DNA from: Bdellovibrionota bacterium
GTDB lineage: Bacteria > Bdellovibrionota_C > UBA2361 > CALJRW01
Length of the DNA stretch: 64,000 nucleotides
NCBI GenBank assembly: GCA_041740355.1
Contig: JBGSMD010000030.1
Span: 1 to 64,000, forward strand
Reading direction: 5' to 3'
In this document: piece by piece, positions 1-64,000 of the stretch
Numbering within the stretch: position 1 is the first letter of the stretch
How the letters are laid out: every line of letters begins with the position of its first letter
Notes under the pieces: generated by a model
What the model saw: only the letters and a program-made list of their open reading frames with translations
Databases searched by the model: none
What the model was told of the DNA's origin: nothing
Made by a program: the position numbers and the translations under genes

Positions 1-1
1 G

Positions 2-181
2 GTTACACCGACAGTGACTCCAACGGTTACACCGACAGTGACTCCAACGGTTACACCGACAGTGACTCCAACGGTTACACCGACAGTGACTCCAACGGTT
101 ACACCGACAGTGACTCCAACGGTTACACCAACAGTGACACCAACGGTTACACCGACTGTGACTCCAACGGTTACACCGACT
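2..181 (+). repeat. 24-bp coding tandem repeat (GTTACACCGACAGTGACTCCAACG)
   Basis: Five identical units at 2-121, two variant units at 122-169, then a partial unit. Encodes VTPTVTPT. Confidence 0.95.
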
Positions 182-832
182 CCGTCTCCGGGGGATCCGG
201 GAGATCCAGGAGATCCAAGTAACCCAGGAGATCCGGGAGATCCAGGGGATCCAAGTGGTTCTGGAGATCCAGGTGGCGGTGGTGATAGCTGTGGTTGTGG
301 GTACTCTAAGCGCTCAATAAGTTTTAATAGAAATTCTCCAGACCTCCAAACAGCAGCATTGAAAGCAGAAGCTTGTGCATATGGAACTGCTGGTATGGGA
401 GAATGTGGAGATTGTGATGGTGGTAAGGATCTAACTTTAATTCCACCAGATCCAGATAATAATTTAGATGGTTATGAGGTCGAGTGTTGTGTAAGTTTCC
501 ACCAAGCTGGTTATATGGAAGCACCAGGAGGATCCCTTCATAACCAACATTGCAAGGAGGATTATTTAGAGTATTTCGTACCAGAAGGCCCTAAAAATAC
601 GGGAGGGAATGTAGTTGTTGGTTCATATTTTCTAGACTGTTGTCGTGACATCTGTGGTAATGACGAACTAAATACTACTCCACCATCAGCAGGACGTTCA
701 CCAGGTTCTGAAGAGTGTGATGGAACAGTTGGACTTACTGCAGAGGAAATAGCCGCTGGATGGGAGTGTGATTTTGATTGTCTTAAAGTAGAACCTTCTC
801 CAACCCCAGTTGATCCATCTACAGGTAACTAG
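2..832 (+). CDS. 5'-truncated surface-type protein: TPTV repeats, GDP repeats, Cys-rich C-terminus
   Basis: Frame is open from position 2 (VTPTVTPT...), so the true start lies upstream of the window. The C-terminal CGND...EECDG...CDFDC resembles the myxobacterial Cys-rich disulfide repeat. Confidence 0.8.
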   Translation, partial: VTPTVTPTVTPTVTPTVTPTVTPTVTPTVTPTVTPTVTPTVTPTVTPTVTPTVTPTVTPTPSPGDPGDPGDPSNPGDPGDPGDPSGSGDPGGGGDSCGCGYSKRSISFNRNSPDLQTAALKAEACAYGTAGMGECGDCDGGKDLTLIPPDPDNNLDGYEVECCVSFHQAGYMEAPGGSLHNQHCKEDYLEYFVPEGPKNTGGNVVVGSYFLDCCRDICGNDELNTTPPSAGRSPGSEECDGTVGLTAEEIAAGWECDFDCLKVEPSPTPVDPSTGN

Positions 833-1018
833 AATAGGTGATTGAATCCTTTATTATAGTTGGGATGGTAGTTAATTACTATCATCCTAGCTAATATCAA
901 AAAACTAATTTCCCTTAAGGGTGTTTTTTTTGAGATTAGCTATTTCCGATCCTTTGAATAGTTATTTGTAGGTAGCCACAAAGAAAAGTATCTTTAGTGT
1001 TCGGCTAAAAGAGTTTTG

Positions 1019-2668
1019 CTAGTTTTGATGATATCCAAAGAAGATAGCATCATTTCCTTTATTATCGGGCACTACGATCATTTTTGATAACTTGTCCCAA
1101 GGCACTACCGCGGCACCGTTTTTTGTCAGAATATTAAAAGTCCCTTCAGTTGGATTATTGAGACCGCCTGTAAATCCATGAACTAAAATAAATTCACCTT
1201 TATTCTTGCGAGGGAATGTGAGCACTTGAACAGCTTGTCCCGCCGCATTTTGTAACTTAAGTAGAAGTGCTAAGGCACTAACTGACTCAACATCACGTTT
1301 TTTCTTCCATCGTGCCGTCATATTTTGCCATGATAAAGCACCAGCAGTACTTGCTTTTAGAGACTCTAAGCTAATACCTTCTTTGAATTCTAACTCAGTT
1401 TTCACAATTGATTTTAATTCTGGTGTTAATTGAAGACTTACGGAATTTTTTACTCCAAGAGTCGCTGGAGTTGTCAGTGATATTAAGCCACATTTCAAGA
1501 TGTCGGGAACAGAGATGCTAGACCACGCACGAGAGATTTCTTGTGCAGTCATTGCAGTCGGTGTCTTCATTGGATCATGAACTAAATATTTTCCTGTACT
1601 AGAATAGTTGGTAATCAAAATGGCATGATGAGTTCCATCTAGCTGATGGTTTACAGAAAGAACTACATATTTGCCATTTTGTAATGCAGGCGCAATCACT
1701 GACTGGAGCTTCGTTTGGGCAATGATCATTGCTTGGGGACGACTTTTAATATTTGCCCCTTCAGCAAAATCAATCCACTCTGTATTTAACCCCACTTGGG
1801 AGAGAAATGCTTTTGTATTGAGACCTAACTTTCCTGACTCCGCCCGGTCACTTTCTAAGCTTGCAATGTGAGGTAATAAATCTGCGGTTAATGACTGACC
1901 AATCAGCGCAGAATATGTCATCAAGACACAGGCAGATACACAATATTTGGAGCTATGCACTTGGTTAATATGTGTAACTTCGGGATTGGAACTCGATTTG
2001 TTTGTTGGAATAATTGATTCTTTTGTTCTATCCGCTAGTTCTGTTTTTCCATTCTCGTTAATAGCAACTTTAGATCCAAACTCAGTCCGAACTCTATGTA
2101 ATCGTTTTGAGATACTAAGAAAAACAGCTCCCCGCTGTTCATTATTAGGATTTTGGATAACATCGATCAGTAATTGCATGGATTTACATTTTGAGATGGC
2201 TATTAATGCTTCTTCGACATTTTCAGAAGTAAGAATATGCGCAGGCAATTCTTCGTTTAGCGCCCTAAGTAATCTTCCATTTGGGGCAGTGAGTATGATG
2301 TTCTGTTTTGTTGGAACTACCTTACCTACGTTAGCAGCAAGTTTAATTAATTCCTCATTTGTAAGTTGTGCAGCTATACTTGGTTTTATCCCATTACTAT
2401 CTCGATCAACAATTCTTCTGAGGAAGAAATCCATTGTTTTATTGGCATTAGTAGGATCTTGTAAAACTAATGTGTTCAGTTTTGTTAATAAGCTCGTTGC
2501 TTCTTGCGCTATAGTTTCGGAAGCAGAAGTTTTTAGCGGAAGCGAAATACTAACAATTGCAGCCAATTGATAAATTTTTGTCCTAACTTTATGAGGAATA
2601 AAAGGAAGGTGACAACTCGCATTTGGTTCTCTTGAACTGCTAATGGGAATCATGTCTTGATTACTCAT
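1019..2668 (-). CDS. Papain-like (peptidase C39-like) domain protein with N-terminal helical region
   Basis: Q..C (INQVHSSKYCVSAC), H (GTHHAILIT) and D (YLVHDP) occur in C39-like order. Possible signal peptide after a later start. Confidence 0.6.
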   Translation of the reverse strand: MSNQDMIPISSSREPNASCHLPFIPHKVRTKIYQLAAIVSISLPLKTSASETIAQEATSLLTKLNTLVLQDPTNANKTMDFFLRRIVDRDSNGIKPSIAAQLTNEELIKLAANVGKVVPTKQNIILTAPNGRLLRALNEELPAHILTSENVEEALIAISKCKSMQLLIDVIQNPNNEQRGAVFLSISKRLHRVRTEFGSKVAINENGKTELADRTKESIIPTNKSSSNPEVTHINQVHSSKYCVSACVLMTYSALIGQSLTADLLPHIASLESDRAESGKLGLNTKAFLSQVGLNTEWIDFAEGANIKSRPQAMIIAQTKLQSVIAPALQNGKYVVLSVNHQLDGTHHAILITNYSSTGKYLVHDPMKTPTAMTAQEISRAWSSISVPDILKCGLISLTTPATLGVKNSVSLQLTPELKSIVKTELEFKEGISLESLKASTAGALSWQNMTARWKKKRDVESVSALALLLKLQNAAGQAVQVLTFPRKNKGEFILVHGFTGGLNNPTEGTFNILTKNGAAVVPWDKLSKMIVVPDNKGNDAIFFGYHQN

Positions 2669-2907
2669 AATTATACTCGCAGTTTAAATCTATAACATTT
2701 TTATAAATAATTTCATTAAGTTCGGAGCTGTAAAATATCATACAGAAAGATCTTAGTCATTAAATTATTCTGATATTATTTCAAACGCTTATCCAGATAA
2801 AGTTTAAGCTCTATGCTAATTACTAGTATAAATGGTATTTTAATAATTAATTCGATCAGTATTATATGAATTTTCCTTGCTGATCAGACACATATTTTTC
2901 AAAAAAA

Positions 2908-4716
2908 ATGCTACGTAAAATAATTAACTGGTTAAAATTATTTATTGTGGATCTCTGGCGTAAATTAGCTGGTACCGATCTCCGATCCTTGGCACTCTTT
3001 CGCATTCTACTCTCATTAACATTATTGATTAACGCTTGGATGTACTGGCCATTATTCCATGTTTTTTTTACTGATTCCGTAGGTTTCTTTCTCCCCGAAG
3101 ATGCCAAGATGGCACAGTCAAATTATTACTGGTCCATCTTGTATCTTTCTAACCATCAGATATTCCTTTACTGCTTTTTTGGGGCATATGTAATCAACGC
3201 CTTCTTATTATTAGTTGGCTATCGAACTAGATTAATGACGATTATTGCTTGGATTCTAAACGTCTCGCTAAAGAATCGAGCGATAATTTTTCTTACATTA
3301 GCAGACGCTCAACTGGTAATCATGTTATTTTGGGCAATGTTTCTTCCACTCGGTGCAAGATTTTCAGTAGATGCGGCATTAAATAAAAGAAAAACTTCCT
3401 CCAATACTTATGTCGGAATCGCCTGTTTAGCTTTTATGCTAAATGTTACTTATGTTTATTTTATGGGAGCTTTGAAGAAAAACCATCCCATCTGGAATGA
3501 GAATTTTGATGCCATTTATTACTCCCTAAATATGGTGGAGTGGACAACGCCATTAGCGGAGTATCTATTAATGCTGGGCGATTATTTAAAACCCCTAACT
3601 GCCAGTGTCTATTACCTGGAATTATTTTCACCATTGTTGTTCTTTTTACCATGGGGGACCAGCATCGGGCGACTAATGGCTGTGGCTTTGTTAATATCAA
3701 TGCATCTTGGAATTGCATTCTTTTTGGGCATAGGGATTTTCCCTTGGATTAGCTGTGCAGCACTTTGTGTTTTTTTGCCAACAATTTTTTGGAAGCCCAT
3801 TGCTAATTGGTGGCAAGCTCGCAAGCAACGCCTAAATATTACAATTTTCTATGATCAAGACTGTACATTCTGTAAGAAAATGTCATTGATCTTGTGTGAA
3901 TTAGCGATACTTCCCAAAGAAAATATTTTGCCAGCGCAACAGAATGAACTAGTAAATTCTATCTTTAAAAATCAAAATACTTGGGTAGTAAGATCACATT
4001 GCGGAAGATATTTGACTCATTGGAACGCCTTTAGTTATCTTTGCCGACGCTCCCCAGTTTTATTTCCAATAGGTTACTTGTTTATCTTGCCAGTTTTTTC
4101 GCAGCTAGGAAATTTATTTTATAAGCTTATTGCACAGTCTCGAAAATACCTTGGGTCTATATCTTCGTATTTTCTTTCTTTTACTGACAAGCCCTTATAT
4201 CGCCCGGGGAAGATCACCCAATTTATTATCACAACTTTTATCTTGCTTGTATTGGCGGAAAATTTACTAAATACCAATTTAATTAATATTCCTTGGCACA
4301 ATAACATTGATCATAGCTTGCGGCTGGTATCACTTAAACAAAACTGGAATATGTATTCTCCATATCCTAGAAGGCAGTCTAATTGGTGGGTGATTGAAGG
4401 TACTCTTCATAATGGAAGCAAGGTTGACCTGTTAAATAATATTGCTGTTCCGCCTAAGTTCGGACGCCCAGCGAGTAGTTGGGAGATGCTACCAAATGCA
4501 CATTGGTCTAAGTTTTTTTCGAAAATTAGTTGGCTTAAAAAAGGTCGTTATCTGACTAATTATTACTGTGGCAGGTGGAATAAAAAATATCCAACACTGC
4601 GACTCCGGTATTTACGTGGGATTAGATTTCAACAGTCGACTTTGCCGCCAGGAGAGCTAAGACCAGAGCCGGTTCAGAAATTATTATTGCAAAGAAAATG
4701 TCCTACTCCCAACTAA
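2908..4716 (+). CDS. HTTM-domain membrane protein with inserted DCC1-like (DUF393) thiol-disulfide domain
   Basis: DLRSLALFRI, FLPLGARFSVDA, LELFSP and QNWNMYSP are HTTM-type motifs. IFYDQDCTFC is a DxxCxxC motif. Confidence 0.8.
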   Translation: MLRKIINWLKLFIVDLWRKLAGTDLRSLALFRILLSLTLLINAWMYWPLFHVFFTDSVGFFLPEDAKMAQSNYYWSILYLSNHQIFLYCFFGAYVINAFLLLVGYRTRLMTIIAWILNVSLKNRAIIFLTLADAQLVIMLFWAMFLPLGARFSVDAALNKRKTSSNTYVGIACLAFMLNVTYVYFMGALKKNHPIWNENFDAIYYSLNMVEWTTPLAEYLLMLGDYLKPLTASVYYLELFSPLLFFLPWGTSIGRLMAVALLISMHLGIAFFLGIGIFPWISCAALCVFLPTIFWKPIANWWQARKQRLNITIFYDQDCTFCKKMSLILCELAILPKENILPAQQNELVNSIFKNQNTWVVRSHCGRYLTHWNAFSYLCRRSPVLFPIGYLFILPVFSQLGNLFYKLIAQSRKYLGSISSYFLSFTDKPLYRPGKITQFIITTFILLVLAENLLNTNLINIPWHNNIDHSLRLVSLKQNWNMYSPYPRRQSNWWVIEGTLHNGSKVDLLNNIAVPPKFGRPASSWEMLPNAHWSKFFSKISWLKKGRYLTNYYCGRWNKKYPTLRLRYLRGIRFQQSTLPPGELRPEPVQKLLLQRKCPTPN

Positions 4717-4860
4717 GCCATCCTGAAAATTCCGAGTGATAGCAAAAAAGCATTAAGAGCTGGAGATATTAAAGGACTGGTTTCTAGTAAAGTAATTTTT
4801 AATTTATCTTAGTATCAAGACTTAAAAAGCTCTCTAATTAATAACAATTTATTTTGCTGT

Positions 4861-5418
4861 TTATCGTTTAGTAATTAATAGTAGGTAGGGACTACTTGCT
4901 TTATTAGGATAATTCTCTAGCCGATTACATTGATAATTTTTTGGTAAATTGTTTAACCAACATTTAATTTCTTCTGATTCTACTTCTCCTGCCGGATGAC
5001 CAGGGTAGATCATGAGGCTAATGATTCCATTAGAATTTAGAAGCCCAAGACTTTGATCGAGGGCAAAGATCGAATTGCTAAAAGTGGTCGTGATCGATTT
5101 ATCTCCTTGAGGCAAGTAGCCCAGATTGAACATAATTATATCTACACTATCGACTTCATGATCCGCTAAGATTTTTTTAAGATTTTCGTGACCCTCTAAA
5201 AATAACTGACAATTATTAATCTTCTGAGAGCTAAGTAATAAAGTTGTCTTTTGGAAAGCCTGCGCTTGAATATCAAAGCCAAAAATCTTGGCAGTTAAAG
5301 GTAGCTGCTGAGCTAAGAATAAGATGTCATTGCCATTTCCAAATGTTGCATCAACAGCAACTAAAGCTTTTTGACAATAAGGAAGTAGCAGTTGATGGCA
5401 GTGTTCGGTTAATTTCAT
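4861..5418 (-). CDS. mnmM: YtqB/MnmM-family SAM-dependent methyltransferase
   Basis: VDATFGNGND, GFDIQ, GHE, FNLGYLPQGDK and IYPGH are YtqB family signatures. Confidence 0.85.
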   Translation of the reverse strand: MKLTEHCHQLLLPYCQKALVAVDATFGNGNDILFLAQQLPLTAKIFGFDIQAQAFQKTTLLLSSQKINNCQLFLEGHENLKKILADHEVDSVDIIMFNLGYLPQGDKSITTTFSNSIFALDQSLGLLNSNGIISLMIYPGHPAGEVESEEIKCWLNNLPKNYQCNRLENYPNKASSPYLLLITKR

Positions 5419-5422
5419 GGGT

Positions 5423-6481
5423 TTAATTTCCAGCTTTGTTAAATCTTGCTGTGGAAATTGCAGGATTAATTTCTTTATTATCTAATAAATGTTCCACCAG
5501 TTTTTTAGCACAATACGGAGCCATTAATGCCCCCTTACTTCCTAAGCCATTTAAAAAATAAACTGTAGGATGTTTTGGGTGTTGGCCTACTACTGGTTTT
5601 TGACCAGAAGCGATTGGGCGAACACCTAGTTTTTGTTGAATGATCTTATAAGGAAGATTAGTTATACCTTCTAAGGCGAGGAGCAGTGGATGATTTTTAT
5701 CTAAGGGTATTTTCTCTTCCCATTCACTCCAACCATAAGTTGCTCCTAAACGATAGCGGTCCTCGCCAAGTGGTAGAAGAAAATGTCCAAAGTTTAAAAT
5801 GTGTTCCAGCTTTAAATTTGGAATCTCAACATCTAGAATCTCACCCTTAGCTGGACGAAATTCTAAAAAATCAGCAAAGGGATTAAAAATTGCTCGATAA
5901 CCTTCGGCGAAGATAATTTTTTTAAAGCTAAAATCTTGATAGCGTATTATCTCTGGGCTAATTTGTAGATCTTGATAGTCAAATTTATGGGCTAAAAAAC
6001 GATTTTGCTTAATAAAAAAATTCTGAAGTGTTTTAGTGATTGCTGCGAGATCAACCCAGTAGCAATTGTTGGTCCAAAATGCTTGATCCGCAAATTGCAG
6101 TGATTTGTAGCTATTAACTATTTCTCCGATATAATTTTGATAAATAGGGTCAGTTAGTTTTTCTTTAAGAATGTTAGCTTGTTTTTTGGTGTTTAATACG
6201 CGCAGTATTTTTTGTTCCTGAAGAAACTCAAGTCCCTGTTCTAAATTAAGTTTTGTGTAGCAGTCTCTTGCTGTTGTATCTAGTTCTTGGAAATTCCAAG
6301 GTAAGTTAAAGCTACGGCCGATTAGGGGATTCACAATTCCAGCACTAACCTCAGACGCAGAATTTTGATCAGGAAAATCCATAATGAGATAATTTTGCTG
6401 ACGATGATGCAAGTTCCATCCAAGCAAGCTACCGGCCAGCCCTTGCCCCAGTATTAAATAGTCATAGTGCTGATAGGACAT
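5423..6481 (-). CDS. FAD-dependent oxidoreductase, DAO/MnmC-oxidase-like
   Basis: GQGLAG dinucleotide motif, SAG..NP, KGE, GATY, GVRP and NGLGSKG. Confidence 0.85.
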   Translation of the reverse strand: MSYQHYDYLILGQGLAGSLLGWNLHHRQQNYLIMDFPDQNSASEVSAGIVNPLIGRSFNLPWNFQELDTTARDCYTKLNLEQGLEFLQEQKILRVLNTKKQANILKEKLTDPIYQNYIGEIVNSYKSLQFADQAFWTNNCYWVDLAAITKTLQNFFIKQNRFLAHKFDYQDLQISPEIIRYQDFSFKKIIFAEGYRAIFNPFADFLEFRPAKGEILDVEIPNLKLEHILNFGHFLLPLGEDRYRLGATYGWSEWEEKIPLDKNHPLLLALEGITNLPYKIIQQKLGVRPIASGQKPVVGQHPKHPTVYFLNGLGSKGALMAPYCAKKLVEHLLDNKEINPAISTARFNKAGN

Positions 6482-6727
6482 AGTTAACTTGATAAATGGA
6501 AGTGTAATAAAATACTTTAAGAAAATAATTAAACAGGCTATAAAGGTCGAGCTAAATTGCTAAGGCTGGTATTCAAGGTAACTATTATGTCGCTTAGAAT
6601 ACCGAGGTAGCTTTTGGGCTTTAGATTAAAGTACGGTTCAATTTATCCCAACATTGATTAACATAAAGATTCGCTTCTGAGCAATGTTCCTGGCTTTATC
6701 TTTAAAAGTGCTTATTTATAATTAAAT

Positions 6728-7519
6728 ATGAAAACGATTTTTATCCTTTTTCTCTTTATAGCATTTTCTAGTAATTTTGTCGCAGCACAAGAATTGCTAC
6801 AAGATTTAAATGGGGATGGAGTTATTACAGTTGTAGCCTTTGGCGATAGTATTTCTTATGGGCAAGGGGACTATGAATCCCCCGGCGAAGAAGTAGAGTT
6901 GCCTGATGTTACCAATGGAAGTGCGGGTTATTTAAAACGAGTTCGGGAGTTAGCTGGTTTAGAAACGGTTAACGAGTCTGTGCCTGGAGAAATTTTTACA
7001 ACTAGTGGCATCTATCGCTTCTCTAGTGCCATTGCCACTAGTAATGCTGATATTGTTGGAATATTAGAAGGTGCTAATGATGTCGGATTGCAAGTCAGTA
7101 CTTCCGAATATTTAATCCAAATGCAAAAAGCAATTAATATTGCCAAGTCACAGGACAAGGAAGTCGTTCTTTTTACGGTACTACCTACTTGTTGTAATCG
7201 TGCTGGACGCACTCTTTTTACAACGGAGTTTAGTGGAATTATTAGAGAGCTTGGTCGTCGTAATCAAGTTACGGTTGCTGATATTGAAAAGTCCTGGCAA
7301 ACAACTTGTGCTGGGGATAGGGATTGCTACTTATTTAATATTCCCGATGGACTTCATCCCAATAATGTTGGTTATGATGTTTTAGGTCAGACTTTCTTAG
7401 CCAGTCTTTATGATATTAATATTTTTGCAACAGATGGTGCTGGACTTTTAGAGTCAGCCCTAGGACTTGAGACGGGAACTGTAATTGTAAAACCAGAGTT
7501 AACAGGAGATATGCAATGA
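6728..7519 (+). CDS. Secreted SGNH/GDSL hydrolase
   Basis: Signal peptide; FGDS, GAND and DGLHP motifs. Confidence 0.9.
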   Translation: MKTIFILFLFIAFSSNFVAAQELLQDLNGDGVITVVAFGDSISYGQGDYESPGEEVELPDVTNGSAGYLKRVRELAGLETVNESVPGEIFTTSGIYRFSSAIATSNADIVGILEGANDVGLQVSTSEYLIQMQKAINIAKSQDKEVVLFTVLPTCCNRAGRTLFTTEFSGIIRELGRRNQVTVADIEKSWQTTCAGDRDCYLFNIPDGLHPNNVGYDVLGQTFLASLYDINIFATDGAGLLESALGLETGTVIVKPELTGDMQ

Positions 7520-8205
7520 TCAAGCGATTACTTTTAATTATCCTTACTATTAATTTATTTGCCTGTGGTGGCGGTGGTGGAAGTAGCGATGGTGACTCGG
7601 ATAATAATACTAATTTAGGTGCAGATCGTGGCCTTAGAATTATGCATGGAGAAATCGATTTGGAGCCACTTAGTATTAAGTTGGCTGACGGAACATTAAT
7701 AACTCAAGCAGAGTTTGCTAAGTCATTGCGATATTTCAAAATAGCCGAAGGCACTCAAACAATTAATTTATATCGTAATTCTGATTCACTCAGTCCCTTA
7801 GCTTCTAGTTCCTTAGAAGTAGCAGCTAAAGGTAAATATTCCTTAGTAGTCTTTGGTAGTCGCAGTGGGCTGGGTACTGGAACAAAGATTTTAACCGATG
7901 GTTATGCTGAAGAAATACCCGATGGGCAGGTTGCCGTTCGAATTGTACATACAACAGTTGGTGCAGCTGATTTAGATTTTCGATTTAACTCACAACAAGC
8001 AGAGCAGGTATCCTTTGGTGGGAATTCCGAATATTTTTTACAGCCCTTAAGTGCTTCCGGCACCCTTGGATTTTCAGCGGTTCGTAGTGTCGATTCAAGA
8101 TTAATTGCTAGTCAAAACTTAAGTTTAGAGCCTGGAAAATCATACTCTTTGCTAATTACTGGTGAAATTGGACTGTTTACTCTGGTTAGAGTGTTTCAGG
8201 ACTAA
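7516..8205 (+). CDS. DUF4397-like lipoprotein
   Basis: Lipobox LFAC-GGGGG; repeated LRIMH/VRIVH..GAADLD...GKxYSL modules. Confidence 0.7.
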   Translation: MIKRLLLIILTINLFACGGGGGSSDGDSDNNTNLGADRGLRIMHGEIDLEPLSIKLADGTLITQAEFAKSLRYFKIAEGTQTINLYRNSDSLSPLASSSLEVAAKGKYSLVVFGSRSGLGTGTKILTDGYAEEIPDGQVAVRIVHTTVGAADLDFRFNSQQAEQVSFGGNSEYFLQPLSASGTLGFSAVRSVDSRLIASQNLSLEPGKSYSLLITGEIGLFTLVRVFQD

Positions 8206-8306
8206 TTCCCATCATTTTACCTCTAATTACTTTAAAAAGGGATGTCTTTTGTTAGTATCTTTAAATGATACTAAAGTTTTAGCTGTAATTGGTCGATTAA
8301 ATCTGC

Positions 8307-8504
8307 ATGGAAAGTTGTAGTAGTAAAACAGGTGAAAACCGCAAAAGAAGTGCCACGTATTTGTCATTAGATTGGCTAGCACGAAAAATAAGGCGTAAGA
8401 ATTCAATCAAGGATAAATTGCAATCTGCTGGTTATCAGATTGATTCTGAATTTGTCGCACGCTCCATGCTTAATGAAGATGAAGACAAAGGACTGCTAAA
8501 GTAA
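8307..8504 (+). CDS. Small FlgM-like (anti-sigma-28) protein
   Basis: C-terminal RKNSIKDKLQSAGYQIDSEFVARSML resembles the FlgM C-terminal pattern (IK..I..G.Y.ID...IA..ML). Confidence 0.45.
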   Translation: MESCSSKTGENRKRSATYLSLDWLARKIRRKNSIKDKLQSAGYQIDSEFVARSMLNEDEDKGLLK

Positions 8505-8941
8505 TCTAAATATTTTGGATTACATGTAATAATTCACAAATGCTAGTTTGTTTGAATAATTAAATTATAAACGAAAAATTATAATTACAAAATACTAATA
8601 TTGTAAATCACTCAAAATCCTATCCACACCCTTATCATCAATCCATTGATCAACGTTTATTGTAAAGATTAATTTTAAAAATTACCAATAGGCTGAATCT
8701 GTAATTTAAAGGCTCTCTTTTGAATTTAAACTTAAATCAAAGTCAAGAATTATTTTTGATTTAAAAAAATAAAAAATTTTATAATTATAGTCGATTGTGT
8801 ATTTTGCTTTTACTTAAACTGATTTAAAGTAAAATTGTAGTCGAAATTAAGTAGCGAGCCAGGCAGTTTCAAGCGATCCTGATTTTAGCTGAAATCAGAT
8901 ATCTCTTGGTTTTAAACCTCGCTATGTTTGTATCTTACTAA

Positions 8942-10273
8942 ATGTTGCAAGTACCAACCCAGAAGATTTTCGTATTAGACACCTCTGTTATCCTTTATGA
9001 CCATCAAGCGATAATAAATTTCCAAGAACATGATATCGCCATACCCATCACCGTCCTCGAAGAATTAGATCGTTTTAAAAAGGGCAATGAAGTTAAGAAC
9101 TTCTCAGCTCGTGAGTTTATCAGATTTATTGATAAGCTTTCCGAGGAAAATTTACTACAAGATTGGTTGCCGATGAATTCTCCCAGCAGTGGAAGATTTC
9201 GGGTATTAATCAAAGATGATATCACTAATGTTGATCTGAAGGGGCTGAATTTAGATCTTAATGATCATAAAATTCTAAAGTCGGCACTCGCCTTGCAAGA
9301 AGAAGAACCTAATAAATCGGTTATACTTGTTACTAAAGATATTGCCCTCAGATTGAAAGCTAAGGCCTTAGGTCTTGTTGCCGAAGATTATGAAACAGGT
9401 CGAGTTGATGATGTAGAATTAGAATACTCTGGTAAGTCTAGGGTTGAAAATTTAGATTCTGAGATCATTAATCACATCTACGAAGATCGCTCTATTCCAG
9501 GTGAATTAATTCCTTTTGATTTTGCCAAGCATAATCAGTACTTCATTTTAAAAAATGGAAAAAAGTCAGCACTGGCTCGTTATAATTCAATTCAAGAAGA
9601 ATATAATTTAATTGATAAGGTGACGGTTGCTGGCGTAGCTCCCAGAAATGCTGAGCAGATTTTTGCAATTAATGCTTTGATGGATCCAACTATCCCTCTG
9701 GTTACAATGCAAGGGACGGCTGGTACTGGGAAGACATTGTTAGCCTTAGCTTCAGCAATTGAACAGCGCCGTAACTTTAGACAGATCTATATTACTCGTC
9801 CAACTGTTCCATTAAGTAATTCTGACATTGGTTATTTACCAGGAGATATTAATTCTAAATTAAATCCTTATATAGAACCACTTTGGGATAATCTTAAATT
9901 TATTAAGAGTCAGTATAAGGAGACTGATAAAGAATTAAAGTTATTAGATGATCTGGTTACAGGTAAAAAGATTGAAATTTTACCATTAACTTATATTCGT
10001 GGACGAAGCTTATCAAATGTTTTTATTATTGTGGATGAGGCGCAAAACTTAACTCCGCATGAAATTAAAACAATTATTACTCGAGCAGGGGAGAATACTA
10101 AGATAGTTTTTACTGGAGATGTAAATCAAATCGATACTCCTTATCTTGATGCTCATAGTAACGGATTGTCGTATTTGATTGATCGCTTCAAAGGTAATCA
10201 GTTATTTGCCCATATTAAATTAGAGAAAGGGGAGAGGTCGGAGCTTGCTAACCTAGCTAGTTCTTTACTATAG
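8942..10273 (+). CDS. phoH: PIN-PhoH protein (PhoH2/YlaK type)
   Basis: N-terminal PIN (VLDTSV, EELD, NDHKIL, TKD) followed by GTAGTGKT, IGYLPG, RGRS, DEAQN and GDVNQID. Confidence 0.92.
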   Translation: MLQVPTQKIFVLDTSVILYDHQAIINFQEHDIAIPITVLEELDRFKKGNEVKNFSAREFIRFIDKLSEENLLQDWLPMNSPSSGRFRVLIKDDITNVDLKGLNLDLNDHKILKSALALQEEEPNKSVILVTKDIALRLKAKALGLVAEDYETGRVDDVELEYSGKSRVENLDSEIINHIYEDRSIPGELIPFDFAKHNQYFILKNGKKSALARYNSIQEEYNLIDKVTVAGVAPRNAEQIFAINALMDPTIPLVTMQGTAGTGKTLLALASAIEQRRNFRQIYITRPTVPLSNSDIGYLPGDINSKLNPYIEPLWDNLKFIKSQYKETDKELKLLDDLVTGKKIEILPLTYIRGRSLSNVFIIVDEAQNLTPHEIKTIITRAGENTKIVFTGDVNQIDTPYLDAHSNGLSYLIDRFKGNQLFAHIKLEKGERSELANLASSLL

Positions 10274-10414
10274 AAAGTCTAAAAAATAATTTACCTAAGG
10301 AAATTACTTTTTGGAGCTTTATATCCCCCGGAGGGATAATAAAATCATATAGTTATTACAAAAAAATGAGATATCTAATCTTATTTATACGTAATTTATT
10401 TTTTGGAATAACTA
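10269..10414. repeat. MITE-like family A, copy 1
   Basis: Near-identical to 31475-31621 and 38197-38343. Its TATAG terminus contains the phoH stop codon. Confidence 0.85.
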
Positions 10415-10455
10415 TTTAATAGCTTAGCTTTTGGGTTACTTTTTTGCGGGCACCT

Positions 10456-11328
10456 TTATTTACTCTTTATGATACTTAGATTGCTACAAGGCAACTCACG
10501 GCCGCTATCAGTTTCTTTTAGGTTTAATAAGATTTGTTCGTAAGAAGCTGTTTCTTTGAAATGATCCCAGAAAATATTACTTATGGAATTTGCAAATCCC
10601 TGTTGTAAATGACTGGTAAAATAAATGGCAAAGTTTTTTGGATCGATCACCTTAACTAGTAAACTTACTAAGTCAGGGAGAATGTCTTCTAAGTCCCAAC
10701 TCTTACTGCGAGTTACCCGACTAAAACTTGGTGGATCGATGATCACAACTTGATATTTTTTCTCGCGCCGAATTTCCTTGTTGATAAAATCTTCCGCATC
10801 TTCATTGATTAAGCGAATTGTTCCTAAGCCAGAGTTGGAATTAATATTCTCTTTAGTCCAGTCCAAGCATTTTTTATTAATATCGATGTGAGTAATTTCC
10901 ACGGTAGGGGTACTAAGGTAGATACTTGCCATTCCGGTGTAAGCAAAAAGATTTAAAATTTTAATCTTTTCTTTTCCCGCAATTTGCTGATTTATATTTT
11001 CAAGGTACTCATAATGCTCTGGGAAAATTCCAATTTGACCATTGTCTTGAAGGCGAAGGTTTAATTTTTTTTCTTTGCTAATTTGGATTGACCAAGTTTC
11101 AAGCTTCTTGGGATTTCTCCAGCCATTGTCGTGATGGAATTCAGCGCTAGCCTCAGCCCAAATATTTTTAGCTTTGCTCGGGTTCCAAATGGCGTGGCTA
11201 CAGGGACGAACTAGTAAATGACCTCCGAAACGCTCTAGTTTTTTTAGGTTACCTGAATCTACAAGTTGGTAGTCTAGGCTAATGTTTTGACAATTATCGG
11301 GAATATTCATAGTTTCTGTGTACACCAA
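10456..11328 (-). CDS. RlmI/COG1092-like SAM-dependent methyltransferase
   Basis: DSGNLKKLERFG, GIFPE, LNLFAYTG and IDPPSF motifs. Confidence 0.85.
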   Translation of the reverse strand: MVYTETMNIPDNCQNISLDYQLVDSGNLKKLERFGGHLLVRPCSHAIWNPSKAKNIWAEASAEFHHDNGWRNPKKLETWSIQISKEKKLNLRLQDNGQIGIFPEHYEYLENINQQIAGKEKIKILNLFAYTGMASIYLSTPTVEITHIDINKKCLDWTKENINSNSGLGTIRLINEDAEDFINKEIRREKKYQVVIIDPPSFSRVTRSKSWDLEDILPDLVSLLVKVIDPKNFAIYFTSHLQQGFANSISNIFWDHFKETASYEQILLNLKETDSGRELPCSNLSIIKSK

Positions 11329-11380
11329 AATTCTGAAAATGTAACCGTGTCGGTCGCATATCGATGTGAAGGTTTATCTT

Positions 11381-11785
11381 ATGAAAAAAATAGTAATTAT
11401 TTTAGGCTCTTTTCATAAAAGAGAAGTAGGGCTCATGTTAGATGAAGCTAGAAAGACAGCGAAAGAAAACCAGATGGAAATTATTGCTGAGATTTGGGTG
11501 CCTGGCTCTTTTGAAAAACCCTTAGCACTTAAAAAAGCTTTTATCCATTACAATCCAGACGCTGCCGTTGTTTTAGGTATTATTGAAAGAGGACAGACTA
11601 AACATGGATTAGTAATGGGGCATGCTGTTGCCAATGCGATCATTAATTTACAACTTGAATTTATGAAACCAGTTGGAATGGGTATCTTGGGGCCTGAAAT
11701 TCTACCAGAACAGATCGAACCAAGATTATTACCTTACGCTCGTGCCGCAGTTGAAGCTTTAAAGTATCAGATTGTCGACGCTTAA
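11381..11785 (+). CDS. ribH: 6,7-dimethyl-8-ribityllumazine synthase
   Basis: VPGSFEKP, LGIIERGQTKH and KPVGMGIL. ATG at 11381 is the likely start. No other rib genes are adjacent. Confidence 0.85.
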   Translation: MKKIVIILGSFHKREVGLMLDEARKTAKENQMEIIAEIWVPGSFEKPLALKKAFIHYNPDAAVVLGIIERGQTKHGLVMGHAVANAIINLQLEFMKPVGMGILGPEILPEQIEPRLLPYARAAVEALKYQIVDA

Positions 11786-11790
11786 GTTTT

Positions 11791-12093
11791 CTAATTATTT
11801 AATTCCGGAGCAAAGCTAACGCCACTACCACTAAATACTAATGTTCTTTGAACGGAATCTCCTGAAGCTTGATAAGCTATTCTATTTGCTACTGCTTGGC
11901 TTTCTGAGTCTAAATGTCTGCCGGATAATGTAGAACTTGACTCTCTACCTAAAGTTAAAACAGGCCCATTTATCTCTTCACCAAGGAATTTAACCGCAGT
12001 TTCTCTACTTGGTAAGTTTCCACGACTGAAACTACCACTTAATAGCTCTCTTGCTGTATCTTGCTTTTTTGGGTCTATTTTAAAATCAACCAT
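11791..12093 (-). CDS. Hypothetical protein
   Basis: 100-aa ATG ORF filling an intergenic gap; no recognised motif. Confidence 0.6.
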   Translation of the reverse strand: MVDFKIDPKKQDTARELLSGSFSRGNLPSRETAVKFLGEEINGPVLTLGRESSSTLSGRHLDSESQAVANRIAYQASGDSVQRTLVFSGSGVSFAPELNN

Positions 12094-12238
12094 AATTTTA
12101 GTTCCGTATGTAAATACATCTTATATTGTTATGATTCTGCTTCAGTTTTAAAGGTTGCAAAGTAATCAAATTTGTTTGTAACTGTTTTGTAATAAAAGCT
12201 ATTGCTCTAAGTGCTTAATATTATTAGTAAGTTATTTG

Positions 12239-12430
12239 TAGGTAGTCCAAAAAATAAATTACATTAAAAGACTAAGGATTTAGCTAGGACTCGCTATTTA
12301 TCTTCTTTTTAGCAATGCAAACTTGGATATCCGCCGTGACTTTTGCTTTGGAACCATAGGAATCAAAGATTTGCATTAGCCGTAATGACTCTGTCCAATT
12401 TACTAAGGTAAAGCATTTTATATCCTAGAT
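12239..12430 (+). repeat. MITE-like family B, copy 1 (right end eroded)
   Basis: Shares TGCAAACTTGGATATCCGCCGT...GATTTGCATTAGCCGTAATGACTCTGT with 26324-26519 and, in inverted form, 23610-23806. Confidence 0.85.
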
Positions 12431-12500
12431 AGTAGCTGTGGGGTTAGATCTAGCCTTGCTTTGGTATTTGTTAAAAGTTTTGGCTTTAAGGAAAGAAATT

Positions 12501-12539
12501 AAAAAAAAGGCTGCTAACTATTTCTAGTTAGCAGCCTTT
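12501..12539 (-). terminator. Intrinsic terminator of the dsbA-like gene
   Basis: AAAGGCTGCTAACTA/TAGTTAGCAGCCTTT stem followed by a T-run on the minus strand. Confidence 0.85.
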
Positions 12540-12560
12540 AAGCATTAATGATTAATTCAG

Positions 12561-13340
12561 TTATTGTTTTAACTGACGATCAATAATTGTTTGGAAGTGA
12601 CTAAGTGGGTAAGCACCTTTCACTAACACACCGTTGACTACGAATCCTGGAGTTCCAGAAATTCCAATTTTGCCAGCTTCTTTAGCATCATCATCAACTT
12701 GTTTGGAAAGAGCTGGATCGGCCATATCTTTCTTGAATTTATCAACATTAAGACCTAACTCTTTAGCAGTACTTACATATAGTTCTTCTCCTAAACCTTT
12801 TTGATTAGCAAATAACTTATCATGCATTTCCCAGAATTTTCCTTGCTTGCCAGCAGCCAAAGCAGCTAGAGCGGCAGGTTTAGCATTCTTATGGAATGGC
12901 AACGGTAAGTTTTTGAAAGCAACTTTTACATCTTTAGGGTATGCTTTTAAGATTTCTTCAACAGTTGCAGCACCACGGCTACAGAATGGGCACTCAAAAT
13001 CAGAGAATTCTACAACAGTAATCTTAGCATCTTGTGGTCCTTTTGTTGGAGCACTACCAACATCAACCTTAATCGGGTTTTTGAATTGGTCTTCTAAGCT
13101 TTGCTCTTCTTGTTTAGCACGATCTGCTTGAGCTTTTTGTTGTTGTTTTTGGAAGTAGGCTTGCATCGAATCACCGATTTTTTCCATTCCACTTTCAGTC
13201 TCTAAGTATGCTGCCATTGCTTTTGCAAAAGCTTCATTAGAGATTTCTCCACTTGGAGCAGCATCTATTTGCTGAGCTTGTTGACAAGCCAAAGCAATTA
13301 ATAGAAAGCTACCGGCAATAATCTGTTTAAATTTTGACAT
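12561..13340 (-). CDS. DsbA/thioredoxin-4 family lipoprotein
   Basis: Lipobox ALAC; VEFSDFECPFC, LPLPFH, GKFWEMHD and GTP motifs. Confidence 0.9.
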   Translation of the reverse strand: MSKFKQIIAGSFLLIALACQQAQQIDAAPSGEISNEAFAKAMAAYLETESGMEKIGDSMQAYFQKQQQKAQADRAKQEEQSLEDQFKNPIKVDVGSAPTKGPQDAKITVVEFSDFECPFCSRGAATVEEILKAYPKDVKVAFKNLPLPFHKNAKPAALAALAAGKQGKFWEMHDKLFANQKGLGEELYVSTAKELGLNVDKFKKDMADPALSKQVDDDAKEAGKIGISGTPGFVVNGVLVKGAYPLSHFQTIIDRQLKQ

Positions 13341-13408
13341 ATTAGTTCCGTAAATTAATAATTAGTTTAAAAAAAATAGGACATTATAACCAAGACGTAA
13401 ATAATGAT

Positions 13409-13602
13409 ACCCTCCGCAAATTAAATTTGTTTAGGGCGAGCGTAATCTTGGCTATGCCAAGTTACGCCGTAAAAGACAAAACCAATACTCACCGCTGATT
13501 AGCGTAGGGTTTGGTAGTGTTTTCTAAGGCAAAACCTGTCTTTAACATGATTTTGCTCGCTCACCTTCTTTTCATTTTTTATCAAAATGAAAAGAAGGTG
13601 AG
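13409..13602 (+). repeat. Structured dispersed element family C, copy 1
   Basis: Aligns with the reverse complement of 42379-42618 and partly with 36476-36540. Contains nested stems. Confidence 0.85.
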
Positions 13603-13999
13603 TATTTAAGCTTGGCTATATTTGCAATCCCCAATAAAGTAATCTTGATTGCTCCTGACTACTTTAAAATTTGTCCTAAAGGGGAGGCTAGCAACCTTAC
13701 CATATTACCTTCTATTTGTTAGAAAATAATCAAGTGTATTTGCCAATAAGAATCAACAACTATATACTTTATGCTCAATGAATTTATAGTCATTTGATTA
13801 CTTTTGTTGTAAACAATAAAAGTATAATCACGACTATAAAGTGTTAATTTTCGATTCCGAGCTGGTTAGCCAAGCTTGAAACTCGATAATTTCTACATCA
13901 ATGAACTTTTAAGTATATATTGACGTAACTCTTATACTTCAAGTTGGCAGATAACGCCAATTGGTTTTTTGGACTAATGACTAATATTCTATATTCAAT

Positions 14000-14569
14000 A
14001 TGAAAAAAATTATTTTACTTTTTACTTTAATTTTGGGTACTTACATGAATGCAAATGCAGAAAACATTAAAGCAACCTTAGAAACAACTAAGGGGAACAT
14101 TGAGATCGAACTATTTTCAGATGCTGTTCCGATGACTACCGCCAATTTTGTTAACTTATCTAAAAGAGGATATTACAATGGCTTGTCTTTTCACCGTGTT
14201 ATTCCTGATTTCATGGTTCAAGGTGGAGATCCAACAGGAACTGGCGCTGGCGGACCTGGTTATAAATTTGGTGATGAAACAAAGCCAAATTTAAAACATG
14301 ATGTTCCAGGAATACTCTCAATGGCTAATGCTGGACCAGGAACAAATGGCAGTCAATTTTTTATCACTCATGTTGCAACTCCTTGGCTTGATGGCAAACA
14401 CACTGTCTTTGGAAAAGTGTTAAAGGGTCAGGATATTGTAGACAGTATTGCCCAAGGGGACAAAATTACTAAAGTAGCATTAACAGGAAATGTCGATGCC
14501 TTGTTAGCTTCAGTTCCTCAGGTAAAAGAGTGGAATGTTGTCTTAGATAAAACATTTCCAGTGAAATAG
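14000..14569 (+). CDS. ppiA: Cyclophilin-type peptidyl-prolyl isomerase
   Basis: [29 protein letters not shown] and [11 protein letters not shown]-terminal signal-like stretch. Confidence 0.93.
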
Positions 14570-14584
14570 TTGATCACTAGAATG

Positions 14585-14613
14585 AAAATCCGAAAAGTAT
14601 TTTTCGGATTTTT
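14585..14613 (+). terminator. Intrinsic terminator
   Basis: AAAATCCGAAAA-GTAT-TTTTCGGATTTT just after the ppi stop codon. Confidence 0.7.
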
Positions 14614-14721
14614 AATTTGGCCCACAACGTTTTTTTGCCTCCAGCAAATACAATCTTCACTTAATCAAAGCTTGGAACAACTAGGTATTATGTTTGATAA
14701 GCCTAAGTTAAAGAGTAAAAA

Positions 14722-15744
14722 ATGAGCTTGGAAAATATAATTGATATCAAAAAACAATTTCATTTAGAACAAGCAGCTGTTCTAGATGACGTACAACTCA
14801 ACACTTTTCGTCTAGCATGGTTAGGCAAAGAGGGGATTTTAAAGAAATTATTTTCCAAGCTTAAAGATGTACCGCTTGCCGATAAACCCACTTTCGCACA
14901 AGAGATTAATAGTCTGCGCGATCAAGCAGAAGAGTTTGTGCGCCTTAAACAAGAAGAGTTTGCCGCGGGACAGCGAAATAAAAAACTAGCTGAAGAGTAT
15001 TTAGATTTATCCCTACCAGCTAATTATTTAGGACTCGGAAAGGTTCACCCAATTCGTTTGGTAGAAAGAAAAATAACTAAAATTCTTAAGAAATTTGGAT
15101 TTAGCTTTGTTGAAGGGCCTGAAGTAGAAACCGAATATTATTGTTTTGATGCCCTAAATATTCCTAAACATCATCCAGCAAGGGACATGCAGGACACTTT
15201 TTTTACAGAATCAGGACATGTGCTTCGAACGCACACGACAGCAATTTTATCGCGAGAGTTAGAGAAAAAAAATTTACCACTGAAAAGTATTTATGCCGGA
15301 CGAGTTTATCGTAATGAAACGGAGGATGCTTCGCATCAAGCAATGTTTCATCAGTACGATTTAGTATGGATTGAAGAGGGAATTGGTCTCAGTCATTTAA
15401 TGGGTTTGATGGAAGCTATCTTAAAAGGTGTATACGGCCAAGAGCGAAAAGTTCGTTTTGTTCCAAAATTTTACCCTTACACTGAACCAAGTCTTGGGGC
15501 ACAAATTGATTGTGCTTTATGTGAAGGAAAAGGTTGTCCCGCTTGTGATGGTGCTGGATGGGTAACAGTTGCTGGTTCCGGAGTCGTGCACCAGAACGTA
15601 ATTAAAGAGTTTGGATTTAATCCCGATATTGTTGGTGGCATAGCTTTTGGATTTGGAACCTCTCGTCTCGCGGGTCAATTCTTTAATGCTCCAAATTTAA
15701 AAACTCTTTACGATGCAGACCTGCGTTACTTAGGAGCTTTGTAG
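14722..15744 (+). CDS. pheS: Phenylalanyl-tRNA synthetase alpha subunit, divergent
   Basis: LGKEG coiled coil, GKVHP, FDALN.P.HPARDMQDTF, LRTHT, GRVYR, FHQ, TEPS, a Zn-type CxxC/CxxC pair and AFG.G. Several conserved positions differ (see findings). Confidence 0.9.
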   Translation: MSLENIIDIKKQFHLEQAAVLDDVQLNTFRLAWLGKEGILKKLFSKLKDVPLADKPTFAQEINSLRDQAEEFVRLKQEEFAAGQRNKKLAEEYLDLSLPANYLGLGKVHPIRLVERKITKILKKFGFSFVEGPEVETEYYCFDALNIPKHHPARDMQDTFFTESGHVLRTHTTAILSRELEKKNLPLKSIYAGRVYRNETEDASHQAMFHQYDLVWIEEGIGLSHLMGLMEAILKGVYGQERKVRFVPKFYPYTEPSLGAQIDCALCEGKGCPACDGAGWVTVAGSGVVHQNVIKEFGFNPDIVGGIAFGFGTSRLAGQFFNAPNLKTLYDADLRYLGAL

Positions 15745-17780
15745 TGAAACTAGATTTAGCACTTTTAAAATCATTTATTACCCTACCAGAGATTGCACCA
15801 ACTGAACTACGTCATGTTTTTGATGATCTTGGATTGGAAGTCGAGGGTATTGAGGATGCTTTTGGAAAGGTAATTTTTAATATTGAGACTCTTGCTCATC
15901 GCGGTGATCACTTATCAGCACTAGGAATTGCGCGAGAGTTTGCAGCGCGTTATTTAAAACCACTAACATTTCCTGATTTACTTAATGAATTACCAAACAC
16001 ACCTTCAACAATTGCTATAAAAATTGATACTGAATTTTGTTTGGGATACTCACTATTAGCAATTGATTTACCTGATGCTTTGCAATTGGCTACTACAATT
16101 CATAAATATTTGGATCCAGAATCGGGACAACATCCGATTGTACAGTTATCTAATTTTGTTTTAACTGAGTTAGGACAACCGACACATGCTTTCGATGCCG
16201 CTAAGCTTGAAGGAGGTTTACAGGTTATTGTTAGTACGCAAGAAGAAGAAATTATTGGACTAGATCTCAAAAAATATTTAGTGCCAGCCAGCTCACTTTT
16301 AATTAAAGATTCTAAAAAAACAGTCGCTGTTGCTGGAGTAATTGGTTGTGCCAATTCTATGGTTACCTCAGAAACTAAGCAAGTTGTTATTGAGTCGGCG
16401 ATTTTTTGTCCAACACATGTTCGTAAAACTGCTCGTGCTATGGGCTTATCAACTGATGCTTCCTACTTATTTGAACGGGGAGCGGATATTTATTTGCCGG
16501 ATTTAGCTTTGCGACGAATTGCTAAATTGGTTTTAAATGCTAGGCCCTCAGCATTTAGTTCAGTTAAGAATCTTCCGCCACTTTTAAATTTAGAAATCGA
16601 GATTGGTCGTTTTAGATGGCATCTTAATCAACCGGAGTTATTACCGGCTAAAGTCCAAGAAAGGCTTTTAGCTCTTGGATATCATGTAGAGATTATCGGA
16701 GAAAAATTGAAATGTTTGGTTCCAAGTCATCGCTATTGGAATGTTAAAACGGAAGCTTGTGTAATTGAAGATTATTGTCGAACAGTAGGATATAACTCTA
16801 TTCCGGCAACGATTCCCCAAACCGTAATGCCTGATGTGCTAGATCATCCTAGTGAATTTTTAATTGATGCCTTTGAGCCTATTTTGACAGCACAGGGTTT
16901 CAATGAGGTAATTACACGTTCTTATTATTCCAATGATGAAGTAGATTTAATTGCTGAGCTTGATCAAGAACTTGCCAGTCAGCACTTAAAAATCATCAAT
17001 TCACTAGAAGGCGCTTATTCTAATCTAAAATTAACTAATATTCTCCACTTAGCAAAAGTAATTAATCGTAATTTAAGATTTAATATTCCTACTGTGAAAA
17101 TCTATGAGTTTGGGAGAATATTTAATAATCAAGGATTTCCTCAAACTCCCTATCAGTTAGAAAAAGATTTTTTAACTTTGGCTTTTGCTGGTCGTTGGTA
17201 TGATAATAGTTGGAAAAAACCAGTTGGGCTTGTGGAGAACTTAGCAAATTTTAGTGGTGTACTAACAAGTTTATTGTCAAACTTAAAGATTGATTTTCAG
17301 ATCCTTCCGAGTAAAAACCCTTTATTACATCCAGGACGACAATCACAAATTGTTTCTAATTCAAAAACACTAGCTGTCTTTGGTAGTATTCATCCGCTAC
17401 TTAAAGATCGCCTCGGATTTAAAGAGGAAATGATTTTTGCTGAAGTATTTCTTGATGAATGTTATCAACTTAAAAAAATAAAATCAGAATTTCAAATAAT
17501 TGACTATCCACCAATCAAGTGGGATTTAACATTTAAAGTACCTCGCCGAGTAGCAGCTTCTCGTGTTTTGCAGGTAATCGAAGAAGCGAATCCGCAATTT
17601 TTAAAATCGGCAGTGATCGTAGATTCCTTTGATAAACCAGATGAGAATTTCACACGTATTTCATATCGCTTTCACTTTCAAGAAGTATCGCGAACATTAA
17701 GTAATGAGGAAGTTGATCAAGTAATTGCTAAATTATTGGTAGACTTGAAGGAACAACATCAATTAGAAATTGTCAGCTAA
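15744..17780 (+). CDS. pheT: Phenylalanyl-tRNA synthetase beta subunit, short form lacking the B2 OB-fold, divergent
   Basis: GLEVE, RGDHLS..GIARE, GQPTHAFD, TDAS..FERG, LHPGR and the C-terminal ..RTL..EEV. GTG start overlaps the pheS TAG. Confidence 0.9.
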   Translation: MKLDLALLKSFITLPEIAPTELRHVFDDLGLEVEGIEDAFGKVIFNIETLAHRGDHLSALGIAREFAARYLKPLTFPDLLNELPNTPSTIAIKIDTEFCLGYSLLAIDLPDALQLATTIHKYLDPESGQHPIVQLSNFVLTELGQPTHAFDAAKLEGGLQVIVSTQEEEIIGLDLKKYLVPASSLLIKDSKKTVAVAGVIGCANSMVTSETKQVVIESAIFCPTHVRKTARAMGLSTDASYLFERGADIYLPDLALRRIAKLVLNARPSAFSSVKNLPPLLNLEIEIGRFRWHLNQPELLPAKVQERLLALGYHVEIIGEKLKCLVPSHRYWNVKTEACVIEDYCRTVGYNSIPATIPQTVMPDVLDHPSEFLIDAFEPILTAQGFNEVITRSYYSNDEVDLIAELDQELASQHLKIINSLEGAYSNLKLTNILHLAKVINRNLRFNIPTVKIYEFGRIFNNQGFPQTPYQLEKDFLTLAFAGRWYDNSWKKPVGLVENLANFSGVLTSLLSNLKIDFQILPSKNPLLHPGRQSQIVSNSKTLAVFGSIHPLLKDRLGFKEEMIFAEVFLDECYQLKKIKSEFQIIDYPPIKWDLTFKVPRRVAASRVLQVIEEANPQFLKSAVIVDSFDKPDENFTRISYRFHFQEVSRTLSNEEVDQVIAKLLVDLKEQHQLEIVS

Positions 17781-18835
17781 TGAAGAAGACTTTAAAAAAA
17801 CGCTTAACTACTCCCGAGACCTCAATTGAGATTCCTATGAAATGGGTTGGACCATTGCAATTTAAAGGTAATGTTTTGAGCGAAGCAGTTGAAATTCCAC
17901 TTGCTACTTTTGAAACACCTTTATGGCCCTCCGTTGATCGCGGAATCCGCGTAGCTAATCAGTCGGGCGGAGTTTTCGTTGCTGTCGATCAAGAATCAAT
18001 GACTCGTTCATTTGCAGTGGAAGCAAGCAGTTTGGAGCAAGCGGTCACTGCTCAACAAATAATCAAAGACAGTTTTAGTAAGTTTGAAGGAATAGTTGCC
18101 GAGAATAGTAGCTATGCCAAGCTTTTACGAATTGATACCGAAATTATTGGTCGGATTATCTTTATTCGTCTAGCAATTAATTCAGCCGATGCTTCGGGTC
18201 ATAATATGGCGACTAAGTCAGCTGAAGCAATTTTAAATCAGCTACTAACAGAAAACCAACAGCTAAAATACGTAACACTGTCTGCAAATTATTGTTCAGA
18301 TAAGAAAGTTTCTGCAGTTAACGGAATTTTGGGAAGAGGGCGAAGTTGTTTAGCGGAAATAGCTATCAGTCGCCAAGTATGTCACAAACTTTTACGCACT
18401 ACTCCAGAGACTCTTTGTGAACTTAATACTAAGAAAAATTTGTTAGGTAGTATTTTAGCAGGAAGTATTCGTAGTGCTAATGCCCATTTTGCCAATATGC
18501 TTTTGGCTACTTATCTAACAACGGGGCAGGATGCTGCCAATATCGTAGAAGGCTCACAGGGGATAACGTTTGCGGAAGTTAATAATGATCAGCTTTTATT
18601 TTCTGTTAAAATTCCTAATATTATCGTCGGAACAGTGGGCAATGGAAAAGGTTTAAGTTTTGTTCAAGAAAATCTATTAAAAATGGGATGCTTGACCGAG
18701 AACGCTAATGGTGAAAACTCTAAACGTTTAGCTGCAATAATTGCGGGAGCAGTATTATGTGGGGAGCTTTCGCTTCTAGGGGCGCTTGCAAATCCTGGCG
18801 AATTAATGAAATCACATCTAACATTAGAACGATGA
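17780..18835 (+). CDS. mvaA: HMG-CoA reductase (short bacterial class I type)
   Basis: PLATFETPLWPSV.RG, DASGHNM, NYCSDKK, SANAHFAN, GQDAANIVEGS, GELSLL and the C-terminal His. Confidence 0.9.
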   Translation: MKKTLKKRLTTPETSIEIPMKWVGPLQFKGNVLSEAVEIPLATFETPLWPSVDRGIRVANQSGGVFVAVDQESMTRSFAVEASSLEQAVTAQQIIKDSFSKFEGIVAENSSYAKLLRIDTEIIGRIIFIRLAINSADASGHNMATKSAEAILNQLLTENQQLKYVTLSANYCSDKKVSAVNGILGRGRSCLAEIAISRQVCHKLLRTTPETLCELNTKKNLLGSILAGSIRSANAHFANMLLATYLTTGQDAANIVEGSQGITFAEVNNDQLLFSVKIPNIIVGTVGNGKGLSFVQENLLKMGCLTENANGENSKRLAAIIAGAVLCGELSLLGALANPGELMKSHLTLER

Positions 18836-19857
18836 GCGAAATTAACAACCGCAAATTAGATCATATTAAGATTGTAAAGGAAGATTCGTCAGTGGATCGC
18901 AGTTTAAATTATTTCGATCAAATTAATTTAACACATCGAGCACTTCCTGAAATTAATCTTCAAGAAGTAGATACTAGCTGTAATTTTTTAGGGAAAAAAT
19001 TATCATTTCCTTTGATCATTAGTTCTATGACTGGAGGGACAGGAGAGGAATTAAAAAAAATCAACCAAAATTTAGCGATTGCTGCTGAGCATTGTCAGGT
19101 TGCCCTAGGAGTGGGATCGCAACGTATAATTTTTTCCAACGATTCTGCTAAAGAAAGTTTTAAATTAAGAGCTTTTGCTCCAACAACTTTACTTTTTGCA
19201 AACATTGGAGCGGTACAACTCAATTATGGATTTACGGAAAAGCATTGTTTAGAAGCAATTAATCTATTAGAAGCAGACGCGCTATATCTTCATTTAAATC
19301 CACTACAAGAAGCAATTCAAAGTGAAGGTGATACCAACTTCTCAAATTTGTCAAAAAAAATTGAGCAGCTTATTTCCAAACTTAAAGTTCCAATTATTAT
19401 TAAAGAAGTTGGTTCGGGAATTTCAGTTGCTGATGCAAGGCTTTTAAAGTCAATTGGGATCAGATACCTTGATCTTGCTGGGAGTGGAGGAACTTCTTGG
19501 AGCCGTATTGAGCAGTTAAGAAAAATTAATCCTGAAAATAATTTAGGATTAACTTTTCAAGATTGGGGAATTCCTACACCGGTAGCCATTAAAGAGATTA
19601 TTAAAGCAAATTTACAATTGAAATTAATTGCTTCTGGTGGAGTAAGAAATGGTATCGACTTATTGAAAGCACTTGTCCTAGGCGCAGAGATTGGTGCAAT
19701 TGCTAATCCATTTTTAAAACTAGCTATGGATTCGCCGGAAGCTGTAATAGCAAAAATTAACGAACTTCAATCAGAGTTCCGATTAGGAATGTTTCTTTTG
19801 GGACAAAAGGATACAACTGGTTTAATAGATAATAAGGATCTAATGCTAAGCAAATAA
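18832..19857 (+). CDS. fni: Type 2 isopentenyl-diphosphate isomerase
   Basis: RKLDH, SSMTGG, GVGSQR, HLNPLQE, KEVGSG, GGTSW and SGGVR. ATG at 18832 overlaps the upstream TGA (ATGA). Confidence 0.93.
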   Translation: MSEINNRKLDHIKIVKEDSSVDRSLNYFDQINLTHRALPEINLQEVDTSCNFLGKKLSFPLIISSMTGGTGEELKKINQNLAIAAEHCQVALGVGSQRIIFSNDSAKESFKLRAFAPTTLLFANIGAVQLNYGFTEKHCLEAINLLEADALYLHLNPLQEAIQSEGDTNFSNLSKKIEQLISKLKVPIIIKEVGSGISVADARLLKSIGIRYLDLAGSGGTSWSRIEQLRKINPENNLGLTFQDWGIPTPVAIKEIIKANLQLKLIASGGVRNGIDLLKALVLGAEIGAIANPFLKLAMDSPEAVIAKINELQSEFRLGMFLLGQKDTTGLIDNKDLMLSK

Positions 19858-19934
19858 ATTCCCAGCAATCCGCCGTCGCCTATGAGGCTATGGCGTGATA
19901 ATTTAGTTTTTGTTTTTTTTAGAAAAAACAAAAA

Positions 19935-20240
19935 CTAAATTAATATCCAAACAAATCCATCTTCCACCTTAGTTTGATAAGTTTTTAAGTCATCAAAGGC
20001 TGGAGGTTCAGTCACAACACCAGTCTTTACGCAAAATCTGGCAAAGTGTAAGGGACATTCAACTTCTCCGTTCACAACACAGCCATCAGAAAGATTAGCA
20101 TCGGCATGGGTACAAAGATCGTCAAAAGCGAAGTACTGACCTTCAAAAAGAGTTACACCAATTTCACGTTTGTTAATGATAACTTTGGAAGCTTTATCTT
20201 CGGTAACTTGATCGCAAGCAATTAGTTTTTGGTACTCCAT
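19935..20240 (-). CDS. Rieske [2Fe-2S] ferredoxin
   Basis: CTH...CPLH ligands. Confidence 0.92.
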   Translation of the reverse strand: MEYQKLIACDQVTEDKASKVIINKREIGVTLFEGQYFAFDDLCTHADANLSDGCVVNGEVECPLHFARFCVKTGVVTEPPAFDDLKTYQTKVEDGFVWILI

Positions 20241-20489
20241 AATTCCACAAAATTCAAAATTCGTAGCAAATTATAGCAAAAGATATCAGGAAGATAAAGC
20301 AATCAAATTGATGATCTTAAATTTGTATTAAATTACTATTCAAATTTTAACTAGTATTACAAGTTATGCTTGATTTAATAGTCTATCCATAGGCAGGTCA
20401 ATAATAATGGAGAGATTTCACTATTTATCTTGAACTTACGTCTAAAATAGTAAATTATATCCTAGTTATTTTCTTTAATCATTCAACTA

Positions 20490-23400
20490 ATGTCAAAATA
20501 TATTGCGATACCTTTCTTACTTATCTGCCTCTTTGCTAAAAATTCCTTTGCGATTGATCAAGCAGAGTTATTAGCTAATTTTAATTTTGCCCCCAAAGAT
20601 GTTTTTTCAGCTGTTAGTTGGAAACCAGCTTCCAAGACCGCGGAACAGAAGCCAGATTTCTTCTTAAGTGCCGAGTTTGAAGATCGTGGTCGTGAACTAG
20701 TTAAGGTTGACGGGGATACAGGGGAAGTCACTTTATTAAGAGATATTGAAGTTGGTATTAATGGTTCCGTTCCTCTAAGCTTTACAGTGGTAGGTGATAC
20801 TTTGTTTTTCACTGCTGAAAATACTGAATTTGGACGTGAACTTTGGAAAACTGATGGAACATCAACCGGTACAGTTTTGGTGCAGGACATTAATCCTGGT
20901 GCCACAAGTACTGCCTTTGGTCAGTTTATCGCTTTTCAAAATGGCACTAAGATTGCTTTTGCAGCGACTAGTCCTGGTTTAGGATCTGAATTATTCGTTA
21001 GTAATGGACTGAGTTCTGGAACTATAGTTTACGATATTTATGATACTCCAACTTTTGGATCTACACCGAGTCAGTTCTTTTTACATAAACAAAATCAATT
21101 AGTTTTTCAGTGTACTACGGCAAGTGCGAGTAATGCGCTTTGTGAATTTACAGATGGAGCTAATCCGACAATTTTAAAGCCAGGAGTAAGCCTTGCCTAC
21201 GGATTTGAAAAATTAAATGCCACGCAGTTTGTTTTTGGAGCTTTAGATCTTACTGCGGGTTATGAAGTTTTTGTTTCTGATGGGACAGAGATTGGAACAA
21301 GCATGGTTACAGATCTTAATGTAGGGGCGTTTTCCTCAAATCCAAATAACTTTACGTTATTTAATGGTGAAGTTTATTTTTCTGCCCGTGCCTCTGGAGT
21401 TAATGTTGGAGAGAGCCTTTGGAGAACTAATGGAACAGAAGTTGGTACAATGATGGTCCAAGACTTAAATCTTGATAACGACAACGGTGAATTTAGTAAT
21501 TTTCAAGTAATTAATAACAGCATGCTATTTTTTGCAATACAGGATGCTACGGGCTTGGAACTATGGAAATCAACAGGAGGGACAGCTTCTTTATTAAGGG
21601 ATTTAACCGCTGGTATTGAGGGCTCTGATTTAACTAGTCTTACACCAGTGTATGAAGATCAAAATCAGGGGATCTTTATCTTTAATCATACAAGTGGTTT
21701 AGGGCAGGAGATTTGGGTTACTGATGGGACAAGTCTGGGAACAAAAATCTTAAAAGATATTTGGACAGGAAGTGAGGGATCAGAACCAGTAATTTTTCAT
21801 GATGAAGTTAATTCAAATTCATTTTTTATTGCCAAGAGTCCTTCAACTTTAGATTTGTATACAACGGATGGGACAGAGGCTGGCACCACAGCTAGTGTAA
21901 GTTTAGCTTTTGGTGCTGATCGTGAATCTAATCCTGTTGGTCTTGCTCTAATTACAGATGATCTATTATTTGTGAATGCTAGAACTCAGCGATTTGGTTA
22001 TGAGCCATTTGCTGTAAATTTACTTACAAATGAATCGATCTTACTAAAGGATATTTATCAAGGAAAAGAAAATAGTAATCCTTCCGTTGTCGGAAGAGTT
22101 GGAAGTCGTTTGTTATTTACTGCCGATGATAATCTAAATGGCCAGGAACTATGGGTAACAGATGGAACAGTCGATGGGACAACTTTATTAAAGGATATTA
22201 ACGTTGGTCCAGATTCAGCAACAATTTCTAAAGGTGTCGCTCTGGGCAATTCTGTAATTTTCCCTGCGGGCGATGCCGTAAACGGAATTGAATTATGGAT
22301 TAGCGATGGAACAACTGAAGGGACAGTCCTGCTAAAAGATATTAACACAGGGGTTGGAAGCAGCCAACCATTCTTTTCGTTTGCTGTATTAGGAAATAAA
22401 GTCGTTTTTGATGCTGCTGAAAGCACTAATGACCGTGAATTGTGGATCACAGATGGCACAACAGTCGGAACAACTCTATTAAAAGATATTAATGTTGGAA
22501 GTAACGGTAGTTATCCATCCTATCTTTATGCAGCAAGTAGCGGGGTTTATTTCTATGCTGATAATGGTGCTGATGGAGTAGAGTTGTGGAAGACTGATGG
22601 AACATCCGTAGGGACTATTTTAGTCAAAAATATTGAGCCAGGATCTGATAGTTCTGAGCCGATTGGTTTCATTGAGTATCAAGGTAATGTTTATTTTGCA
22701 GCAACTACATCTTCGGATGGTCGTGAATTATGGAGAACAGATGGAAGTAACTCTGGTACTTTACAAGTTTTAGATTTGGCTTCTGGAAGTAACGATGGGT
22801 TAGGATATGAACCTTCCTTAGCCATTTTAGATGATGCGCTTTATTTTGTTGGTAATTCAGATATTACTGGGGATGAATTGTATAAAACACTTGGAACCGC
22901 AGGAACTACAACACTAGTGAAAGACATTGTGCCGGGAATTTCAGATAGTCAAGCTGAGTATTTAACTGTTGGTGGCGATAAGATTTATTTCTCAGCAACT
23001 ACCGAAGCAACAGGTAAAGAGCTATGGCAGACAGATGGTACTGAAGCTGGAACTTCTCAGGTTGCTGATATCTATCAAGGGCCTACCTCCAGTAATCCTT
23101 TTATCTTTTTGGCAGATAATAGAGCTGTTTATTTTAGTGCCAATAATAATCGCATTGGTGAAGAGTTGTGGAAGGTTGTCTTTGATGAATGTCCATCAGA
23201 TCTAAACAAAAAAGAACCTGCGGCTTGTGGATGTGGCGTAATTGAACAGGACTTAAATTCTAATGGAGTACTTGATTGCTTTATTGAAGCTGATTTTGAA
23301 GCATACATCACTGATGCCCAAGCTAATTCTAAGAAGATCAAATTTAATCAGCAGAAGAATAAGAAGCAGATTAAAAAACTTAATAGTGCGATTAAGAAAT

Positions 23401-23591
23401 TCCGAACTAGTGTAAAATTAGTACTTTCTGAGGCAACAGTTACTGCTCCATCACTTCCAAGTTTAGATACTAAAAAAGGAAAGCGGATCCGTAAGCAATT
23501 AAAAGTAAATTTGAGAACTTTTAGTCAGGACCCAACTAAGGAAACACGCAAGCCAGTGAATAAGTCTTTGGCTAACTTAAAGGCTTTATAA
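20490..23591 (+). CDS. Secreted ELWxxDGT-repeat protein with Cys/Asp module and basic C-tail
   Basis: Many ELW(K/R/I)TDGT..GT.L.KDI repeats; DECPSDLNKKEPAACGCG; Lys-rich helical tail. Confidence 0.92.
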   Translation: MSKYIAIPFLLICLFAKNSFAIDQAELLANFNFAPKDVFSAVSWKPASKTAEQKPDFFLSAEFEDRGRELVKVDGDTGEVTLLRDIEVGINGSVPLSFTVVGDTLFFTAENTEFGRELWKTDGTSTGTVLVQDINPGATSTAFGQFIAFQNGTKIAFAATSPGLGSELFVSNGLSSGTIVYDIYDTPTFGSTPSQFFLHKQNQLVFQCTTASASNALCEFTDGANPTILKPGVSLAYGFEKLNATQFVFGALDLTAGYEVFVSDGTEIGTSMVTDLNVGAFSSNPNNFTLFNGEVYFSARASGVNVGESLWRTNGTEVGTMMVQDLNLDNDNGEFSNFQVINNSMLFFAIQDATGLELWKSTGGTASLLRDLTAGIEGSDLTSLTPVYEDQNQGIFIFNHTSGLGQEIWVTDGTSLGTKILKDIWTGSEGSEPVIFHDEVNSNSFFIAKSPSTLDLYTTDGTEAGTTASVSLAFGADRESNPVGLALITDDLLFVNARTQRFGYEPFAVNLLTNESILLKDIYQGKENSNPSVVGRVGSRLLFTADDNLNGQELWVTDGTVDGTTLLKDINVGPDSATISKGVALGNSVIFPAGDAVNGIELWISDGTTEGTVLLKDINTGVGSSQPFFSFAVLGNKVVFDAAESTNDRELWITDGTTVGTTLLKDINVGSNGSYPSYLYAASSGVYFYADNGADGVELWKTDGTSVGTILVKNIEPGSDSSEPIGFIEYQGNVYFAATTSSDGRELWRTDGSNSGTLQVLDLASGSNDGLGYEPSLAILDDALYFVGNSDITGDELYKTLGTAGTTTLVKDIVPGISDSQAEYLTVGGDKIYFSATTEATGKELWQTDGTEAGTSQVADIYQGPTSSNPFIFLADNRAVYFSANNNRIGEELWKVVFDECPSDLNKKEPAACGCGVIEQDLNSNGVLDCFIEADFEAYITDAQANSKKIKFNQQKNKKQIKKLNSAIKKFRTSVKLVLSEATVTAPSLPSLDTKKGKRIRKQLKVNLRTFSQDPTKETRKPVNKSLANLKAL

Positions 23592-23609
23592 ATAAGTCTT
23601 TAGAGTAGA

Positions 23610-23806
23610 TATAGTAATGACAAAAAATAATTTACGTTAGTAAATTAAACAGAGTCATTACGGCTAATGCAAATCTTGGATTCTTGTCGCGCCAAAGCAA
23701 AACCTACGGCGGATCTCCAAGTTTGCATAGCTAAAAACAACATAAATAGTGAGTCCAAGCAAAATCGTTAGTTTCTTAAAGTAATTTATTTTTTGGACTA
23801 ACTATA
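23610..23806 (-). repeat. MITE-like family B, copy 2 (complete TATAG...CTATA ends, inverted)
   Basis: Left end TATAGTAATGACAAAAAATAATTTAC; right end GTAATTTATTTTTTGGACTAACTATA. A further truncated end follows at 23803-23830. Confidence 0.9.
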
Positions 23807-23863
23807 GTTATGACAAAAAGTAATTTCCTATCTTTTTGATTGTCCAATTCATTTTTGTATGTT

Positions 23864-24688
23864 TTAAGTTCTACCAACCTTACGAATCTGATCCTCGATC
23901 GCATTTTTCAAAGCAAAATGTACATTGCCAGCCACTTCACCAAAGCATTGTTGAATTAAACATTCGCTTTTACTTTCGCCACTCCGTATACCAGGAAGGT
24001 AAAGCCGAGGTGTCCTCATATATACCTTGACCGAGTTTTCGCGCTTAAAGAATCCATCTTCTTTCCCCTGAGAAACAACAAAGAAGGTACCATCGGTGAC
24101 AACCGCTCTATCTGTCTTTGAGTTATAAAACCCCTGTAGACCTTCTAGTCCCAATCTTTGAGAGCTAAGAACATCTAAATTAAGGAAAATCGGACAATTG
24201 ATCGACTTAATGGGCTCAGAATGGTGATTTGATAAAAAAATATTTGAGCCTTCCTGAAGTAATTTTTTAAGAGATGGCTTTTGCTCTGTATCGCAACTTT
24301 CAGCTGCCATTGCCAACTTAGCCCTTATTGGAAGTTCGCTAAGAAGTAAGGTCGCTTTTTCATTTCTAATTTCTTTAATTCTTTTAACTAAAGCGCTTAA
24401 AACTGCTTTGTTGCTATCGCGATCGAGGTAACAATCATCAATTATGCAAGTGCCACTCCAAATCTTAACCCATGAAGGTACATTTGAAAGCACACCAAAC
24501 GCAACGTCTTGCACATCACTCCCTTGACCGTATACCAAAATTTCCCTCTCCGAATCGTCTAAGTGCATGTTACGATCAGACATAATTACTTCAATTCGAT
24601 CCGTGCTAATCATTTTAATAAGATCTTTGACCGCTGGACATGTTAGTCCTATTAAGTCTTGTCTTTTATTATGTAAAGTAGAATTCAT
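23864..24688 (-). CDS. Hypothetical protein
   Basis: 274-aa ORF; no recognised motif. Confidence 0.65.
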   Translation of the reverse strand: MNSTLHNKRQDLIGLTCPAVKDLIKMISTDRIEVIMSDRNMHLDDSEREILVYGQGSDVQDVAFGVLSNVPSWVKIWSGTCIIDDCYLDRDSNKAVLSALVKRIKEIRNEKATLLLSELPIRAKLAMAAESCDTEQKPSLKKLLQEGSNIFLSNHHSEPIKSINCPIFLNLDVLSSQRLGLEGLQGFYNSKTDRAVVTDGTFFVVSQGKEDGFFKRENSVKVYMRTPRLYLPGIRSGESKSECLIQQCFGEVAGNVHFALKNAIEDQIRKVGRT

Positions 24689-24891
24689 TGCTATTCCATA
24701 TAGTTATGCTGAATTCTTTTTTGATGTGACTTTAATTAAATAAGGGTTGAATTATAGGAAAGATAGGTATTAAAAAAGTTAAAGAGAGTAGACGTCCAGA
24801 AGCTTGATACGTGGGAAGATTTAAAGAAAATAAAATTCAGTAACCAAAGTAATAAAAACTGGTTGATAAATTAAAGAAGAAATTCTCTTTG

Positions 24892-25638
24892 CTACAATGG
24901 ATCTAGGGAAACAGGTAGCGAGTCAGCGACAGTGTGTTCACTATTGGTTAAATAGAGCTCGGTAATTTGTGCTGCCCACTCATCGATAATCATTCTTAAA
25001 TGAGCGTAACGTTGATAGTCTTTCAATGTAAATGGAGCAGCTTTCTGGCTTTCTCGATCTTTAAATTCTTCATAAAGTGAATTTTCCAATTCCCCTTGAT
25101 CTAGATAACCTTCAAAGGCAATACTACCTTCTCCAAATTGCTTAACAAGTCCACCCCCGGGCAGTAAAAAGCCAGCAATTGTTCCCGCAAAGTTAATTCC
25201 TGGGTTAGTAGGGATTAAATTGACTAATGCTAATTTAATACTAAGGGTTTCGGTCTCAGGCTGATCAAGGATTACGATTTGACCTTTAGCTTGCTCTCTA
25301 AAATTAATCTTTAATATTTCTCGAAAGTAGTTGGCTAGTTCCTGAGTTTCTTCAATCCTTTCCAGTTTTACTTCTTTATTGCCGGAAGCAGAGTTAATCT
25401 TTTTTTCTACAAAGCTAATATTAATAGGAGCGATATATATTTTTTGATGTTGGCTTTTGATTTTGTCAAAGCTTTTAGCATCAAATACCCAATAGGCATG
25501 AAATGGAGCGCGGGCTCTATTTTCTTTTAAGAGTTCGGGTTTTGGAACGAAAACAGAGGTTTTTTCGGGGCTTGCTTTTAGAACAGAGCATCCGGCAGTT
25601 GTTAGTAATATTGGTAAAAGCAATAGACTTTTAAACAT
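24892..25638 (-). CDS. DUF3313-like lipoprotein
   Basis: Lipobox TAGC; KIYIAP, L.IKLAL..L.PT, GSIAFEG and DEWA pattern. Confidence 0.7.
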   Translation of the reverse strand: MFKSLLLLPILLTTAGCSVLKASPEKTSVFVPKPELLKENRARAPFHAYWVFDAKSFDKIKSQHQKIYIAPINISFVEKKINSASGNKEVKLERIEETQELANYFREILKINFREQAKGQIVILDQPETETLSIKLALVNLIPTNPGINFAGTIAGFLLPGGGLVKQFGEGSIAFEGYLDQGELENSLYEEFKDRESQKAAPFTLKDYQRYAHLRMIIDEWAAQITELYLTNSEHTVADSLPVSLDPL

Positions 25639-25647
25639 AAATTTAGA

Positions 25648-26226
25648 TTATTTAGAAGATAATAATTTATTTATATCTTTTAGAATCCTGTGACTAGTTG
25701 GACTGGTAAAAGATCCATAGCGCTCCGCAACTGCGCCTTTAGGTGAAATAAGAAACTTTTCAAAGTTAAACATAACAGGCCCCGAAAATTTTTCATGCTT
25801 TACATTAGTTAGATATCTAAAAACAGGGTGTTGATTAACGCCACTTAGTTCCACAATCTCCATCACTGGAAAAGTTACCCCATATTTTGCATAACAGACT
25901 TGTTCAATTTTCTGAGAATCCTGATCCTCTAAGGGATTAAAATCGTTAGAAGGAAATCCAAGAATTACAAGTTTATTATCACTAAATTTTTGATATAGGT
26001 TTTCTAACTCTTTCAATTGGGGAGTTGTGCCACAATCAATAGCGATGTTGGTAATCAGGACAATTTGATTGCGAAAACTTTCGAAATTAATTACTTCGCC
26101 TGCAATATTTTTAGCTGTTAAATCATAAAAACTCTCAGCATTATGCTCAGCTCCGACAGAAGTCATAATTAAAATTCCTAGGAGTAAGTTAATAACCAAT
26201 GATCTAAAAAGATTTATTTGGAACAT
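25648..26226 (-). CDS. Glutathione peroxidase family protein (Cys type, signal-like N-terminus)
   Basis: NIAIDCGTTPQ, ILGFPSNDF, YGVTFP and NFEKFLI motifs. Confidence 0.88.
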   Translation of the reverse strand: MFQINLFRSLVINLLLGILIMTSVGAEHNAESFYDLTAKNIAGEVINFESFRNQIVLITNIAIDCGTTPQLKELENLYQKFSDNKLVILGFPSNDFNPLEDQDSQKIEQVCYAKYGVTFPVMEIVELSGVNQHPVFRYLTNVKHEKFSGPVMFNFEKFLISPKGAVAERYGSFTSPTSHRILKDINKLLSSK

Positions 26227-26323
26227 AGGAGGATTTATTAAAAATGATTAATTTTGAGGGTAAGCAGTTACAGAATAATTTAGCATTTGCTGCATGGAAA
26301 TTAAAGCCAGAAAAGTCCCCCGA

Positions 26324-26519
26324 TATTGAGTCCAAAAAAATAAATTACTTTAAAAGACTAAGGATTTTGCTTGGATTCACTATTTATGTTGTTTTTAGCT
26401 ATGCAAACTTGGATATCCGCCGTAGCTTTTGCTGTGGCGGGACAGGAAAGCAAGATTTGCATTAGCCGTAATGACTCTGTTAAATTTACTAACGTAAAAT
26501 ATTTTTTGTCATTACTATA
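26324..26519 (+). repeat. MITE-like family B, copy 3
   Basis: Full-length match to the reverse complement of 23610-23806; ends TTTTTTGTCATTACTATA. Confidence 0.9.
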
Positions 26520-26697
26520 ACTAAATAGAATTACCGTCACTTAATTGGGAGGTTTCTTACTTATTGCTTGTTCAAAATTGAAGCAAAATCGGCAGATTTA
26601 CTTTTCAGATCGCTTATTTCATAATGTCGCATATCCTTGGCCTTTGAATTTTCCATTCAAAAGAAGATTCGCCCAGATTTTAACTTTATTACTGCTC

Positions 26698-27006
26698 ATG
26701 TTTGGTATTAGTTTTACGGAACTTGCCTTAGTTGGCTTTGTCGCCCTCATTGTTTTTGGACCAGATAAGATGCCAGAAGTTGCTTCAAAAATCGGAAAGT
26801 TTCTGGGTACATTTCGCAAGACTTCGGATAAATTTCGCCAAGAATTTTATAATAGTGTTTATATCCCCGCAAAAGAAATCGAAAAAAAAGTGGATTCCAA
26901 ACTTGTGGCAGCTAAAGATGATTTAACTAAAAATTTAAAGATTAGTCCTCCGGATGAAACTAAAGAGATTACTAAAATCGAAGAGGGAAAACCTACGAAT
27001 GAATGA
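26698..27006 (+). CDS. tatB: Twin-arginine translocase TatB/TatA
   Basis: MFGISFTEL..V..VALIVFGPDKMP; ATG at 26698. Confidence 0.88.
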   Translation: MFGISFTELALVGFVALIVFGPDKMPEVASKIGKFLGTFRKTSDKFRQEFYNSVYIPAKEIEKKVDSKLVAAKDDLTKNLKISPPDETKEITKIEEGKPTNE

Positions 27007-27760
27007 TTTTACCAACATGGGTATCCTGCAACATTTAGCAGAACTAAGGAAACGATTACTTTGGTCTGTTGTGGCAATAATTATCGGAGCCTCTATTTGT
27101 TATAACTTCAGTACTTTTATCTTTGATTTTTTTACAGTACCTTTTGAAAAACAATTTCCGATTGGAGTTTTAATAGGAACAGGACCGGCAGAAGCATTTG
27201 TCCTTAAAATTAAGTTAGCTTGTTTTGCTGGATTTATTCTGGTGTCCCCATTTCTATTTTATCAGGTATGGTTGTTTGTTGCTCCGGGACTATACCAAGA
27301 AGAGAAGAAGCTAATTCTGCCGTTCATTTTGTTTAGTACAATCTTATTTTTGATTGGGATCTGCTTTTCATACTATTTAGTTCTACCTTTAGCCTATGAT
27401 TTTTTCTTCACACAGTATGAGTCGATTAAGATTGTTCCTAATATTCGGATCACCGAGCATTTAGCAATGGTTACTAAAATGTTGCTGGCTTTCGGTGCGA
27501 TCTTCGAATTTCCTGTTATCGCTTTGATGCTAGCCAAGTTAGGTTTGATTACTAGTCAGTTGATGATTGCTAGTTGGCGTTATGTAATTGTTTTTTGTTT
27601 TGTGACCGGAGCAGTGCTGACACCCCCGGATGTCGTTTCACAACTTTTAATGGCGATTCCAATGTTAATTTTATATCTAATTAGTATTGGACTAGTTAAG
27701 ATTTTAGAAAAGAAGGTCGGAGAACGAGAATTGGAGGATACTTCCTTAACTACTCGTTAA
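26999..27760 (+). CDS. tatC: Twin-arginine translocase TatC
   Basis: HLAELRKRL, FVAPGLY..E, FEFP and TPPDVVSQ; ATG at 26999. Confidence 0.95.
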   Translation: MNDFTNMGILQHLAELRKRLLWSVVAIIIGASICYNFSTFIFDFFTVPFEKQFPIGVLIGTGPAEAFVLKIKLACFAGFILVSPFLFYQVWLFVAPGLYQEEKKLILPFILFSTILFLIGICFSYYLVLPLAYDFFFTQYESIKIVPNIRITEHLAMVTKMLLAFGAIFEFPVIALMLAKLGLITSQLMIASWRYVIVFCFVTGAVLTPPDVVSQLLMAIPMLILYLISIGLVKILEKKVGERELEDTSLTTR

Positions 27761-27784
27761 GAAAGTGCCGATACATTCATGTAT

Positions 27785-28921
27785 TTATTTGATCATAAAA
27801 TTACAAGCTACTTTGTAATAGTCTGAGTTTAAGTCTACGCGACGAGATTTTATTCTACCATTGGCATCAGCCATCGAACTTAAATCGACATAGGTTAATT
27901 TATCGTAGTCTCTTACCACCATAATTCCAGTTTTGCCTTCTAGTAGGAATTTTACAGCACCAAAGCCTAAGAACTTTGTATACTCAATATCAAAAGACAC
28001 TGGATCGGCACATCGTAAAACGTAACCAATATTTTCTGGTTTGAATTTAATATTTAAACCTAGATCTAAGATGCGTTTTTCTAATCTTTTTGCTACTAAA
28101 TCTTCTAGATCAACTTCAGAGAAGCTTAATCGTCCAATGGCATCGCGGGGGGCATCCTTTAATTCATAAACCTTTTCGGGATCTAGTTGATCGATAATTC
28201 CTTCAGCTAAAATGACAGTTCCATGCGTATTTCCCGCTTGATGTCTCTTGAGAACGCAAGGCATTATGGCTTCGATGATGTCATCTAATCCAATGTTCTG
28301 TTCAAATTGTTCGGGAATTAATGTAACTGAAGCACCACATGAAATTCCTAAACCGAGAGCTAAAAAACCGGCATTTCTTCCCATCGTTTTAACAACAAAC
28401 CAACGATTAGTAGTCTTTGCTTCAGTTATGATTGTGTTCATCAATTGAGTACCAACATATCTAGCAGTCTCAAATCCAAAACAAGGATATTGATTCGGTA
28501 AAATCAAATCGTTGTCAATTGTTTTTGGAATGTGCACAACGCTAATACCGCAATTGCGTTGGGATAATTGGTAAGAAAGGAATGCTGTCCCTTCACCACC
28601 AATTAAAACCAATTTATCAATTTCTAATTCTTTTAAGGTATTAATCAGTTTTTGAGCAGACACTTCGTTTTCAAAAGGATTATGGCGCGAAGTACGTAAG
28701 ATCGATCCACCAGTATTTTGAATACTCACTACTCCCTTGGGCTTAAGTTCGATGGCTGTGCTAGATCCTTCTTTGATGATTCCCGACATCCCCTTTTCAA
28801 ATCCAAGCACTTGATAGCCACAATCATGGGCAGTAAAGACAACGGATGCTATTACTGCGTTAATTCCTGGAGCTGGTCCTCCAGATACAATTATTCCAAA
28901 TTTTCCATTTTTTTGTGTCAT
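27785..28921 (-). CDS. pfk: PfkA-family phosphofructokinase
   Basis: GGPAPG, GGS.L.TSR, GGEGT, PKTIDND, MGR.AG and GY..R motifs. Confidence 0.9.
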   Translation of the reverse strand: MTQKNGKFGIIVSGGPAPGINAVIASVVFTAHDCGYQVLGFEKGMSGIIKEGSSTAIELKPKGVVSIQNTGGSILRTSRHNPFENEVSAQKLINTLKELEIDKLVLIGGEGTAFLSYQLSQRNCGISVVHIPKTIDNDLILPNQYPCFGFETARYVGTQLMNTIITEAKTTNRWFVVKTMGRNAGFLALGLGISCGASVTLIPEQFEQNIGLDDIIEAIMPCVLKRHQAGNTHGTVILAEGIIDQLDPEKVYELKDAPRDAIGRLSFSEVDLEDLVAKRLEKRILDLGLNIKFKPENIGYVLRCADPVSFDIEYTKFLGFGAVKFLLEGKTGIMVVRDYDKLTYVDLSSMADANGRIKSRRVDLNSDYYKVACNFMIK

Positions 28922-29161
28922 AGCAATCTATAATGTATAATGATATTTATTTGCTGAATATTACTAAAAATAAATAATTAATTCTAGCCTACATAAAGTA
29001 AGCAAATGATTAGCTTAGTTCTCTTAATCTATCTCGGATTGTCTTAACTCGCCATGATTAGATCCACTAATTGCTTAAATCTTATATTAATAATAAAACA
29101 GAGTAAGGCTGATAGGAAAATCAATTATTGGCTGCCTAGCTCTCTGTAATTTTTCAAATCT

Positions 29162-29614
29162 ATGTTTTTTTCTAAAAAGCCAAAAAATGCTGAAGGAAAG
29201 CTGATTATCGGTGCAGTCGAATATATTTCTTTACCAGATTTAGGTATTAAGAAATTAAAAGCTAGGATTGATACGGGGGCGAAGATATCTGCCTTACATG
29301 CCGATAATATTAAATTGAAAAAAATAGATGGCAAAAGATTTGTCCATTTTGACATCATTGTAGGTGAGTGGGGAGCATTTACTTCGATTCCAGCCAAAGC
29401 ACCATTAAAGGATGTTAAAACTGTAGTCAGTTCCAATGGGCATTATACTAAGCGACCTGTGATTGTTACTCGAATTAAAGTTGGTAATTTAGTTTGGAAA
29501 ATTCATTTATCTTTAATTGACCGATCCGCAATGAGATACCGAATGCTACTTGGTAGATTATCAATCAAGAATCGTTTCGTTGTCGATGTCAGTGGCAGCC
29601 ATTTTCAATCCTAA
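29162..29614 (+). CDS. RimK-associated retropepsin-like protease (RimB type)
   Basis: IG..E, ARIDTGA..SALHA, SSNG...RP and LLGR; lies directly upstream of rimK. Confidence 0.88.
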   Translation: MFFSKKPKNAEGKLIIGAVEYISLPDLGIKKLKARIDTGAKISALHADNIKLKKIDGKRFVHFDIIVGEWGAFTSIPAKAPLKDVKTVVSSNGHYTKRPVIVTRIKVGNLVWKIHLSLIDRSAMRYRMLLGRLSIKNRFVVDVSGSHFQS

Positions 29615-29632
29615 ACTACAAGGAAATTTATT

Positions 29633-30505
29633 ATGAAATTAGCAATTCTATCCAGAAGTTCTGGAATCTATTCCACGAAAAGACTTTACGAAGCAGCAAT
29701 TGCTCGTGGTCATCAAGCTCACGTTGTTGATCACTTAGGATGCTATATTGGACTTTCTGGTGGCAATGCCGAAATTCATTATCAAGAGCAAATCTTACAA
29801 GATTTTGATGCAGTTATTCCTAGAATTGGAGCATCCAATACATTTTATGGAACAGCTGTACTTCGTCAATTTGAAGCTCAGGGTGTACATGCCTTAAATT
29901 CCTCTGCAGCAATTCTTGAAGCTCGGGATAAGCTGCATGCCCATCAAGTATTTGCTCGTCATGGAATTCCTATGCCGATTACTGGTTTTGCTCACTCCAC
30001 AAAAAGAACTCATGATTTGATTTCCATGGTTGGTGGAGCTCCATTAATTGTTAAGTTACTTTATGGAACTCAAGGTAATGGTGTAATTTTAGCTGAGACC
30101 AATAAAGCAGCCGAGAGTTTGATAAATGCTTTCCGTGGACTCGATGCCTACTTTCTAGTTCAACAATTTGTGGCCGAAGCTGGAAACGCTGATATTAGGT
30201 GTATTGTACTTGGTAATAATGTAATTGCCTCGATGCAAAGAAGGGCCAAAGAGGGGGAGTACCGAGCGAACTTACATCTTGGTGGTCATGCTGAATTAAT
30301 TAATATTACTGAAGAAGAGCGAGAAGTAGCGATCAAAGCGGCGCAAGCCTTAGGGATTCGTTGCGGAGGTGTTGATCTAATTCGTTCCAATCAGGGTCCA
30401 TTAGTTTTAGAAGTCAATTCTTCTCCAGGTCTTGGTGGGATTGAGAAGGTAACTAAGATGGATATCGCATCCAAGATTATTGAGTTTATGGAAAATGACA
30501 TGTAA
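29633..30505 (+). CDS. rimK: RimK alpha-L-glutamate ligase
   Basis: YSTKRL, IPRIGAS.TFYG, GTQG.GV, RANLH.GG and EVNSSPG motifs. Confidence 0.95.
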   Translation: MKLAILSRSSGIYSTKRLYEAAIARGHQAHVVDHLGCYIGLSGGNAEIHYQEQILQDFDAVIPRIGASNTFYGTAVLRQFEAQGVHALNSSAAILEARDKLHAHQVFARHGIPMPITGFAHSTKRTHDLISMVGGAPLIVKLLYGTQGNGVILAETNKAAESLINAFRGLDAYFLVQQFVAEAGNADIRCIVLGNNVIASMQRRAKEGEYRANLHLGGHAELINITEEEREVAIKAAQALGIRCGGVDLIRSNQGPLVLEVNSSPGLGGIEKVTKMDIASKIIEFMENDM

Positions 30506-30574
30506 GCTTCTAGTCGTAAGGAAGTTAGATTAAAATAGCTAGGGGAAATGATAATGCGAGCTCTTCGCAGACAT

Positions 30575-31222
30575 TTACTTTCTAAAATTTCCCAAATAAC
30601 TCTCCCATTCGTGAGCTTTGATTGGATTTTTAAGACTATTATTAATAATTGTAGTGTCTAAAAATTCTAATTTTTGAAATTCTTTTTGGTCAGTCCAAAC
30701 TGATTTAATAGTAAGCCAAGGCCTTAGTAAATAATTATTATAAGCTTCTGTTAAGTTGTTTAGGCTTCGCGCCAGGTAATCGGATTGATTGGTAAATGAA
30801 AAAACCTGAAGATCTTTGGGCCAAAAATAATTTGCAGCCCCAAAAGTAAAGACTTTAATTTGATTAAGTGAAATATTTTCATTTTGTAATTTTGCTAAAA
30901 CATTGCGAAGAATGATGCTTCCTTGACTATGTGCAAAAATCTTAATCACCTGTTTCGCTTTTAAATCTTTTCGAAGTTCTAACTCTAGCAAACTACTAGC
31001 TTGATATTCCAAATCTCGCCCTATTTGATTACTAAACAATCCGTTAATCGAGTAATACAGATCCTGGAAAATGCCATTACTAGGATTAAAACTAGATTTT
31101 ATGGGCGCTTTGATAATCTGATTTAACCCTGTTTGGGCAAATTGATATTCGTGGGGTGAGACATTAATGCCATTAATTAGATAGACTTTAGAGGAGTTAC
31201 TTAGATTGCTAATCGTATTCAT
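30575..31222 (-). CDS. Alpha/beta-hydrolase-fold protein
   Basis: INGI, AHSQG nucleophile elbow, TFGAA, N..D and a C-terminal H..Y. Confidence 0.7.
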   Translation of the reverse strand: MNTISNLSNSSKVYLINGINVSPHEYQFAQTGLNQIIKAPIKSSFNPSNGIFQDLYYSINGLFSNQIGRDLEYQASSLLELELRKDLKAKQVIKIFAHSQGSIILRNVLAKLQNENISLNQIKVFTFGAANYFWPKDLQVFSFTNQSDYLARSLNNLTEAYNNYLLRPWLTIKSVWTDQKEFQKLEFLDTTIINNSLKNPIKAHEWESYLGNFRK

Positions 31223-31474
31223 CTTTTTATATCGAGCAATTAGTTGCTAAGTTGCTTTTTATGATTCAGGTTACAAAAAAAATTGACCGTTTGTTATCAC
31301 ACTGTAAAATCTCTTTGTGCAAATCTTCTTAATTACTCAACTTGATGTCGTTGTAGGAGTGAGTAAATTACAGGTTGGTAATTAACTTTGAGGGAAGTAA
31401 TGGTAAAATTGAAATTATTCAGGATGCTATTATGAATTCTATTTACTTTATTTTGTTCAGAGTAAATTATTAAA

Positions 31475-31621
31475 TATAGAAAGTCCAAAAAGTAATTTAC
31501 GTAAGGAAACTACTTTTTGGGGCTTTCTATCCCCCGGAGGGACAGTAAAATCATATAGCTATTACAAAAAACAAGCTGCGCTATTTTATTTATACGTAAT
31601 TTATTTTTTGGAATAACTATA
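31475..31621. repeat. MITE-like family A, copy 2
   Basis: TATAGAAAGTCCAAAAAGTAATTTAC...TATCCCCCGGAGGGA...GTAATTTATTTTTTGGAATAACTATA. Confidence 0.9.
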
Positions 31622-31665
31622 TAACCATTTTCCGATAATAATAATTTGTAGTAATCTAACTCGGT

Positions 31666-32007
31666 ATGAATAGCCTCTTTCAAAAAATTATTAACCGTGA
31701 AATTCCCGCAAGTATTGTTTTTGAAAATGATCGAATAATTGCGATTAGGGATATCAATCCGCAAGCTCCAACACATCTATTAATTATTCCTAAAAAATTA
31801 ATAGTTAATTTACTAGATGCTCAGCAAGAAGATCAACAGATTCTTGGAGAACTTCTTTTAGCATCTAAGGAAATTGCTACGACCTTAGGTATTCAAGCCG
31901 ATGGTTATCGGATAGTAATTAATAATGGAAAAGATGCCGGTCAAGAAGTTCCTCATATGCACCTACACTTATTGGCAGGCAGAAAGTTAGCTTGGCCACC
32001 GGGATAG
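31666..32007 (+). CDS. hinT: HIT (histidine triad) nucleotide-binding protein
   Basis: DINPQAPTH, GQEVPHMHLH and WPPG. Confidence 0.95.
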   Translation: MNSLFQKIINREIPASIVFENDRIIAIRDINPQAPTHLLIIPKKLIVNLLDAQQEDQQILGELLLASKEIATTLGIQADGYRIVINNGKDAGQEVPHMHLHLLAGRKLAWPPG

Positions 32008-32051
32008 GTTTAGCAGTCTAGAATTACGAATTAAAGTTAGGAGAATAAATC

Positions 32052-33224
32052 ATGTCAATGAAATGGGAAGATGGCTTTGCCTTAGAGTTAACAGAAGATG
32101 AACGCATGGTACAGCAAATTGCGCGTGACTTTGCGACCAAAGAACTAAAGCCAATCGCAGCAAAGATGGACCTAGAGCATCAATTTGAGATGAGTTTAAT
32201 TTCGAAGTTAGCCGATCTTGGTTTCTTAGGAATTTGCACACCGGAAGAATTTGGAGGAGCAGGTCTTTCTCAAGTTTCCTATGCCTTAATTGGAGAAGAA
32301 ATCGCTACGGGCTGTGCTTCAACTTGCGTAATTATTAGTGCTCATAATTCTCTGTGCATTTGGCCGATTTTAGAATATGCCACAGAAGAACAAAAATTAA
32401 AGTTTCTACCCGACTTAGCTACTGGTAAAAAGATTGGTTGTTTTGCGCTTTCTGAACCAGGGACTGGTAGTGACGCTTCTAATTTGCAATGTACGGCCAC
32501 AAAAAATGGCACTGAGTATCTTATTAATGGAACTAAGAACTGGATAACTAATTCACCAATTGCCGGAACATGTGTTTTACTAGCAATGCAAGATGCTTCT
32601 CAAAAGCATCGTGGCGTCAGCGCCTTTGTTCATCCGATGGATCTACCAGGAATAACAATTGGAAAAAAAGAAGAGAAGCTAGGGATCGCCGCTTCACCAA
32701 CAGCTAGCATTCATTATGATAATGTACTTTTAACAAAAGAACATCTACTTGGAAATGAAGGCGATGGATTCAAAATTGCTATGGCAACATTAAATGGTGG
32801 AAGAATTGGGATAGGAGCACAGGCTGTTGGTATCGCACGAAGTGCCTTGAGAGCAGCAATTGAATATGGAACACAAAGAAAAACTTTTGGTAAGGCAATT
32901 GTAGAGCACCAAAGTATTCAAAATTACTTAGCAGAAATGATTTGTCAGTTAGATGCTGCTAGATACTTAACGCTTGCTGCTGCTAGATTAAAAGAACAAG
33001 GTAAAAATTACTCTCGGGAAGCAGCAATGGCTAAACTCTTTGCTTCTGAAATGGCATCTTATGTTTGCAACAAAGCCTTACAAATTCATGGTGGTTATGG
33101 ATATGTAAAAGAGTATCCAGCTGAACGGCATTTGCGCGATGCAAAGATTACAGAAATTTATGAAGGTACTAGTGAAATTCAGAAATTAGTTATTGCTAGC
33201 CAGTTACTTAAAGATTCTAATTAG
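32052..33224 (+). CDS. Acyl-CoA dehydrogenase (short-chain type)
   Basis: FALSEPGTGSDA, KNWITN, GGRIGI, IHGGYGY and EIYEGTSEIQ. Confidence 0.95.
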   Translation: MSMKWEDGFALELTEDERMVQQIARDFATKELKPIAAKMDLEHQFEMSLISKLADLGFLGICTPEEFGGAGLSQVSYALIGEEIATGCASTCVIISAHNSLCIWPILEYATEEQKLKFLPDLATGKKIGCFALSEPGTGSDASNLQCTATKNGTEYLINGTKNWITNSPIAGTCVLLAMQDASQKHRGVSAFVHPMDLPGITIGKKEEKLGIAASPTASIHYDNVLLTKEHLLGNEGDGFKIAMATLNGGRIGIGAQAVGIARSALRAAIEYGTQRKTFGKAIVEHQSIQNYLAEMICQLDAARYLTLAAARLKEQGKNYSREAAMAKLFASEMASYVCNKALQIHGGYGYVKEYPAERHLRDAKITEIYEGTSEIQKLVIASQLLKDSN

Positions 33225-33227
33225 ACT

Positions 33228-33593
33228 ATGAAGATTTTTATTAATAATTTTAGACAAGAAGTTAGAATCGGTGTGACAAAAGAAGAGCGCGCATTTCCTC
33301 AGATAATTGCCTTAGATATACAAATTACGGGAAGTTTCAAGGAAGCAATATTGAGTGATGATTTAAGTCAAACCATGGACTACACAGAAGTCTGTCGAGA
33401 GATCACTAAGTATTTAGAGTCGCGGGAATGGCAGTTGATGGAAAAATTTGTTTATGAATTGGCGGCCTTCATCGCAAGTTTAAATCAATTAATTCTAACT
33501 GTGGAACTAAAAGCTTGTAAAAATGTGATGACCCAAGTAGATTCTATTTCGGTTTCTTATTGTTTTGATAAAAATGAAGCTTACCAAGTTTAA
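33228..33593 (+). CDS. folB: Dihydroneopterin aldolase
   Basis: IGV..EE...Q, SDDL..T.DY, L.E and the catalytic K region. Confidence 0.85.
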   Translation: MKIFINNFRQEVRIGVTKEERAFPQIIALDIQITGSFKEAILSDDLSQTMDYTEVCREITKYLESREWQLMEKFVYELAAFIASLNQLILTVELKACKNVMTQVDSISVSYCFDKNEAYQV

Positions 33594-33882
33594 TGTATTT
33601 TTAATATCTGTGATTATTGGTGGGGCACTGGCTTTTGTTGGGTATGCTCAATACCAAAATCAGAAAAATCACTTACAACTCCCGAAACTTGCTGAGCGTA
33701 TTAAGAAAGAGCATAATACACCAACTGGGCAGCTAATTTTTGCATTGCATAGCAGTTATAATATAGAAACTGTCGCTAAGGATCCTGAAAAAGTTAAAGA
33801 ATTACTTCGGGTAAAAGAAGAGCTAAGTGTGAATGATGAATCAGCACTGAGTCAACTAATTGAAAAGGTAACTACTAAATGA
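33574..33882 (+). CDS. Small membrane-anchored hypothetical protein
   Basis: N-terminal hydrophobic helix; sits in an overlapping gene chain. Confidence 0.65.
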   Translation: MKLTKFNVFLISVIIGGALAFVGYAQYQNQKNHLQLPKLAERIKKEHNTPTGQLIFALHSSYNIETVAKDPEKVKELLRVKEELSVNDESALSQLIEKVTTK

Positions 33883-34307
33883 GATATGTTTCGCTAATCT
33901 TGATCTTTTGTTTATCAGGTTGTTTTTTGACTCCGCTAATTGATTCTTTTCAAAAATCTGGGCTAAATGAAGCAGCTAGAAAAGATTTGTTTCCCAAGAA
34001 ATTTAAAGCTTTTTACAATGAAGTGGTTGCAGAGCGATTTCTAAATTTTGAAGAATATTTAGTAGAAGAGCAGCAATTTGAATTAGTCCAACAATTAAGA
34101 GCAAGCCGTAAAATTGAAAAGATTGTTAGTGGTAAATTAGATTATGTCGATTTCAGTCCTGATGCCAAGGTGGCTCAGGCGGAAGTCCTGGTCGAATATT
34201 ACAAGATTCCAGCATACATTGTATCGGAACGAATTGAACGTCAAGTTTGGGTTTTTACAGGACCTAATTCAGGTTGGCAATTGAAATCTATTGAGACTGG
34301 GGAGTGA
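33879..34307 (+). CDS. Hypothetical lipoprotein
   Basis: Lipobox LSGC; ATGA overlap with the upstream gene. Confidence 0.7.
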   Translation: MRYVSLILIFCLSGCFLTPLIDSFQKSGLNEAARKDLFPKKFKAFYNEVVAERFLNFEEYLVEEQQFELVQQLRASRKIEKIVSGKLDYVDFSPDAKVAQAEVLVEYYKIPAYIVSERIERQVWVFTGPNSGWQLKSIETGE

Positions 34308-35035
34308 TTGCTAAATCAATTCTCAAGATTTTTTGGTTAGTTGTTTTTACTTCCTTCTTAGGATGTTCTGTGAAGCACACCAAAATTCTGACTCCTAAAC
34401 AAGTATTAGCAAATCCTTATACGCTAGAGGTCGTGGAAGAGTTGTATGATGGAGAAACATTATTTTTACAAGTAGAACTTAAGGAATTAACTACTTTGCC
34501 TGATAAGTTAACCTTAATTTCACTTGCTGGATTTAATGATCAACAAGATAAAAAAGAAAAGTTTTTCAATTTACAAGATCTCCAAACTGATTCCAAAAAC
34601 CAAATTACCCTAGCTATACCAGTTAAAAATTTAGTGGAATATCAGATTCAATTATTTTGGGGGAAACAAGCTTGGAGTTTTTACACTCAAATCTATCCAC
34701 TGTTAGCTTCAAATTTAGATATTATTAATGGGGAAGTCGAAAAGCTTCGTGAATGCCAGCTGGAGGACTGTCAAATCAAATTTAAAATTAAATTTGATTT
34801 ATTAAATAAAAATGAAATTACTGTACCAAAAATTAATCTCACTCTTTCTTTATTAGAAAACACGGAAGTAGATGGCTTAATTATTCCCAATGAATTGTTT
34901 TCTAAAAATATTCCAATTAACGATTTAAATTTAGCCGCTGACGAAGTACGACAGCTTGAATACATCATTGCTCAACCCAAAGAATTAAATGAATTAAATA
35001 CTCTGGCCGAAGTTAGTATTTCAGAAAAGCTCTAA
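34304..35035 (+). CDS. Hypothetical lipoprotein
   Basis: Lipobox FLGC; GTGA overlap with the upstream gene. Confidence 0.7.
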   Translation: MIAKSILKIFWLVVFTSFLGCSVKHTKILTPKQVLANPYTLEVVEELYDGETLFLQVELKELTTLPDKLTLISLAGFNDQQDKKEKFFNLQDLQTDSKNQITLAIPVKNLVEYQIQLFWGKQAWSFYTQIYPLLASNLDIINGEVEKLRECQLEDCQIKFKIKFDLLNKNEITVPKINLTLSLLENTEVDGLIIPNELFSKNIPINDLNLAADEVRQLEYIIAQPKELNELNTLAEVSISEKL

Positions 35036-35112
35036 GAATTGCAATCTGAACTGCTAATTGCCCTTTTGAGCTAGTTCGACTTGATTAATTAACGAATTTT
35101 AGCGAATATCCT

Positions 35113-36477
35113 TTGGTGGAAAACTTAGTTCAAATCAAATCAAAAGCGATCAAAGATCTTGGCAAAAAGTCTTTATTTATTAAGACTTTTGGATGTCAGA
35201 TGAATATGTATGATTCCGATAAATTGGAAAAAATTTTAGAAGATGGCTATCAAGCTGTGGCACAGGCCTCTGAAGCTGATTTAATTTTAGTAAATACATG
35301 CAGTGTCCGAGAGAAACCAGAACAAAAACTTTACAGTTTACTTGGTGAGTATCGTGCCTTAAAAAAACTCAATCCTAATTTATTAATTGGTGTTGGTGGG
35401 TGTGTTGCTCAACAAGAGGGACAGAAAATTGTAAAACGCAACAAGGATGTTGATTTTGTTTTTGGCACGCATAATCTTTCAATGGTTCCCGCACTAATTG
35501 AGCTCCGTCAAAATGGTTCTAAGCCACAAGTTGCTGTTGATTATCGTGATGAGTGGGAAGATTTACCACTAGGACTAAGTGATAAAAGCCGAGTATCGGT
35601 CTTTGTTTCAATTTCTAGAGGTTGTAATAAAAATTGTACTTACTGCATTGTTCCTACTACTCGTGGAAAAGAAGTTTCTCGTGATGCTAATGAAATTATT
35701 CGTGAAATCAAAATTGCAGTACACCGGGGGGCCAAAGAAGTCGTTCTACTTGGGCAGACGGTTAATTCTTATGGATTAGATTTAAATCCTAGGATGAAGT
35801 TTGTGCAACTACTAGAAAAAGTTTCTGAGATCGAAGGCCTAGAGAGAATTCGTTTTACTAGTCCACACCCGCAAGAAATTCGCCCAGATTTTTATGATTT
35901 AGTAGCTGATAATCCTAAAGTTTGTCGTCATATTCATATGCCACTCCAGTCAGGAAATGATCGAATTCTACGTTTAATGAATCGCAACTATCGTCGCCAA
36001 AGATATTTAGATATTATTAATGGTTTGAAGGCGAGGGTTCCAGATATCGCCATTACAACTGATATTATTGTTGGTTTCCCTGGTGAAACAGAAGAGGAAT
36101 TCCAAGACACTTTAGATCTGATGAAGACCTTAGAATTCGATGGTAGTTATTCCTATATGTTTTCTCCCAGACCCGGCACTAAAGCTGAGTTAATGCCGGA
36201 GTCCTTAGATGCTGCTGGTAAACTTGATCGACTACAAAGACTACAAGCGATTCAAGCTGAAATTACTGAACGTCGATTGCAATCTTGGATTGGAAAGCAA
36301 GTCGAAGTTCTAATCGATGGTCCTAGTAGTTTTGATGGGACAAAAATGCAAGGAAGAACATCACAAAATATGATAGTAAACTTGGAATTAAATTATCCGG
36401 AATTAGAGCCTGGGCATACAGTCAATGTGATTGTTAATGCTGCAAGTAAATATACACTCAAGGGTTCAATTATTTAA
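35113..36477 (+). CDS. miaB: tRNA ms2i6A37 methylthiotransferase
   Basis: TFGCQMN, NTCSVRE, GCVAQ, CNKNCTYC, TSPHP, QSG and a C-terminal TRAM domain. Confidence 0.95.
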   Translation: MVENLVQIKSKAIKDLGKKSLFIKTFGCQMNMYDSDKLEKILEDGYQAVAQASEADLILVNTCSVREKPEQKLYSLLGEYRALKKLNPNLLIGVGGCVAQQEGQKIVKRNKDVDFVFGTHNLSMVPALIELRQNGSKPQVAVDYRDEWEDLPLGLSDKSRVSVFVSISRGCNKNCTYCIVPTTRGKEVSRDANEIIREIKIAVHRGAKEVVLLGQTVNSYGLDLNPRMKFVQLLEKVSEIEGLERIRFTSPHPQEIRPDFYDLVADNPKVCRHIHMPLQSGNDRILRLMNRNYRRQRYLDIINGLKARVPDIAITTDIIVGFPGETEEEFQDTLDLMKTLEFDGSYSYMFSPRPGTKAELMPESLDAAGKLDRLQRLQAIQAEITERRLQSWIGKQVEVLIDGPSSFDGTKMQGRTSQNMIVNLELNYPELEPGHTVNVIVNAASKYTLKGSII

Positions 36478-36540
36478 ACCCTCTGCAAATTAAATTTTGG
36501 TAGGGTTTTATATTGTTCTCTACGGCAAAACCTGTCTTCC
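36476..36540 (+). repeat. Family C, internally deleted copy 3
   Basis: AAACCCTCTGCAAATTAAATTT...TAGGGTTT joined directly to CTACGGCAAAACCTGTCTTCC. Begins at the miaB stop codon. Confidence 0.7.
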
Positions 36541-36719
36541 TCTAAGCGGACTCTTTTTGTATTACCATTATTTAGTTAAGGTTTTAAAAAATTCCTTAAA
36601 TTAAATATTTGGAGGTAAGCAATTTTATCTTGTTATGGCTCTGATTTTACTTGGGATATAGTCATAATAGTCAGTTGAAACACTAGACACTATTAGTTAA
36701 GCTATGATAAATTAAAATT

Positions 36720-37301
36720 ATGTCTAATACTAAAACTAAAAGTTCTGTTACTGAAATGATGGTTGCGGGGATCCTGTTAGATCCTGCCACTCAAGCTCCA
36801 GTTGTTGTTTTGCAGACCATGGATGGTACTTTTCAATTACCAATTTGGATCGGCATGGCGGAAGCCACAGCGATTGCTGCTAGTTTAAAAAAATTAGAGC
36901 TTAATCGGCCATTAACTCAAGACTTATTGATTAGTATTTTAGACCATTTAGATGTCGCTGTGGAACAAGTTTTAATCACAGCGCTCAAAGATTCCACTTA
37001 TTATTCTGAGTTAGTGCTTTCTGCTGGAGAAAAAGCAATTGTTTTAGATTGTCGTCCAAGTGATGCCTTAGCAATTGCTCTAAGAACTAATGCTTTAATT
37101 TATGTGAATAATCAGGTCTTAGAAGAAGCGAAGAAAGATTCTGCAATTGAAAAGCTAAAAACCGGAAGTATGAAGCAAATGGTAGAAGGTGAGGAGTCTG
37201 AGGAAGATAATAAGATTCAAGATCTACAATATGTGGATAAATCTAAATGGGCGGATATTCTCAAACAATTAAATATAGAAGATTTTAAATATAAAGCATG
37301 A
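36720..37301 (+). CDS. Bifunctional nuclease family (DUF151)
   Basis: LPIWIG.AEA.AI, RPLT.DL and DCRPSDA.A.A. Commonly found next to miaB. Confidence 0.9.
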   Translation: MSNTKTKSSVTEMMVAGILLDPATQAPVVVLQTMDGTFQLPIWIGMAEATAIAASLKKLELNRPLTQDLLISILDHLDVAVEQVLITALKDSTYYSELVLSAGEKAIVLDCRPSDALAIALRTNALIYVNNQVLEEAKKDSAIEKLKTGSMKQMVEGEESEEDNKIQDLQYVDKSKWADILKQLNIEDFKYKA

Positions 37302-38026
37302 ATACAACAAAAGCACCTACTGCACCAACTAAAGCTGATCAAGTTAACATTGATAAGTTAGTTAAAGAATTTGGCGCAGCGGAAGATCCAATCGCTAGTT
37401 TTTTTAAAGCTAACCAGAAGTCTTTAACCTATATCCTATTAGCGGTAGTGGTTTCTGCTTTAAGTTTTAACTTTTATCAAAGTGCACATCAACGTGGCCA
37501 GTTGGAGTCAGCAGGACAATTTTCAGTTGTGCGCAGTAACTATGAAGTGTTAGCAGGTCAAGCTGAGGGAAAATCCCTGGAGCTCGCTCAGTTGGAAAAA
37601 GCAAAATTAAGTTTTGAAGGCTCACTTAAAACTTTGGAAGCTCAAAAATACCCTTACGATTTACTAGGTAAGAATTATCAAGTCTTAGCTGAAGTTGCCT
37701 CTGGGAATTTGCCAGTAACTGATCTTAGAAAAAAACTAGAAGAGCTGGAGTGGACTAAAAGTAAGAATAGCCCAACTGCCCTTTGGAAAGAACTTTTAGC
37801 TGTAAACTTAGCTAAGGCTTTATTAACTGATGAAACTCAACAAGATTATGCCTTAACTCAGTTGAAAAGTTTAGCTCAAGAATCCGAGTTTGTTAGGGTA
37901 TTATCTTTACTTGCTTGGAGGAGTTATGCTGAAACTAAACAGGATTCAATTGAATTAGCAGCAGTTGCTAGCGCAATCTCTAGCTTTACCAGTGCCAATC
38001 CAGAGCAGACTGATTTACTAAAATAA
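37298..38026 (+). CDS. Single-pass membrane helical protein (YfgM-like)
   Basis: FFKAN.K followed by a TM helix and an alpha-helical exported region. Confidence 0.5.
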   Translation: MNTTKAPTAPTKADQVNIDKLVKEFGAAEDPIASFFKANQKSLTYILLAVVVSALSFNFYQSAHQRGQLESAGQFSVVRSNYEVLAGQAEGKSLELAQLEKAKLSFEGSLKTLEAQKYPYDLLGKNYQVLAEVASGNLPVTDLRKKLEELEWTKSKNSPTALWKELLAVNLAKALLTDETQQDYALTQLKSLAQESEFVRVLSLLAWRSYAETKQDSIELAAVASAISSFTSANPEQTDLLK

Positions 38027-38196
38027 GAGTTAGTTTATCAAGTATGTAGTGCTTAAGCGACCTAGGGGTGCCTTATGTATTTCCTTTATTTTATAAGGGC
38101 AATACTGGGGATGACAAATATACTAAAAACCGCATCAAACTCAAAATGCATGTTTCCAAGCAATCAGTTCAATTCTTAATAGGTTTTAGTATATTA

Positions 38197-38343
38197 CATA
38201 GAAAGTCCAAAAAGTAATTTACGTAAGGAAATTACTTTTTGGTGCTTTCTATCCCCCGGAGGGATAATAAAATTATATAGTTATGACAAAAAACAACTCA
38301 ATCTATTTGATTTTTACGTAATTTATTTTTTGTCATCACTATA
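38197..38343. repeat. MITE-like family A, copy 3
   Basis: Same as copies 1 and 2. Right end is TTTTTTGTCATCACTATA, like family B. Confidence 0.9.
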
Positions 38344-38393
38344 ATAGGATTCTCGCTATCAATTATAACTTATTGGGAAGATAACTTTTAAGT

Positions 38394-38780
38394 TTATTGT
38401 AGTAGATCTTCTTCTTTATCCCAAATTGAATTTTTCTTTTTCTTACGGGTGGGAACTTTTAATTTAATAGTCGGTGGAAGTTTCTGTTCCAACTTGTTAA
38501 AGAAGATTTTTTCCAATCGTTTTAACAAATTAGCAAGCATGTTCATAAACTTATCAAAAGGACTATCTGTTGATTTAGAAATGATCAGACCTTTTATTGG
38601 CGTTTCTCGTTTGGGAACATAACTACTTGCCAGCGGGTTTGGGGCTGCGGCGTGGCTAGGTTGAGATTTGTTGGTGACTGAAGTTAAGTTAATAGTATCC
38701 TGCTGTTGCTCAAATTGGCAATTCTCAAGGCTCACAATTTGTGTTTCGATTCGTGATTTATTTAACATTTCGATAAACAA
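38394..38780 (-). CDS. Hypothetical protein
   Basis: ~128-aa ORF co-directional with its neighbours; start uncertain. Confidence 0.55.
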   Translation of the reverse strand: MFIEMLNKSRIETQIVSLENCQFEQQQDTINLTSVTNKSQPSHAAAPNPLASSYVPKRETPIKGLIISKSTDSPFDKFMNMLANLLKRLEKIFFNKLEQKLPPTIKLKVPTRKKKKNSIWDKEEDLLQ

Positions 38781-38832
38781 ACTACCAAAATTTCATTTTT
38801 TAAGCTACCCAAGTGTTATGATCTAGAATTGC

Positions 38833-39285
38833 TTATTCGTTACCTAGATTTTCAATTTGAGGAGTTTTTGTAACTCCAACTCCATGTTTAAAGACTAAAT
38901 TGCCACCCAAATTGCTAGTGTAAGCTATTAAGATAAATTGAAAGAGACAAAAAAAGTAATATAAATATTGAAAAACTCGCTGTTCGAATCTTAAATACCT
39001 AAATAATATCAAAGGGATATAGGTAAAGAGGATCAGCTTGGCGAATGAGTAGTGATTGGCAATTAAATCTTCTGGGAGAGCTCCACCCAACGCAGCCAGA
39101 TTGCTACTGGCAATAAGTCCTGAGAGAAATGCTAAAAGGCTGAAAATAAAACCAAAAATAAGTACAATATAATTAAATTGCAACCAGATTTGCTTTTTTG
39201 CATATAAATAAAGCAAATCAGAGAAAACAGCTAGAGAGATCAGGACGATTGGAAAAGAAGTTAATAGCGGATGAAAGTCGTACAT
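38833..39285 (-). CDS. DUF2231-like membrane protein
   Basis: HP....FPI, SG, H and LGGNLVF.HGVGV motifs; about four TM helices. Confidence 0.75.
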   Translation of the reverse strand: MYDFHPLLTSFPIVLISLAVFSDLLYLYAKKQIWLQFNYIVLIFGFIFSLLAFLSGLIASSNLAALGGALPEDLIANHYSFAKLILFTYIPLILFRYLRFEQRVFQYLYYFFCLFQFILIAYTSNLGGNLVFKHGVGVTKTPQIENLGNE

Positions 39286-39287
39286 AG

Positions 39288-39875
39288 TTAATTAAGTTTA
39301 TGTCCAGTTTGCCATACAGGTTCAGGTAAGTTTAATACTTTAGTAACATATCTGGATGTAACGAAGAAGTAGTCAGATAATCTGTTAAAAAATTTCAGTA
39401 AGTTTAAGTCAAGTGGTTCAGTTTGATTTAAATTCCAAAGTTTTTGCTCAAGAATTCGACATTGAACTCTGGTGCGATGCACTTGAGTTAGGAGTAAATT
39501 CCCTTGGGGCAGAACGAAATTTATGAGCGGGGCTAAGCCTTGATTCAAATCATCAATCCAAGTTTCAAGCAATACAATCTCCGATTCCGAGGGGACTAAC
39601 TCAGTTGATTTAGGGGTTAAGGCAATTACTGCACCTTGATCAAATAATCGGTTTAATAAACTTAGCATGTGTTGGCCAATCTTTTGACCGAGCTGCTTCT
39701 CCGCGGTGATCATAAAACTAGTTGACCCAAGTTCAAGCATTAAACTATCTAAACAGGCCAAAACCTCTATTCGCTCATTGGATTTTTCAGTGATTTGTCC
39801 GTTTGCTAAATAAGTTTGTCCAAGATCTCCATTCTTTGTGTAGACCTTATGAATTTTTACCATAAAAAACTCCAT
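39288..39875 (-). CDS. PduO-type corrinoid adenosyltransferase
   Basis: KVYTKNGD.G.T, FVLP.G, R..CR..E and NRLSDYFF. Confidence 0.8.
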   Translation of the reverse strand: MEFFMVKIHKVYTKNGDLGQTYLANGQITEKSNERIEVLACLDSLMLELGSTSFMITAEKQLGQKIGQHMLSLLNRLFDQGAVIALTPKSTELVPSESEIVLLETWIDDLNQGLAPLINFVLPQGNLLLTQVHRTRVQCRILEQKLWNLNQTEPLDLNLLKFFNRLSDYFFVTSRYVTKVLNLPEPVWQTGHKLN

Positions 39876-40132
39876 AGATTGAGGTAACTAATTAATGTCT
39901 TATTTATAGACATTGTTTTTATCTGAGTATTGAAAAATTAAACATTGTTTTAAATAAAAATCAAAAAGTTAAAAATTTAACTAATAATTTCAAATAGTTG
40001 TATACTGTTAAAGATTGGCACACTTTTTGGTAACTTATTACACCTAAACTGAATCATATCTAATGAAATAAATAGTTTAGTTTATTTATTAAGCAGACGA
40101 TGGGATTAGTTGTTAATAGTTAAATTAACGTA

Positions 40133-41131
40133 ATGAATATTAGTATGTTAGATAGCGAAAGTCTAAATAAATTTGAAAATAAGTTTGAGCAACCTCAAAT
40201 ACTTAGCGATGAATTCTTTCAGCCTGCGGCCATAACTGACCCAGGTTGCGAACGAGAACTCAATGAGGACCGTTATGCAGTGATTGAATCAGCTTCAGGC
40301 TTAGTTTGGGTAGTTTGTGATGGCATGGGTGGAGTTAAGGGTGGTGAGCTTGCCGCACAACTGGTAATCGATTCTGTTAAAAGAACATTAGATTCTGACG
40401 TACAGTTAAAACCGGAAGACGCTTTAAGGGAAGCATTTGCTGAAGCTAATCGTATTGTAGTGTTGCGCAGGCAAAACCAAGCCTTTTCACAAATGGGAAC
40501 TACCGCGGTAGGAGCAATTTTTCAAGATCGTCAAGTAACAATTGTTAACATTGGTGATTCACGAGCATATCTAATTAGCGATGGTCGAATTAAACAGCTT
40601 ACCGAAGATCATACTTATGTTCAGCAATTAGTTAAGTCTGGACAGTTGCGAGAAGAAGAAGCTTTGGAACATCCCCAAGCTCACGTCTTAACTAGAGCAG
40701 TAGGATCAGATCCAACTTTAAATGTTGAATTACATAATTACTGGATTTGGGATGTAGAATCACCGAGTGATCAAGATTACTTACTTTTTTGTACTGATGG
40801 TTTGTACAGTATGATTACAGATCAAGAGATTCTTGATCTAGCTTTAAAATTTCCTCCTCAAATTAGCTGTAGTCAAATGGTTGAATTAGCTAAAGAGCGC
40901 GGAGGATATGATAATATCACTGTAGCAGTAGTGCCACTCGTGGGTAAGCTAAGAAAAGCGCCACCTGCAGGATATGTCTTACCTCAGGTAAAGAAAGAAG
41001 TGGATAAGAAGAGTATGAGTATAGAAGCTTTGAAACCTTTTATTCTTAAGAATTTTTTAATGATAGTTGGACTAAGCTTAATCGCTTTGATTATCGCAGT
41101 AGTCTTGATTTTATTAGCATTAACTAGGTAA
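40133..41131 (+). CDS. PP2C Ser/Thr phosphatase with C-terminal TM anchor
   Basis: NED, CDGMGG, MGTT, GDSRAY, DHT, TDGL and GGYDNIT. Confidence 0.95.
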   Translation: MNISMLDSESLNKFENKFEQPQILSDEFFQPAAITDPGCERELNEDRYAVIESASGLVWVVCDGMGGVKGGELAAQLVIDSVKRTLDSDVQLKPEDALREAFAEANRIVVLRRQNQAFSQMGTTAVGAIFQDRQVTIVNIGDSRAYLISDGRIKQLTEDHTYVQQLVKSGQLREEEALEHPQAHVLTRAVGSDPTLNVELHNYWIWDVESPSDQDYLLFCTDGLYSMITDQEILDLALKFPPQISCSQMVELAKERGGYDNITVAVVPLVGKLRKAPPAGYVLPQVKKEVDKKSMSIEALKPFILKNFLMIVGLSLIALIIAVVLILLALTR

Positions 41132-41136
41132 AAATA

Positions 41137-42159
41137 ATGAGTAAAGAAAATAATGATAAAGCTGCTCGCGCACGAAATAAGACGGTAATGCTGACTCCAG
41201 ATATTGCCAATCAGATGCGTTCTAGGTTAATGACAGGAACTCATCGCTCTGGAAGTACAGAAAAATTAGACACTGGTTTAATTAACCAAGTTCGCGAAAA
41301 TTTTGGTGCTCCCCAAACTCGGGAAAGAGATACTGAAGATAAGCAAACACAAATTATCGATTCAAGTAGGTTTATGAATCAATTGCCAGCAATTGAGGAG
41401 GAAACAGAATTAGAGGTGAATTTTTTGGATGCATTAAAGTCACGTGAGACACCGCGTTCGCCCGAAACTAGAAATGCACCTGTGGTTCAGATCGATAAGT
41501 TAGATTTTGATGTTGATGAGCCAGAAGTAATCTTAGCACCAGTTGAACAGCGCTCCATAATTGAAGAAGATTTTGTGGCACTAGAAAATTTGGATGATGA
41601 TTTCACCGAAGATTTAATGTCAGTAAAACAAACAAGAATTAGCCCAGAGCCGGAGTCTTATAGAATTGAGATTCCAGAAAATAATTTTGAAGAGGAGATA
41701 AAAATGAATCAGACAGTTGGAAGTTTAAATACAGATTTAAAACGCGGAATTCCTAGTAGCCCAGTGAAGCAAGCGGGAGTATCAGAATCGCAGTGTCTTA
41801 ACGGCGATATTATTAAGTGGGAAAAAGAAACACCGCTAGTCGGATTCCTGGTCTCATTTGATGGAAATCCTAAAGGGGACTTTGTGATTTTGCGTAATGG
41901 ACGTCTGATCGTTTCCGCGGATCAGTCAGACAAGGGTAATTTACTGGTGATTAATGATGAGTCTGTCTCTCCGATGCATGCTATAATCAGAGTATCAGAA
42001 TCAAGCATCGTTGTTCTGGATCAATTATCAGAGAATGGGACAAAGATTCAAAAAGCAGATGGCGCGACAATCGAATTATCAGGTGATAAAGCTAATTTAG
42101 AACACGGGGATACACTTTCATTTGGGGATCGAAATTATAAGGTCTGTGTTCTATTCTAG
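41137..42159 (+). CDS. FHA-domain protein with long acidic disordered N-terminus
   Basis: VGFLV...G, D.SVS..HA, D..S.NGT and L..GD...FG. The canonical GR appears to be replaced. Confidence 0.8.
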   Translation: MSKENNDKAARARNKTVMLTPDIANQMRSRLMTGTHRSGSTEKLDTGLINQVRENFGAPQTRERDTEDKQTQIIDSSRFMNQLPAIEEETELEVNFLDALKSRETPRSPETRNAPVVQIDKLDFDVDEPEVILAPVEQRSIIEEDFVALENLDDDFTEDLMSVKQTRISPEPESYRIEIPENNFEEEIKMNQTVGSLNTDLKRGIPSSPVKQAGVSESQCLNGDIIKWEKETPLVGFLVSFDGNPKGDFVILRNGRLIVSADQSDKGNLLVINDESVSPMHAIIRVSESSIVVLDQLSENGTKIQKADGATIELSGDKANLEHGDTLSFGDRNYKVCVLF

Positions 42160-42378
42160 TCTGCAGAATTAGTTTGAGCTGTTTTTGGTAGAAGATGTCG
42201 ATCTGTAAACAGTCACATGATATTTAAAGGTTTCCTGAATGCAATTTGTTATTCACAAGTTATCGTCAAAAAACAGCGATATTGATCTTGGTGAAATTGC
42301 TAACTTCAAGTACTTTTAGATATCATGGCAACAAGTAAATTCTTTTTAGAGTGGTACTTGTTTTACCATCAGATTATA

Positions 42379-42618
42379 CTCACAGCTTTTCATTTTTTGA
42401 TAAAAAATGAAAAGAAAGGAGAGCGAGCAAAATCCTGTCGCCTTGTCCGCCATAGCTTAGCGGAGGAGGAAGCGAAAGTGGAAGACAGGTGTTGCCGTAG
42501 AAAAAGCACCAAACTCTACGCAAATCTGCGGGGAGTATTGGTTTTGTCTTTTACTGCGTAATCTTGGCTTATGCCAAGATTACGCTCGCCCTCCGCAAAT
42601 TTCATCTGCGGAGGGTTT
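42379..42618 (-). repeat. Structured dispersed element family C, copy 2 (with ~45-bp hairpin insert)
   Basis: Reverse complement aligns with 13409-13602. Ends 9 bp before the kinase ATG. Confidence 0.88.
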
Positions 42619-42627
42619 ATATAAGTA

Positions 42628-44121
42628 ATGAACTTGACAGGAGAGCATACATTTAATTTACAACCAGGAGCGGTAATTGCTGGTCGCTTTGAAATACTAA
42701 AGGCTTTAGGGTCAGGTAGTATGGGATTGGTTTATGCCTGTCGTGATCGAGAATTCTCAGGGAGAATTTTAGCGGTTAAAGTTCTGTTTCCTGAAGTAGC
42801 CAACGATCAAGTTTCCATGGCCCGTTTTCGCAATGAAATTGTTGCCTCTTATAAAGTTTCCCACCCCAATGTAATTCGTTCGTTTGAGTTAGTTCGCGAT
42901 GACGATTTGATCGCCTACACAATGGAACATATTGATGGTGGCACGCTGCTAGAATTCATTAGCGCAGATAAACTAATTGATCTTAATTTTGCTATTAAGC
43001 TGATGATTCAAATGTGTGCAGGGGTTCAAGCAATTCATGATGCGGGTATTGTGCACCGTGATTTAAAACCAGAAAATATTCTCTTGACCAATGAAAACTC
43101 CGTTAAAATTGCCGACTTTGGTATAGCTCGAACGGCTCATGGGCCAAAGCTTACGGAACATGGTGGTGTTGTTGGTACTATTGATTATGTTAGTCCCGAA
43201 TACATCTTAGAATCCAAAGTAGATTGGAGGTCAGATATTTATGCCCTTGGAGTTCTAAGTTATGAGTTAGTTACTGGGCATGCTCCGTTTCGTGGCGATA
43301 GTGTATACAGTACGATGACTAAACGCTTAAATGAAGATCCAGCGCCTCCAAGTTCGATCCGAGCGGAATGTTCCCCTGAATTAGATCATATTATCTTAAA
43401 GGCATTAGCTCGAAAAATTGATGATCGCTATCAATCGGCAGCGATCATGGCTAGCGATCTGGTTAAAATTTACCGCGAAGATCATAATAGTCCGCTATCA
43501 ATTAATAGTACTGCTTTGGTTAATGCCGATCCCACTAAGTTTAAGGGGCCCATTTTGGATCAAGAAGCAGTCGAGGCATTAGCTCCTCCGCTCCCGGAGT
43601 TAAGTAGCGTGCCAGGGGATTCTGCAACTACTCCGAAAAGAACGCGTTCCCGAACTGATTCACATGTAAAAATTAATTTCCAACCCGTTAATAGTACTAA
43701 TGACTCTGATCGTAATACGTTGAATCAGCTTAATTTGGCTAAGACCGCAACAATTGAACCAGGAGTTATTGATATTGCAGCTTATTATCATAATCGAGTT
43801 AATGATAATTCCAAGATGGAAAGTGTGATTGATCGCTCTATGAATCGTAGTATGACAAGTCCCAATAATCTTTCGGAGTCAATTCAGATTAATACTGGAA
43901 GTATCAGTCAAGAAAGGCTTAGACAACTGAATAGAACGTCGTTTTCATCAAAGGTTAAAAATCAATTCCAGAGACTTATATTATTGTTCATTGCTTCTTT
44001 AGCAATTGTCTTAGGACTAGCTAGTGGTTATTATTTAATTAATTTTTTGTTTGGACCTGAAGATATTTTTCAAGTTTTGGAATCTTTAATACTTAGAATT
44101 ACTAAAATAGTTGGATTATGA
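42628..44121 (+). CDS. Hanks-type Ser/Thr kinase with C-terminal TM segment
   Basis: GSGSMG.V, AVK, HRDLKPEN, DFG, GT..Y.SPE and D.Y..G are all intact. Confidence 0.96.
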   Translation: MNLTGEHTFNLQPGAVIAGRFEILKALGSGSMGLVYACRDREFSGRILAVKVLFPEVANDQVSMARFRNEIVASYKVSHPNVIRSFELVRDDDLIAYTMEHIDGGTLLEFISADKLIDLNFAIKLMIQMCAGVQAIHDAGIVHRDLKPENILLTNENSVKIADFGIARTAHGPKLTEHGGVVGTIDYVSPEYILESKVDWRSDIYALGVLSYELVTGHAPFRGDSVYSTMTKRLNEDPAPPSSIRAECSPELDHIILKALARKIDDRYQSAAIMASDLVKIYREDHNSPLSINSTALVNADPTKFKGPILDQEAVEALAPPLPELSSVPGDSATTPKRTRSRTDSHVKINFQPVNSTNDSDRNTLNQLNLAKTATIEPGVIDIAAYYHNRVNDNSKMESVIDRSMNRSMTSPNNLSESIQINTGSISQERLRQLNRTSFSSKVKNQFQRLILLFIASLAIVLGLASGYYLINFLFGPEDIFQVLESLILRITKIVGL

Positions 44122-45275
44122 AATTATTAATTATCGATATTTCTGCTGAAGCACAGGCTAAGTGTGCCAAAAGAATTGAGACCTTTCACCGCAGTGATAT
44201 GGAAAGCCTTGATTTGCAAGTTCAACTAGTTGGCCCTGCTGATTATATTTCTCGTGTAAATGAAGTAGATGTTTTAGTTTTAGGCGCAGGGCTTGGAGAA
44301 AAAGCAATTAATATTGCCCGTCAAGCTACTTCGATGGTGCCATGGCTGCATGTAATCATGTTCGTCAATGAAACAGCGTATGGGGGAGGAGCTTTTCGGG
44401 CAGCCCATTCTGCTGGAGTTCGAAAAGTGTTTCCAGATAATGCTACCCCCCTAGATTTCTTGCAAGAACTGGTGGCAATACATGCCGAATTTAGACGTTC
44501 AGGTAGAACTCGAGATGGAATCGTTATTGCGGTAACGCATGCCAAGGGTGGCGTGGGAGCGACTACTATGGCAGCAGGTTTAGCCGAAGTTTGTTCTGCC
44601 TTTCGTCGTCGAACAATGATCTGGGATTTAGATGTTGAAACTAGAGATTTAAGTCGGGGCTTAACTGTGAATGGAGCAGAAGCAAAAGTGGTTAGTGCTT
44701 GGGTTAATGGTAGTCGTGAGGTTACTAGAGAATCATTAAATGATGCCTTAATTCCAATAAGCAGTGACGTTTCAGTTTTGATGCCACCGGATCGCATGGC
44801 GGAATCAATGGATTTAGTATGCCATACAGATAGTATTAACTTAGTACAGCGAGTCATGGAATTAGCTCGAGTATTATTTGAAGTTGTGATTGTAGATACT
44901 GCCGGTCGAATGGGTCCGGCAACTGGAGCTGTCCTTAGAAATGCAGATATAGTTTTAACAGTAATTGATGACACAGTGTTAGGTTTAACAGCAGTAGATT
45001 TGTATCTGAGCTATATTAAAACCTTGGTTGCAGATATCAATCGAGTGAGATTTTTACTTAATCCATATTCCGGTGCCTTGTTGGATATGAATCAAATAGT
45101 TTTAGCTTTGAATGAGCACAACTTACCAGATAAAGCCTGGAGCTTGCCGCCAGTTCCGAATGATCCGAAAGGCTCAGTGTGGCCAGGAACAGGTCGGACA
45201 ATTTATAGTATGGGACAAAAAGATACTCGCAACACTTTAGAGGCTATCGCCACTGAGTTAGGGTTGATTAATTAA
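44118..45275 (+). CDS. cpaE: CpaE/TadZ-like pseudo-receiver plus MinD-type ATPase
   Basis: N-terminal receiver-like fold lacking the phosphoacceptor Asp; KGGVGATT, DLD and IVDT. ATGA overlap with the kinase. Confidence 0.8.
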   Translation: MKLLIIDISAEAQAKCAKRIETFHRSDMESLDLQVQLVGPADYISRVNEVDVLVLGAGLGEKAINIARQATSMVPWLHVIMFVNETAYGGGAFRAAHSAGVRKVFPDNATPLDFLQELVAIHAEFRRSGRTRDGIVIAVTHAKGGVGATTMAAGLAEVCSAFRRRTMIWDLDVETRDLSRGLTVNGAEAKVVSAWVNGSREVTRESLNDALIPISSDVSVLMPPDRMAESMDLVCHTDSINLVQRVMELARVLFEVVIVDTAGRMGPATGAVLRNADIVLTVIDDTVLGLTAVDLYLSYIKTLVADINRVRFLLNPYSGALLDMNQIVLALNEHNLPDKAWSLPPVPNDPKGSVWPGTGRTIYSMGQKDTRNTLEAIATELGLIN

Positions 45276-45295
45276 CAGTATTTAAGGAATGATTT

Positions 45296-46183
45296 ATGTC
45301 TAGACATTTTGGTGGAGTTCCAAGTAAACGTGGACCTGATCAGCGAACATTAATAATTGTTGTAGCTAGTTTCTTTATGATCATTCTGATGGTTTTAGCT
45401 GTAATGCTAATAAAGAAAGGTGGAAATGATAATTCGGTTCAAGTTACAACAGATAATACTGATATTAACTTAGCAAATGTTTTGGTACCAATTCGACGAA
45501 TTGAAGTAGGTGAAAAACTATCGCCAGATATGTTTAGAATTGAGCTACGATCACGTTTCGGGTTATCGGAGGGAGTTATCGGTGATATGGCCTCAATTGA
45601 AGGATTCTATTCACGATCACTAATCTTACCTGAACAGCCATTGTATCGAGATTACTTAACTCAATATGGAAGTAATAATCCAATCGTTCAAGAAATTCCT
45701 GCAGGTTTCCGAGCTGTTTCTATCCGTGTGGATGATACTTCCAGCGTTGAGGGTTGGATTAGAAAAGGTTCGATTGTTGATGTGCAATTAGTTACTAAAG
45801 TTAATGCCCAAGATATCTTAAAAGTAATCGTGGAAAAAGCAAAAGTACTATCTGCTGAAAGAACGGTAGTAGCTAATACTCAACAAACTGTGGATAAGGT
45901 TCCAACCACAGTAACTTTATTAGTTAATTCAGATGACGCCAATAAAATAACTTTGGCCTCAATGAATGGACGCTTAAACTTAGTTTTGCGTAATCCTGAT
46001 GATGATATTCAAAACCCTGCATCTTCAATCGACATGCCAAATGTTATGAATTTGCAACGTAATCTTCCACAAATTGAAGCTAAGCGAAGTTGCCCGGGTC
46101 GTTTAGTTGTTGGTGGAGAAACTAGATGCATCTGTGCTAACGGCGACATGATTGAAGCAGATGAAAATGGCAAGTGTAGCTAG
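45296..46183 (+). CDS. cpaB: Flp pilus assembly protein CpaB/RcpC
   Basis: TM anchor and SAF domain; IPAGFRAVSIRVD..SSV.G.I..G..VDV, TVTLLV and L.LVLR. Confidence 0.92.
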   Translation: MSRHFGGVPSKRGPDQRTLIIVVASFFMIILMVLAVMLIKKGGNDNSVQVTTDNTDINLANVLVPIRRIEVGEKLSPDMFRIELRSRFGLSEGVIGDMASIEGFYSRSLILPEQPLYRDYLTQYGSNNPIVQEIPAGFRAVSIRVDDTSSVEGWIRKGSIVDVQLVTKVNAQDILKVIVEKAKVLSAERTVVANTQQTVDKVPTTVTLLVNSDDANKITLASMNGRLNLVLRNPDDDIQNPASSIDMPNVMNLQRNLPQIEAKRSCPGRLVVGGETRCICANGDMIEADENGKCS

Positions 46184-46194
46184 AGTTTCAAGTA

Positions 46195-46228
46195 TCTTGG
46201 AGACTTTAATTAATTAAAGTCTCCAAGA
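46195..46228. repeat. Perfect 34-bp palindrome between cpaB and cpaF
   Basis: TCTTGGAGACTTTAATT|AATTAAAGTCTCCAAGA. Confidence 0.9.
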
Positions 46229-46252
46229 ATAATTTTATGAGTTAATTATAAG

Positions 46253-47770
46253 ATGTCAGATAAAGACAACGACTTAAGCGGATTATTCTCAACTAGAAGT
46301 AGCCGTGCTAGGTTAACAACTGATGGAAAAGGAGCTGAGCATACTAGTGGAGGTTCCTCTTCTTCGTCGGAAGTGGCAACACCTTCTACTAATCCAACTG
46401 GCAACAATAACAATCGCCGTGATACACAAAAACTGAGTGGTCAACTTGGTGCCCGAGTGGGTTCAAGTGGAGCGATGAGATCGTCTAGCTTATCTACGCT
46501 AGGAAATACAATCCTGAAGGAAGTCCGTCGAGAATTAGGAAATGAATTCAACATTTCCGATGAGCAAGGTTCTGATGTTAGTGAAGCTAATATCACTCGA
46601 GCTGTTGATCGTGTTTTGAAAAAACGTTCTGAGTCATTAGATGATTTAGAAAAAGCAAATATTATTATCCATCTTCAAAAAGATTTATTAGGATGGGGGG
46701 TTTTACAACCATTAATTGATAATGTGGAAGTTACAGATATTCACGTCTATGATTATCGTACAGTAGTTTTACAAAGAGGTAAAAACAGTGAAATTACCGG
46801 AATTAACTGGCCAAATCATCAGGCTTATGTTTCTTTTATTGATCGAGTTTTATTAAGACTTGGTAAGTCCTTATCTACTGCGCAACATACTATTGATGCC
46901 TCATTTGTAAATGGAATACGTATTTGTGCAGTTCATGAAAGTGTTTGTGGTGCAAAAGGACCTTACCTGTGTATTCGTGTTCCAAGGATTGTCGATGCTA
47001 CTCTTGATAGTATTGTTACTTATCAAGTTGCCCCTCCAATAATCGTGGATTATTTAGCTTCCTTAACTCGTTCGGGACTTTGCACGATCATGCTAGCAGG
47101 TGAGACTGGTACTGGTAAGACAACACTAATGCGTTGCTTGGCATCTCAGTTTGGACCAGATGAAGCAATTGTCAGTGTAGAAGATACTCCGGAATTAAAC
47201 TTAGTTCACCCATTTTATCGTTGTTTAGTTTCTCGTGCTCCAAACTCGGAAGGTATTGGGGAGGTTACTTTGCAAGAACACATTAAAACAACTCTAAGGA
47301 TGACACCGACTAGAGTTCTCTTAGGGGAGATGCGTACTCCCTTAGCCGCCGAAGCCTTCTTAGAATCTGCTCAGACTGGTCACGTAGGAATGTCCACAAT
47401 CCACGCACGTAATGCCAAGGAAACATTAGTTCGATTAGAAAGCTTATTGGGACGGGCCCAGAAATCAGTTTCTGTAGATATTATTAGGCAGCAAATTGCC
47501 TTAGCTGTAGATTTAGTTATTTGGTTAGTTCGCGAAAAAGGTAGTGGTAAACCTAGGATCGCCGAAGTTGTTGAAATCGGTCATTATGTGGAAGGACAGA
47601 TTCAAGTTAGGCCAATGTTTACTTTAATCAAACCTGGTCAACAGCCTGTTTGGAGAGTTGAATCTTGGGCCAGTAACTTTGAGGAAGTATTAGCGGATGA
47701 TAATATTTTCTTAGGTAATTTACCAACTGAAGTTACTCTAAATACCGCCGGCTCTGGTGGACTTCGTTAG
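46253..47770 (+). CDS. cpaF: Tad secretion ATPase CpaF/TadA with Ser/Thr-rich N-terminal extension
   Basis: G.G.LQPL..N..VTDI, GETGTGKTT, EDTPEL, LRM.P.R...GE.R and TGH..MSTIHA. Confidence 0.95.
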   Translation: MSDKDNDLSGLFSTRSSRARLTTDGKGAEHTSGGSSSSSEVATPSTNPTGNNNNRRDTQKLSGQLGARVGSSGAMRSSSLSTLGNTILKEVRRELGNEFNISDEQGSDVSEANITRAVDRVLKKRSESLDDLEKANIIIHLQKDLLGWGVLQPLIDNVEVTDIHVYDYRTVVLQRGKNSEITGINWPNHQAYVSFIDRVLLRLGKSLSTAQHTIDASFVNGIRICAVHESVCGAKGPYLCIRVPRIVDATLDSIVTYQVAPPIIVDYLASLTRSGLCTIMLAGETGTGKTTLMRCLASQFGPDEAIVSVEDTPELNLVHPFYRCLVSRAPNSEGIGEVTLQEHIKTTLRMTPTRVLLGEMRTPLAAEAFLESAQTGHVGMSTIHARNAKETLVRLESLLGRAQKSVSVDIIRQQIALAVDLVIWLVREKGSGKPRIAEVVEIGHYVEGQIQVRPMFTLIKPGQQPVWRVESWASNFEEVLADDNIFLGNLPTEVTLNTAGSGGLR

Positions 47771-48235
47771 CTATAACTTTAAATTTCAGTTCATTTGGTG
47801 ACTAACTTTACAAGCTAAGTTTCCTTGGGAGATCAATTTTTCTATAAAGAAAAATTCTTCTATTCGATTGTAGCTCCTAAAGAATTGAAACTAAAGGTTA
47901 TTCCCATTCATCTTATTTAATTTTATACTGTATAAATAGTAATTGCCTGAAGTCTTTTTCAAAAAAGTTTTTTGAGAATCTTTGTGGAGTTACTATTTTA
48001 GATTGTATTTAAAATCATTGACTTGATTCTCAAGCGCGAATTGCTTGAGGGTGAGCAAAGGGTCTTTCAAACTTGGATTTTTCTCTTTTGTAGTAAAGCT
48101 AAGGTAGAAATAAAGATTGATCAGCCCAAGTCCTAAAAGGTAATTTTAAAAACTTAGCATCTTATTGCTAGGTGTAATGATTAGCTTTATCAAAGCTCAA
48201 ATTAAAGTTTTGTGTCTTAATTAATATTTTCCGAA

Positions 48236-49207
48236 ATGAATATCCTGATCCTTGGAATAATGTTTTTAGTTTGTTTGATTGCGGGGGTAATTGTCTACCT
48301 TTTATTTGGCATGACCAAGTCTAAAAAGACATCTAGCAAAAGCCAAATCCAAAATATTATGCAGGCTCAACGTAGTAATGGTAATTTGAGTCGGGCAGAA
48401 CAAAGAAATAATAAACTTGATAAGGTTTTATTATCAACAGAAAAAAAAGTTACAACTTCCGGTGATATGACTTTGCCGAAGAAGCTGCGTTATGCCAGAT
48501 GGAAGATGCCTCCGATTGTGTTTATTGTTTTACAAGTAGTTATAAGTCTAGTTGCAGTTTTTATGGCTAATATTTTTTTTGATTGGCCAATTATCTGCGT
48601 TTCTATTTTCTTAGGTCCGATTATCATGAATTCGCTAGTCGGTATGGCGATGAACCGAAGATTTAAATCCTTTGACAAAGATTATCCTTCCTTTCTACTT
48701 AACGTTGTAAGTATGTTACGAATAGGGATGAACGTAGTAACCGCAATCCAATCTGCTGCCGAAGGATTAAATCCCGAGTCCTTAGTCCGAGAAGAAGTTA
48801 CTTTGATGCTTGATCGTTTAAAACTTGGGGTGTCGGAAGATAAGTCAATTGGTGCCTTTGGTGAGGATATCAATCATCCGGAAATTGAGCTTTTTGTTCA
48901 GGCTGTAATTTTAAGTCGCCGCTTAGGGGGTAACTTATCAGATACGCTGGATCGCTTGTCTCAACAAGTACGTAAACGTCAATTTTTCCGTTCTTCCGCG
49001 GAGGCTGCAGTATCCTTACAGAGAGGTTCGATTTGGGTAATCCTAGGGATCATGGTTTCTTTAGAAGGGTATATTTTAGTAACCAGTCCGGATTTAATTA
49101 TGACCGCGATCAATGATGATTTTGGTTGGCTAGTTTGGCAAGGGGCTGTTGTGACAATCTTTATTGGAATTTTATGGGTGAGACAAGTTACAAAAATTAA
49201 AGTTTAA
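48236..49207 (+). CDS. tadB: TadB inner-membrane platform protein
   Basis: RR...F...P..L......LR.G and GGNL...L..L...VR.R motifs. Confidence 0.9.
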   Translation: MNILILGIMFLVCLIAGVIVYLLFGMTKSKKTSSKSQIQNIMQAQRSNGNLSRAEQRNNKLDKVLLSTEKKVTTSGDMTLPKKLRYARWKMPPIVFIVLQVVISLVAVFMANIFFDWPIICVSIFLGPIIMNSLVGMAMNRRFKSFDKDYPSFLLNVVSMLRIGMNVVTAIQSAAEGLNPESLVREEVTLMLDRLKLGVSEDKSIGAFGEDINHPEIELFVQAVILSRRLGGNLSDTLDRLSQQVRKRQFFRSSAEAAVSLQRGSIWVILGIMVSLEGYILVTSPDLIMTAINDDFGWLVWQGAVVTIFIGILWVRQVTKIKV

Positions 49208-49210
49208 TCA

Positions 49211-50140
49211 ATGGATGTTAATACACTACTAATAATCTTAATTGCTTTTTTTATCCTGATATTCTTTGGAGTATTTGCTTATTTATTTTTAGGTCGGAAG
49301 AAAGAAAGTAATTTAGCGAACTTGATTAAAGTTACTAGGCCTAATGCTGGCAAGATTAATCGAAATTCAGTTAAAGAGAAAATGGCTTCGGCAAATGAGG
49401 ACATTCGTGAGATCACTGAAACTCAGCGCAGAAATTATTCGAAGAAAAAAGTTAAAGTTACGGAAGAGGAGCGTTATTATCATGCCGGCCTGTTAAGTAA
49501 TAAGCAACGTGATAATTTCAAAAAATTCCGATTTTATGCACCTATTGTTGCGGCTGTTATTTTGACGATCTTCACTTATTTTGTGTTAGGGAAAAATCTA
49601 GCCTTATTTGGCTTAGCGATTGGAGCTTTAGCCGGAGTAGCGCTTCCAGGTTTTTATTTAGATCGCTTGATCAGTAAGCGTTACGAAGAGATAATGTATT
49701 ATTTGCCACTTGTAATTGAGCAAATTGCCATTGGTGTAAGCAGCTCGCTAGATATTGGCCCCTGTCTTCAACGCGTAATCCAAATGGCAGATGAACGAGA
49801 TTCCCATAATGTGGTGACAGAATTAATTTTTCATGCCGAGCGCTATATCCGAACAGGGGTAAGTTTAGAAGAAGCAATGAATGAGATTGGTACTAAGTCA
49901 GGTCACCCAGAATTAAAACATGCGTTTATGGCTCTTGCTCAAGTTTCTAAGCATGGGGGAGAGATCTCTCACCAATTACAAGAATTAGCAAGTGCGGTTT
50001 CAAGTCAACGAGAGACTCAGATTGATTCCAAGATTAAGCGCTTGGAGTTAAAAGCAACTGGGCCAGTTGCATTGGTTTTTGTAGCTTTTATGGGAACTTT
50101 AATGATCGGTATTATGATCAAAATTAAAAAGAATTTATAA
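49211..50140 (+). CDS. tadC: TadC inner-membrane platform protein
   Basis: AGL, P..YL...R...I...LP, L.Q..KHG..I...L and K..P motifs. Confidence 0.88.
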   Translation: MDVNTLLIILIAFFILIFFGVFAYLFLGRKKESNLANLIKVTRPNAGKINRNSVKEKMASANEDIREITETQRRNYSKKKVKVTEEERYYHAGLLSNKQRDNFKKFRFYAPIVAAVILTIFTYFVLGKNLALFGLAIGALAGVALPGFYLDRLISKRYEEIMYYLPLVIEQIAIGVSSSLDIGPCLQRVIQMADERDSHNVVTELIFHAERYIRTGVSLEEAMNEIGTKSGHPELKHAFMALAQVSKHGGEISHQLQELASAVSSQRETQIDSKIKRLELKATGPVALVFVAFMGTLMIGIMIKIKKNL

Positions 50141-50298
50141 ATGTTTAGCCTTGGTAGTCAACGAATGAAAAAACTTGAAGTGTCTTTGCTGTAGTAAAAG
50201 TACAGTTGTGACTTGAGCATTTTTTTTGAATTCGACCTACACTCTAACTTAAAAATTAACATAAAGGCATAACCTTAGTGTTACTATGATGAATTTGA

Positions 50299-52380
50299 AT
50301 GCTTAAATTTTTAAGAAACATTAATAGCGATTTTTTCGTAGCTCTATTCGTATTGTGCGTCGCTGCGCTGCTATTTGTTCCCCTTCCTACAGCACTATTA
50401 GATGTTTTAATTGCTGGGAATATCGCCTTTTCTTTACTTCTTTTATTGATTGGTCTTTCTCTTAACAATGTACTCTCCCTCCTTACATTTCCCACCTTAT
50501 TACTGCTATCAACATTATTTCGACTGAGCTTAAATGTCGCATCTTCCCGTCTAATTCTTAGTCAAGGAGATGCTGGTCAAGTTATCCATTCATTTGGTAC
50601 ATTTTTAATTCAGGGTGAATTAGTAGTTGGGATAATTATTTTCTTAATGTTAACCGTAATTAATTTGATAGTCATTACTCGTGGAGCGTCACGAGTATCG
50701 GAAGTAGCTGCCCGCTTCACCTTGGATGCTTTGCCAGGAAAGCAATTAACGATCGATTCCGATTTACGGACAGGTTTAATCTCCGCGGAGGATGCTAAAA
50801 AAAGACGTGAGGATTTGCGTAAAGAGAGCCAAGTATACGGTTCCATGGACGGAGCGATGAAATTTGTTCAAGGTGATGCCATTGCTGGAATCTTTATAAT
50901 TTGCGCTAATATGTTTGGGGGGATGTATCTTGGACTACGATCGGGCTTAAGTTTCTCTGAGGCACTTGAAACCTACACTGTCTTAACAATTGGAGATGGA
51001 TTAGTTACGCAAATTCCGGCATTGTTAGTTTCTAGTTGTGCGGGATTTGTGGTTACACGAGTCTCTACGGAAAATACTTCAACGCTAAGTTCAGATTTAG
51101 TAAGTCAGTTGCTTCGCAATCGTAAAATCCTTTTCACTGCTGCTATTGTAACCGCTTTTATTGCCTTCTTGCCAGGATTGCCAGCATGGCCGTTCTTATT
51201 TGCAGCATTGGTATTTGTATTCTTAGGGTTTATTATTCGATTTGACTCTCAGGGTAAACAGATTCTTTTTTCCAATAGTCCCCAGCTTAGACAAATAAGT
51301 GGCGGCAGTTCAAATTCTAAGATGTTGACGAATTCTACAACTGGCGCCTCAAATTTAAAAATTTATTTATCTGCCGATTTAATTAAAATCTTTGGAAATA
51401 ATCAGACTTATTATTTTGATTGGTGGAAACAAGAACAGCAGCAGTTTCATGAAAACTATGGAGTTGATTTACCAGATTTTCAGTTAATCCTTCGTCCCGA
51501 ATACTCGGGCGGAGAATTTAATTTAATTAATAAAGATTATTCCTTTTATCATGGAAACATCTCCGCGCAAACTTGCTACATAGAAATTGCCAGTGAGCAA
51601 TTAGCTTGTTATGGAATTAAAGTAATTAAGTCTGTCAGGGCACCAATTTCCCAACGGCGAGTATCTTTGGTCTTGGATTCTAATTTAATTCGTAGTTTGA
51701 AAGCTAATTCTCAATTAGTAGTTTTTGATGCATTGCAGTTTATCGCGCTACAAGCAAAAGATTTCTATTTTAGAAATCCCGAGCAACTTTTTACTTTAAC
51801 TAATATTCATTTATCAATCAAAGAGATCGAAAATCATTTTCCAGGATTATTTACGGAATTATTTGCTAATAATTTCTTTAATTCAGCCAGATTGTTGGAG
51901 CTTTCCAATGCCTTATTTCGATCCGGTCTTTACTACAAAAATGTTCGGACTCTTTTAGAGGATCTTGCGATTTATAGTTCCTCTTATGGTAAAGATCTAA
52001 TTCAAGCTAATGAATTTAATATTTCGGACATTGTCGACTTCTTACGAATGCAAAATAAGCGCCAGATTGTCGCTAGTCACTTAACACATAAAAAAAGTTT
52101 AAAAGTCATTTATGCCGGAGCAGAACTAAAACATTCTTTACTGCAAGCATCCAAACAAGATCGAAGTGTAAAAAAACAACTACTGAAATCTTTAGAAACC
52201 GTATATGATAGTTTAGCTGCTAAATCGAATTACACGGTTATGTTACTTGTGCCGAACGAATTGCGTCTAAAGTTAAACTCATTATTAATTGAGAATGGCT
52301 TAACCTATTCAGTGATTAGTTACAATGAAATTGACCCGGCTGTTAGTATTGAACCATTAGGAACTTGGAATTATAGTTAG
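50299..52380 (+). CDS. sctV: Type III export gate protein, FHIPEP family, SctV-like
   Basis: FPTLLL..TLFRL.LNVASSRLIL, RVSEVAARFTLDA.PGKQ, ESQVYGSMDGAMKFVQGDAIAG, LTIGDGLV.QIP and a C-terminal S.NEI. Confidence 0.9.
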   Translation: MLKFLRNINSDFFVALFVLCVAALLFVPLPTALLDVLIAGNIAFSLLLLLIGLSLNNVLSLLTFPTLLLLSTLFRLSLNVASSRLILSQGDAGQVIHSFGTFLIQGELVVGIIIFLMLTVINLIVITRGASRVSEVAARFTLDALPGKQLTIDSDLRTGLISAEDAKKRREDLRKESQVYGSMDGAMKFVQGDAIAGIFIICANMFGGMYLGLRSGLSFSEALETYTVLTIGDGLVTQIPALLVSSCAGFVVTRVSTENTSTLSSDLVSQLLRNRKILFTAAIVTAFIAFLPGLPAWPFLFAALVFVFLGFIIRFDSQGKQILFSNSPQLRQISGGSSNSKMLTNSTTGASNLKIYLSADLIKIFGNNQTYYFDWWKQEQQQFHENYGVDLPDFQLILRPEYSGGEFNLINKDYSFYHGNISAQTCYIEIASEQLACYGIKVIKSVRAPISQRRVSLVLDSNLIRSLKANSQLVVFDALQFIALQAKDFYFRNPEQLFTLTNIHLSIKEIENHFPGLFTELFANNFFNSARLLELSNALFRSGLYYKNVRTLLEDLAIYSSSYGKDLIQANEFNISDIVDFLRMQNKRQIVASHLTHKKSLKVIYAGAELKHSLLQASKQDRSVKKQLLKSLETVYDSLAAKSNYTVMLLVPNELRLKLNSLLIENGLTYSVISYNEIDPAVSIEPLGTWNYS

Positions 52381-54777
52381 ATGAGTGATAATTTAATCCC
52401 CCATACCCCCGGACCATATACGGATTATTTTCAGATCTCTTATAAAATTGCGGAGACTTTTGGTGCAAATTTATATAGTGGCATAAATGTTGATAGTTCC
52501 AAGCCCACTGTACTCTGGGTTTCCAAATTTCCTGTTAATTTAACTTCTGCGGAAGCTCAAAATCTATTGTTGCAAATGCACAGTATCGATGTAATTGATC
52601 CTCCAGTTGGACCATTTGATACCTATGGAATTGATTTTCATGGTTTAGCATTTCTAAGTTTTACTGAAAAAATATCAAATAATTTAAATCAATCACGCGC
52701 TAATACAGAAGAGATGGAGCGAAGGCTGTTTAAGGCCATTCGATTGGTTCATAAAGCGCATCAAGCAAATTGTTGCTTTGGAGATCTTAACCCCAACTCT
52801 TTTTGGTTAAATAATTCTGGAGGTGTTGAATTAACCTCTGTCCTAAAATTACCGATGACATTTCAAAAAAGTGATCTGGCGAGCTTTGATTCACAGTTGA
52901 TTGCTTATCTGGCACCGGAGGTTTTTGAAAAGGTAGTTAGCACCCAAAGTGATGTCTACTCCTTGGGGATGATTGCTTTCTATCTAATCCTCAATCGTCT
53001 TCCCGTGGAAGTTGAATTAACGCCAGAAGGATTACCAAAAATTGATTATACTTTAGAAAATACTTTCAAAAAACAATTGCCTCCCTACTTATTGGAAGTA
53101 TTAGAGAAAGCAATTTCCTTGGACCCGGCGTTGCGATATCAGACAGCCGGCGAGCTAATTGAGGCTTTGGTTGCTATTAATGAACGGATTAAAGTGGGAG
53201 ATAAACGGGAGACTCCCGCAACTGAGCCAATAGTAAATATTCTTCCAGCGATTCGTTCAAAAGATCAAATGCAGATTGAAAAATTTCAAGAATCTTTAGC
53301 TAAACGTTTAGCTAATAATGCTTATAAAATTATCTTTTCTGTCATTGCATTTGTAATTTTAGCATCCTTAGTAACTGGGTTAATGTTTTATCGCCATTAT
53401 CGCCAAACGTTAGCTCGTGAGATTAATGAAGCAACAGCGCCATTTTCAGGAGGTAATCCTGAACTGACTAAGTCCATTGCGCAAATTTCCAATATTAGTG
53501 CTGAACTCAAAGATAAGATTGCCGAGATTCAGTCTTTGGCAGAATCTCCCGATCCCTTAAGTTATGGTTTATTAGTTGCCAGTGCGGACAATAGCAAAGA
53601 TGATTTGCTAGTTAAAAACTCTCAGTCAGCCATTATCCAAAAATTGCAAAGTTCTGGGCAAGTACTGACAGCGATTCAACTTGAACAATGGTTTCGCTAT
53701 GGAAATAAGGATATTAAAAGTCCAGTCTTCGGGAAGGTCTTAAAACTTCTTGACCCAGCAATGCCTTTAAAAAATAAACTTTCAGCAATTAATAAATTAA
53801 ACAGTCAAGATTTAAATATTTCTACTCGTCTTGCTGCGGCACTATATTTTGATTTAAAACAACCGGATAGTTTTAAAGAATTATTAGTTCAGCAAATTGG
53901 GAAAGGTTTAGGTATTCCCGCAGCTGAAAAACTTTCTGCTTTGGCTTTAATCATGCAACATGAAGCTTTACATCAGATTTTTTCAGAACAAATTAAATCT
54001 AATTATTCAAAACTTTCGGAATATGATTTAAAGGTTTTGTTAGAATATTTTGCTAAACGTGATCAGCAAGTATTTAAAGATTTAGTTAAGATAATAATTG
54101 AACAAAATATATATCCTAAACTTAAAGCCCGTTTTTTAGTGGCAATTATTAGTAATAAAGATCTTAGTATCGATCTAACAGAAGCTCTGACTATGGTGGC
54201 AGTTGATAAAGTTGATGCATCTTATCTAAATCGAATTGTTACATGGCAGTCACCACAGGCAGAAGAATTACTATTTTCTTTAATTTCAATCTTAGAAGAT
54301 AACGAAGGTAAAGTAATGGTTCTTGACAGTCTAGCTATCCGAAACTTGCAATCAAATCCAGGGCAAGGGTTTGTTAAATGGTTAAAGGAAAATAAGTGGG
54401 AGCAAAGGCAAAAATACCTAGATTCCTTAGCTACTTTAGCTACTTCAGTAAACTTTACTGAACAAGAGATTTTATCAGCATTAAAAATATTTCAAAAAGA
54501 CTTACAAGATACTGGGTTGCAAAATGCATTATTAGCTAGTGCCGATGATCGCTTACCATTATTATTTATTGAAAACTTCTCGGAGAGTATTGGCTTAGCA
54601 CAAAAACTGAATTTACTTAAACATCCAAATACTGAAATTCGCAAAGCAATTATTAAACGACTGGAAACAAATGACGTTGGTGCAATGAAGTTGATCGTTG
54701 ATGCCTATTCTCTGGAGCAAAATGAAGAGTTAAAGAATATCTATAAAGAGAAGTATTGGTTTGTGAAGAACCGTTAA
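52381..54777 (+). CDS. Membrane-spanning pseudokinase with large helical C-terminal domain
   Basis: FGDLNPNS replaces HRDLKPEN; no DFG or Gly loop. YLAPE, SDVYSLG and RYQTA.E are retained. TM helix at about aa 315-337. ATG directly follows the sctV stop. Confidence 0.75.
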   Translation: MSDNLIPHTPGPYTDYFQISYKIAETFGANLYSGINVDSSKPTVLWVSKFPVNLTSAEAQNLLLQMHSIDVIDPPVGPFDTYGIDFHGLAFLSFTEKISNNLNQSRANTEEMERRLFKAIRLVHKAHQANCCFGDLNPNSFWLNNSGGVELTSVLKLPMTFQKSDLASFDSQLIAYLAPEVFEKVVSTQSDVYSLGMIAFYLILNRLPVEVELTPEGLPKIDYTLENTFKKQLPPYLLEVLEKAISLDPALRYQTAGELIEALVAINERIKVGDKRETPATEPIVNILPAIRSKDQMQIEKFQESLAKRLANNAYKIIFSVIAFVILASLVTGLMFYRHYRQTLAREINEATAPFSGGNPELTKSIAQISNISAELKDKIAEIQSLAESPDPLSYGLLVASADNSKDDLLVKNSQSAIIQKLQSSGQVLTAIQLEQWFRYGNKDIKSPVFGKVLKLLDPAMPLKNKLSAINKLNSQDLNISTRLAAALYFDLKQPDSFKELLVQQIGKGLGIPAAEKLSALALIMQHEALHQIFSEQIKSNYSKLSEYDLKVLLEYFAKRDQQVFKDLVKIIIEQNIYPKLKARFLVAIISNKDLSIDLTEALTMVAVDKVDASYLNRIVTWQSPQAEELLFSLISILEDNEGKVMVLDSLAIRNLQSNPGQGFVKWLKENKWEQRQKYLDSLATLATSVNFTEQEILSALKIFQKDLQDTGLQNALLASADDRLPLLFIENFSESIGLAQKLNLLKHPNTEIRKAIIKRLETNDVGAMKLIVDAYSLEQNEELKNIYKEKYWFVKNR

Positions 54778-54838
54778 GCCCTGAACTCAAAGCTTACTAC
54801 TAGTTATTTTGAAATTTAAAGAGTACAGAGATTGAGAA

Positions 54839-54940
54839 CCCGTCTTCGCACTACGTGCTATGACGTGGTAAACCCGTCTTTCGCATATGTGCTACAACAC
54901 GGTAAGCCCGTATTCGTACTATGTGCTATGACGTGGTTAC
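54839..54940. repeat. Three tandem 34-bp bulged-hairpin repeats downstream of tRNA-Leu
   Basis: Units at 54839, 54873 and 54907 (CCCGTCTTCGCACTACGTGCTATGACGTGGTAAA and variants); no spacers. Confidence 0.88.
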
Positions 54941-54975
54941 TTTCTTAATAATTTTTCAAATTATTAAGAAAGTAA

Positions 54976-55055
54976 TGCGGAAGGAGGGACTTGAACCCTC
55001 ACGCCGAAGCACTAGATCCTAAGTCTAGCGTGTCTGCCAATTCCACCACCCCCGC
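54976..55055 (-). tRNA. tRNA-Leu(TAG)
   Basis: Reverse complement reads GCGGGGGTGGTGGAATTGGCAGACACG-CTAGA-CT-TAG-GA-TCTAG-...GGTTCAAGTCC...CCGCA. Variable arm present; CCA not encoded. Confidence 0.95.
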
Positions 55056-55330
55056 AAAGAAATGATTAGGAACCACATAATAATCAATTTTTAATTTTTT
55101 ACAAGTGTTGTGTATGGCCAGTGTGCATTGCGCACTGGCCTTACACAAAATCACGCCGAAGCATGCTAAGCATAATTGTTCTAATCTTCAGACAATGCGT
55201 AGGCGGATTACTGGGATAAATATCAAGCTAAATGTCCAAATCCTATTTTTTGTTGATTTCTGTAACTGTTTACTATGCCAATAACTATTGGTATACCAGT
55301 AAGGAAATTTACAAAAATTAAACTAAAAAT

Positions 55331-56725
55331 ATGGACTTTAATAAACAAATTACTAACGTTAACTCAGTTACAACTGAAGCTTTAATTACAATTCCAGTAG
55401 AAGCAACTAATTCCGCATATGAGGCAGAAATCAAGAAAGCTTCAATGAAGGCTAACCTTAAAGGTTTTCGTCCAGGAAAAGCACCTCGTAAGATGATTGA
55501 AGGGATTTATGGTGGCCGTGCGCGGATGGACGCAATTGATAATGTTGCAAGAGAAGCTCTAAATAAGACAATTCAAGAGCTAGATCGCGCAGCTGACTTA
55601 ATCGGTCAACCGGAAGTTGATTTCATCAGTCTGGACCCAGCTAAACCATTAGAATTTAAAGCCACTGTTTATTTTTTCCCACGTCCAACAATCGAAGGAT
55701 ATGATCAACTTTCTGTGGCATTACCAGAAATGCCAGCAGTCGGAACTAAAGAAGTAGATGAAGCACTTAAAAGAATTGCCCATAGTAAAGCAAAACTAAC
55801 TAAAATTGAAAAACGTAAGAAAGTTCAAAAAGGGGACGTTCTTGTCGGTGTTTATCAAGAGCGGGAAGGGGATCAAGAATTTTCTGCTGAAGAAAAAATT
55901 AATATTCCTTTAGGTGATAAGTTTTTGCCAACAGAGTTAGAAGATCAACTGATTGGTTTAGAGATTGCTAAAGACTTCGAAACTACTATTTCATACCCTG
56001 ATGATAGTGATCATAAATTCCTTGCAGGCAAAGCTATCACTTACAAAATTCGCGTAGAGGAAATTATGGAGAGAGAACTACCAGAATTAAATGAAGAATT
56101 TGTAAAGGAGTTAAAGTTTCAAGATGCTGCTACTGTTGAAGATTTAAAAGCTAAGTTAGCCTCTACTATTGAGAAGGAAAATCAAAGATATTGGGAACAG
56201 AACAGACAAACAGCTATCATCCAAGCAATTTTAGATGCTAATCATTTTGATGTACCAAAGTTAATGGTGGATCAAGAGCTTAAGGCTATGTTCCAAGAAG
56301 CTTCTGGGAAAGAGCCTACCGCTGATGATTTGAATAAGGTTCCAGTTGAAGTGCAGGTTCGTGCTGAAAAGCAATTGCGTTCAGGTTTAGCTTTAATGCA
56401 AATTGCCCGACAAGAAAAATTAATGGCTACAAGAGAAGATCTTCAAAGTCATGTTGAGCAAGTAGCTGCTGATTCAGGAATGGATATCAAAATGTTACAA
56501 GACTTGTATCTTAACAACCAACAGTTGGCACAGTCCTTACAATCTGAAATTACTACTAAAAAAGTTTTTGACTTTTTAGAGTCAAAAATTAGTGGTACAA
56601 CTGTAGTCTCCAAGAAAGCTTCTCCAAAAAAAGAAGCTAAACCAGCGAAAGAGAGTAAAAAGACTGCTGCCGAGGAAGCTCCAGCTAAGCCTAAGAAATC
56701 TTCCAAAACAAAATCTAAGGAGTAA
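55331..56725 (+). CDS. tig: Trigger factor
   Basis: [12 protein letters not shown]-like middle domain and Lys-rich tail; upstream of clpP. Confidence 0.95.
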
Positions 56726-56730
56726 ACTTA

Positions 56731-57333
56731 ATGAAAAAAGAAACTGTCATGTCGTATATACCCTATGTAGTTGAACAGACTGGTCGAGGAGAAAGATCCT
56801 ATGATATTTATTCACGCTTATTGAAAGAGCGAATTGTTTTTCTTGGTACGGAAGTAAACAGTATGGTGGCCAATTTAATTGTCGCTCAGTTGTTACACTT
56901 AGAAAGTGAAGATCCAGAAAAAGATATTTTCTTATACATCAATAGCCCAGGGGGTGAAGTTTATGCAGGCTTAGCAATTTACGATACGATGCAATACATC
57001 AAACCTGATGTTGTAACGGTTTGTATCGGTCAAGCTGCCAGTATGGGAGCAGTATTATTAGCAGGTGGAGCTGCTGGCAAACGAAATGCCTTGCCGCATT
57101 CTCGAATTATGATTCATCAACCGCTTGGTGGTTTTCAAGGGCAGGCATCGGATATTGAAATTCATGCTAAGGAAATTAAGAGAGTAAAATCAGAGTTAAA
57201 TGGAATTTTAGCTAAGCATACAGGTAAGACTACTGCCGCTGTGGAAAAAGATTCTGATCGAGATAATTTTATGACTACGCTAGAAGCCAAAGAGTATGGT
57301 TTGATCGATGCGATTTATCAGCATCATAAGTAA
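56731..57333 (+). CDS. clpP: ClpP protease
   Basis: [24 protein letters not shown] and DRD. The start may be at 56749. Confidence 0.97.
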
Positions 57334-57354
57334 TAATCTTTACAGTTATTATAA

Positions 57355-57425
57355 TTCTCCCCTTTTTGTTCACAAAAGTTTAATGCTATCATAGTGTTAA
57401 TGCCGTGTGAGCAAAAAGGGGAGAA
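57355..57425. other. Long intergenic hairpin between clpP and clpX
   Basis: TTCTCCCCTTTTTGTTCACA / TGTGAGCAAAAAGGGGAGAA 20-bp stem plus an inner TAATGCTA/TAGTGTTA stem. Confidence 0.75.
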
Positions 57426-57495
57426 ACAATTGCGTAAGCACATCAATTACTTTAGACTAGTAGTTATTGTATAAGTTTTTTATAATACATCGCCT

Positions 57496-58776
57496 GTGAC
57501 TAAATCAACTTCAAACCCAACCGATAAATCAAAAAAAACTCCAGAATGTTCTTTTTGTGGTCGAACAATCGACCAAGTAAGAAAAATGATTTCCGGATCA
57601 GCTAATGTACACATCTGTGATGAGTGTATCGATCTATGTAATGAAATTATTGCCGAAGAAGTCGGACAGGAAACAGAAGTAGCCAAGATAGATGGACTTC
57701 CTCGTCCCCGTGAAATTATGAACTTTTTAGATCAATATGTTGTTGGTCAAAATTTTGCCAAGAAAGTTCTATCTGTCGCTGTGCATAACCATTATAAACG
57801 CATCGAAGCGCAGAAAAATTCTAAGTCAGAAGTAGAGATTGCTAAATCTAACATCCTTTTAATCGGTTCAACTGGAACAGGCAAAACATTATTAGCTCAA
57901 ACTTTAGCTAAGGTTTTAAATGTTCCTTTTGCTATCGCTGATGCAACGACATTAACTGAAGCTGGTTATGTGGGAGAAGATGTTGAAAATATAATTCAGA
58001 GTTTATTACAGTCGGCTGACTATGATGTGGAATTAGCTCAAAGAGGAATTATTTATATCGATGAAATAGATAAGATTACTCGTAAATCTGAGAACCCTTC
58101 CATAACCCGAGATGTTTCTGGGGAAGGAGTACAGCAAGCATTGTTAAAAATGCTAGAGGGAACTGTGGCTAGCATTCCACCTAAAGGTGGGCGCAAGCAC
58201 CCCCAACAAGAATTTGTTCAAGTTGACACTAAGAATATTCTGTTTATTTGTGGTGGAGCTTTCGTTGGTCTGGAAGACACTATTCGCCGTCGCTTAGGTG
58301 ATAAAAAAATGGGATTTGGAATTCGGAAATCTGATGACATCTTAAATATTAAAGATGAGAAAGCTCGACTTCTAGTCCACGTTGAACCAGAAGATCTTTT
58401 GCAATTTGGATTAATCCCAGAATTTATCGGACGCCTTCCCCTTGTTGCCCCCTTAGAAGAGCTTGATGAAGCTACGCTGATTAAGATTTTATTAGAGCCA
58501 AAAAATGCGCTCACTAAGCAGTACAAGAAATTGTTTGAGATGGAAGATGTGGAATTAAAGTTCACTGAAGGATCAATCTCAGCAATTGCTAAGAAGGCAA
58601 TCGATCGTAAAACAGGTGCTCGTGGATTACGCGCTATCCTAGAAAAATTAATGCTCGATACGATGTTTGAGATTCCATCTGATGACACAATTAAAGAAGT
58701 CATTGTGTCGGAAGATTCAATCATGAAGAGTGAAAAACCAATGATTGTCCACCATTCTAAAAAGGAATCAGCTTAA
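57496..58776 (+). CDS. clpX: ClpX ATPase
   Basis: CSFC...CDEC zinc finger, [16 protein letters not shown] and GARGLR. Confidence 0.97.
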
Positions 58777-59076
58777 TTCTTTGAGCTGTTTTTCTTGCAT
58801 TACTACAGATACCCCGTGGATTAGCCTTGAATTTGAGAGACAACAGTATTATCAAGTATAATAAGTTAGGAAAATGCAAACTTTATGCAGATTGGTCGCT
58901 TAGTATCTTTCCTATATTTTTTGAATAAATTATTCTATATTCAGAGTCTTACTACAGAGTAAGCTCATTTAAGCCATTATTAGCTAATAGTTAGATTTTT
59001 CGTGGCGCTTAAGAGACATTATCGCCGTAAATAAGGTTTTCGGCATTTATTTTTTCAATTTACTTAATATATTCCT

Positions 59077-61530
59077 ATGAGTTCTAAAGTAACTAATCCA
59101 GTTCCATTATTAGCCTTAAAAGAATTAGTGGTTTTCCCAGGTCAGGTAGTTCCATTATTTGTTGGACGTGAAAAAAGCGTTCGTGCCATTGAAGAAGCAC
59201 AGAAAGAAAAAAAATTGATTATGATGGCAACTCAAAAAGATGCCATGGTTAGCAATCCAGGACCAAAAGATATTTATTCTATTGGTACACTGGGCGAAGT
59301 AGTTCAGTTGATTAGATTAGCTGATGGACCAATTCGTGTCCTAGTTGAAGGTAAAACAAGAGCTAAAATTGACCAGTATCTGCAACAAGATTCATTCATG
59401 TTAGTTAATGTTACGGAAGTAGAAGCAGAAGTTGTTGATAATCCCGATGTGAAAGCTTTGATGCGCACAGTTGTTTCTTCTTTTGAAACATATGTGAAGC
59501 TTGGTCGCAAAGTTAATCCAGAAATGATAATGCAAGTCGGTGCGATTGACGATCCTTGTCGCTTAGCCGATTCCATCGTTGTTCAATTAAATATTAAATT
59601 AGAAGATCGGCAGTTAGTTTTAGAAACAATTAATCCAGCTGAGCGTCTAGAGAAAGTTCTAAACTTCATGAAATCTGAAATTGAGATTATGCAAGTTGAG
59701 CGTCGTATTCGTGGACGAGTTAAAAAACAGATGGAAAAGAGCCAGAAAGAATACTATCTGAATGAACAGATGCGCGCGATTCAGAAGGAACTTGGCGATA
59801 AAGATGATTTCAAAAACGAAATTCAAGAAATTGAAGAAAAGTTAGAAGCTAAAGACATGCCAGAAGAGGCTAAGACTAAAACAGCAAAAGAGCTGCGCAA
59901 ACTTAAGATGATGTCACCAATGTCAGCCGAAGCATCTGTCGTTCGTAACTATATCGATTGGATGGTCGGACTTCCTTGGAACGAAATGTCCGAAGACCGA
60001 ATTGATTTAGACATTGCGGCTGATGTCCTTGATGAAGATCATTATGGCTTAGAGAAAGTTAAAGAAAGAATTATTGAGTATCTAGCAGTTCAAAAACTTG
60101 TTGGTGCACTTAAAGGTCCAATCCTTTGTTTAGTTGGACCTCCGGGGGTTGGAAAGACTTCTCTTGGTAAATCAATTGCTAAAGCTACAAATCGTGAATT
60201 TGTAAGAATGGCACTTGGTGGTGTGCGTGATGAAGCTGAAATTCGTGGTCACCGTAGAACTTACATTGGGGCACTTCCCGGTAGAATTATTCAGTCACTT
60301 AAAAAAGCTGAAAAAAGTAATCCTGTATTTTTACTTGATGAAATTGATAAGATGACTGCTGATTTCCGTGGGGACCCAGCGTCAGCATTATTAGAAGTTT
60401 TAGATCCAGAGCAGAACAATGCCTTTAATGATCACTACTTAGATGCTGATTATGATTTGTCAAAGGTAATGTTCATTACAACAGCTAACAGTTTACACAC
60501 GATTCCACAGCCCTTAATGGACCGTATGGAAATCATCAGAATCTCTGGTTACACTGAGCTTGAAAAATTAAAAATTTGTCAGAAATATTTAGTTTCAAAG
60601 CAGTTAAAAGAAAACGGGATTGAAGCTAAGAATTTAGTCTTAGAAGAATCTGGACTTTATGAGTGTATTCGTCGCTATACTAAAGAGTCTGGGGTTCGTA
60701 ACCTTGAGCGTGTGATTGCTACACTTTGCCGTAAAGCAGCAATGCAAGTAGTACAAAATGGACCAGATCATAAATTAACAATTACAGCGGAAAATATTGT
60801 TAATTTTCTTGGTCAACCAATGTACCGTTTTGGTCATAGTGAAGACAAACACCAGATTGGTATTGCTACTGGACTTGCTTGGACACAAATGGGTGGAGAG
60901 ATGTTAGTTATTGAAACTACAATCTTACCTGGTCGTGGACGATTACAAATCACTGGGAAACTTGGGGATGTGATGCAGGAGTCTGCAAAAGCAGCTCTTA
61001 GTTATGTTAGATCTCGGTCGGAAATGTTAGGCTTGCCGAAGTATTTCTACGATAAGATTGATATACACGTCCACGTTCCAGAAGGTGGGATTCCAAAAGA
61101 TGGACCATCTGCTGGTATTACAATGGCACTATCAATTGTTTCGGCCTTAACAGGAATTCCAATTGATAAGAACATTGCCATGACTGGTGAGATTACCTTA
61201 CGTGGAAACGTTCTTCCAATCGGTGGTTTGAAAGAGAAAACTCTTGCTGCTCACCGTGCTGGAATTAAGCGGGTAATGTTCCCATCAGAAAATGAAAATG
61301 ATATTGAAGAAGTTCCGGAAACTGTTCGAAGAGATTTGGAATTAATACCAGTAAGTCATGTTGATCAAGTAATTTACGAAGGACTTATTTGTGACGGACC
61401 AGCTGATTTCCAAAGAATTATTGAAGAGCGTAAATTGCGTTTTGAGATTCTTTTTGGAGAGGACAAAGAAGGGAAAGAAGAAAATGCCGCAGCTGCTAAA
61501 CAGACTAATGGTGCTATGATGACGCATTAA
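59077..61530 (+). CDS. lon: Lon protease
   Basis: GPPGVGKT, DEIDK, KDGPSAG and IGGLKEK. Confidence 0.97.
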   Translation: MSSKVTNPVPLLALKELVVFPGQVVPLFVGREKSVRAIEEAQKEKKLIMMATQKDAMVSNPGPKDIYSIGTLGEVVQLIRLADGPIRVLVEGKTRAKIDQYLQQDSFMLVNVTEVEAEVVDNPDVKALMRTVVSSFETYVKLGRKVNPEMIMQVGAIDDPCRLADSIVVQLNIKLEDRQLVLETINPAERLEKVLNFMKSEIEIMQVERRIRGRVKKQMEKSQKEYYLNEQMRAIQKELGDKDDFKNEIQEIEEKLEAKDMPEEAKTKTAKELRKLKMMSPMSAEASVVRNYIDWMVGLPWNEMSEDRIDLDIAADVLDEDHYGLEKVKERIIEYLAVQKLVGALKGPILCLVGPPGVGKTSLGKSIAKATNREFVRMALGGVRDEAEIRGHRRTYIGALPGRIIQSLKKAEKSNPVFLLDEIDKMTADFRGDPASALLEVLDPEQNNAFNDHYLDADYDLSKVMFITTANSLHTIPQPLMDRMEIIRISGYTELEKLKICQKYLVSKQLKENGIEAKNLVLEESGLYECIRRYTKESGVRNLERVIATLCRKAAMQVVQNGPDHKLTITAENIVNFLGQPMYRFGHSEDKHQIGIATGLAWTQMGGEMLVIETTILPGRGRLQITGKLGDVMQESAKAALSYVRSRSEMLGLPKYFYDKIDIHVHVPEGGIPKDGPSAGITMALSIVSALTGIPIDKNIAMTGEITLRGNVLPIGGLKEKTLAAHRAGIKRVMFPSENENDIEEVPETVRRDLELIPVSHVDQVIYEGLICDGPADFQRIIEERKLRFEILFGEDKEGKEENAAAAKQTNGAMMTH

Positions 61531-61548
61531 TCAAGATAGCATTGCTTC

Positions 61549-61606
61549 AAAAAGTGAACCTTAAACTTCTTGCTACCTGCTAGAAATTTAAGTGTTCACT
61601 TTTTTT
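61549..61606 (+). terminator. Terminator after lon
   Basis: AAAAAGTGAAC-CTTAAA...TTTAAG-T-GTTCACTTTTT followed by a T-run. Confidence 0.7.
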
Positions 61607-61616
61607 ATCTAAATTG

Positions 61617-62141
61617 ATGGCCATAAAAATACAGTTATTTTTTTTGCTTTGCTTGCTCTCAAGTTGTGCTGGGTATGTTAAGGGTGATTTGCAAGAAGAT
61701 CAGATTGACCAGGAATTAACATTTAAAGTTAAAAAAGAAGGTTCCCAAAAGGAAGCTGATTTTACGATCGACTGCAATGGTAAGATCTATCCTTTAAAAA
61801 TGGAATATGATTTGCAAGAGTCTAGCTGGAGCACAGAAGTAATGTCGACCTTGTCTGTTTTAACCTTAGGAATTATACCCTTATATTCCTCCAATGATCT
61901 GAATTTAAAAATTAGTCTTTATAAAGATCAAGAGATTTTTGCTTTAGAAGCAATTGATTCTAGGGCACATTTTTATTATGGCATTATCCCACTTTTGTTA
62001 ACAAAAACAAAAGATAATATGAATTGCAATGAAGGCGAGGGAACAAAGGGGTGTTTGTATCGCGTGGCTCAGACACGATCCGTTCAGCGTTTACACCGAA
62101 TCTTACGTGAGAATGGCAAGCTAAATGAATTGTGTAATTAA
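61617..62141 (+). CDS. Hypothetical lipoprotein
   Basis: Lipobox LSSC; internal LTLGIIP motif. Confidence 0.7.
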   Translation: MAIKIQLFFLLCLLSSCAGYVKGDLQEDQIDQELTFKVKKEGSQKEADFTIDCNGKIYPLKMEYDLQESSWSTEVMSTLSVLTLGIIPLYSSNDLNLKISLYKDQEIFALEAIDSRAHFYYGIIPLLLTKTKDNMNCNEGEGTKGCLYRVAQTRSVQRLHRILRENGKLNELCN

Positions 62142-62266
62142 TGAAGAAATTTTTTTATTATTAATTATGAATTTCTTCGTAATTTAACTATAAATCCTAA
62201 TTTTTGGTTTTCTTAACCTAACTTGACTTTCTTTTATCTGAATAGTAAATAAATTGTCCCTTTAAT

Positions 62267-62342
62267 GGGCGCTTAGCTCAGTTGGTAGAGCAATAGCCTT
62301 ACAAGCTATGGGTCACAGGTTCGAGCCCTGTAGCGCCCACCA
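62267..62342 (+). tRNA. tRNA-Val(TAC)
   Basis: GGGCGCTTAGCTCAGTTGGTAGAGCA-ATAGC-CT-TAC-AA-GCTAT...GGTTCGAGCC...GCGCCCACCA; 76 nt. Confidence 0.97.
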
Positions 62343-62660
62343 TATCGCGGGAGTTTTTAGTTCTTTTCAAAATTTTAGCCGAATGTAATGAGGGTAAATT
62401 TTAGAAAAGACTAACCGCGCCAAAGCAATTTTTAATTGCGACGGCGGGTTGTTTGCATATGAGGATCTCTATGCAATTTCAACACAACCCATACTTGCCA
62501 CGCCAAAGCAAATTCCAAATTGCGGCGGCGGGTTGTGTCTCAAACAAAATCCGTAATACAAAGTTCCTGATGTCGCTACAGGGCGAGAACCTGTTGCGTA
62601 GCATACAGGACATAGTTTCGGGGAAAAATGCGAAGCATTTTTGGACCCCTGTAGCGCCCA
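62326..62660 (+). other. ~320-bp structured segment flanked by 14-bp direct repeats of the tRNA-Val 3' end
   Basis: CCCTGTAGCGCCCA at 62326-62339 and 62647-62660. Confidence 0.75.
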
Positions 62661-62788
62661 AAATAACTTAAGTACCTAATTTGAATCGATTATAATTCAA
62701 TTTGCATCAAAATAATCACTTACATTCATAACTTATAATAAGCTCTATAGGTTTAAATTGTTGTTAAATTTTCAGGTTCGTTGAGGTC

Positions 62789-64000
62789 ATGGACAATTTT
62801 AGAAAAAATAGTGGTCCTAAGAATTCCCAGATGCATTTCGGCTTACTAAGCATATTAGCGTTTATCTGCTTATTAGTATTTTTGGGCTCACCCAATTTCT
62901 CCTTATTCCAAAATACAGAAGATCTAGCCAAGGAATCTTCTGATCTAGAAGAATTTACATTACCAAGCAAAGAGATTGCCAGCGCTCTTAATATCAGTGT
63001 CTGTAGTAATGAATTGATGGAAGAAGCATCAGAAAAATCTGGAGAATCCAAGAAGCTCTTTGGTGGGCTAAGCAATTTTCAGACACGTCTCTTAAAGAGT
63101 TTTAACAAAGATAGTTTTGAAAAGTTAGTTGGAGATATTAAAAACTTTCAATCCCAAATTACTACTAAAAATTGTTTACCACCATTAGTCGTTGGTGGAA
63201 CACCTGTTCCCTTAGAAGTTGGTGTTAAACTTTTACTTGATGAACAAATAATTACTTGTGGATTTACTCCCCAACTAAATCCTGGTCATGGTAATACCGG
63301 ATATTTAATTAGTGACTCCATAAATAATTATATTTCATTTTTAGCTAGTAATAAAGTTGTTAAGAAGTCAGAGAAGAAGTTACGTAATTTAGAAGCTAAA
63401 CGTGATAAGTTAAGAAGTAGTAATAATAAAGTTAATTTAAAAGAAATTAATAATGAGATCCTCAAGACTCAATTAGCTAAATCTTATGCCGACTTTTATA
63501 ATAAATATGGACAACTTTTGGCAACTGTTTACGAATCTGTATGTGTTGATGTGCAAGATTTAACTAGTCCAAGTATTCCGACAGGACTCAGTTTTGCAGC
63601 TTCTACTAAGGAATTATCATGGGGTGGAAGTGCTGATAGTTACATAGTTTATTTAAGTAGTGACCAAGGGGTAAGTTATCAGAAATTAGTCAGGACAAAT
63701 AATAAGAAAGTAGTATTATCAAATTTATCTAAAAATTATGACTATTTGATCAAAGTTGTAGCCATACAAGCTTTACAGAAGATCAGTTTAGTTTCAGATT
63801 ACTCCCAAGTACTTAAGGTTAGAATTAAACCTCTTCCCGAAGTAGGAACAAAACCGACACCAAATGTTAGTCCATCTCCTAAGATGACTCCAAGTCCTAC
63901 CCCATTAGCGTCAAGTAGTCCACGACCAACAGCTACCGCAAGTCCAAATCCTACTGTCATGCCATCACCAAGTATTATTTTAGCTCCCAAAATTCTTTCT
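62789..64000 (+). CDS. 3'-truncated exported protein with fibronectin type III-like domain and Pro/Thr/Ser linker (absent from the ORF track)
   Basis: Manual translation from ATG 62789 is open to the window end: MDNFRKNSG..., a hydrophobic helix, DLTSPSIPTGL...LSW...Y.VY...LSNL..NYDY.IKVVA, then PTPNVSPSPKMTPSPTP. Confidence 0.85.
   Translation, partial: MDNFRKNSGPKNSQMHFGLLSILAFICLLVFLGSPNFSLFQNTEDLAKESSDLEEFTLPSKEIASALNISVCSNELMEEASEKSGESKKLFGGLSNFQTRLLKSFNKDSFEKLVGDIKNFQSQITTKNCLPPLVVGGTPVPLEVGVKLLLDEQIITCGFTPQLNPGHGNTGYLISDSINNYISFLASNKVVKKSEKKLRNLEAKRDKLRSSNNKVNLKEINNEILKTQLAKSYADFYNKYGQLLATVYESVCVDVQDLTSPSIPTGLSFAASTKELSWGGSADSYIVYLSSDQGVSYQKLVRTNNKKVVLSNLSKNYDYLIKVVAIQALQKISLVSDYSQVLKVRIKPLPEVGTKPTPNVSPSPKMTPSPTPLASSSPRPTATASPNPTVMPSPSIILAPKILS

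What the first reader, a model, noticed from the sequence alone, without database searches (positions are those of the whole stretch)
14722..17780. Phenylalanyl-tRNA synthetase with remodelled catalytic, metal and editing positions
Seen, against the bacterial consensus recalled from memory. Alpha: RTHTSPxQxR becomes RTHTTAILSR; FHQxEG becomes FHQYDL (amine-binding Glu to Asp); YFPFTEP becomes FYPYTEP (both pocket Phe to Tyr); WxE becomes WVT; motif-3 GxER becomes GTSR. Beta: B2 domain absent; editing-site GGxES becomes GCANS; Mg-site RxDI...DLIEE becomes RYWNV...CVIED; NP..E...MR becomes NSL.G...LK. The anticodon-domain D and RTL are kept. Caveat: RTHTT and PYTEPS occur in archaeal/eukaryotic PheRS and B2 loss is known, so part of this may be tolerated. 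Concerted loss of acidic residues in both subunits is what looks odd. Inference: either a fast-evolving housekeeping PheRS, or a paralogue charging a modified or other aromatic substrate, or one resistant to inhibitors.
Basis: partly seen in the sequence, partly recalled or inferred. Interest (0 to 1): 0.72.

Follow-up and report, generated by a model that had tools for sequence, protein, structure and literature searches.

The report
Divergent but ordinary housekeeping phenylalanyl-tRNA synthetase
This is the bacterium's only phenylalanine-tRNA-charging enzyme, from a widespread, little-studied branch of the family that lacks one domain and several acidic active-site residues but keeps its proofreading site, so it is unusual in detail and not a new kind of enzyme.

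Summary
pheS (14722-15744) and pheT (15744-17780) are the only PheRS genes in a 97%-complete genome of an uncultured Bdellovibrionota-like MAG. Both are under strong purifying selection.

Most of the "remodelled" positions are not peculiar to this gene. They are invariant in about 55 related species. They are also shared with a large environmental PheRS clade that has a B2-less beta subunit and an alpha subunit with K-x-Y-P-Y, G, T and S/T at E. coli positions 246/248/250, 256, 268 and 300.

Two of the lost glutamates (E. coli E256 and E268) are the ones that hold an active-site Mg2+ in the M. tuberculosis structures. Their loss goes with a gained lysine.

The editing site is not remodelled. 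N254, H265, G318, E334, T354 and A356 are all kept. A few changes are specific to the genus: alpha Q->L and E->D, beta D->N and D->C. These sit on a branch that is also long for rpoB.

Two deep PheRS types are spread patchily across this phylum. The paralogue and new-substrate readings are not supported.

Verdict: a lineage-specific housekeeping PheRS, and a new variant of a known kind. Interest is moderate to low.

The parts
14722..15744 (+). pheS, PheRS alpha subunit (340 aa)
   Evidence: TIGR00468 scores 263 bits against a cut-off of 237.45. Pfam finds tRNA-synt_2d and Phe_tRNA-synt_N. The best solved relative is P. aeruginosa 4P71 chain C, E 1.4e-73. It is the only PheS-like gene in G000. 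The second, weak PF01409 hit is HisRS.
15744..17780 (+). pheT, PheRS beta subunit without the B2 domain (678 aa)
   Evidence: Pfam finds B3_4, B5 (26 bits, below its 28.6 cut-off), the CLM domain and FDX-ACB. TIGR00472 scores 386.5 against a cut-off of 402.65, matching profile positions 158-797 only. It is the only pheT in G000.
15226..15255 (+). Alpha RTHTTAILSR: His171, Thr173 (Ec S171) and Leu176 (Ec Q174) of the hydrogen-bond network around the substrate's amino group
   Evidence: T173 is clade-wide (52 of 54 other type A). Q176 is invariant in the 54 others, and L occurs only in this genus. Function is taken from PMC8136816: Mt His175, Ser177 and Gln180.
15346..15363 (+). Alpha FHQYDL: Gln211 is kept, Asp213 replaces Ec E210, Leu214 replaces Ec G211
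   Evidence: the other type A sequences have E in 49 and D in 5 of 54, and L in 51 of 54. D210 goes with T171 in 12 of 15 other representatives.
15466..15504 (+). Alpha pocket strand KFYPYTEPSLGAQ: K249 (Ec S246), Y251/Y253 (Ec F248/F250), T254, E255, G259 (Ec E256), Q261 (Ec D258)
   Evidence: K in 53 of 54; Y, Y and G each in 54 of 54; the same K/Y/Y/G states occur in the wider subfamily. K at Ec246 always goes with a non-acidic residue at 256 (12 of 12).
15511..15546 (+). Alpha Cys4 knuckle insertion (C-x2-C-x4-C-x2-C)
   Evidence: It aligns with the same insertion in the P. aeruginosa and S. haemolyticus PheS structures. The cysteines are kept in 52 of 54 type A sequences.
15559..15567 (+). 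Alpha WVT: Thr282 replaces Ec E268 (Mt E279, a ribose and Mg2+ ligand)
   Evidence: T in 54 of 54. T in the wider subfamily. Searches give the function from PMC8136816.
15643..15666 (+). Alpha motif 3, AFGFGTSR: Ala308 (Ec A294) and Arg315 (Ec R301) are kept; Ser314 replaces Ec E300
   Evidence: A in 54 of 54, R in 54 of 54, S in 48 of 54. (PMC7948948) equates Ec R301 with Mt R312 and describes Mt E311 (= Ec E300 by my offset) as a water-mediated contact with a bound inhibitor; (PMC8136816) describes the same residue as a water-mediated contact with adenine N3.
15855..15866 (+). Beta junction where the B2 (tRNA_bind, OB-fold) domain is missing, between residues A39 and F40
   Evidence: alignment: E. 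coli residues from about 42 to about 148 have no counterpart. The same holds in all type A sequences shown and in 9 of 9 subfamily metagenome loci.
16152..16463 (+). Beta B3/B4 editing pocket: N137, QPTHAFD (H148), IGCANS (G201, C202), VIESA (E217, A219), STDAS (T237, A239)
   Evidence: Ec N254, H265, G318, E334, A336, T354 and A356 are kept in the query and in 53-54 of the 54 other type A sequences. Residue roles come from PMC8599791 and PMC3275996.
16722..16772 (+). Beta B5/B6 acidic motif PSHRYWNV...ACVIED
   Evidence: the other type A sequences have W-R-x-W-D-V ... D-x-x-E-D/E (D in 51 of 54 at Ec454, D in 52 of 54 at Ec460, E in 54 of 54 at Ec463). The query genus has H, N and C/S. The extra W is subfamily-wide.
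16998..17030 (+). Beta catalytic-like-module motif NSLEGAYSNLK
   Evidence: type A has N in 54 of 54, S or A instead of P at the next position, and K in 49 of 54 instead of R.
17505..17768 (+). Beta C-terminal anticodon-binding FDX-ACB domain (B8)
   Evidence: Pfam PF03147, E 6.9e-15, residues 588-675.
12561..14569 (.). Conserved upstream neighbours: a DsbA-like thioredoxin protein (12561-13340, minus strand) and cyclophilin (14000-14569, plus strand)
   Evidence: Pfam. The same neighbours sit beside type A pheST in G020 contig C30. The DsbA-like gene also sits beside it in G041, which belongs to another order.

Best explanation
These two genes encode the cell's single, essential (alpha-beta)2 phenylalanyl-tRNA synthetase. 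It belongs to a deep, mostly uncultured branch of bacterial PheRS.

In this branch the beta subunit has lost the B2 OB-fold domain. The alpha subunit has exchanged a set of active-site residues (E. coli numbering): S171T, S246K, F248Y, F250Y, E256G, E268T and E300S/T. The enzyme still activates Phe, transfers it to an ordinary tRNA-Phe(GAA), and proofreads Tyr-tRNA-Phe in an intact B3/B4 editing pocket.

What is shown: gene identity, single copy, clade-wide conservation, purifying selection, retention of editing and specificity residues, and covariation.

What is inferred: normal Phe specificity and editing; and that the gained Lys (Ec246 position) compensates electrostatically for the lost Glu256/Glu268 carboxylates. 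In M. tuberculosis PheRS those two residues hold a Mg2+ beside the adenylate.

On top of the clade pattern, the window's genus carries a few further changes: alpha Q174L, E210D and M274V; beta W451H, D454N and D460C/S. These lie on a branch that is long for rpoB as well, which suggests a genome-wide faster rate and not a change of function.
For: Identity.

Single copy: G000 (3.27 Mb, 97.27% complete) has one PheS hit and one PheT hit. The other PF01409 hit is HisRS. There is one tRNA-Phe(GAA), with an A at the discriminator position by my reading of the printed sequence.

Clade-wide conservation: 54 other non-identical type A sequences keep T173 (52), K249 (53), Y251, Y253, G259 and T282 (54 each) and S314 (48).

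Wider subfamily:
- All P0151-P0199 proteins printed carry K/Y/Y/G/T/(S or T).
- 72 of the 73 rows tallied (70 sampled relatives of P0008, plus P0008 itself and the query) carry it too; the one exception is the E. coli reference.
- Their PheT lacks B2 in 9 of 9 metagenome loci examined.
- In the PheS tree, canonical (27 rows, 100*), subfamily (34, 98*) and type A (23, 98*) each form one side of a branch. Type A plus subfamily are joined at 100*.

Editing residues are kept (roles).

Selection, G000 against G001: pheS pN 0.063 and pS 0.739; pheT pN 0.121 and pS 0.710.

Synteny is conserved across families and orders. pheST shows no compositional anomaly.

Tolerance of the changes:
- Human cytosolic PheRS has Tyr at the F250 site, Asn at the F248 site and Ser at the Q174 site.
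- D210 co-occurs with T171 in 12 of 15 representatives, against 4 of 114 without D210. It co-occurs with loss of Q174 in 6 of 15, against 5 of 114.
- K246 co-occurs with a non-acidic residue at 256 in 12 of 12.

Genus branch: the stem is 0.87 in the PheS+PheT tree and 0.45 in the rpoB tree. Private substitutions at near-invariant sites number 3 in PheS and 9 in PheT. That is high but not the maximum; other lineages reach 8 and 14.
Against: No biochemical data exist for any member of this clade that I could find.

Losing both Mg2+-ligand glutamates and the motif-3 Glu is a substantial change to an active site that is otherwise highly conserved. E at Ec268 is present in 125 of 129 other representatives. 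Altered kinetics, metal dependence or substrate range therefore cannot be excluded from sequence.

L at Ec174 and L at Ec211 have no precedent in the 129 representatives.

PheT falls just below NCBIfam's cut-off, and its B5 hit is below Pfam's.

Beta R244, said to contact the tRNA backbone at C75, is S in the query and mostly G in type A.

dS between G000 and G001 is saturated, so dN/dS values are rough.

The mapping from M. tuberculosis to E. coli numbering was done by offsets taken from two papers, not from an alignment.
Confidence: 0.8

Rival explanations
1. A xenologous PheRS type is kept, or repeatedly exchanged, because it resists a natural PheRS inhibitor or a toxic Phe analogue met in the environment. 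On this reading the two PheRS types in the phylum are alternative alleles under such selection.
For: Two deep PheRS types are distributed patchily. On an rpoB tree of 50 genomes the A/B label needs at least 7 changes, 5 of them forced by starred branches. G002, the sister lineage of the query genus (98*), has the other type on a 27.6-kb contig. Its neighbouring genes are 53-61% identical to G000 genes. G020 carries both types. The changed residues line the Phe/adenylate pocket that the inhibitors described in PMC7948948 occupy. Resistant aaRS duplicates are a known phenomenon; this is recalled and not checked here.
Against: No inhibitor, biosynthetic cluster or mobile element lies next to the gene, and synteny is conserved. 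Apart from G020, each genome has a full alpha-beta pair of only one type (a second full-length PheS-like hit in G120 was not examined further). G020's second pair sits on a contig with little similarity to G000 and could be mis-binned; that MAG has 4% contamination. The AU test does not reject vertical descent of type A (p 0.19). Mis-binning in MAGs could inflate the patchiness.
Confidence: 0.1
2. A PheRS-derived enzyme with changed amino-acid specificity (Tyr, m-Tyr, or a modified or other aromatic substrate) or with lost proofreading.
For: Both pocket Phe residues are Tyr. The Glu, Ser and Gln of the amino-group hydrogen-bond network are Asp, Thr and Leu. L174 and L211 have no precedent in 129 representatives.
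Against: It is the only PheRS in a 97%-complete genome, so it must supply Phe-tRNA-Phe. The pocket-bottom residues T (Ec251) and A (Ec294) are kept in 54 of 54; their role as specificity determinants is recalled. Tyr at the F250 site is invariant in eukaryotic Phe-specific enzymes. The editing residues are all retained and invariant. There is a single, normal tRNA-Phe.
Confidence: 0.05
3. An assembly or binning artefact: the pheST contig belongs to another organism, and the genome's true PheRS was not assembled.
For: The genome is a MAG of 74 contigs. Other MAGs of the phylum show conflicting PheRS types within one genus (G027 against G038).
Against: The window lies on a contig of at least 64 kb with uniform GC. 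The same gene order is found in a second species of the genus at 91% and 81% protein identity, and in other families. No other PheRS was found in G000.
Confidence: 0.02

Closest known systems
Canonical bacterial (alpha-beta)2 PheRS (E. coli 3PCO, P. aeruginosa 4P71, T. thermophilus 1PYS, M. tuberculosis 7DAW)
   Same: It has the two-gene pheS-pheT arrangement. Alpha has the N-terminal coiled coil and a class II core, with the motif 2 and motif 3 arginines, His/Gln at the amino-acid site, and the T and A at the pocket bottom. It also has the Cys4 knuckle seen in P. aeruginosa. Beta has the B3/4 editing domain with all named editing residues, plus the B5, CLM and FDX-ACB domains.
   Different: There is no B2 domain. 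Alpha S171T, S246K, F248Y, F250Y, E256G, D258Q, E268T, E300S and G211L. Beta G319C, R244S/G and an extra Trp in the R-x-W-D motif. Identity to the canonical PheS/PheT of the same phylum is only 29-39% for alpha and 24-27% for beta.
Environmental B2-less 'K-x-YPY / G / T / S' PheRS subfamily (proteins P0003, P0008, P0029, P0151-P0344; MAGs labelled Micavibrio sp., Alpha-, Gamma- and Deltaproteobacteria, Myxococcota, Planctomycetes)
   Same: It shares the alpha signature (T171, K246, Y248, Y250, G256, T268, S/T300) and the B2-less beta with I-G-C and H-R-x-W-D-V. It is the sister group of type A at 100* in the tree.
   Different: The subfamily keeps G211, D258 and P277, and mostly lacks the Cys4 knuckle. 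Type A has L211, Q258 and R277. Identity to the query is only 40-47%. Its organisms could not be identified beyond the MAG labels.
Archaeal/eukaryotic cytosolic PheRS (human 3L4G)
   Same: Thr after His-Thr, Tyr at the F250-equivalent site, no Gln at the Q174-equivalent site (Ser332 in human), and no B2 domain. The absence of B2 in this type is recalled.
   Different: The NCBIfam archaeal models score far below their cut-offs: NF003210 scores 177 against 350, and TIGR00471 scores 66.8 against 282.65. The query keeps the bacterial C-terminal anticodon-binding domain and the bacterial editing His (H148). Human PheRS is said to lack the anticodon-binding domain and to have Gly at the His site.
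Naturally editing-defective PheRS (Mycoplasma; human mitochondrial PheRS)
   Same: These are also lineage-specific departures from the PheRS consensus.
   Different: They have lost editing residues or the whole editing domain. For PMC3553970 I saw only the search listing. For mitochondrial PheRS I saw a passage in PMC3275996. Here every named editing residue is retained.

Membership tests
Bacterial PheRS alpha subunit (NCBIfam TIGR00468 pheS) | Whole-protein score above the curated cut-off | tested here: met
   263 bits against 237.45.
Bacterial PheRS alpha subunit | Class II catalytic residues: motif 2 Arg, motif 3 Arg, His and Gln at the amino-acid site, Ala at the pocket bottom | tested here: met
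   R197, R315, H171, Q211 and A308 are each present in all 54 other type A sequences.
Bacterial PheRS alpha subunit | Acidic residues at the adenylate/Mg2+ site (Ec E256, E268, E300) | tested here: not met
   G259, T282 and S314. E is present in 117, 125 and 74 (plus D in 42) of 129 other representatives. This is a consensus feature and not part of any curated definition, so membership is not withdrawn.
Bacterial PheRS beta subunit (NCBIfam TIGR00472 pheT_bact) | Whole-protein score above the curated cut-off | tested here: not met
   386.5 bits against 402.65, with only profile positions 158-797 matched. The shortfall corresponds to the missing B2 region.
Bacterial PheRS beta subunit | Domain set B1, B2 (tRNA_bind), B3/4, B5, B6/7 (CLM) and B8 (FDX-ACB) | tested here: inconclusive
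   B3_4, CLM and FDX-ACB score above their cut-offs. B5 scores 26 against 28.6. B2 is absent. B1 was not detected by Pfam, but an N-terminal stretch of 39 residues aligns with it.
Editing-competent PheRS | Editing-pocket residues Ec N254, H265, G318, E334, T354 and A356 | tested here: met
   All are present in the query and in 53-54 of the 54 other type A sequences. The list of residues comes from PMC8599791.
Editing-competent PheRS | Hydrolysis of Tyr-tRNA-Phe | not testable with these tools
   This needs an enzyme assay.
Archaeal/eukaryotic-type PheRS | Scores above the cut-offs of NF003210 (alpha) and TIGR00471 (beta) | tested here: not met
   177.4 against 350, and 66.8 against 282.65.
PheS-related ligase SrmL (NF051887) | Score above the cut-off | tested here: not met
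   102 against 300.
B2-less K-x-YPY PheRS clade (defined here) | Alpha K246/Y248/Y250/G256/T268/(S or T)300 together with a B2-less beta, and placement in the clade | tested here: met
   (clade support 100*).

The most novel reading that the evidence does not exclude
The whole B2-less clade, including this enzyme, has done away with the carboxylate-bound active-site Mg2+ of PheRS. Ec E256 and E268, the ligands seen in M. tuberculosis PheRS, are replaced by Gly and Thr. A lysine at the Ec246 position, on the pocket strand, takes over the role of neutralising the phosphate charge during adenylate formation. This would resemble the Arg-for-Mg2+ swap in HisRS (recalled). If so, the enzyme would show altered metal dependence. 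The altered pocket may also change its sensitivity to inhibitors that target it, which could explain why two PheRS types alternate among close relatives.
Probability: 0.15. Interest if true: 0.6.

Novelty: new variant of a known kind. Interest (0 to 1): 0.35.

Why it matters
[quoted passage not shown] Its active site is usually treated as nearly invariant in bacteria.

Here an entire, environmentally widespread branch of essential PheRS enzymes lacks both glutamates that hold the active-site Mg2+ in a solved bacterial structure. It also lacks the motif-3 glutamate and the B2 domain, yet it keeps proofreading. This offers natural test cases for several questions: what those residues are needed for, how Lys/Glu covariation rewires a class II active site, and whether B2 is dispensable in vivo.

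The patchy alternation of two deep PheRS types inside one small phylum is another example of aaRS gene replacement. For genome annotation, it shows that a PheT scoring just under the NCBIfam cut-off can still be the real housekeeping gene.

None of this changes the basic reading. It is the organism's ordinary PheRS.

Tried and rejected
Second pheST in the genome: none found. The weak second PF01409 hit is HisRS.

B2 supplied in trans: a 125-aa tRNA_bind protein exists (L004:1420-1797). It lies between ORFs whose translations look like DNA polymerase III delta' and TatD by eye, and nothing links it to PheRS. I did not pursue it.

Leader, T-box or other RNA element upstream of pheS: the Rfam gathering scan of the whole window found only two tRNAs, far from pheST.

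Odd tRNA-Phe: there is a single GAA gene with an ordinary sequence and, by my reading of the printed sequence, an A at the discriminator position.

Recent horizontal arrival: there is no GC anomaly and synteny is conserved.

PheRS-specific acceleration in the genus: rejected as the main explanation. rpoB has a long stem too, and other type A lineages have more private substitutions.

Congruence test: the AU test did not reject G000+G001+G016 as a clade on the PheS+PheT data (p 0.19). Neither vertical descent nor transfer is shown.

I did not use the protein-atlas search because its description says it is not for taxonomy.

Residues of the alpha/beta-interface Mg2+ site: not found in print. A search for Glu262 found nothing. 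PMC8136816 mentions 'a conserved magnesium ion' at the interface without naming its ligands.

Mermershtain et al. 2011 (PMC3047072) is not held.

Literature on Bdellovibrio PheRS or B2-less bacterial PheRS: 0 papers for 'PheRS, editing, Bdellovibrio'. Nothing relevant turned up for 'PheRS, B2 domain' or in the listing. These three searches are the whole basis for saying I found nothing in print. Supplementary files were not requested.

No structure or complex prediction was run. The tools return no coordinates, so they could not test side-chain geometry, and the alpha-beta pair is a textbook pair.

The counts of 54 'other type A' sequences are non-identical ORFs pooled from the genome search and genome-contig loci. 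Fragments under 300 aa (PheS) or 640 aa (PheT) were dropped before counting. The tree left out 12 rows of the set (long or redundant rows, named in the script). The figure of 67 of 124 genomes with a type A hit is my hand count from the table.

Full report
**What is there.** The interval holds two ORFs on the plus strand. pheS is at 14722-15744 (340 aa). pheT is at 15744-17780 (678 aa), with a GTG start that shares one base with the pheS stop.

PheS matches Pfam tRNA-synt_2d and Phe_tRNA-synt_N, and passes NCBIfam TIGR00468 (263 bits against a 237.45 cut-off). PheT has the B3_4, CLM and FDX-ACB domains and a sub-threshold B5 hit. It scores 386.5 against the 402.65 cut-off of TIGR00472, and only profile positions 158-797 are matched.

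The best solved relatives are bacterial PheRS structures: P. aeruginosa 4P71, at E 1.4e-73 for alpha and 2.4e-55 for beta. The archaeal-type models score far below their cut-offs.

**The observation.** The HMMER alignments to P. aeruginosa, S. haemolyticus, E. coli and A. baumannii PheRS show the same substitutions. B2 is cleanly missing: no query residue aligns to E. coli beta 45-148.

Against 129 full-length representatives of other PheS clusters from a library of 1.84 billion proteins, the query's states are rare:
- L at Ec174: 0 of 129.
- L at Ec211: 0 of 129.
- G at Ec256: 3 of 129.
- T at Ec268: 3 of 129.
- S at Ec300: 3 of 129.
- Y at Ec248: 10 of 129.
- Y at Ec250: 6 of 129.

**Is it the only PheRS?** Yes. 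The window lies in a genome of 3.27 Mb in 74 contigs, 97.27% complete and 0.42% contaminated. A PF01409 search found the window's pheS plus one weak hit, which NCBIfam identifies as HisRS (385 bits against 286.75). A TIGR00472 search found only the window's pheT plus a 125-aa stand-alone tRNA_bind protein. The same searches hit all 14 control genomes. The genome has one tRNA-Phe(GAA) of ordinary sequence, with an A at the discriminator position by my reading.

**Is it standard in the clade?** Yes, for most positions. The organism is an uncultured MAG. Its relatives are labelled Bdellovibrionota, Bdellovibrionales, Oligoflexia or Deltaproteobacteria bacterium. The phylum as held has 124 species genomes.

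By my hand count, 67 of these have a PheS that is 45-91% identical to the query. I call this 'type A'. Fifty have only a PheS of 39% identity or less ('type B', with a beta of about 810-870 aa that contains B2). Seven have no hit.

- T173: 52 of 54.
- L214: 51 of 54.
- W216: 54 of 54.
- K249: 53 of 54.
- Y251, Y253, G259 and T282: 54 of 54 each.
- S314: 48 of 54.

In beta, C202 is present in 51 of 54, and the extra Trp in the R-x-W-D motif and the N-S/A...K motif are also clade-wide.

**What is special to the window's genus (two species).**
- Alpha: Q176L (the other 54 all have Q), E213D (D in 5 of the other 54) and M288V.
- Beta: W329H, D333N and D339C/S. The others have W in 54, D in 51 and D in 52 of 54.

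The genus has 3 (PheS) and 9 (PheT) private changes at near-invariant sites. The medians are 1 and 0, and the maxima in other lineages are 8 and 14. Its stem branch is long both in the PheS+PheT tree (0.87) and in the rpoB tree (0.45, where end branches have a median of 0.26). I therefore read these extra changes as part of a generally faster-evolving lineage.

Within the genus, both genes are under strong purifying selection. For pheS, pN is 0.063 and pS is 0.739. For pheT, pN is 0.121 and pS is 0.710. dS is saturated.

**What the changed residues do (from papers).**

PMC8136816 (passages) describes M. tuberculosis PheRS:
- The Phe amino group binds His175 directly, and binds Gln215 and Glu217 through water.
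- Glu217 sits in a hydrogen-bond network with Ser177 and Gln180.
- A Mg2+ beside the pocket is held by Glu263 and Glu279.
- Glu279 also binds the ribose.
- Glu263 contacts the phosphate mimic through water.
- Glu311 contacts adenine N3 through water.

PMC7948948 (passages) gives the stacking of F255/F257 and equates Ec R301 with Mt R312.

Using the offsets these papers imply (+6, +7 and +11), I obtain this mapping:

| M. tuberculosis | E. coli | Query |
|---|---|---|
| S177 | S171 | T173 |
| Q180 | Q174 | L176 |
| E217 | E210 | D213 |
| F255 | F248 | Y251 |
| F257 | F250 | Y253 |
| E263 | E256 | G259 |
| E279 | E268 | T282 |
| E311 | E300 | S314 |

The mapping rests on arithmetic, not on a direct alignment.

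It follows that the three changes S->T, Q->L and E->D all lie in one hydrogen-bond network. The three lost glutamates all line the adenylate/Mg2+ site.

The same papers and PMC3275996 (section 5 read) show that a bona fide Phe-specific enzyme, human cytosolic PheRS, tolerates similar states. It has Tyr at the F257 site (invariant in eukaryotes), Asn at the F255 site and Ser at the Gln180 site.

**Covariation.** Among the 129 other representatives:
- D at Ec210 goes with T at Ec171 in 12 of 15, against 4 of 114 without D210 (Fisher p 3e-11).
- D at Ec210 goes with loss of Q174 in 6 of 15, against 5 of 114 (p 3e-4).

Among 135 representatives, K at Ec246 is always paired with a non-acidic residue at Ec256 (12 of 12). 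These fall into at least three different sequence patterns. Only 3 of the other 123 lack an acidic residue there. Related sequences are not independent, so the p-values overstate the case. Still, the pattern indicates that these are recurrent, compensated alternative states and not damage.

**The editing site is intact.** PMC8599791 (passages) names beta R244, N254, H265, G318, E334, T354 and A356. PMC3275996 names the T. thermophilus equivalents. Counting along the E. coli row of the HMMER alignment and in my MAFFT alignment with E. coli K-12 PheT gives the following:
- The query keeps N137, H148, G201, E217, A219, T237 and A239.
- These positions are kept in 53-54 of the 54 other type A sequences.
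- Only R244 differs (S in the query, mostly G in type A), and G319 is C.

**A wider family.** The nearest non-type-A clusters (P0003, P0008, P0029) share T171, K246, Y248, Y250, G256, T268 and S300.
- A search with P0008, and then with P0237, listed 120 relatives each. All relatives examined carry K/Y/Y/G/T/(S or T): every P0151-P0199 row, and 72 of the 73 rows tallied, where the one exception is the E. coli reference.
- The only names available are MAG labels: Micavibrio sp., Alpha-, Gamma- and Deltaproteobacteria, Myxococcota, Planctomycetes, and one Spirosoma areae record.
- In metagenome contigs, 17 loci carry this PheS (L221-L237). The 9 loci whose PheT I aligned all lack B2 and show I-G-C, H-R-x-W-D-V and D-L-x-E-E.
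- In an 84-row PheS tree, canonical sequences (27 rows, including this phylum's own type B), the environmental subfamily (34) and type A (23) each form one side of a branch (100*, 98*, 98*). Type A plus subfamily are joined at 100* (quick IQ-TREE, SH-aLRT only).

The window's enzyme therefore belongs to a deep, B2-less PheRS clade that is common in environmental data. No member has a solved structure: the best PDB matches are canonical enzymes.

**Distribution within the phylum.** On an rpoB tree of 50 genomes, the A/B label needs at least 7 changes, 5 of them forced by starred branches. For example, G002 (type B-like) is sister to the query genus at 98*. Its pheST contig (27.6 kb) carries neighbours that are 53-61% identical to G000 genes.

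Type A loci share upstream neighbours across families and orders: a DsbA-like gene, and in some a cyclophilin. The AU test does not reject a species-tree-like grouping of type A genes (p 0.19).

G020 has both types, but its type B contig shows little similarity to G000 and may be mis-binned.

I cannot decide between three possibilities: long coexistence of the two types with differential loss, repeated replacement by transfer, or binning noise.

**Conclusion.** This is the organism's ordinary, essential PheRS. It is a member of a divergent, B2-less clade in which the adenylate-site carboxylates have been replaced together with a gained lysine. A handful of further genus-specific changes are also present.

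It is not a paralogue, and nothing indicates a new substrate or lost proofreading. The one point of real enzymological interest is how this clade handles ATP and Mg2+ without Ec E256 and E268. That needs biochemistry.

Noticed in passing
window 17780-19857: Directly after pheT, sharing one base with its stop, lies a short class I-type HMG-CoA reductase (351 aa). TIGR00533 scores 293.9 against a 441.8 cut-off, and the profile's first ~58 positions are missing. It is followed by an FMN_dh-like ORF that looks like a type 2 IPP isomerase (my reading). Mevalonate-pathway genes therefore sit next to pheST in this genus. The G001 copy of the HMG-CoA reductase is 78% identical.
   Followed up: partly
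L147:13531-14958 (G020 contig C28): A 475-aa protein joins a PheS catalytic core to a C-terminal FDX-ACB anticodon-binding domain. This is the single-chain layout of mitochondrial PheRS. Its best NCBIfam matches are SrmL 'PheS-related mystery ligase' (240.9 against 300) and pheS_mito (214 against 258). It lies 5 kb from a type B pheST. Similar PheS-like hits of about 400-450 aa appear in G050, G065, G081, G091 and G099.
   Followed up: partly
L148:10793-11830 (G002) and L171 (G027): These two genomes come from different families, yet they share a very divergent PheS (sister at 100*, long stem). The H-T-S motif reads H-L-T, the conserved Gln is Ser, and the G-F-A-F-G motif reads G-A-Y-I-N. It is paired with a B2-containing beta. 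TIGR00468 scores 234.4, just under the cut-off. No other PheS was found in G002 (91% complete).
   Followed up: partly
L004:1420-1797 (G000 contig C63): A stand-alone 125-aa tRNA_bind (OB-fold) protein, of the same domain family as the missing B2. It sits between ORFs whose translations look like DNA polymerase III delta' and TatD by eye. It is about 5 kb from the genome's only tRNA-Phe gene.
   Followed up: partly
L149 (G038) and L150 (G014): These genomes also have short beta subunits of 687 and 697 aa. In G038, B2 is absent in the alignment and no tRNA_bind hit was found. For G014 only the length suggests the loss. Their PheS sequences fall outside type A, so loss of B2 seems to have happened more than once.
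   Followed up: partly
G042 contig C47:23158-24102: The type A PheS match in this genome contains one in-frame TAA.
   Followed up: no
window 54976-55055 (-) and 62267-62339 (+): Two tRNA genes are the only Rfam gathering-level hits in the 64-kb window.
   Followed up: no
P0163: A record named Spirosoma areae (Bacteroidota) carries a PheS of the B2-less subfamily on a 115-kb contig. It is the only hit in the lists whose name carries no MAG label. It may be a contaminant contig from another bacterium in that assembly.
   Followed up: no

Follow-up and report, generated by a model that had tools for sequence, protein, structure and literature searches.

A predicted lineage-wide super-locus joining a Tad motor, a reduced type III secretion core and a kinase/phosphatase switch in Bdellovibrionota

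Why should a gene for an export-gate protein of the SctV/FlhA family be placed among the genes of a Tad pilus, and with what would its product work? The locus that raises this question belongs to a Bdellovibrionota bacterium (GTDB lineage Bacteria; Bdellovibrionota_C; UBA2361; CALJRW01) with a 97% complete genome, and it lies in the window analysed here, the 64,000 nucleotides at positions 1 to 64,000 of the forward strand of contig JBGSMD010000030.1 (assembly GCA_041740355.1). Ten ORFs, all co-directional on the plus strand, occupy positions 40133-54777 in the order PP2C phosphatase, FHA protein, kinase, cpaE, cpaB, cpaF, tadB, tadC, sctV (FHIPEP) and pseudokinase. This order and its coordinates had been proposed in a first-pass annotation of the sequence, and the ORFs were recovered at exactly those positions with matching family profiles; the ATGA shared by the kinase stop and the cpaE start and the abutment of sctV and the pseudokinase gene, where TAG is directly followed by ATG, are likewise present as described. 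The spacer between tadC and sctV measures 158 nt. Inspection of the ORFs and sequences of 40133-54777 revealed no pilin, secretin, prepilin peptidase or further type III secretion system (T3SS) gene, and no TadD/E/F/G gene was found in the locus. The flanking genes are housekeeping genes, with a cobalamin adenosyltransferase-like gene and a DUF2231 gene upstream, and tig, clpP, clpX and lon downstream, beyond a minus-strand tRNA-Leu (54975..55056; ARAGORN and Rfam) that forms the 3' boundary of the cluster. Between cpaB and cpaF, a hairpin with a 15-bp stem followed by an A/T-rich tract (46195..46228, plus strand) constitutes a terminator-like site; across the region, the count of these sites stays within shuffled expectation.

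The head of the locus encodes a phosphatase, an FHA protein and a membrane-anchored Ser/Thr kinase. The Stp1-like PP2C Ser/Thr phosphatase (40133..41131; Pfam PP2C 66.3 bits; NCBIfam Stp1_PP2C 232.3 bits, cut-off 230) ends in a hydrophobic anchor at residues 299-332 according to a Kyte-Doolittle scan, and its orthologue occupies the same position in relatives. The protein encoded at 41137..42159 has a disordered N-terminal part and a C-terminal FHA domain (Pfam FHA 34.7 bits, residues 266-330) in which the GR, SxxH and NG motifs are kept. The third gene (42628..44121; Pkinase 181.5 bits) encodes a protein of 497 amino acids whose G-loop, VAIK-like, HRDLKPEN, DFG and SPE motifs all read as intact and whose C-terminal membrane anchor was located at residues 446-476 by a hydrophobicity scan; by its motifs, this protein is predicted to be an active Hanks-type Ser/Thr kinase. 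At the other end of the locus, the last gene (52381..54777) encodes a bitopic protein of 798 amino acids that matches Pkinase below threshold (27.3 bits against a cut-off of 31.7) and consists of a kinase-like domain that is degenerate, a single transmembrane helix (~310-328) and an ARM/HEAT-like alpha-solenoid of 455 residues. An alignment of 42 rows keeps its Gly-Asp and the Pro of APE, and we read it as a pseudokinase because the G-loop, the His and Arg of HRD, the Lys and Asn of DLKPxN and the DFG motif are missing. The solenoid was modelled with a pLDDT of 91.2 and gave generic ARM/HEAT matches only.

The five central genes provide a complete Tad core, comprising CpaE/TadZ, CpaB/RcpC, CpaF/TadA, TadB and TadC, of which CpaB was identified above an equivalog cut-off and the others at the level of Pfam domains. 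The CpaE/TadZ-like ATPase of the ParA/MinD family (44118..45275; AAA_31 45.1 bits) is better conserved than any other protein encoded in the locus, with 49-74% identity and presence in 117/124 genomes of the phylum, including 32/32 outside the order of the window's genome. CpaB, the periplasmic pilus-assembly protein (45296..46183; RcpC 71.4 bits; TIGR03177 126.3 bits against a cut-off of 71), carries an N-terminal membrane anchor (hydrophobic segment 14-44). The CpaF/TadA-type secretion ATPase of 505 amino acids (46253..47770; T2SSE 105.1 bits) reaches 195.2 bits with the TadA-family model TIGR03819, below its cut-off, and shows the Walker A sequence GETGTGKTT after a low-complexity stretch of the N-terminal ~100 residues; a Pfam search of the full protein detected no FHA domain, and its orthologues in relatives are 57-78% identical. 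The TadB-like (48236..49207; T2SSF 49.9 bits) and TadC-like (49211..50140; T2SSF 44.5 bits) platform proteins are encoded by genes that always adjoin each other, with a median spacing of 4 nt over 49 loci. Flp genes, whose pilins carry a G/xxxxEY-type motif, are found between cpaE and cpaB in 39/48 loci, so that the earlier statement that no pilin is present applies to the window and a minority of relatives and does not extend to the majority. The window's genome has four Flp genes, two secretins and one A24 peptidase elsewhere, as well as a second, more ordinary Tad core (C46:92311-97737) that is 24-36% identical to the counterparts in the locus.

The gene that follows tadC (50299..52380) encodes a full-length member of the FHIPEP (SctV/FlhA) family (Pfam FHIPEP 527.7 bits, covering profile positions 3-656 of 657), with a polytopic N-terminal membrane domain, in which seven or eight hydrophobic segments fall within residues 7-318, and a C-terminal ring domain. 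A profile of its clade aligns end to end with the solved structures of YscV (641.6 bits), FlhA (543.1) and SsaV (505.7), and also with isolated solved C-domains. When near-invariant columns were defined by at least 95% identity in 74 named SctVs and 11 flagellar FlhAs, 71/79 were found to be kept (65/68 in the N-terminal and 6/11 in the C-terminal part). With the NCBIfam models, the protein stays under the SctV cut-off (TIGR01399; 524.7 against 692.25 bits) and under that of FlhA (TIGR01398; 464.2 against 772.1 bits). In two trees, both unrooted and with flagellar FlhA from this phylum only, it falls into a clade of its own, holding 38 rows at a support of 99 in FastTree (134 rows) and 21 rows at 99 in a quick IQ-TREE run with PMSF (58 rows), apart from the flagellar FlhA of the order and likewise from the 73 named SctVs of injectisomes and Myxococcota. 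Judged by these alignments and trees, the protein is a member of a separate, Tad-linked clade that is well conserved and under constraint. Strong divergence was seen in four loci of other orders, with Pfam FHIPEP scores of 28.5, 55.3 and 57.7 bits in the extreme cases and 266.9 bits in the remaining one.

SctV had first been regarded as an orphan, a description that we abandon, since a matching T3SS core is present on another contig of the genome (C6) and is contiguous with the locus in relatives. This set comprises two FHA proteins (FHA1 and FHA2), SctJ, a FliM-like protein, SctR, SctS, an SctU truncated at its C-terminus and, beside the gate genes, a small TPR protein of chaperone size, in a gene order that is kept across the window's order. 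The FHA protein of the window and FHA2 are 30% identical. SctJ, a lipoprotein, SctR and the membrane domain of SctU were identified by Pfam, and SctS by hhalign (97.2%). Upstream of sctR, a protein with a CheC-like middle domain and a SpoA-like C-terminus adopts a FliM-like fold in its model (pLDDT 76.4; Foldseek E 3.2e-8 to the Salmonella C-ring FliM). The SctU-like protein matches FlhB (365 residues) over positions 8-235 and lacks both the NP[TE]H motif and the C-terminal autocleaving switch domain. A membrane protein holds the position of SctT, with 0/16 members matching PF01311, an hhalign value of 0.1% to FliR/SctT and no PDB match. In the whole genome, no FliI/SctN ATPase scored above cut-off (best TIGR01026 match 244.6 against 379.5 bits), the five sub-threshold matches being on contigs C64, C26 and C36. 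Neither cluster holds a secretin, the two secretins of the genome being elsewhere, and no gene for a rod or needle was recognised, the profiles used covering families other than those of needle and translocon.

The first-pass annotation had also raised the possibility that the SctV-like protein is the FlhA of a complete flagellum encoded elsewhere. Besides standing apart from the flagellar FlhA of its own order in both trees, the protein is found in a genome that lacks flagellin and FliN and gave no FliI/SctN match above cut-off. The 31 genomes searched for FliP gave three matches in 26, two in three (G000, G001 and G021) and four in two, an extra match in one of these genomes (G009) being a single frame split in two. 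The paralogue classes of FHIPEP agree with these counts, with three in most relatives and two in the same G000, G001 and G021.

Is the arrangement peculiar to this genome? The adjacency of tadC and sctV, which the first-pass annotation had proposed to survey, is kept widely: tadC immediately precedes the FHIPEP gene in 34/34 relatives of the same order, belonging to 21 families. In the other orders of the class, both the adjacency and the locus order recur in 16/20 genomes, and in another three of these 20 only PP2C-FHA-kinase-CpaE was found. The strict ten-gene order was observed in 19/34 same-order loci, the rest being cut by contig ends or lacking one to three tblastn matches. The spacer between tadC and sctV has a median of 54 nt (n=47), with overlap in 4 loci, and that between sctV and the pseudokinase gene a median of 41 nt (n=41), with overlap in 7. 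tblastn placed the pseudokinase after sctV in 32/34 same-order loci, and an 802-aa ORF takes its place in locus L134. In every locus outside the order that extends far enough, FHA1 and FHA2 follow the pseudokinase co-directionally. The two halves are contiguous in 13 genomes outside the order, that is, in 12 of the 20 other-order loci and in G064; four of them also reach SctJ, and in G064 contiguity runs on to the FliM-like gene and SctR. Within the window's own order, contiguous halves occur in G003 and G023, both of one family, and most genomes have the two halves at separate loci, which indicates that tight linkage is not required. Since the same order is found in dozens of genomes whose orthologues are only 20-75% identical, the arrangement is far beyond chance. 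On this comparative evidence, the window carries the first half of a large lineage-wide super-locus predicted to comprise a Tad motor, a reduced T3SS core and a kinase/phosphatase switch, and the side-by-side encoding of Tad and type III parts suggests that the two machines work together.

From the analysis as a whole we slightly favour the view that these genes encode one phospho-regulated composite envelope apparatus, in which a Tad module would be combined with a needle-less T3SS module. The Tad module would be a Flp/Tad pilus machine with CpaE/TadZ as positioning ATPase, CpaB, the CpaF motor and the TadB/TadC platform, served by Flp pilins that are encoded inside the locus in most relatives and scattered in the window's genome. 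The second module would be a type III export apparatus in reduced form, lacking needle, secretin and ATPase and made up of SctV from the window and of FHA1, FHA2, SctJ, the FliM-like protein, SctR, SctS, the protein in the SctT position, SctU and the TPR protein from contig C6. In the gene order, the pseudokinase with its solenoid stands between the two modules. Phosphothreonine marks made by the kinase might draw four FHA-bearing proteins, so that both modules would assemble at one site. The gate, driven by the proton-motive force, might then export a putative substrate, possibly bound by the TPR chaperone, and this substrate might act with or through the Tad pilus on a target that may be prey, a host or a surface, in parallel with the cooperation of Kil and T3SS* in contact-dependent killing by Myxococcus. 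As no T3SS ATPase was found, export would need the proton-motive force alone; flagellar export on the proton-motive force alone is feasible. The phosphorylation-gated Tad/T3SS hybrid of the first-pass annotation is upheld in part, with respect to the locus, the adjacency and the Kil analogy, and corrected with respect to the orphan status of SctV and to the absence of a pilin beyond the window.

A more far-reaching version, which we regard as possible and offer tentatively, would unite the Tad and type III parts physically in a single nanomachine of an undescribed kind. In it, a SctRSTUV gate without ATPase, surrounded by SctJ and FHA proteins, would dock beside or within the TadB/TadC-CpaF platform, be switched on by Ser/Thr phosphorylation and load cargo from the cytoplasm onto or through the conduit of the Flp pilus, with the pilus replacing the missing needle and CpaF or the proton-motive force replacing SctN. 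If this were true, the lineage would be the genetic 'Rosetta stone' by which to read the Kil/T3SS* partnership that has been proposed for Myxococcus.

The same genes could also specify two independent machines, an ordinary Flp/Tad adhesion pilus and a separate, minimal T3SS-like exporter, co-inherited and perhaps co-regulated, which would share a neighbourhood and a kinase/FHA regulon with no contact or dependence between them. The Tad part has all that a Tad core needs, with Flp pilins available, both halves come with their own FHA proteins, and in most genomes of the order the C6-type T3SS core is found at another locus with no decay seen. We nevertheless consider independence rather unlikely, as sctV stays with tadC, and not with sctRSTU, when the super-locus splits (34/34 in the order), the spacers are short and sometimes overlapping, and many families outside the order keep the full set together in one contiguous, co-directional block. 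Neighbourhood alone hardly explains why a gate subunit unable to work without SctRST should be kept inside a Tad operon.

FHIPEP could instead have been recruited as a non-secretory Tad part, either a proton-conducting energiser or a ring scaffold for TadB/TadC, with the C6 genes providing accessory membrane scaffolds in place of a protein export channel. However, SctR, SctS and the membrane domain of SctU, which form the export channel in known systems, are retained and conserved together with the gate, a full C-terminal ring domain matching solved SctV C-domains is present and a TPR protein of chaperone size stands nearby, so that we judge this recruitment improbable, even though an ATPase, the SctU switch domain, a recognisable SctT, a needle and an identified substrate are all missing and the N-terminal ion-path residues are the best kept (65/68, against 6/11 in the substrate-handling C-terminal domain). 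A decaying remnant of flagellar export placed by chance beside a Tad operon is effectively refuted. The C6 layout is indeed flagellum-like (FliM-like protein, FliP, FliQ, membrane protein, FlhB-like protein) and the window's genome has lost its flagellum, but most relatives carry the set in addition to a complete flagellar FlhA and FliP, none of the reading frames is interrupted, 71/79 canonical columns are kept, and the clade is old, apart from the flagellar FlhA of the order and conserved across >50 genomes.

The composite apparatus that we favour can be compared with several known systems. It shares CpaE/TadZ, CpaB/RcpC, CpaF/TadA, TadB, TadC and Flp pilins with canonical Tad/Flp loci such as Caulobacter cpa and Aggregatibacter tad. 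The canonical list of Tad components includes a secretin, a prepilin peptidase and TadD/E/F/G, none of which is encoded in the locus, and the order here is cpaE-(flp)-cpaB-cpaF-tadB-tadC, followed by the FHIPEP gene. With the flagellar export apparatus it has in common the flagellum-like order on C6, the FliM-like fold and the homology of FHIPEP, FliP, FliQ and the FlhB membrane domain. In contrast, the FHIPEP clade and the FliP class stand apart from the flagellar genes of the order, with which they coexist in most relatives, the FlhB C-terminal domain is missing, and flagellin, FliN and a FliI above cut-off are absent from the genome. A resemblance to the PpkA/PppA/Fha switch of the Pseudomonas T6SS, with which Kil has already been compared in the discussion of PMC8460266, lies in the encoding of a Hanks kinase of the membrane, a PP2C phosphatase and FHA proteins together with a machine that in Pseudomonas is contact-dependent and built into the envelope; unlike there, the locus has no T6SS genes, the FHA-bearing proteins number four and there is a pseudokinase in addition.

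A close parallel is offered by Myxococcus xanthus, where an FHA-rich Tad-type machine, Kil, is paired with a type III apparatus without secretin, needle and translocon, T3SS*. Kil recruits T3SS* at prey contacts, the two co-localise, and the T3SS* (mxan_2434-2464) and kil clusters are encoded separately, as described in passages of PMC12075869 (see also PMC8460266 and the review PMC12428579). The analogy made in the first-pass annotation is thus apt, and it is one of analogy, not orthology, since the CpaF of the locus is no closer to Kil-like ATPases than to the genome's own canonical CpaF: it is 27-29% identical to the best matches in 4/5 Myxococcota genomes, a set of five with no reference M. 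xanthus sequence among them, and 36% identical to the canonical protein. Moreover, KilF-type ATPases have an N-terminal FHA domain that the CpaF of the locus lacks, and SctV falls outside the Myxococcota SctV clade. The Myxococcus-type T3SS* has a sorting platform with an ATPase; here a FliM-like platform protein is present, no SctN scored above cut-off and SctU is without its switch domain. Finally, in place of the separate clusters reported for Myxococcus, the lineage of the window has one co-directional super-locus, with kinase, PP2C phosphatase and pseudokinase built into it.

Our results support a fixed association between the gene of a type III export gate and a Tad pilus module in the order to which the window belongs. 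The adjacency of tadC and sctV, pointed out in the window by the first-pass annotation, recurred in its relatives: among the 34 of 40 same-order relatives in which the flanks were compared (21 families), tadC lay directly upstream of the FHIPEP (SctV-like) gene in all 34 loci, and tblastn placed the pseudokinase downstream of it in 32, the two other loci carrying an 802-aa ORF (L134) or an opposite-strand gene (L135) in that position. The strict ten-gene order of the window was kept in 19 of the 34 loci; in the rest, contig ends intervene or one to three matches are missing (cpaB in four loci, the PP2C-FHA-kinase trio in two). All 40 relatives searched contained an FHIPEP match, which in 37 of them spanned most or all of the query at 36–46% identity (92% in the congener), only FHIPEP fragments or another paralogue class appearing in genomes G033, G035 and G036. 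The median spacer was 54 nt between tadC and sctV and 41 nt between sctV and the pseudokinase, some genes overlapping; these lengths are approximate because the start codon was taken as the first in frame. A CpaE orthologue with 49–74% identity was present in 117 of 124 genomes of the phylum (32/32 outside the window's order). The source assembly of the window measures 3.27 Mb and is 97% complete, and the closest named FHIPEP records were MAGs labelled Bdellovibrionota or Bdellovibrionales. A survey of sequencing runs listed four DNA datasets and no RNA dataset; the four belong to a single study, carry hot-spring or biofilm metagenome labels and may include the source. In two relatives (G020:C5 and G011:C2, loci L125 and L139), a flagellar fliP immediately precedes the PP2C gene, about 10 kb upstream of the Tad-linked sctV, and the flagellar flhA is located on a different contig.

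In the window itself, ORFs are present exactly where ten plus-strand genes had been placed (40133–54777), and profile searches of the ten proteins bore out the families assigned to them. The PP2C phosphatase is an Stp1 equivalog (NCBIfam, 232.3 bits against a cut-off of 230), CpaB matched TIGR03177 (126.3 bits against 71) and the FHIPEP protein is full-length (Pfam, 527.7 bits); the other identities were a protein with a C-terminal FHA domain, a Hanks kinase, a CpaE/TadZ-like ATPase, a CpaF/TadA-type ATPase and two T2SSF proteins (TadB and TadC), and the final 798-aa protein gave a kinase match below threshold. The ATGA overlap described between kinase and cpaE, as well as the abutment of sctV and the pseudokinase (TAG/ATG), could be read in the sequence. 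Both flanks of the cluster consist of housekeeping genes, and an opposite-strand tRNA-Leu ends it. Searching the window with Rfam returned nothing beyond two tRNAs, and the counts from a scan for promoter- and terminator-like sites fell inside the shuffled expectation, so that the scan is uninformative for operon structure. A hairpin with a perfect 15-bp stem occurs on the coding strand between cpaB and cpaF (46195–46228), with possible roles as attenuator, processing site or mRNA stabiliser. Two stretches of about 470 nt inside the cluster (42160–42627 and 47771–48235) contain neither a convincing ORF nor an Rfam match; the cpaF-tadB gap measures about 550 nt in the congener and about 70–120 nt in two other relatives compared.

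The Tad-linked FHIPEP fell below both NCBIfam cut-offs, that of SctV (524.7 against 692.25) and that of FlhA (464.2 against 772.1). Most genomes of the order encode three FHIPEP classes: the Tad-linked class (a), with 515–594 Pfam bits; a canonical FlhA, class (b), with 845–865 bits, fliP upstream and a sigma factor downstream; and class (c), of about 620 aa, in a conserved cluster of sigma factor, SctJ, small protein, FHIPEP and TPR genes, located on contig C20 of the window's own genome (G000). Three FliP classes also occur, with copy numbers matching those of the FHIPEP classes: among the 31 genomes searched for FliP, 26 gave three matches, G000, G001 and G021 gave two, and G009 and G033 gave four, the extra match of G009 being one frame split in two. 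When compared with a reference of 85 proteins in which 79 columns were at least 95% identical, the window FHIPEP kept 71 of these canonical columns, namely 65 of the 68 located in the membrane/N-terminal part and 6 of the 11 of the C-terminal part.

Phylogenies were built with FastTree from 134 rows and with IQ-TREE (quick, with the PMSF mixture model) from 58 rows, nine orthologues from other orders included. Both recovered the Tad-linked FHIPEPs as one clade (99*). A grouping with the FlhA of a flagellum encoded elsewhere, which the first-pass annotation had named as a refuting outcome, is not what the trees returned, since this clade stood apart from the order's flagellar FlhA in both, as it did from class (c); it was also apart from the 73 (or 24) named injectisome-type SctVs, including those of Myxococcota and Chlamydiales, in trees that are unrooted, with an unresolved backbone, thin outgroups and flagellar FlhA sampled from the window's own phylum only. 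A reading of the protein as a Chlamydia-like orphan flagellar FlhA was dropped, because the Chlamydiales SctVs fell inside the injectisome clade and the closest named records are Bdellovibrionota MAGs. On these unrooted trees, the Tad-linked FHIPEPs make up a third, deep-branching class in addition to the flagellar and injectisome classes; with the C20-type paralogue, the classes number four.

The gate had been described as an orphan, a description that does not hold at the level of the genome, as matching T3SS-core genes are encoded on contig C6 (79482–87439) of G000, in a gene order kept throughout the window's order. This cluster encodes FHA1, which has two canonical FHA domains and is anchored in the membrane at its C-terminus; FHA2, in which an acidic linker separates a zinc ribbon at the N-terminus from an FHA domain at the C-terminus; an SctJ lipoprotein; a 331-aa FliM-like protein, assigned by structure model and Foldseek; SctR; an unannotated ORF of about 82 aa that is FliQ/SctS-like (hhalign 97.2%); a 191-aa polytopic membrane protein in the SctT position; a 224-aa SctU-like protein; an ORF of about 80 aa after the latter (about 86772–87020); and a 139-aa TPR protein. 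The homologue search for the 331-aa protein gave three near-identical proteins only, and its alignment was built from the fetched loci; the model from these 20 rows (pLDDT 76.4, pTM 0.67) matched, at a Foldseek probability of 1.00 (E 3.2e-8 to 1e-6), the full-length FliM of Salmonella C-ring structures, and was also similar to FliM middle domains and to a FliM(SpoA)::FliN fusion. The SctU-like protein aligned to positions 8–235 of the 365 of FlhB, ending just past the last membrane helix, in an alignment carried by two good rows since two of the four reference rows were short wrong ORFs; an NPTH motif was not found in it. The 191-aa protein is called SctT by position and topology only: PF01311 matched in 0 of 16 orthologues, hhalign against flagellar FliR gave 0.1% with a FliR reference alignment of four rows only, and a PDB profile search returned no match. 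The ORF following the SctU-like gene (about 80–95 aa) is conserved in most C6-type clusters, lacks NPTH and appears helical by eye; it is a candidate for a chaperone or stalk role.

G000 has another type III-like set of the non-flagellar kind, in two clusters that are both conserved across the order. One (C20:70441–75774, L008) comprises a sigma factor, SctJ, a protein of 96 aa, an FHIPEP of 613 aa whose C-domain is divergent, and a TPR protein, and the other (C64:21434–24475, L006) a 257-aa protein, SctR, SctS, SctT and a 245-aa SctU without NPTH. The SctRSTU set of C64 was considered as the partner of the window SctV and rejected, because in relatives the Tad-linked sctV is contiguous with the C6-type set. 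In G064, a genome from outside the order, tadB-tadC-sctV-pseudokinase-FHA1-FHA2-sctJ-FliM-like-sctR follow one another on one contig and one strand. Among 20 additional genomes belonging to other orders of the class, 16 had an FHIPEP match right after tadC, three of them giving a partial match only, yet with a 673–721-aa ORF in place (Pfam FHIPEP 55.3–266.9 bits); in one genome the sctV position is occupied by a 596-aa ORF (28.5 bits), and three have PP2C-FHA-kinase-CpaE only. FHA1 and FHA2 came next and co-directional in all 12 of these other-order loci that extend past the pseudokinase position, SctJ being also reached in three. Within the window's order, G003 and G023, from one family, retain the contiguity of the two halves. 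Since the halves are contiguous both outside the order and in these two genomes, gene order suggests most simply that the ancestral arrangement was one super-locus, and that the second half has moved in the greater part of the window's order, sctV remaining beside tadC.

Two further arrangements were observed in these surveys. The sctV-position ORFs of loci L192, L193 and L206 (family f28) and L201 (family f34) are full-sized (596–721 aa) and strongly diverged, scoring 28.5, 55.3 and 57.7 Pfam FHIPEP bits in three and 266.9 in the fourth, and may reflect a relaxed or altered function in those families. In G040 (C31:9211–15953, L185), C6-type sctR-TPR-sigma genes and a C20-type (class c) FHIPEP cluster stand back to back, the FHA1/FHA2/sctJ/FliM-like genes not being upstream of sctR; the arrangement may point to a link between the two non-flagellar sets as well, or be due to chance.

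Neither flagellin, a FliN/SctQ-type SpoA match nor a FliI/SctN above cut-off (best 244.6 bits against 379.5) was found in G000, where five sub-threshold FliI/SctN matches are presumably F/V-ATPase subunits and the like. The flagellar FlhA class is absent from the window's family and one other (G000, G001, G002 and G021), the flagellar FliP class is also absent in G000, G001 and G021, and most of the order retains the flagellar set. It looks as if the flagellum had been lost in particular lineages and both non-flagellar gates kept.

As for the pilus, the absence of a pilin from the locus stands for the window and does not extend to most of its relatives, as in 39 of 48 loci the interval from cpaE to cpaF contains between one and four genes for Flp-type pilins (of the form ...KGASLVEYALLVALIAVV...). 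Those devoid of Flp genes are the window, its congener and seven others. The cpaE-cpaB gap of the window (45275–45296) is 20 nt and lacks the Flp gene(s) of the relatives, and four very similar Flp genes of G000 are scattered on contigs C2, C64, C63 and C10. Elsewhere, G000 encodes one A24 peptidase, two secretins, a third CpaE-like gene (C64:4427–5731) and a second, more canonical Tad core (cpaE-cpaB-cpaF-tadB-tadC, C46:92311–97737), whose proteins are 24–36% identical to those of the window.

The kinase of the locus has every catalytic motif and a C-terminal anchor, and its PP2C phosphatase ends in a hydrophobic C-terminal segment. GR, SxxH and NG are retained in the FHA domains of both the window protein and FHA1; FHA2 departs at two of the three. 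Over an alignment of 42 rows, the G-loop, the His and Arg of HRD, the catalytic-loop Lys and Asn, and DFG are missing from the 798-aa protein, which retains Gly-Asp and the APE proline. Past its single membrane helix, a confident model (pLDDT 91.2) shows a 30-helix ARM/HEAT-like solenoid, for which Foldseek gave generic ARM/HEAT matches only (best E 4.1e-3) and no specific structural relative. A complex prediction of the SctV C-domain (330–693, 42-row alignment) with the pseudokinase N-domain (1–305) scored 0.01 against a mark of 0.32, which is no evidence either way.

The simplest reading of this gene content would be a composite apparatus in which a Tad pilus module and a reduced type III export module are both placed under a threonine-phosphorylation switch read by FHA domains, such a switch being known for the Pseudomonas T6SS. 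Lacking SctN, export would be driven by proton-motive force; flagellar export is known to tolerate the loss of its ATPase. Lacking the SctU switch domain, the export module would handle a single substrate class, which the TPR protein may chaperone. The pilus could replace the missing needle, as suggested for Myxococcus by Herrou et al. (PMC12075869), and a threonine-phosphorylation/FHA switch is proposed for the Kil system in the discussion of PMC8460266. The list of parts is minimal: SctN and the SctU switch domain are missing from it, and its FliM-like platform protein, FHA proteins and ARM/HEAT-solenoid pseudokinase provide concrete candidates for coupling and regulatory contacts.

No earlier account of a Tad locus with an FHIPEP gene in it was found in the literature, covered mostly as open-access main texts. 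The closest comparison is offered by Myxococcus, whose Tad-like Kil system and needle-less T3SS* are presented as separately encoded, co-localising systems (PMC12075869, PMC8460266, PMC12428579). According to a 2025 review (PMC12428579), their co-occurrence appears restricted to one myxobacterial suborder. Both systems have been inferred in Bradymonadales (PMC11509652). Judging from the SctV tree and CpaF identity, the system of the window is not orthologous to either of the Myxococcus systems. The SctV gate stays in the Tad operon even where the remaining T3SS core relocates. Whereas the two systems of Myxococcus are encoded apart, here Tad and T3SS genes belong to a single conserved super-locus in an unrelated lineage, an arrangement that provides independent evolutionary evidence for a functional partnership between Tad and type III secretion systems.
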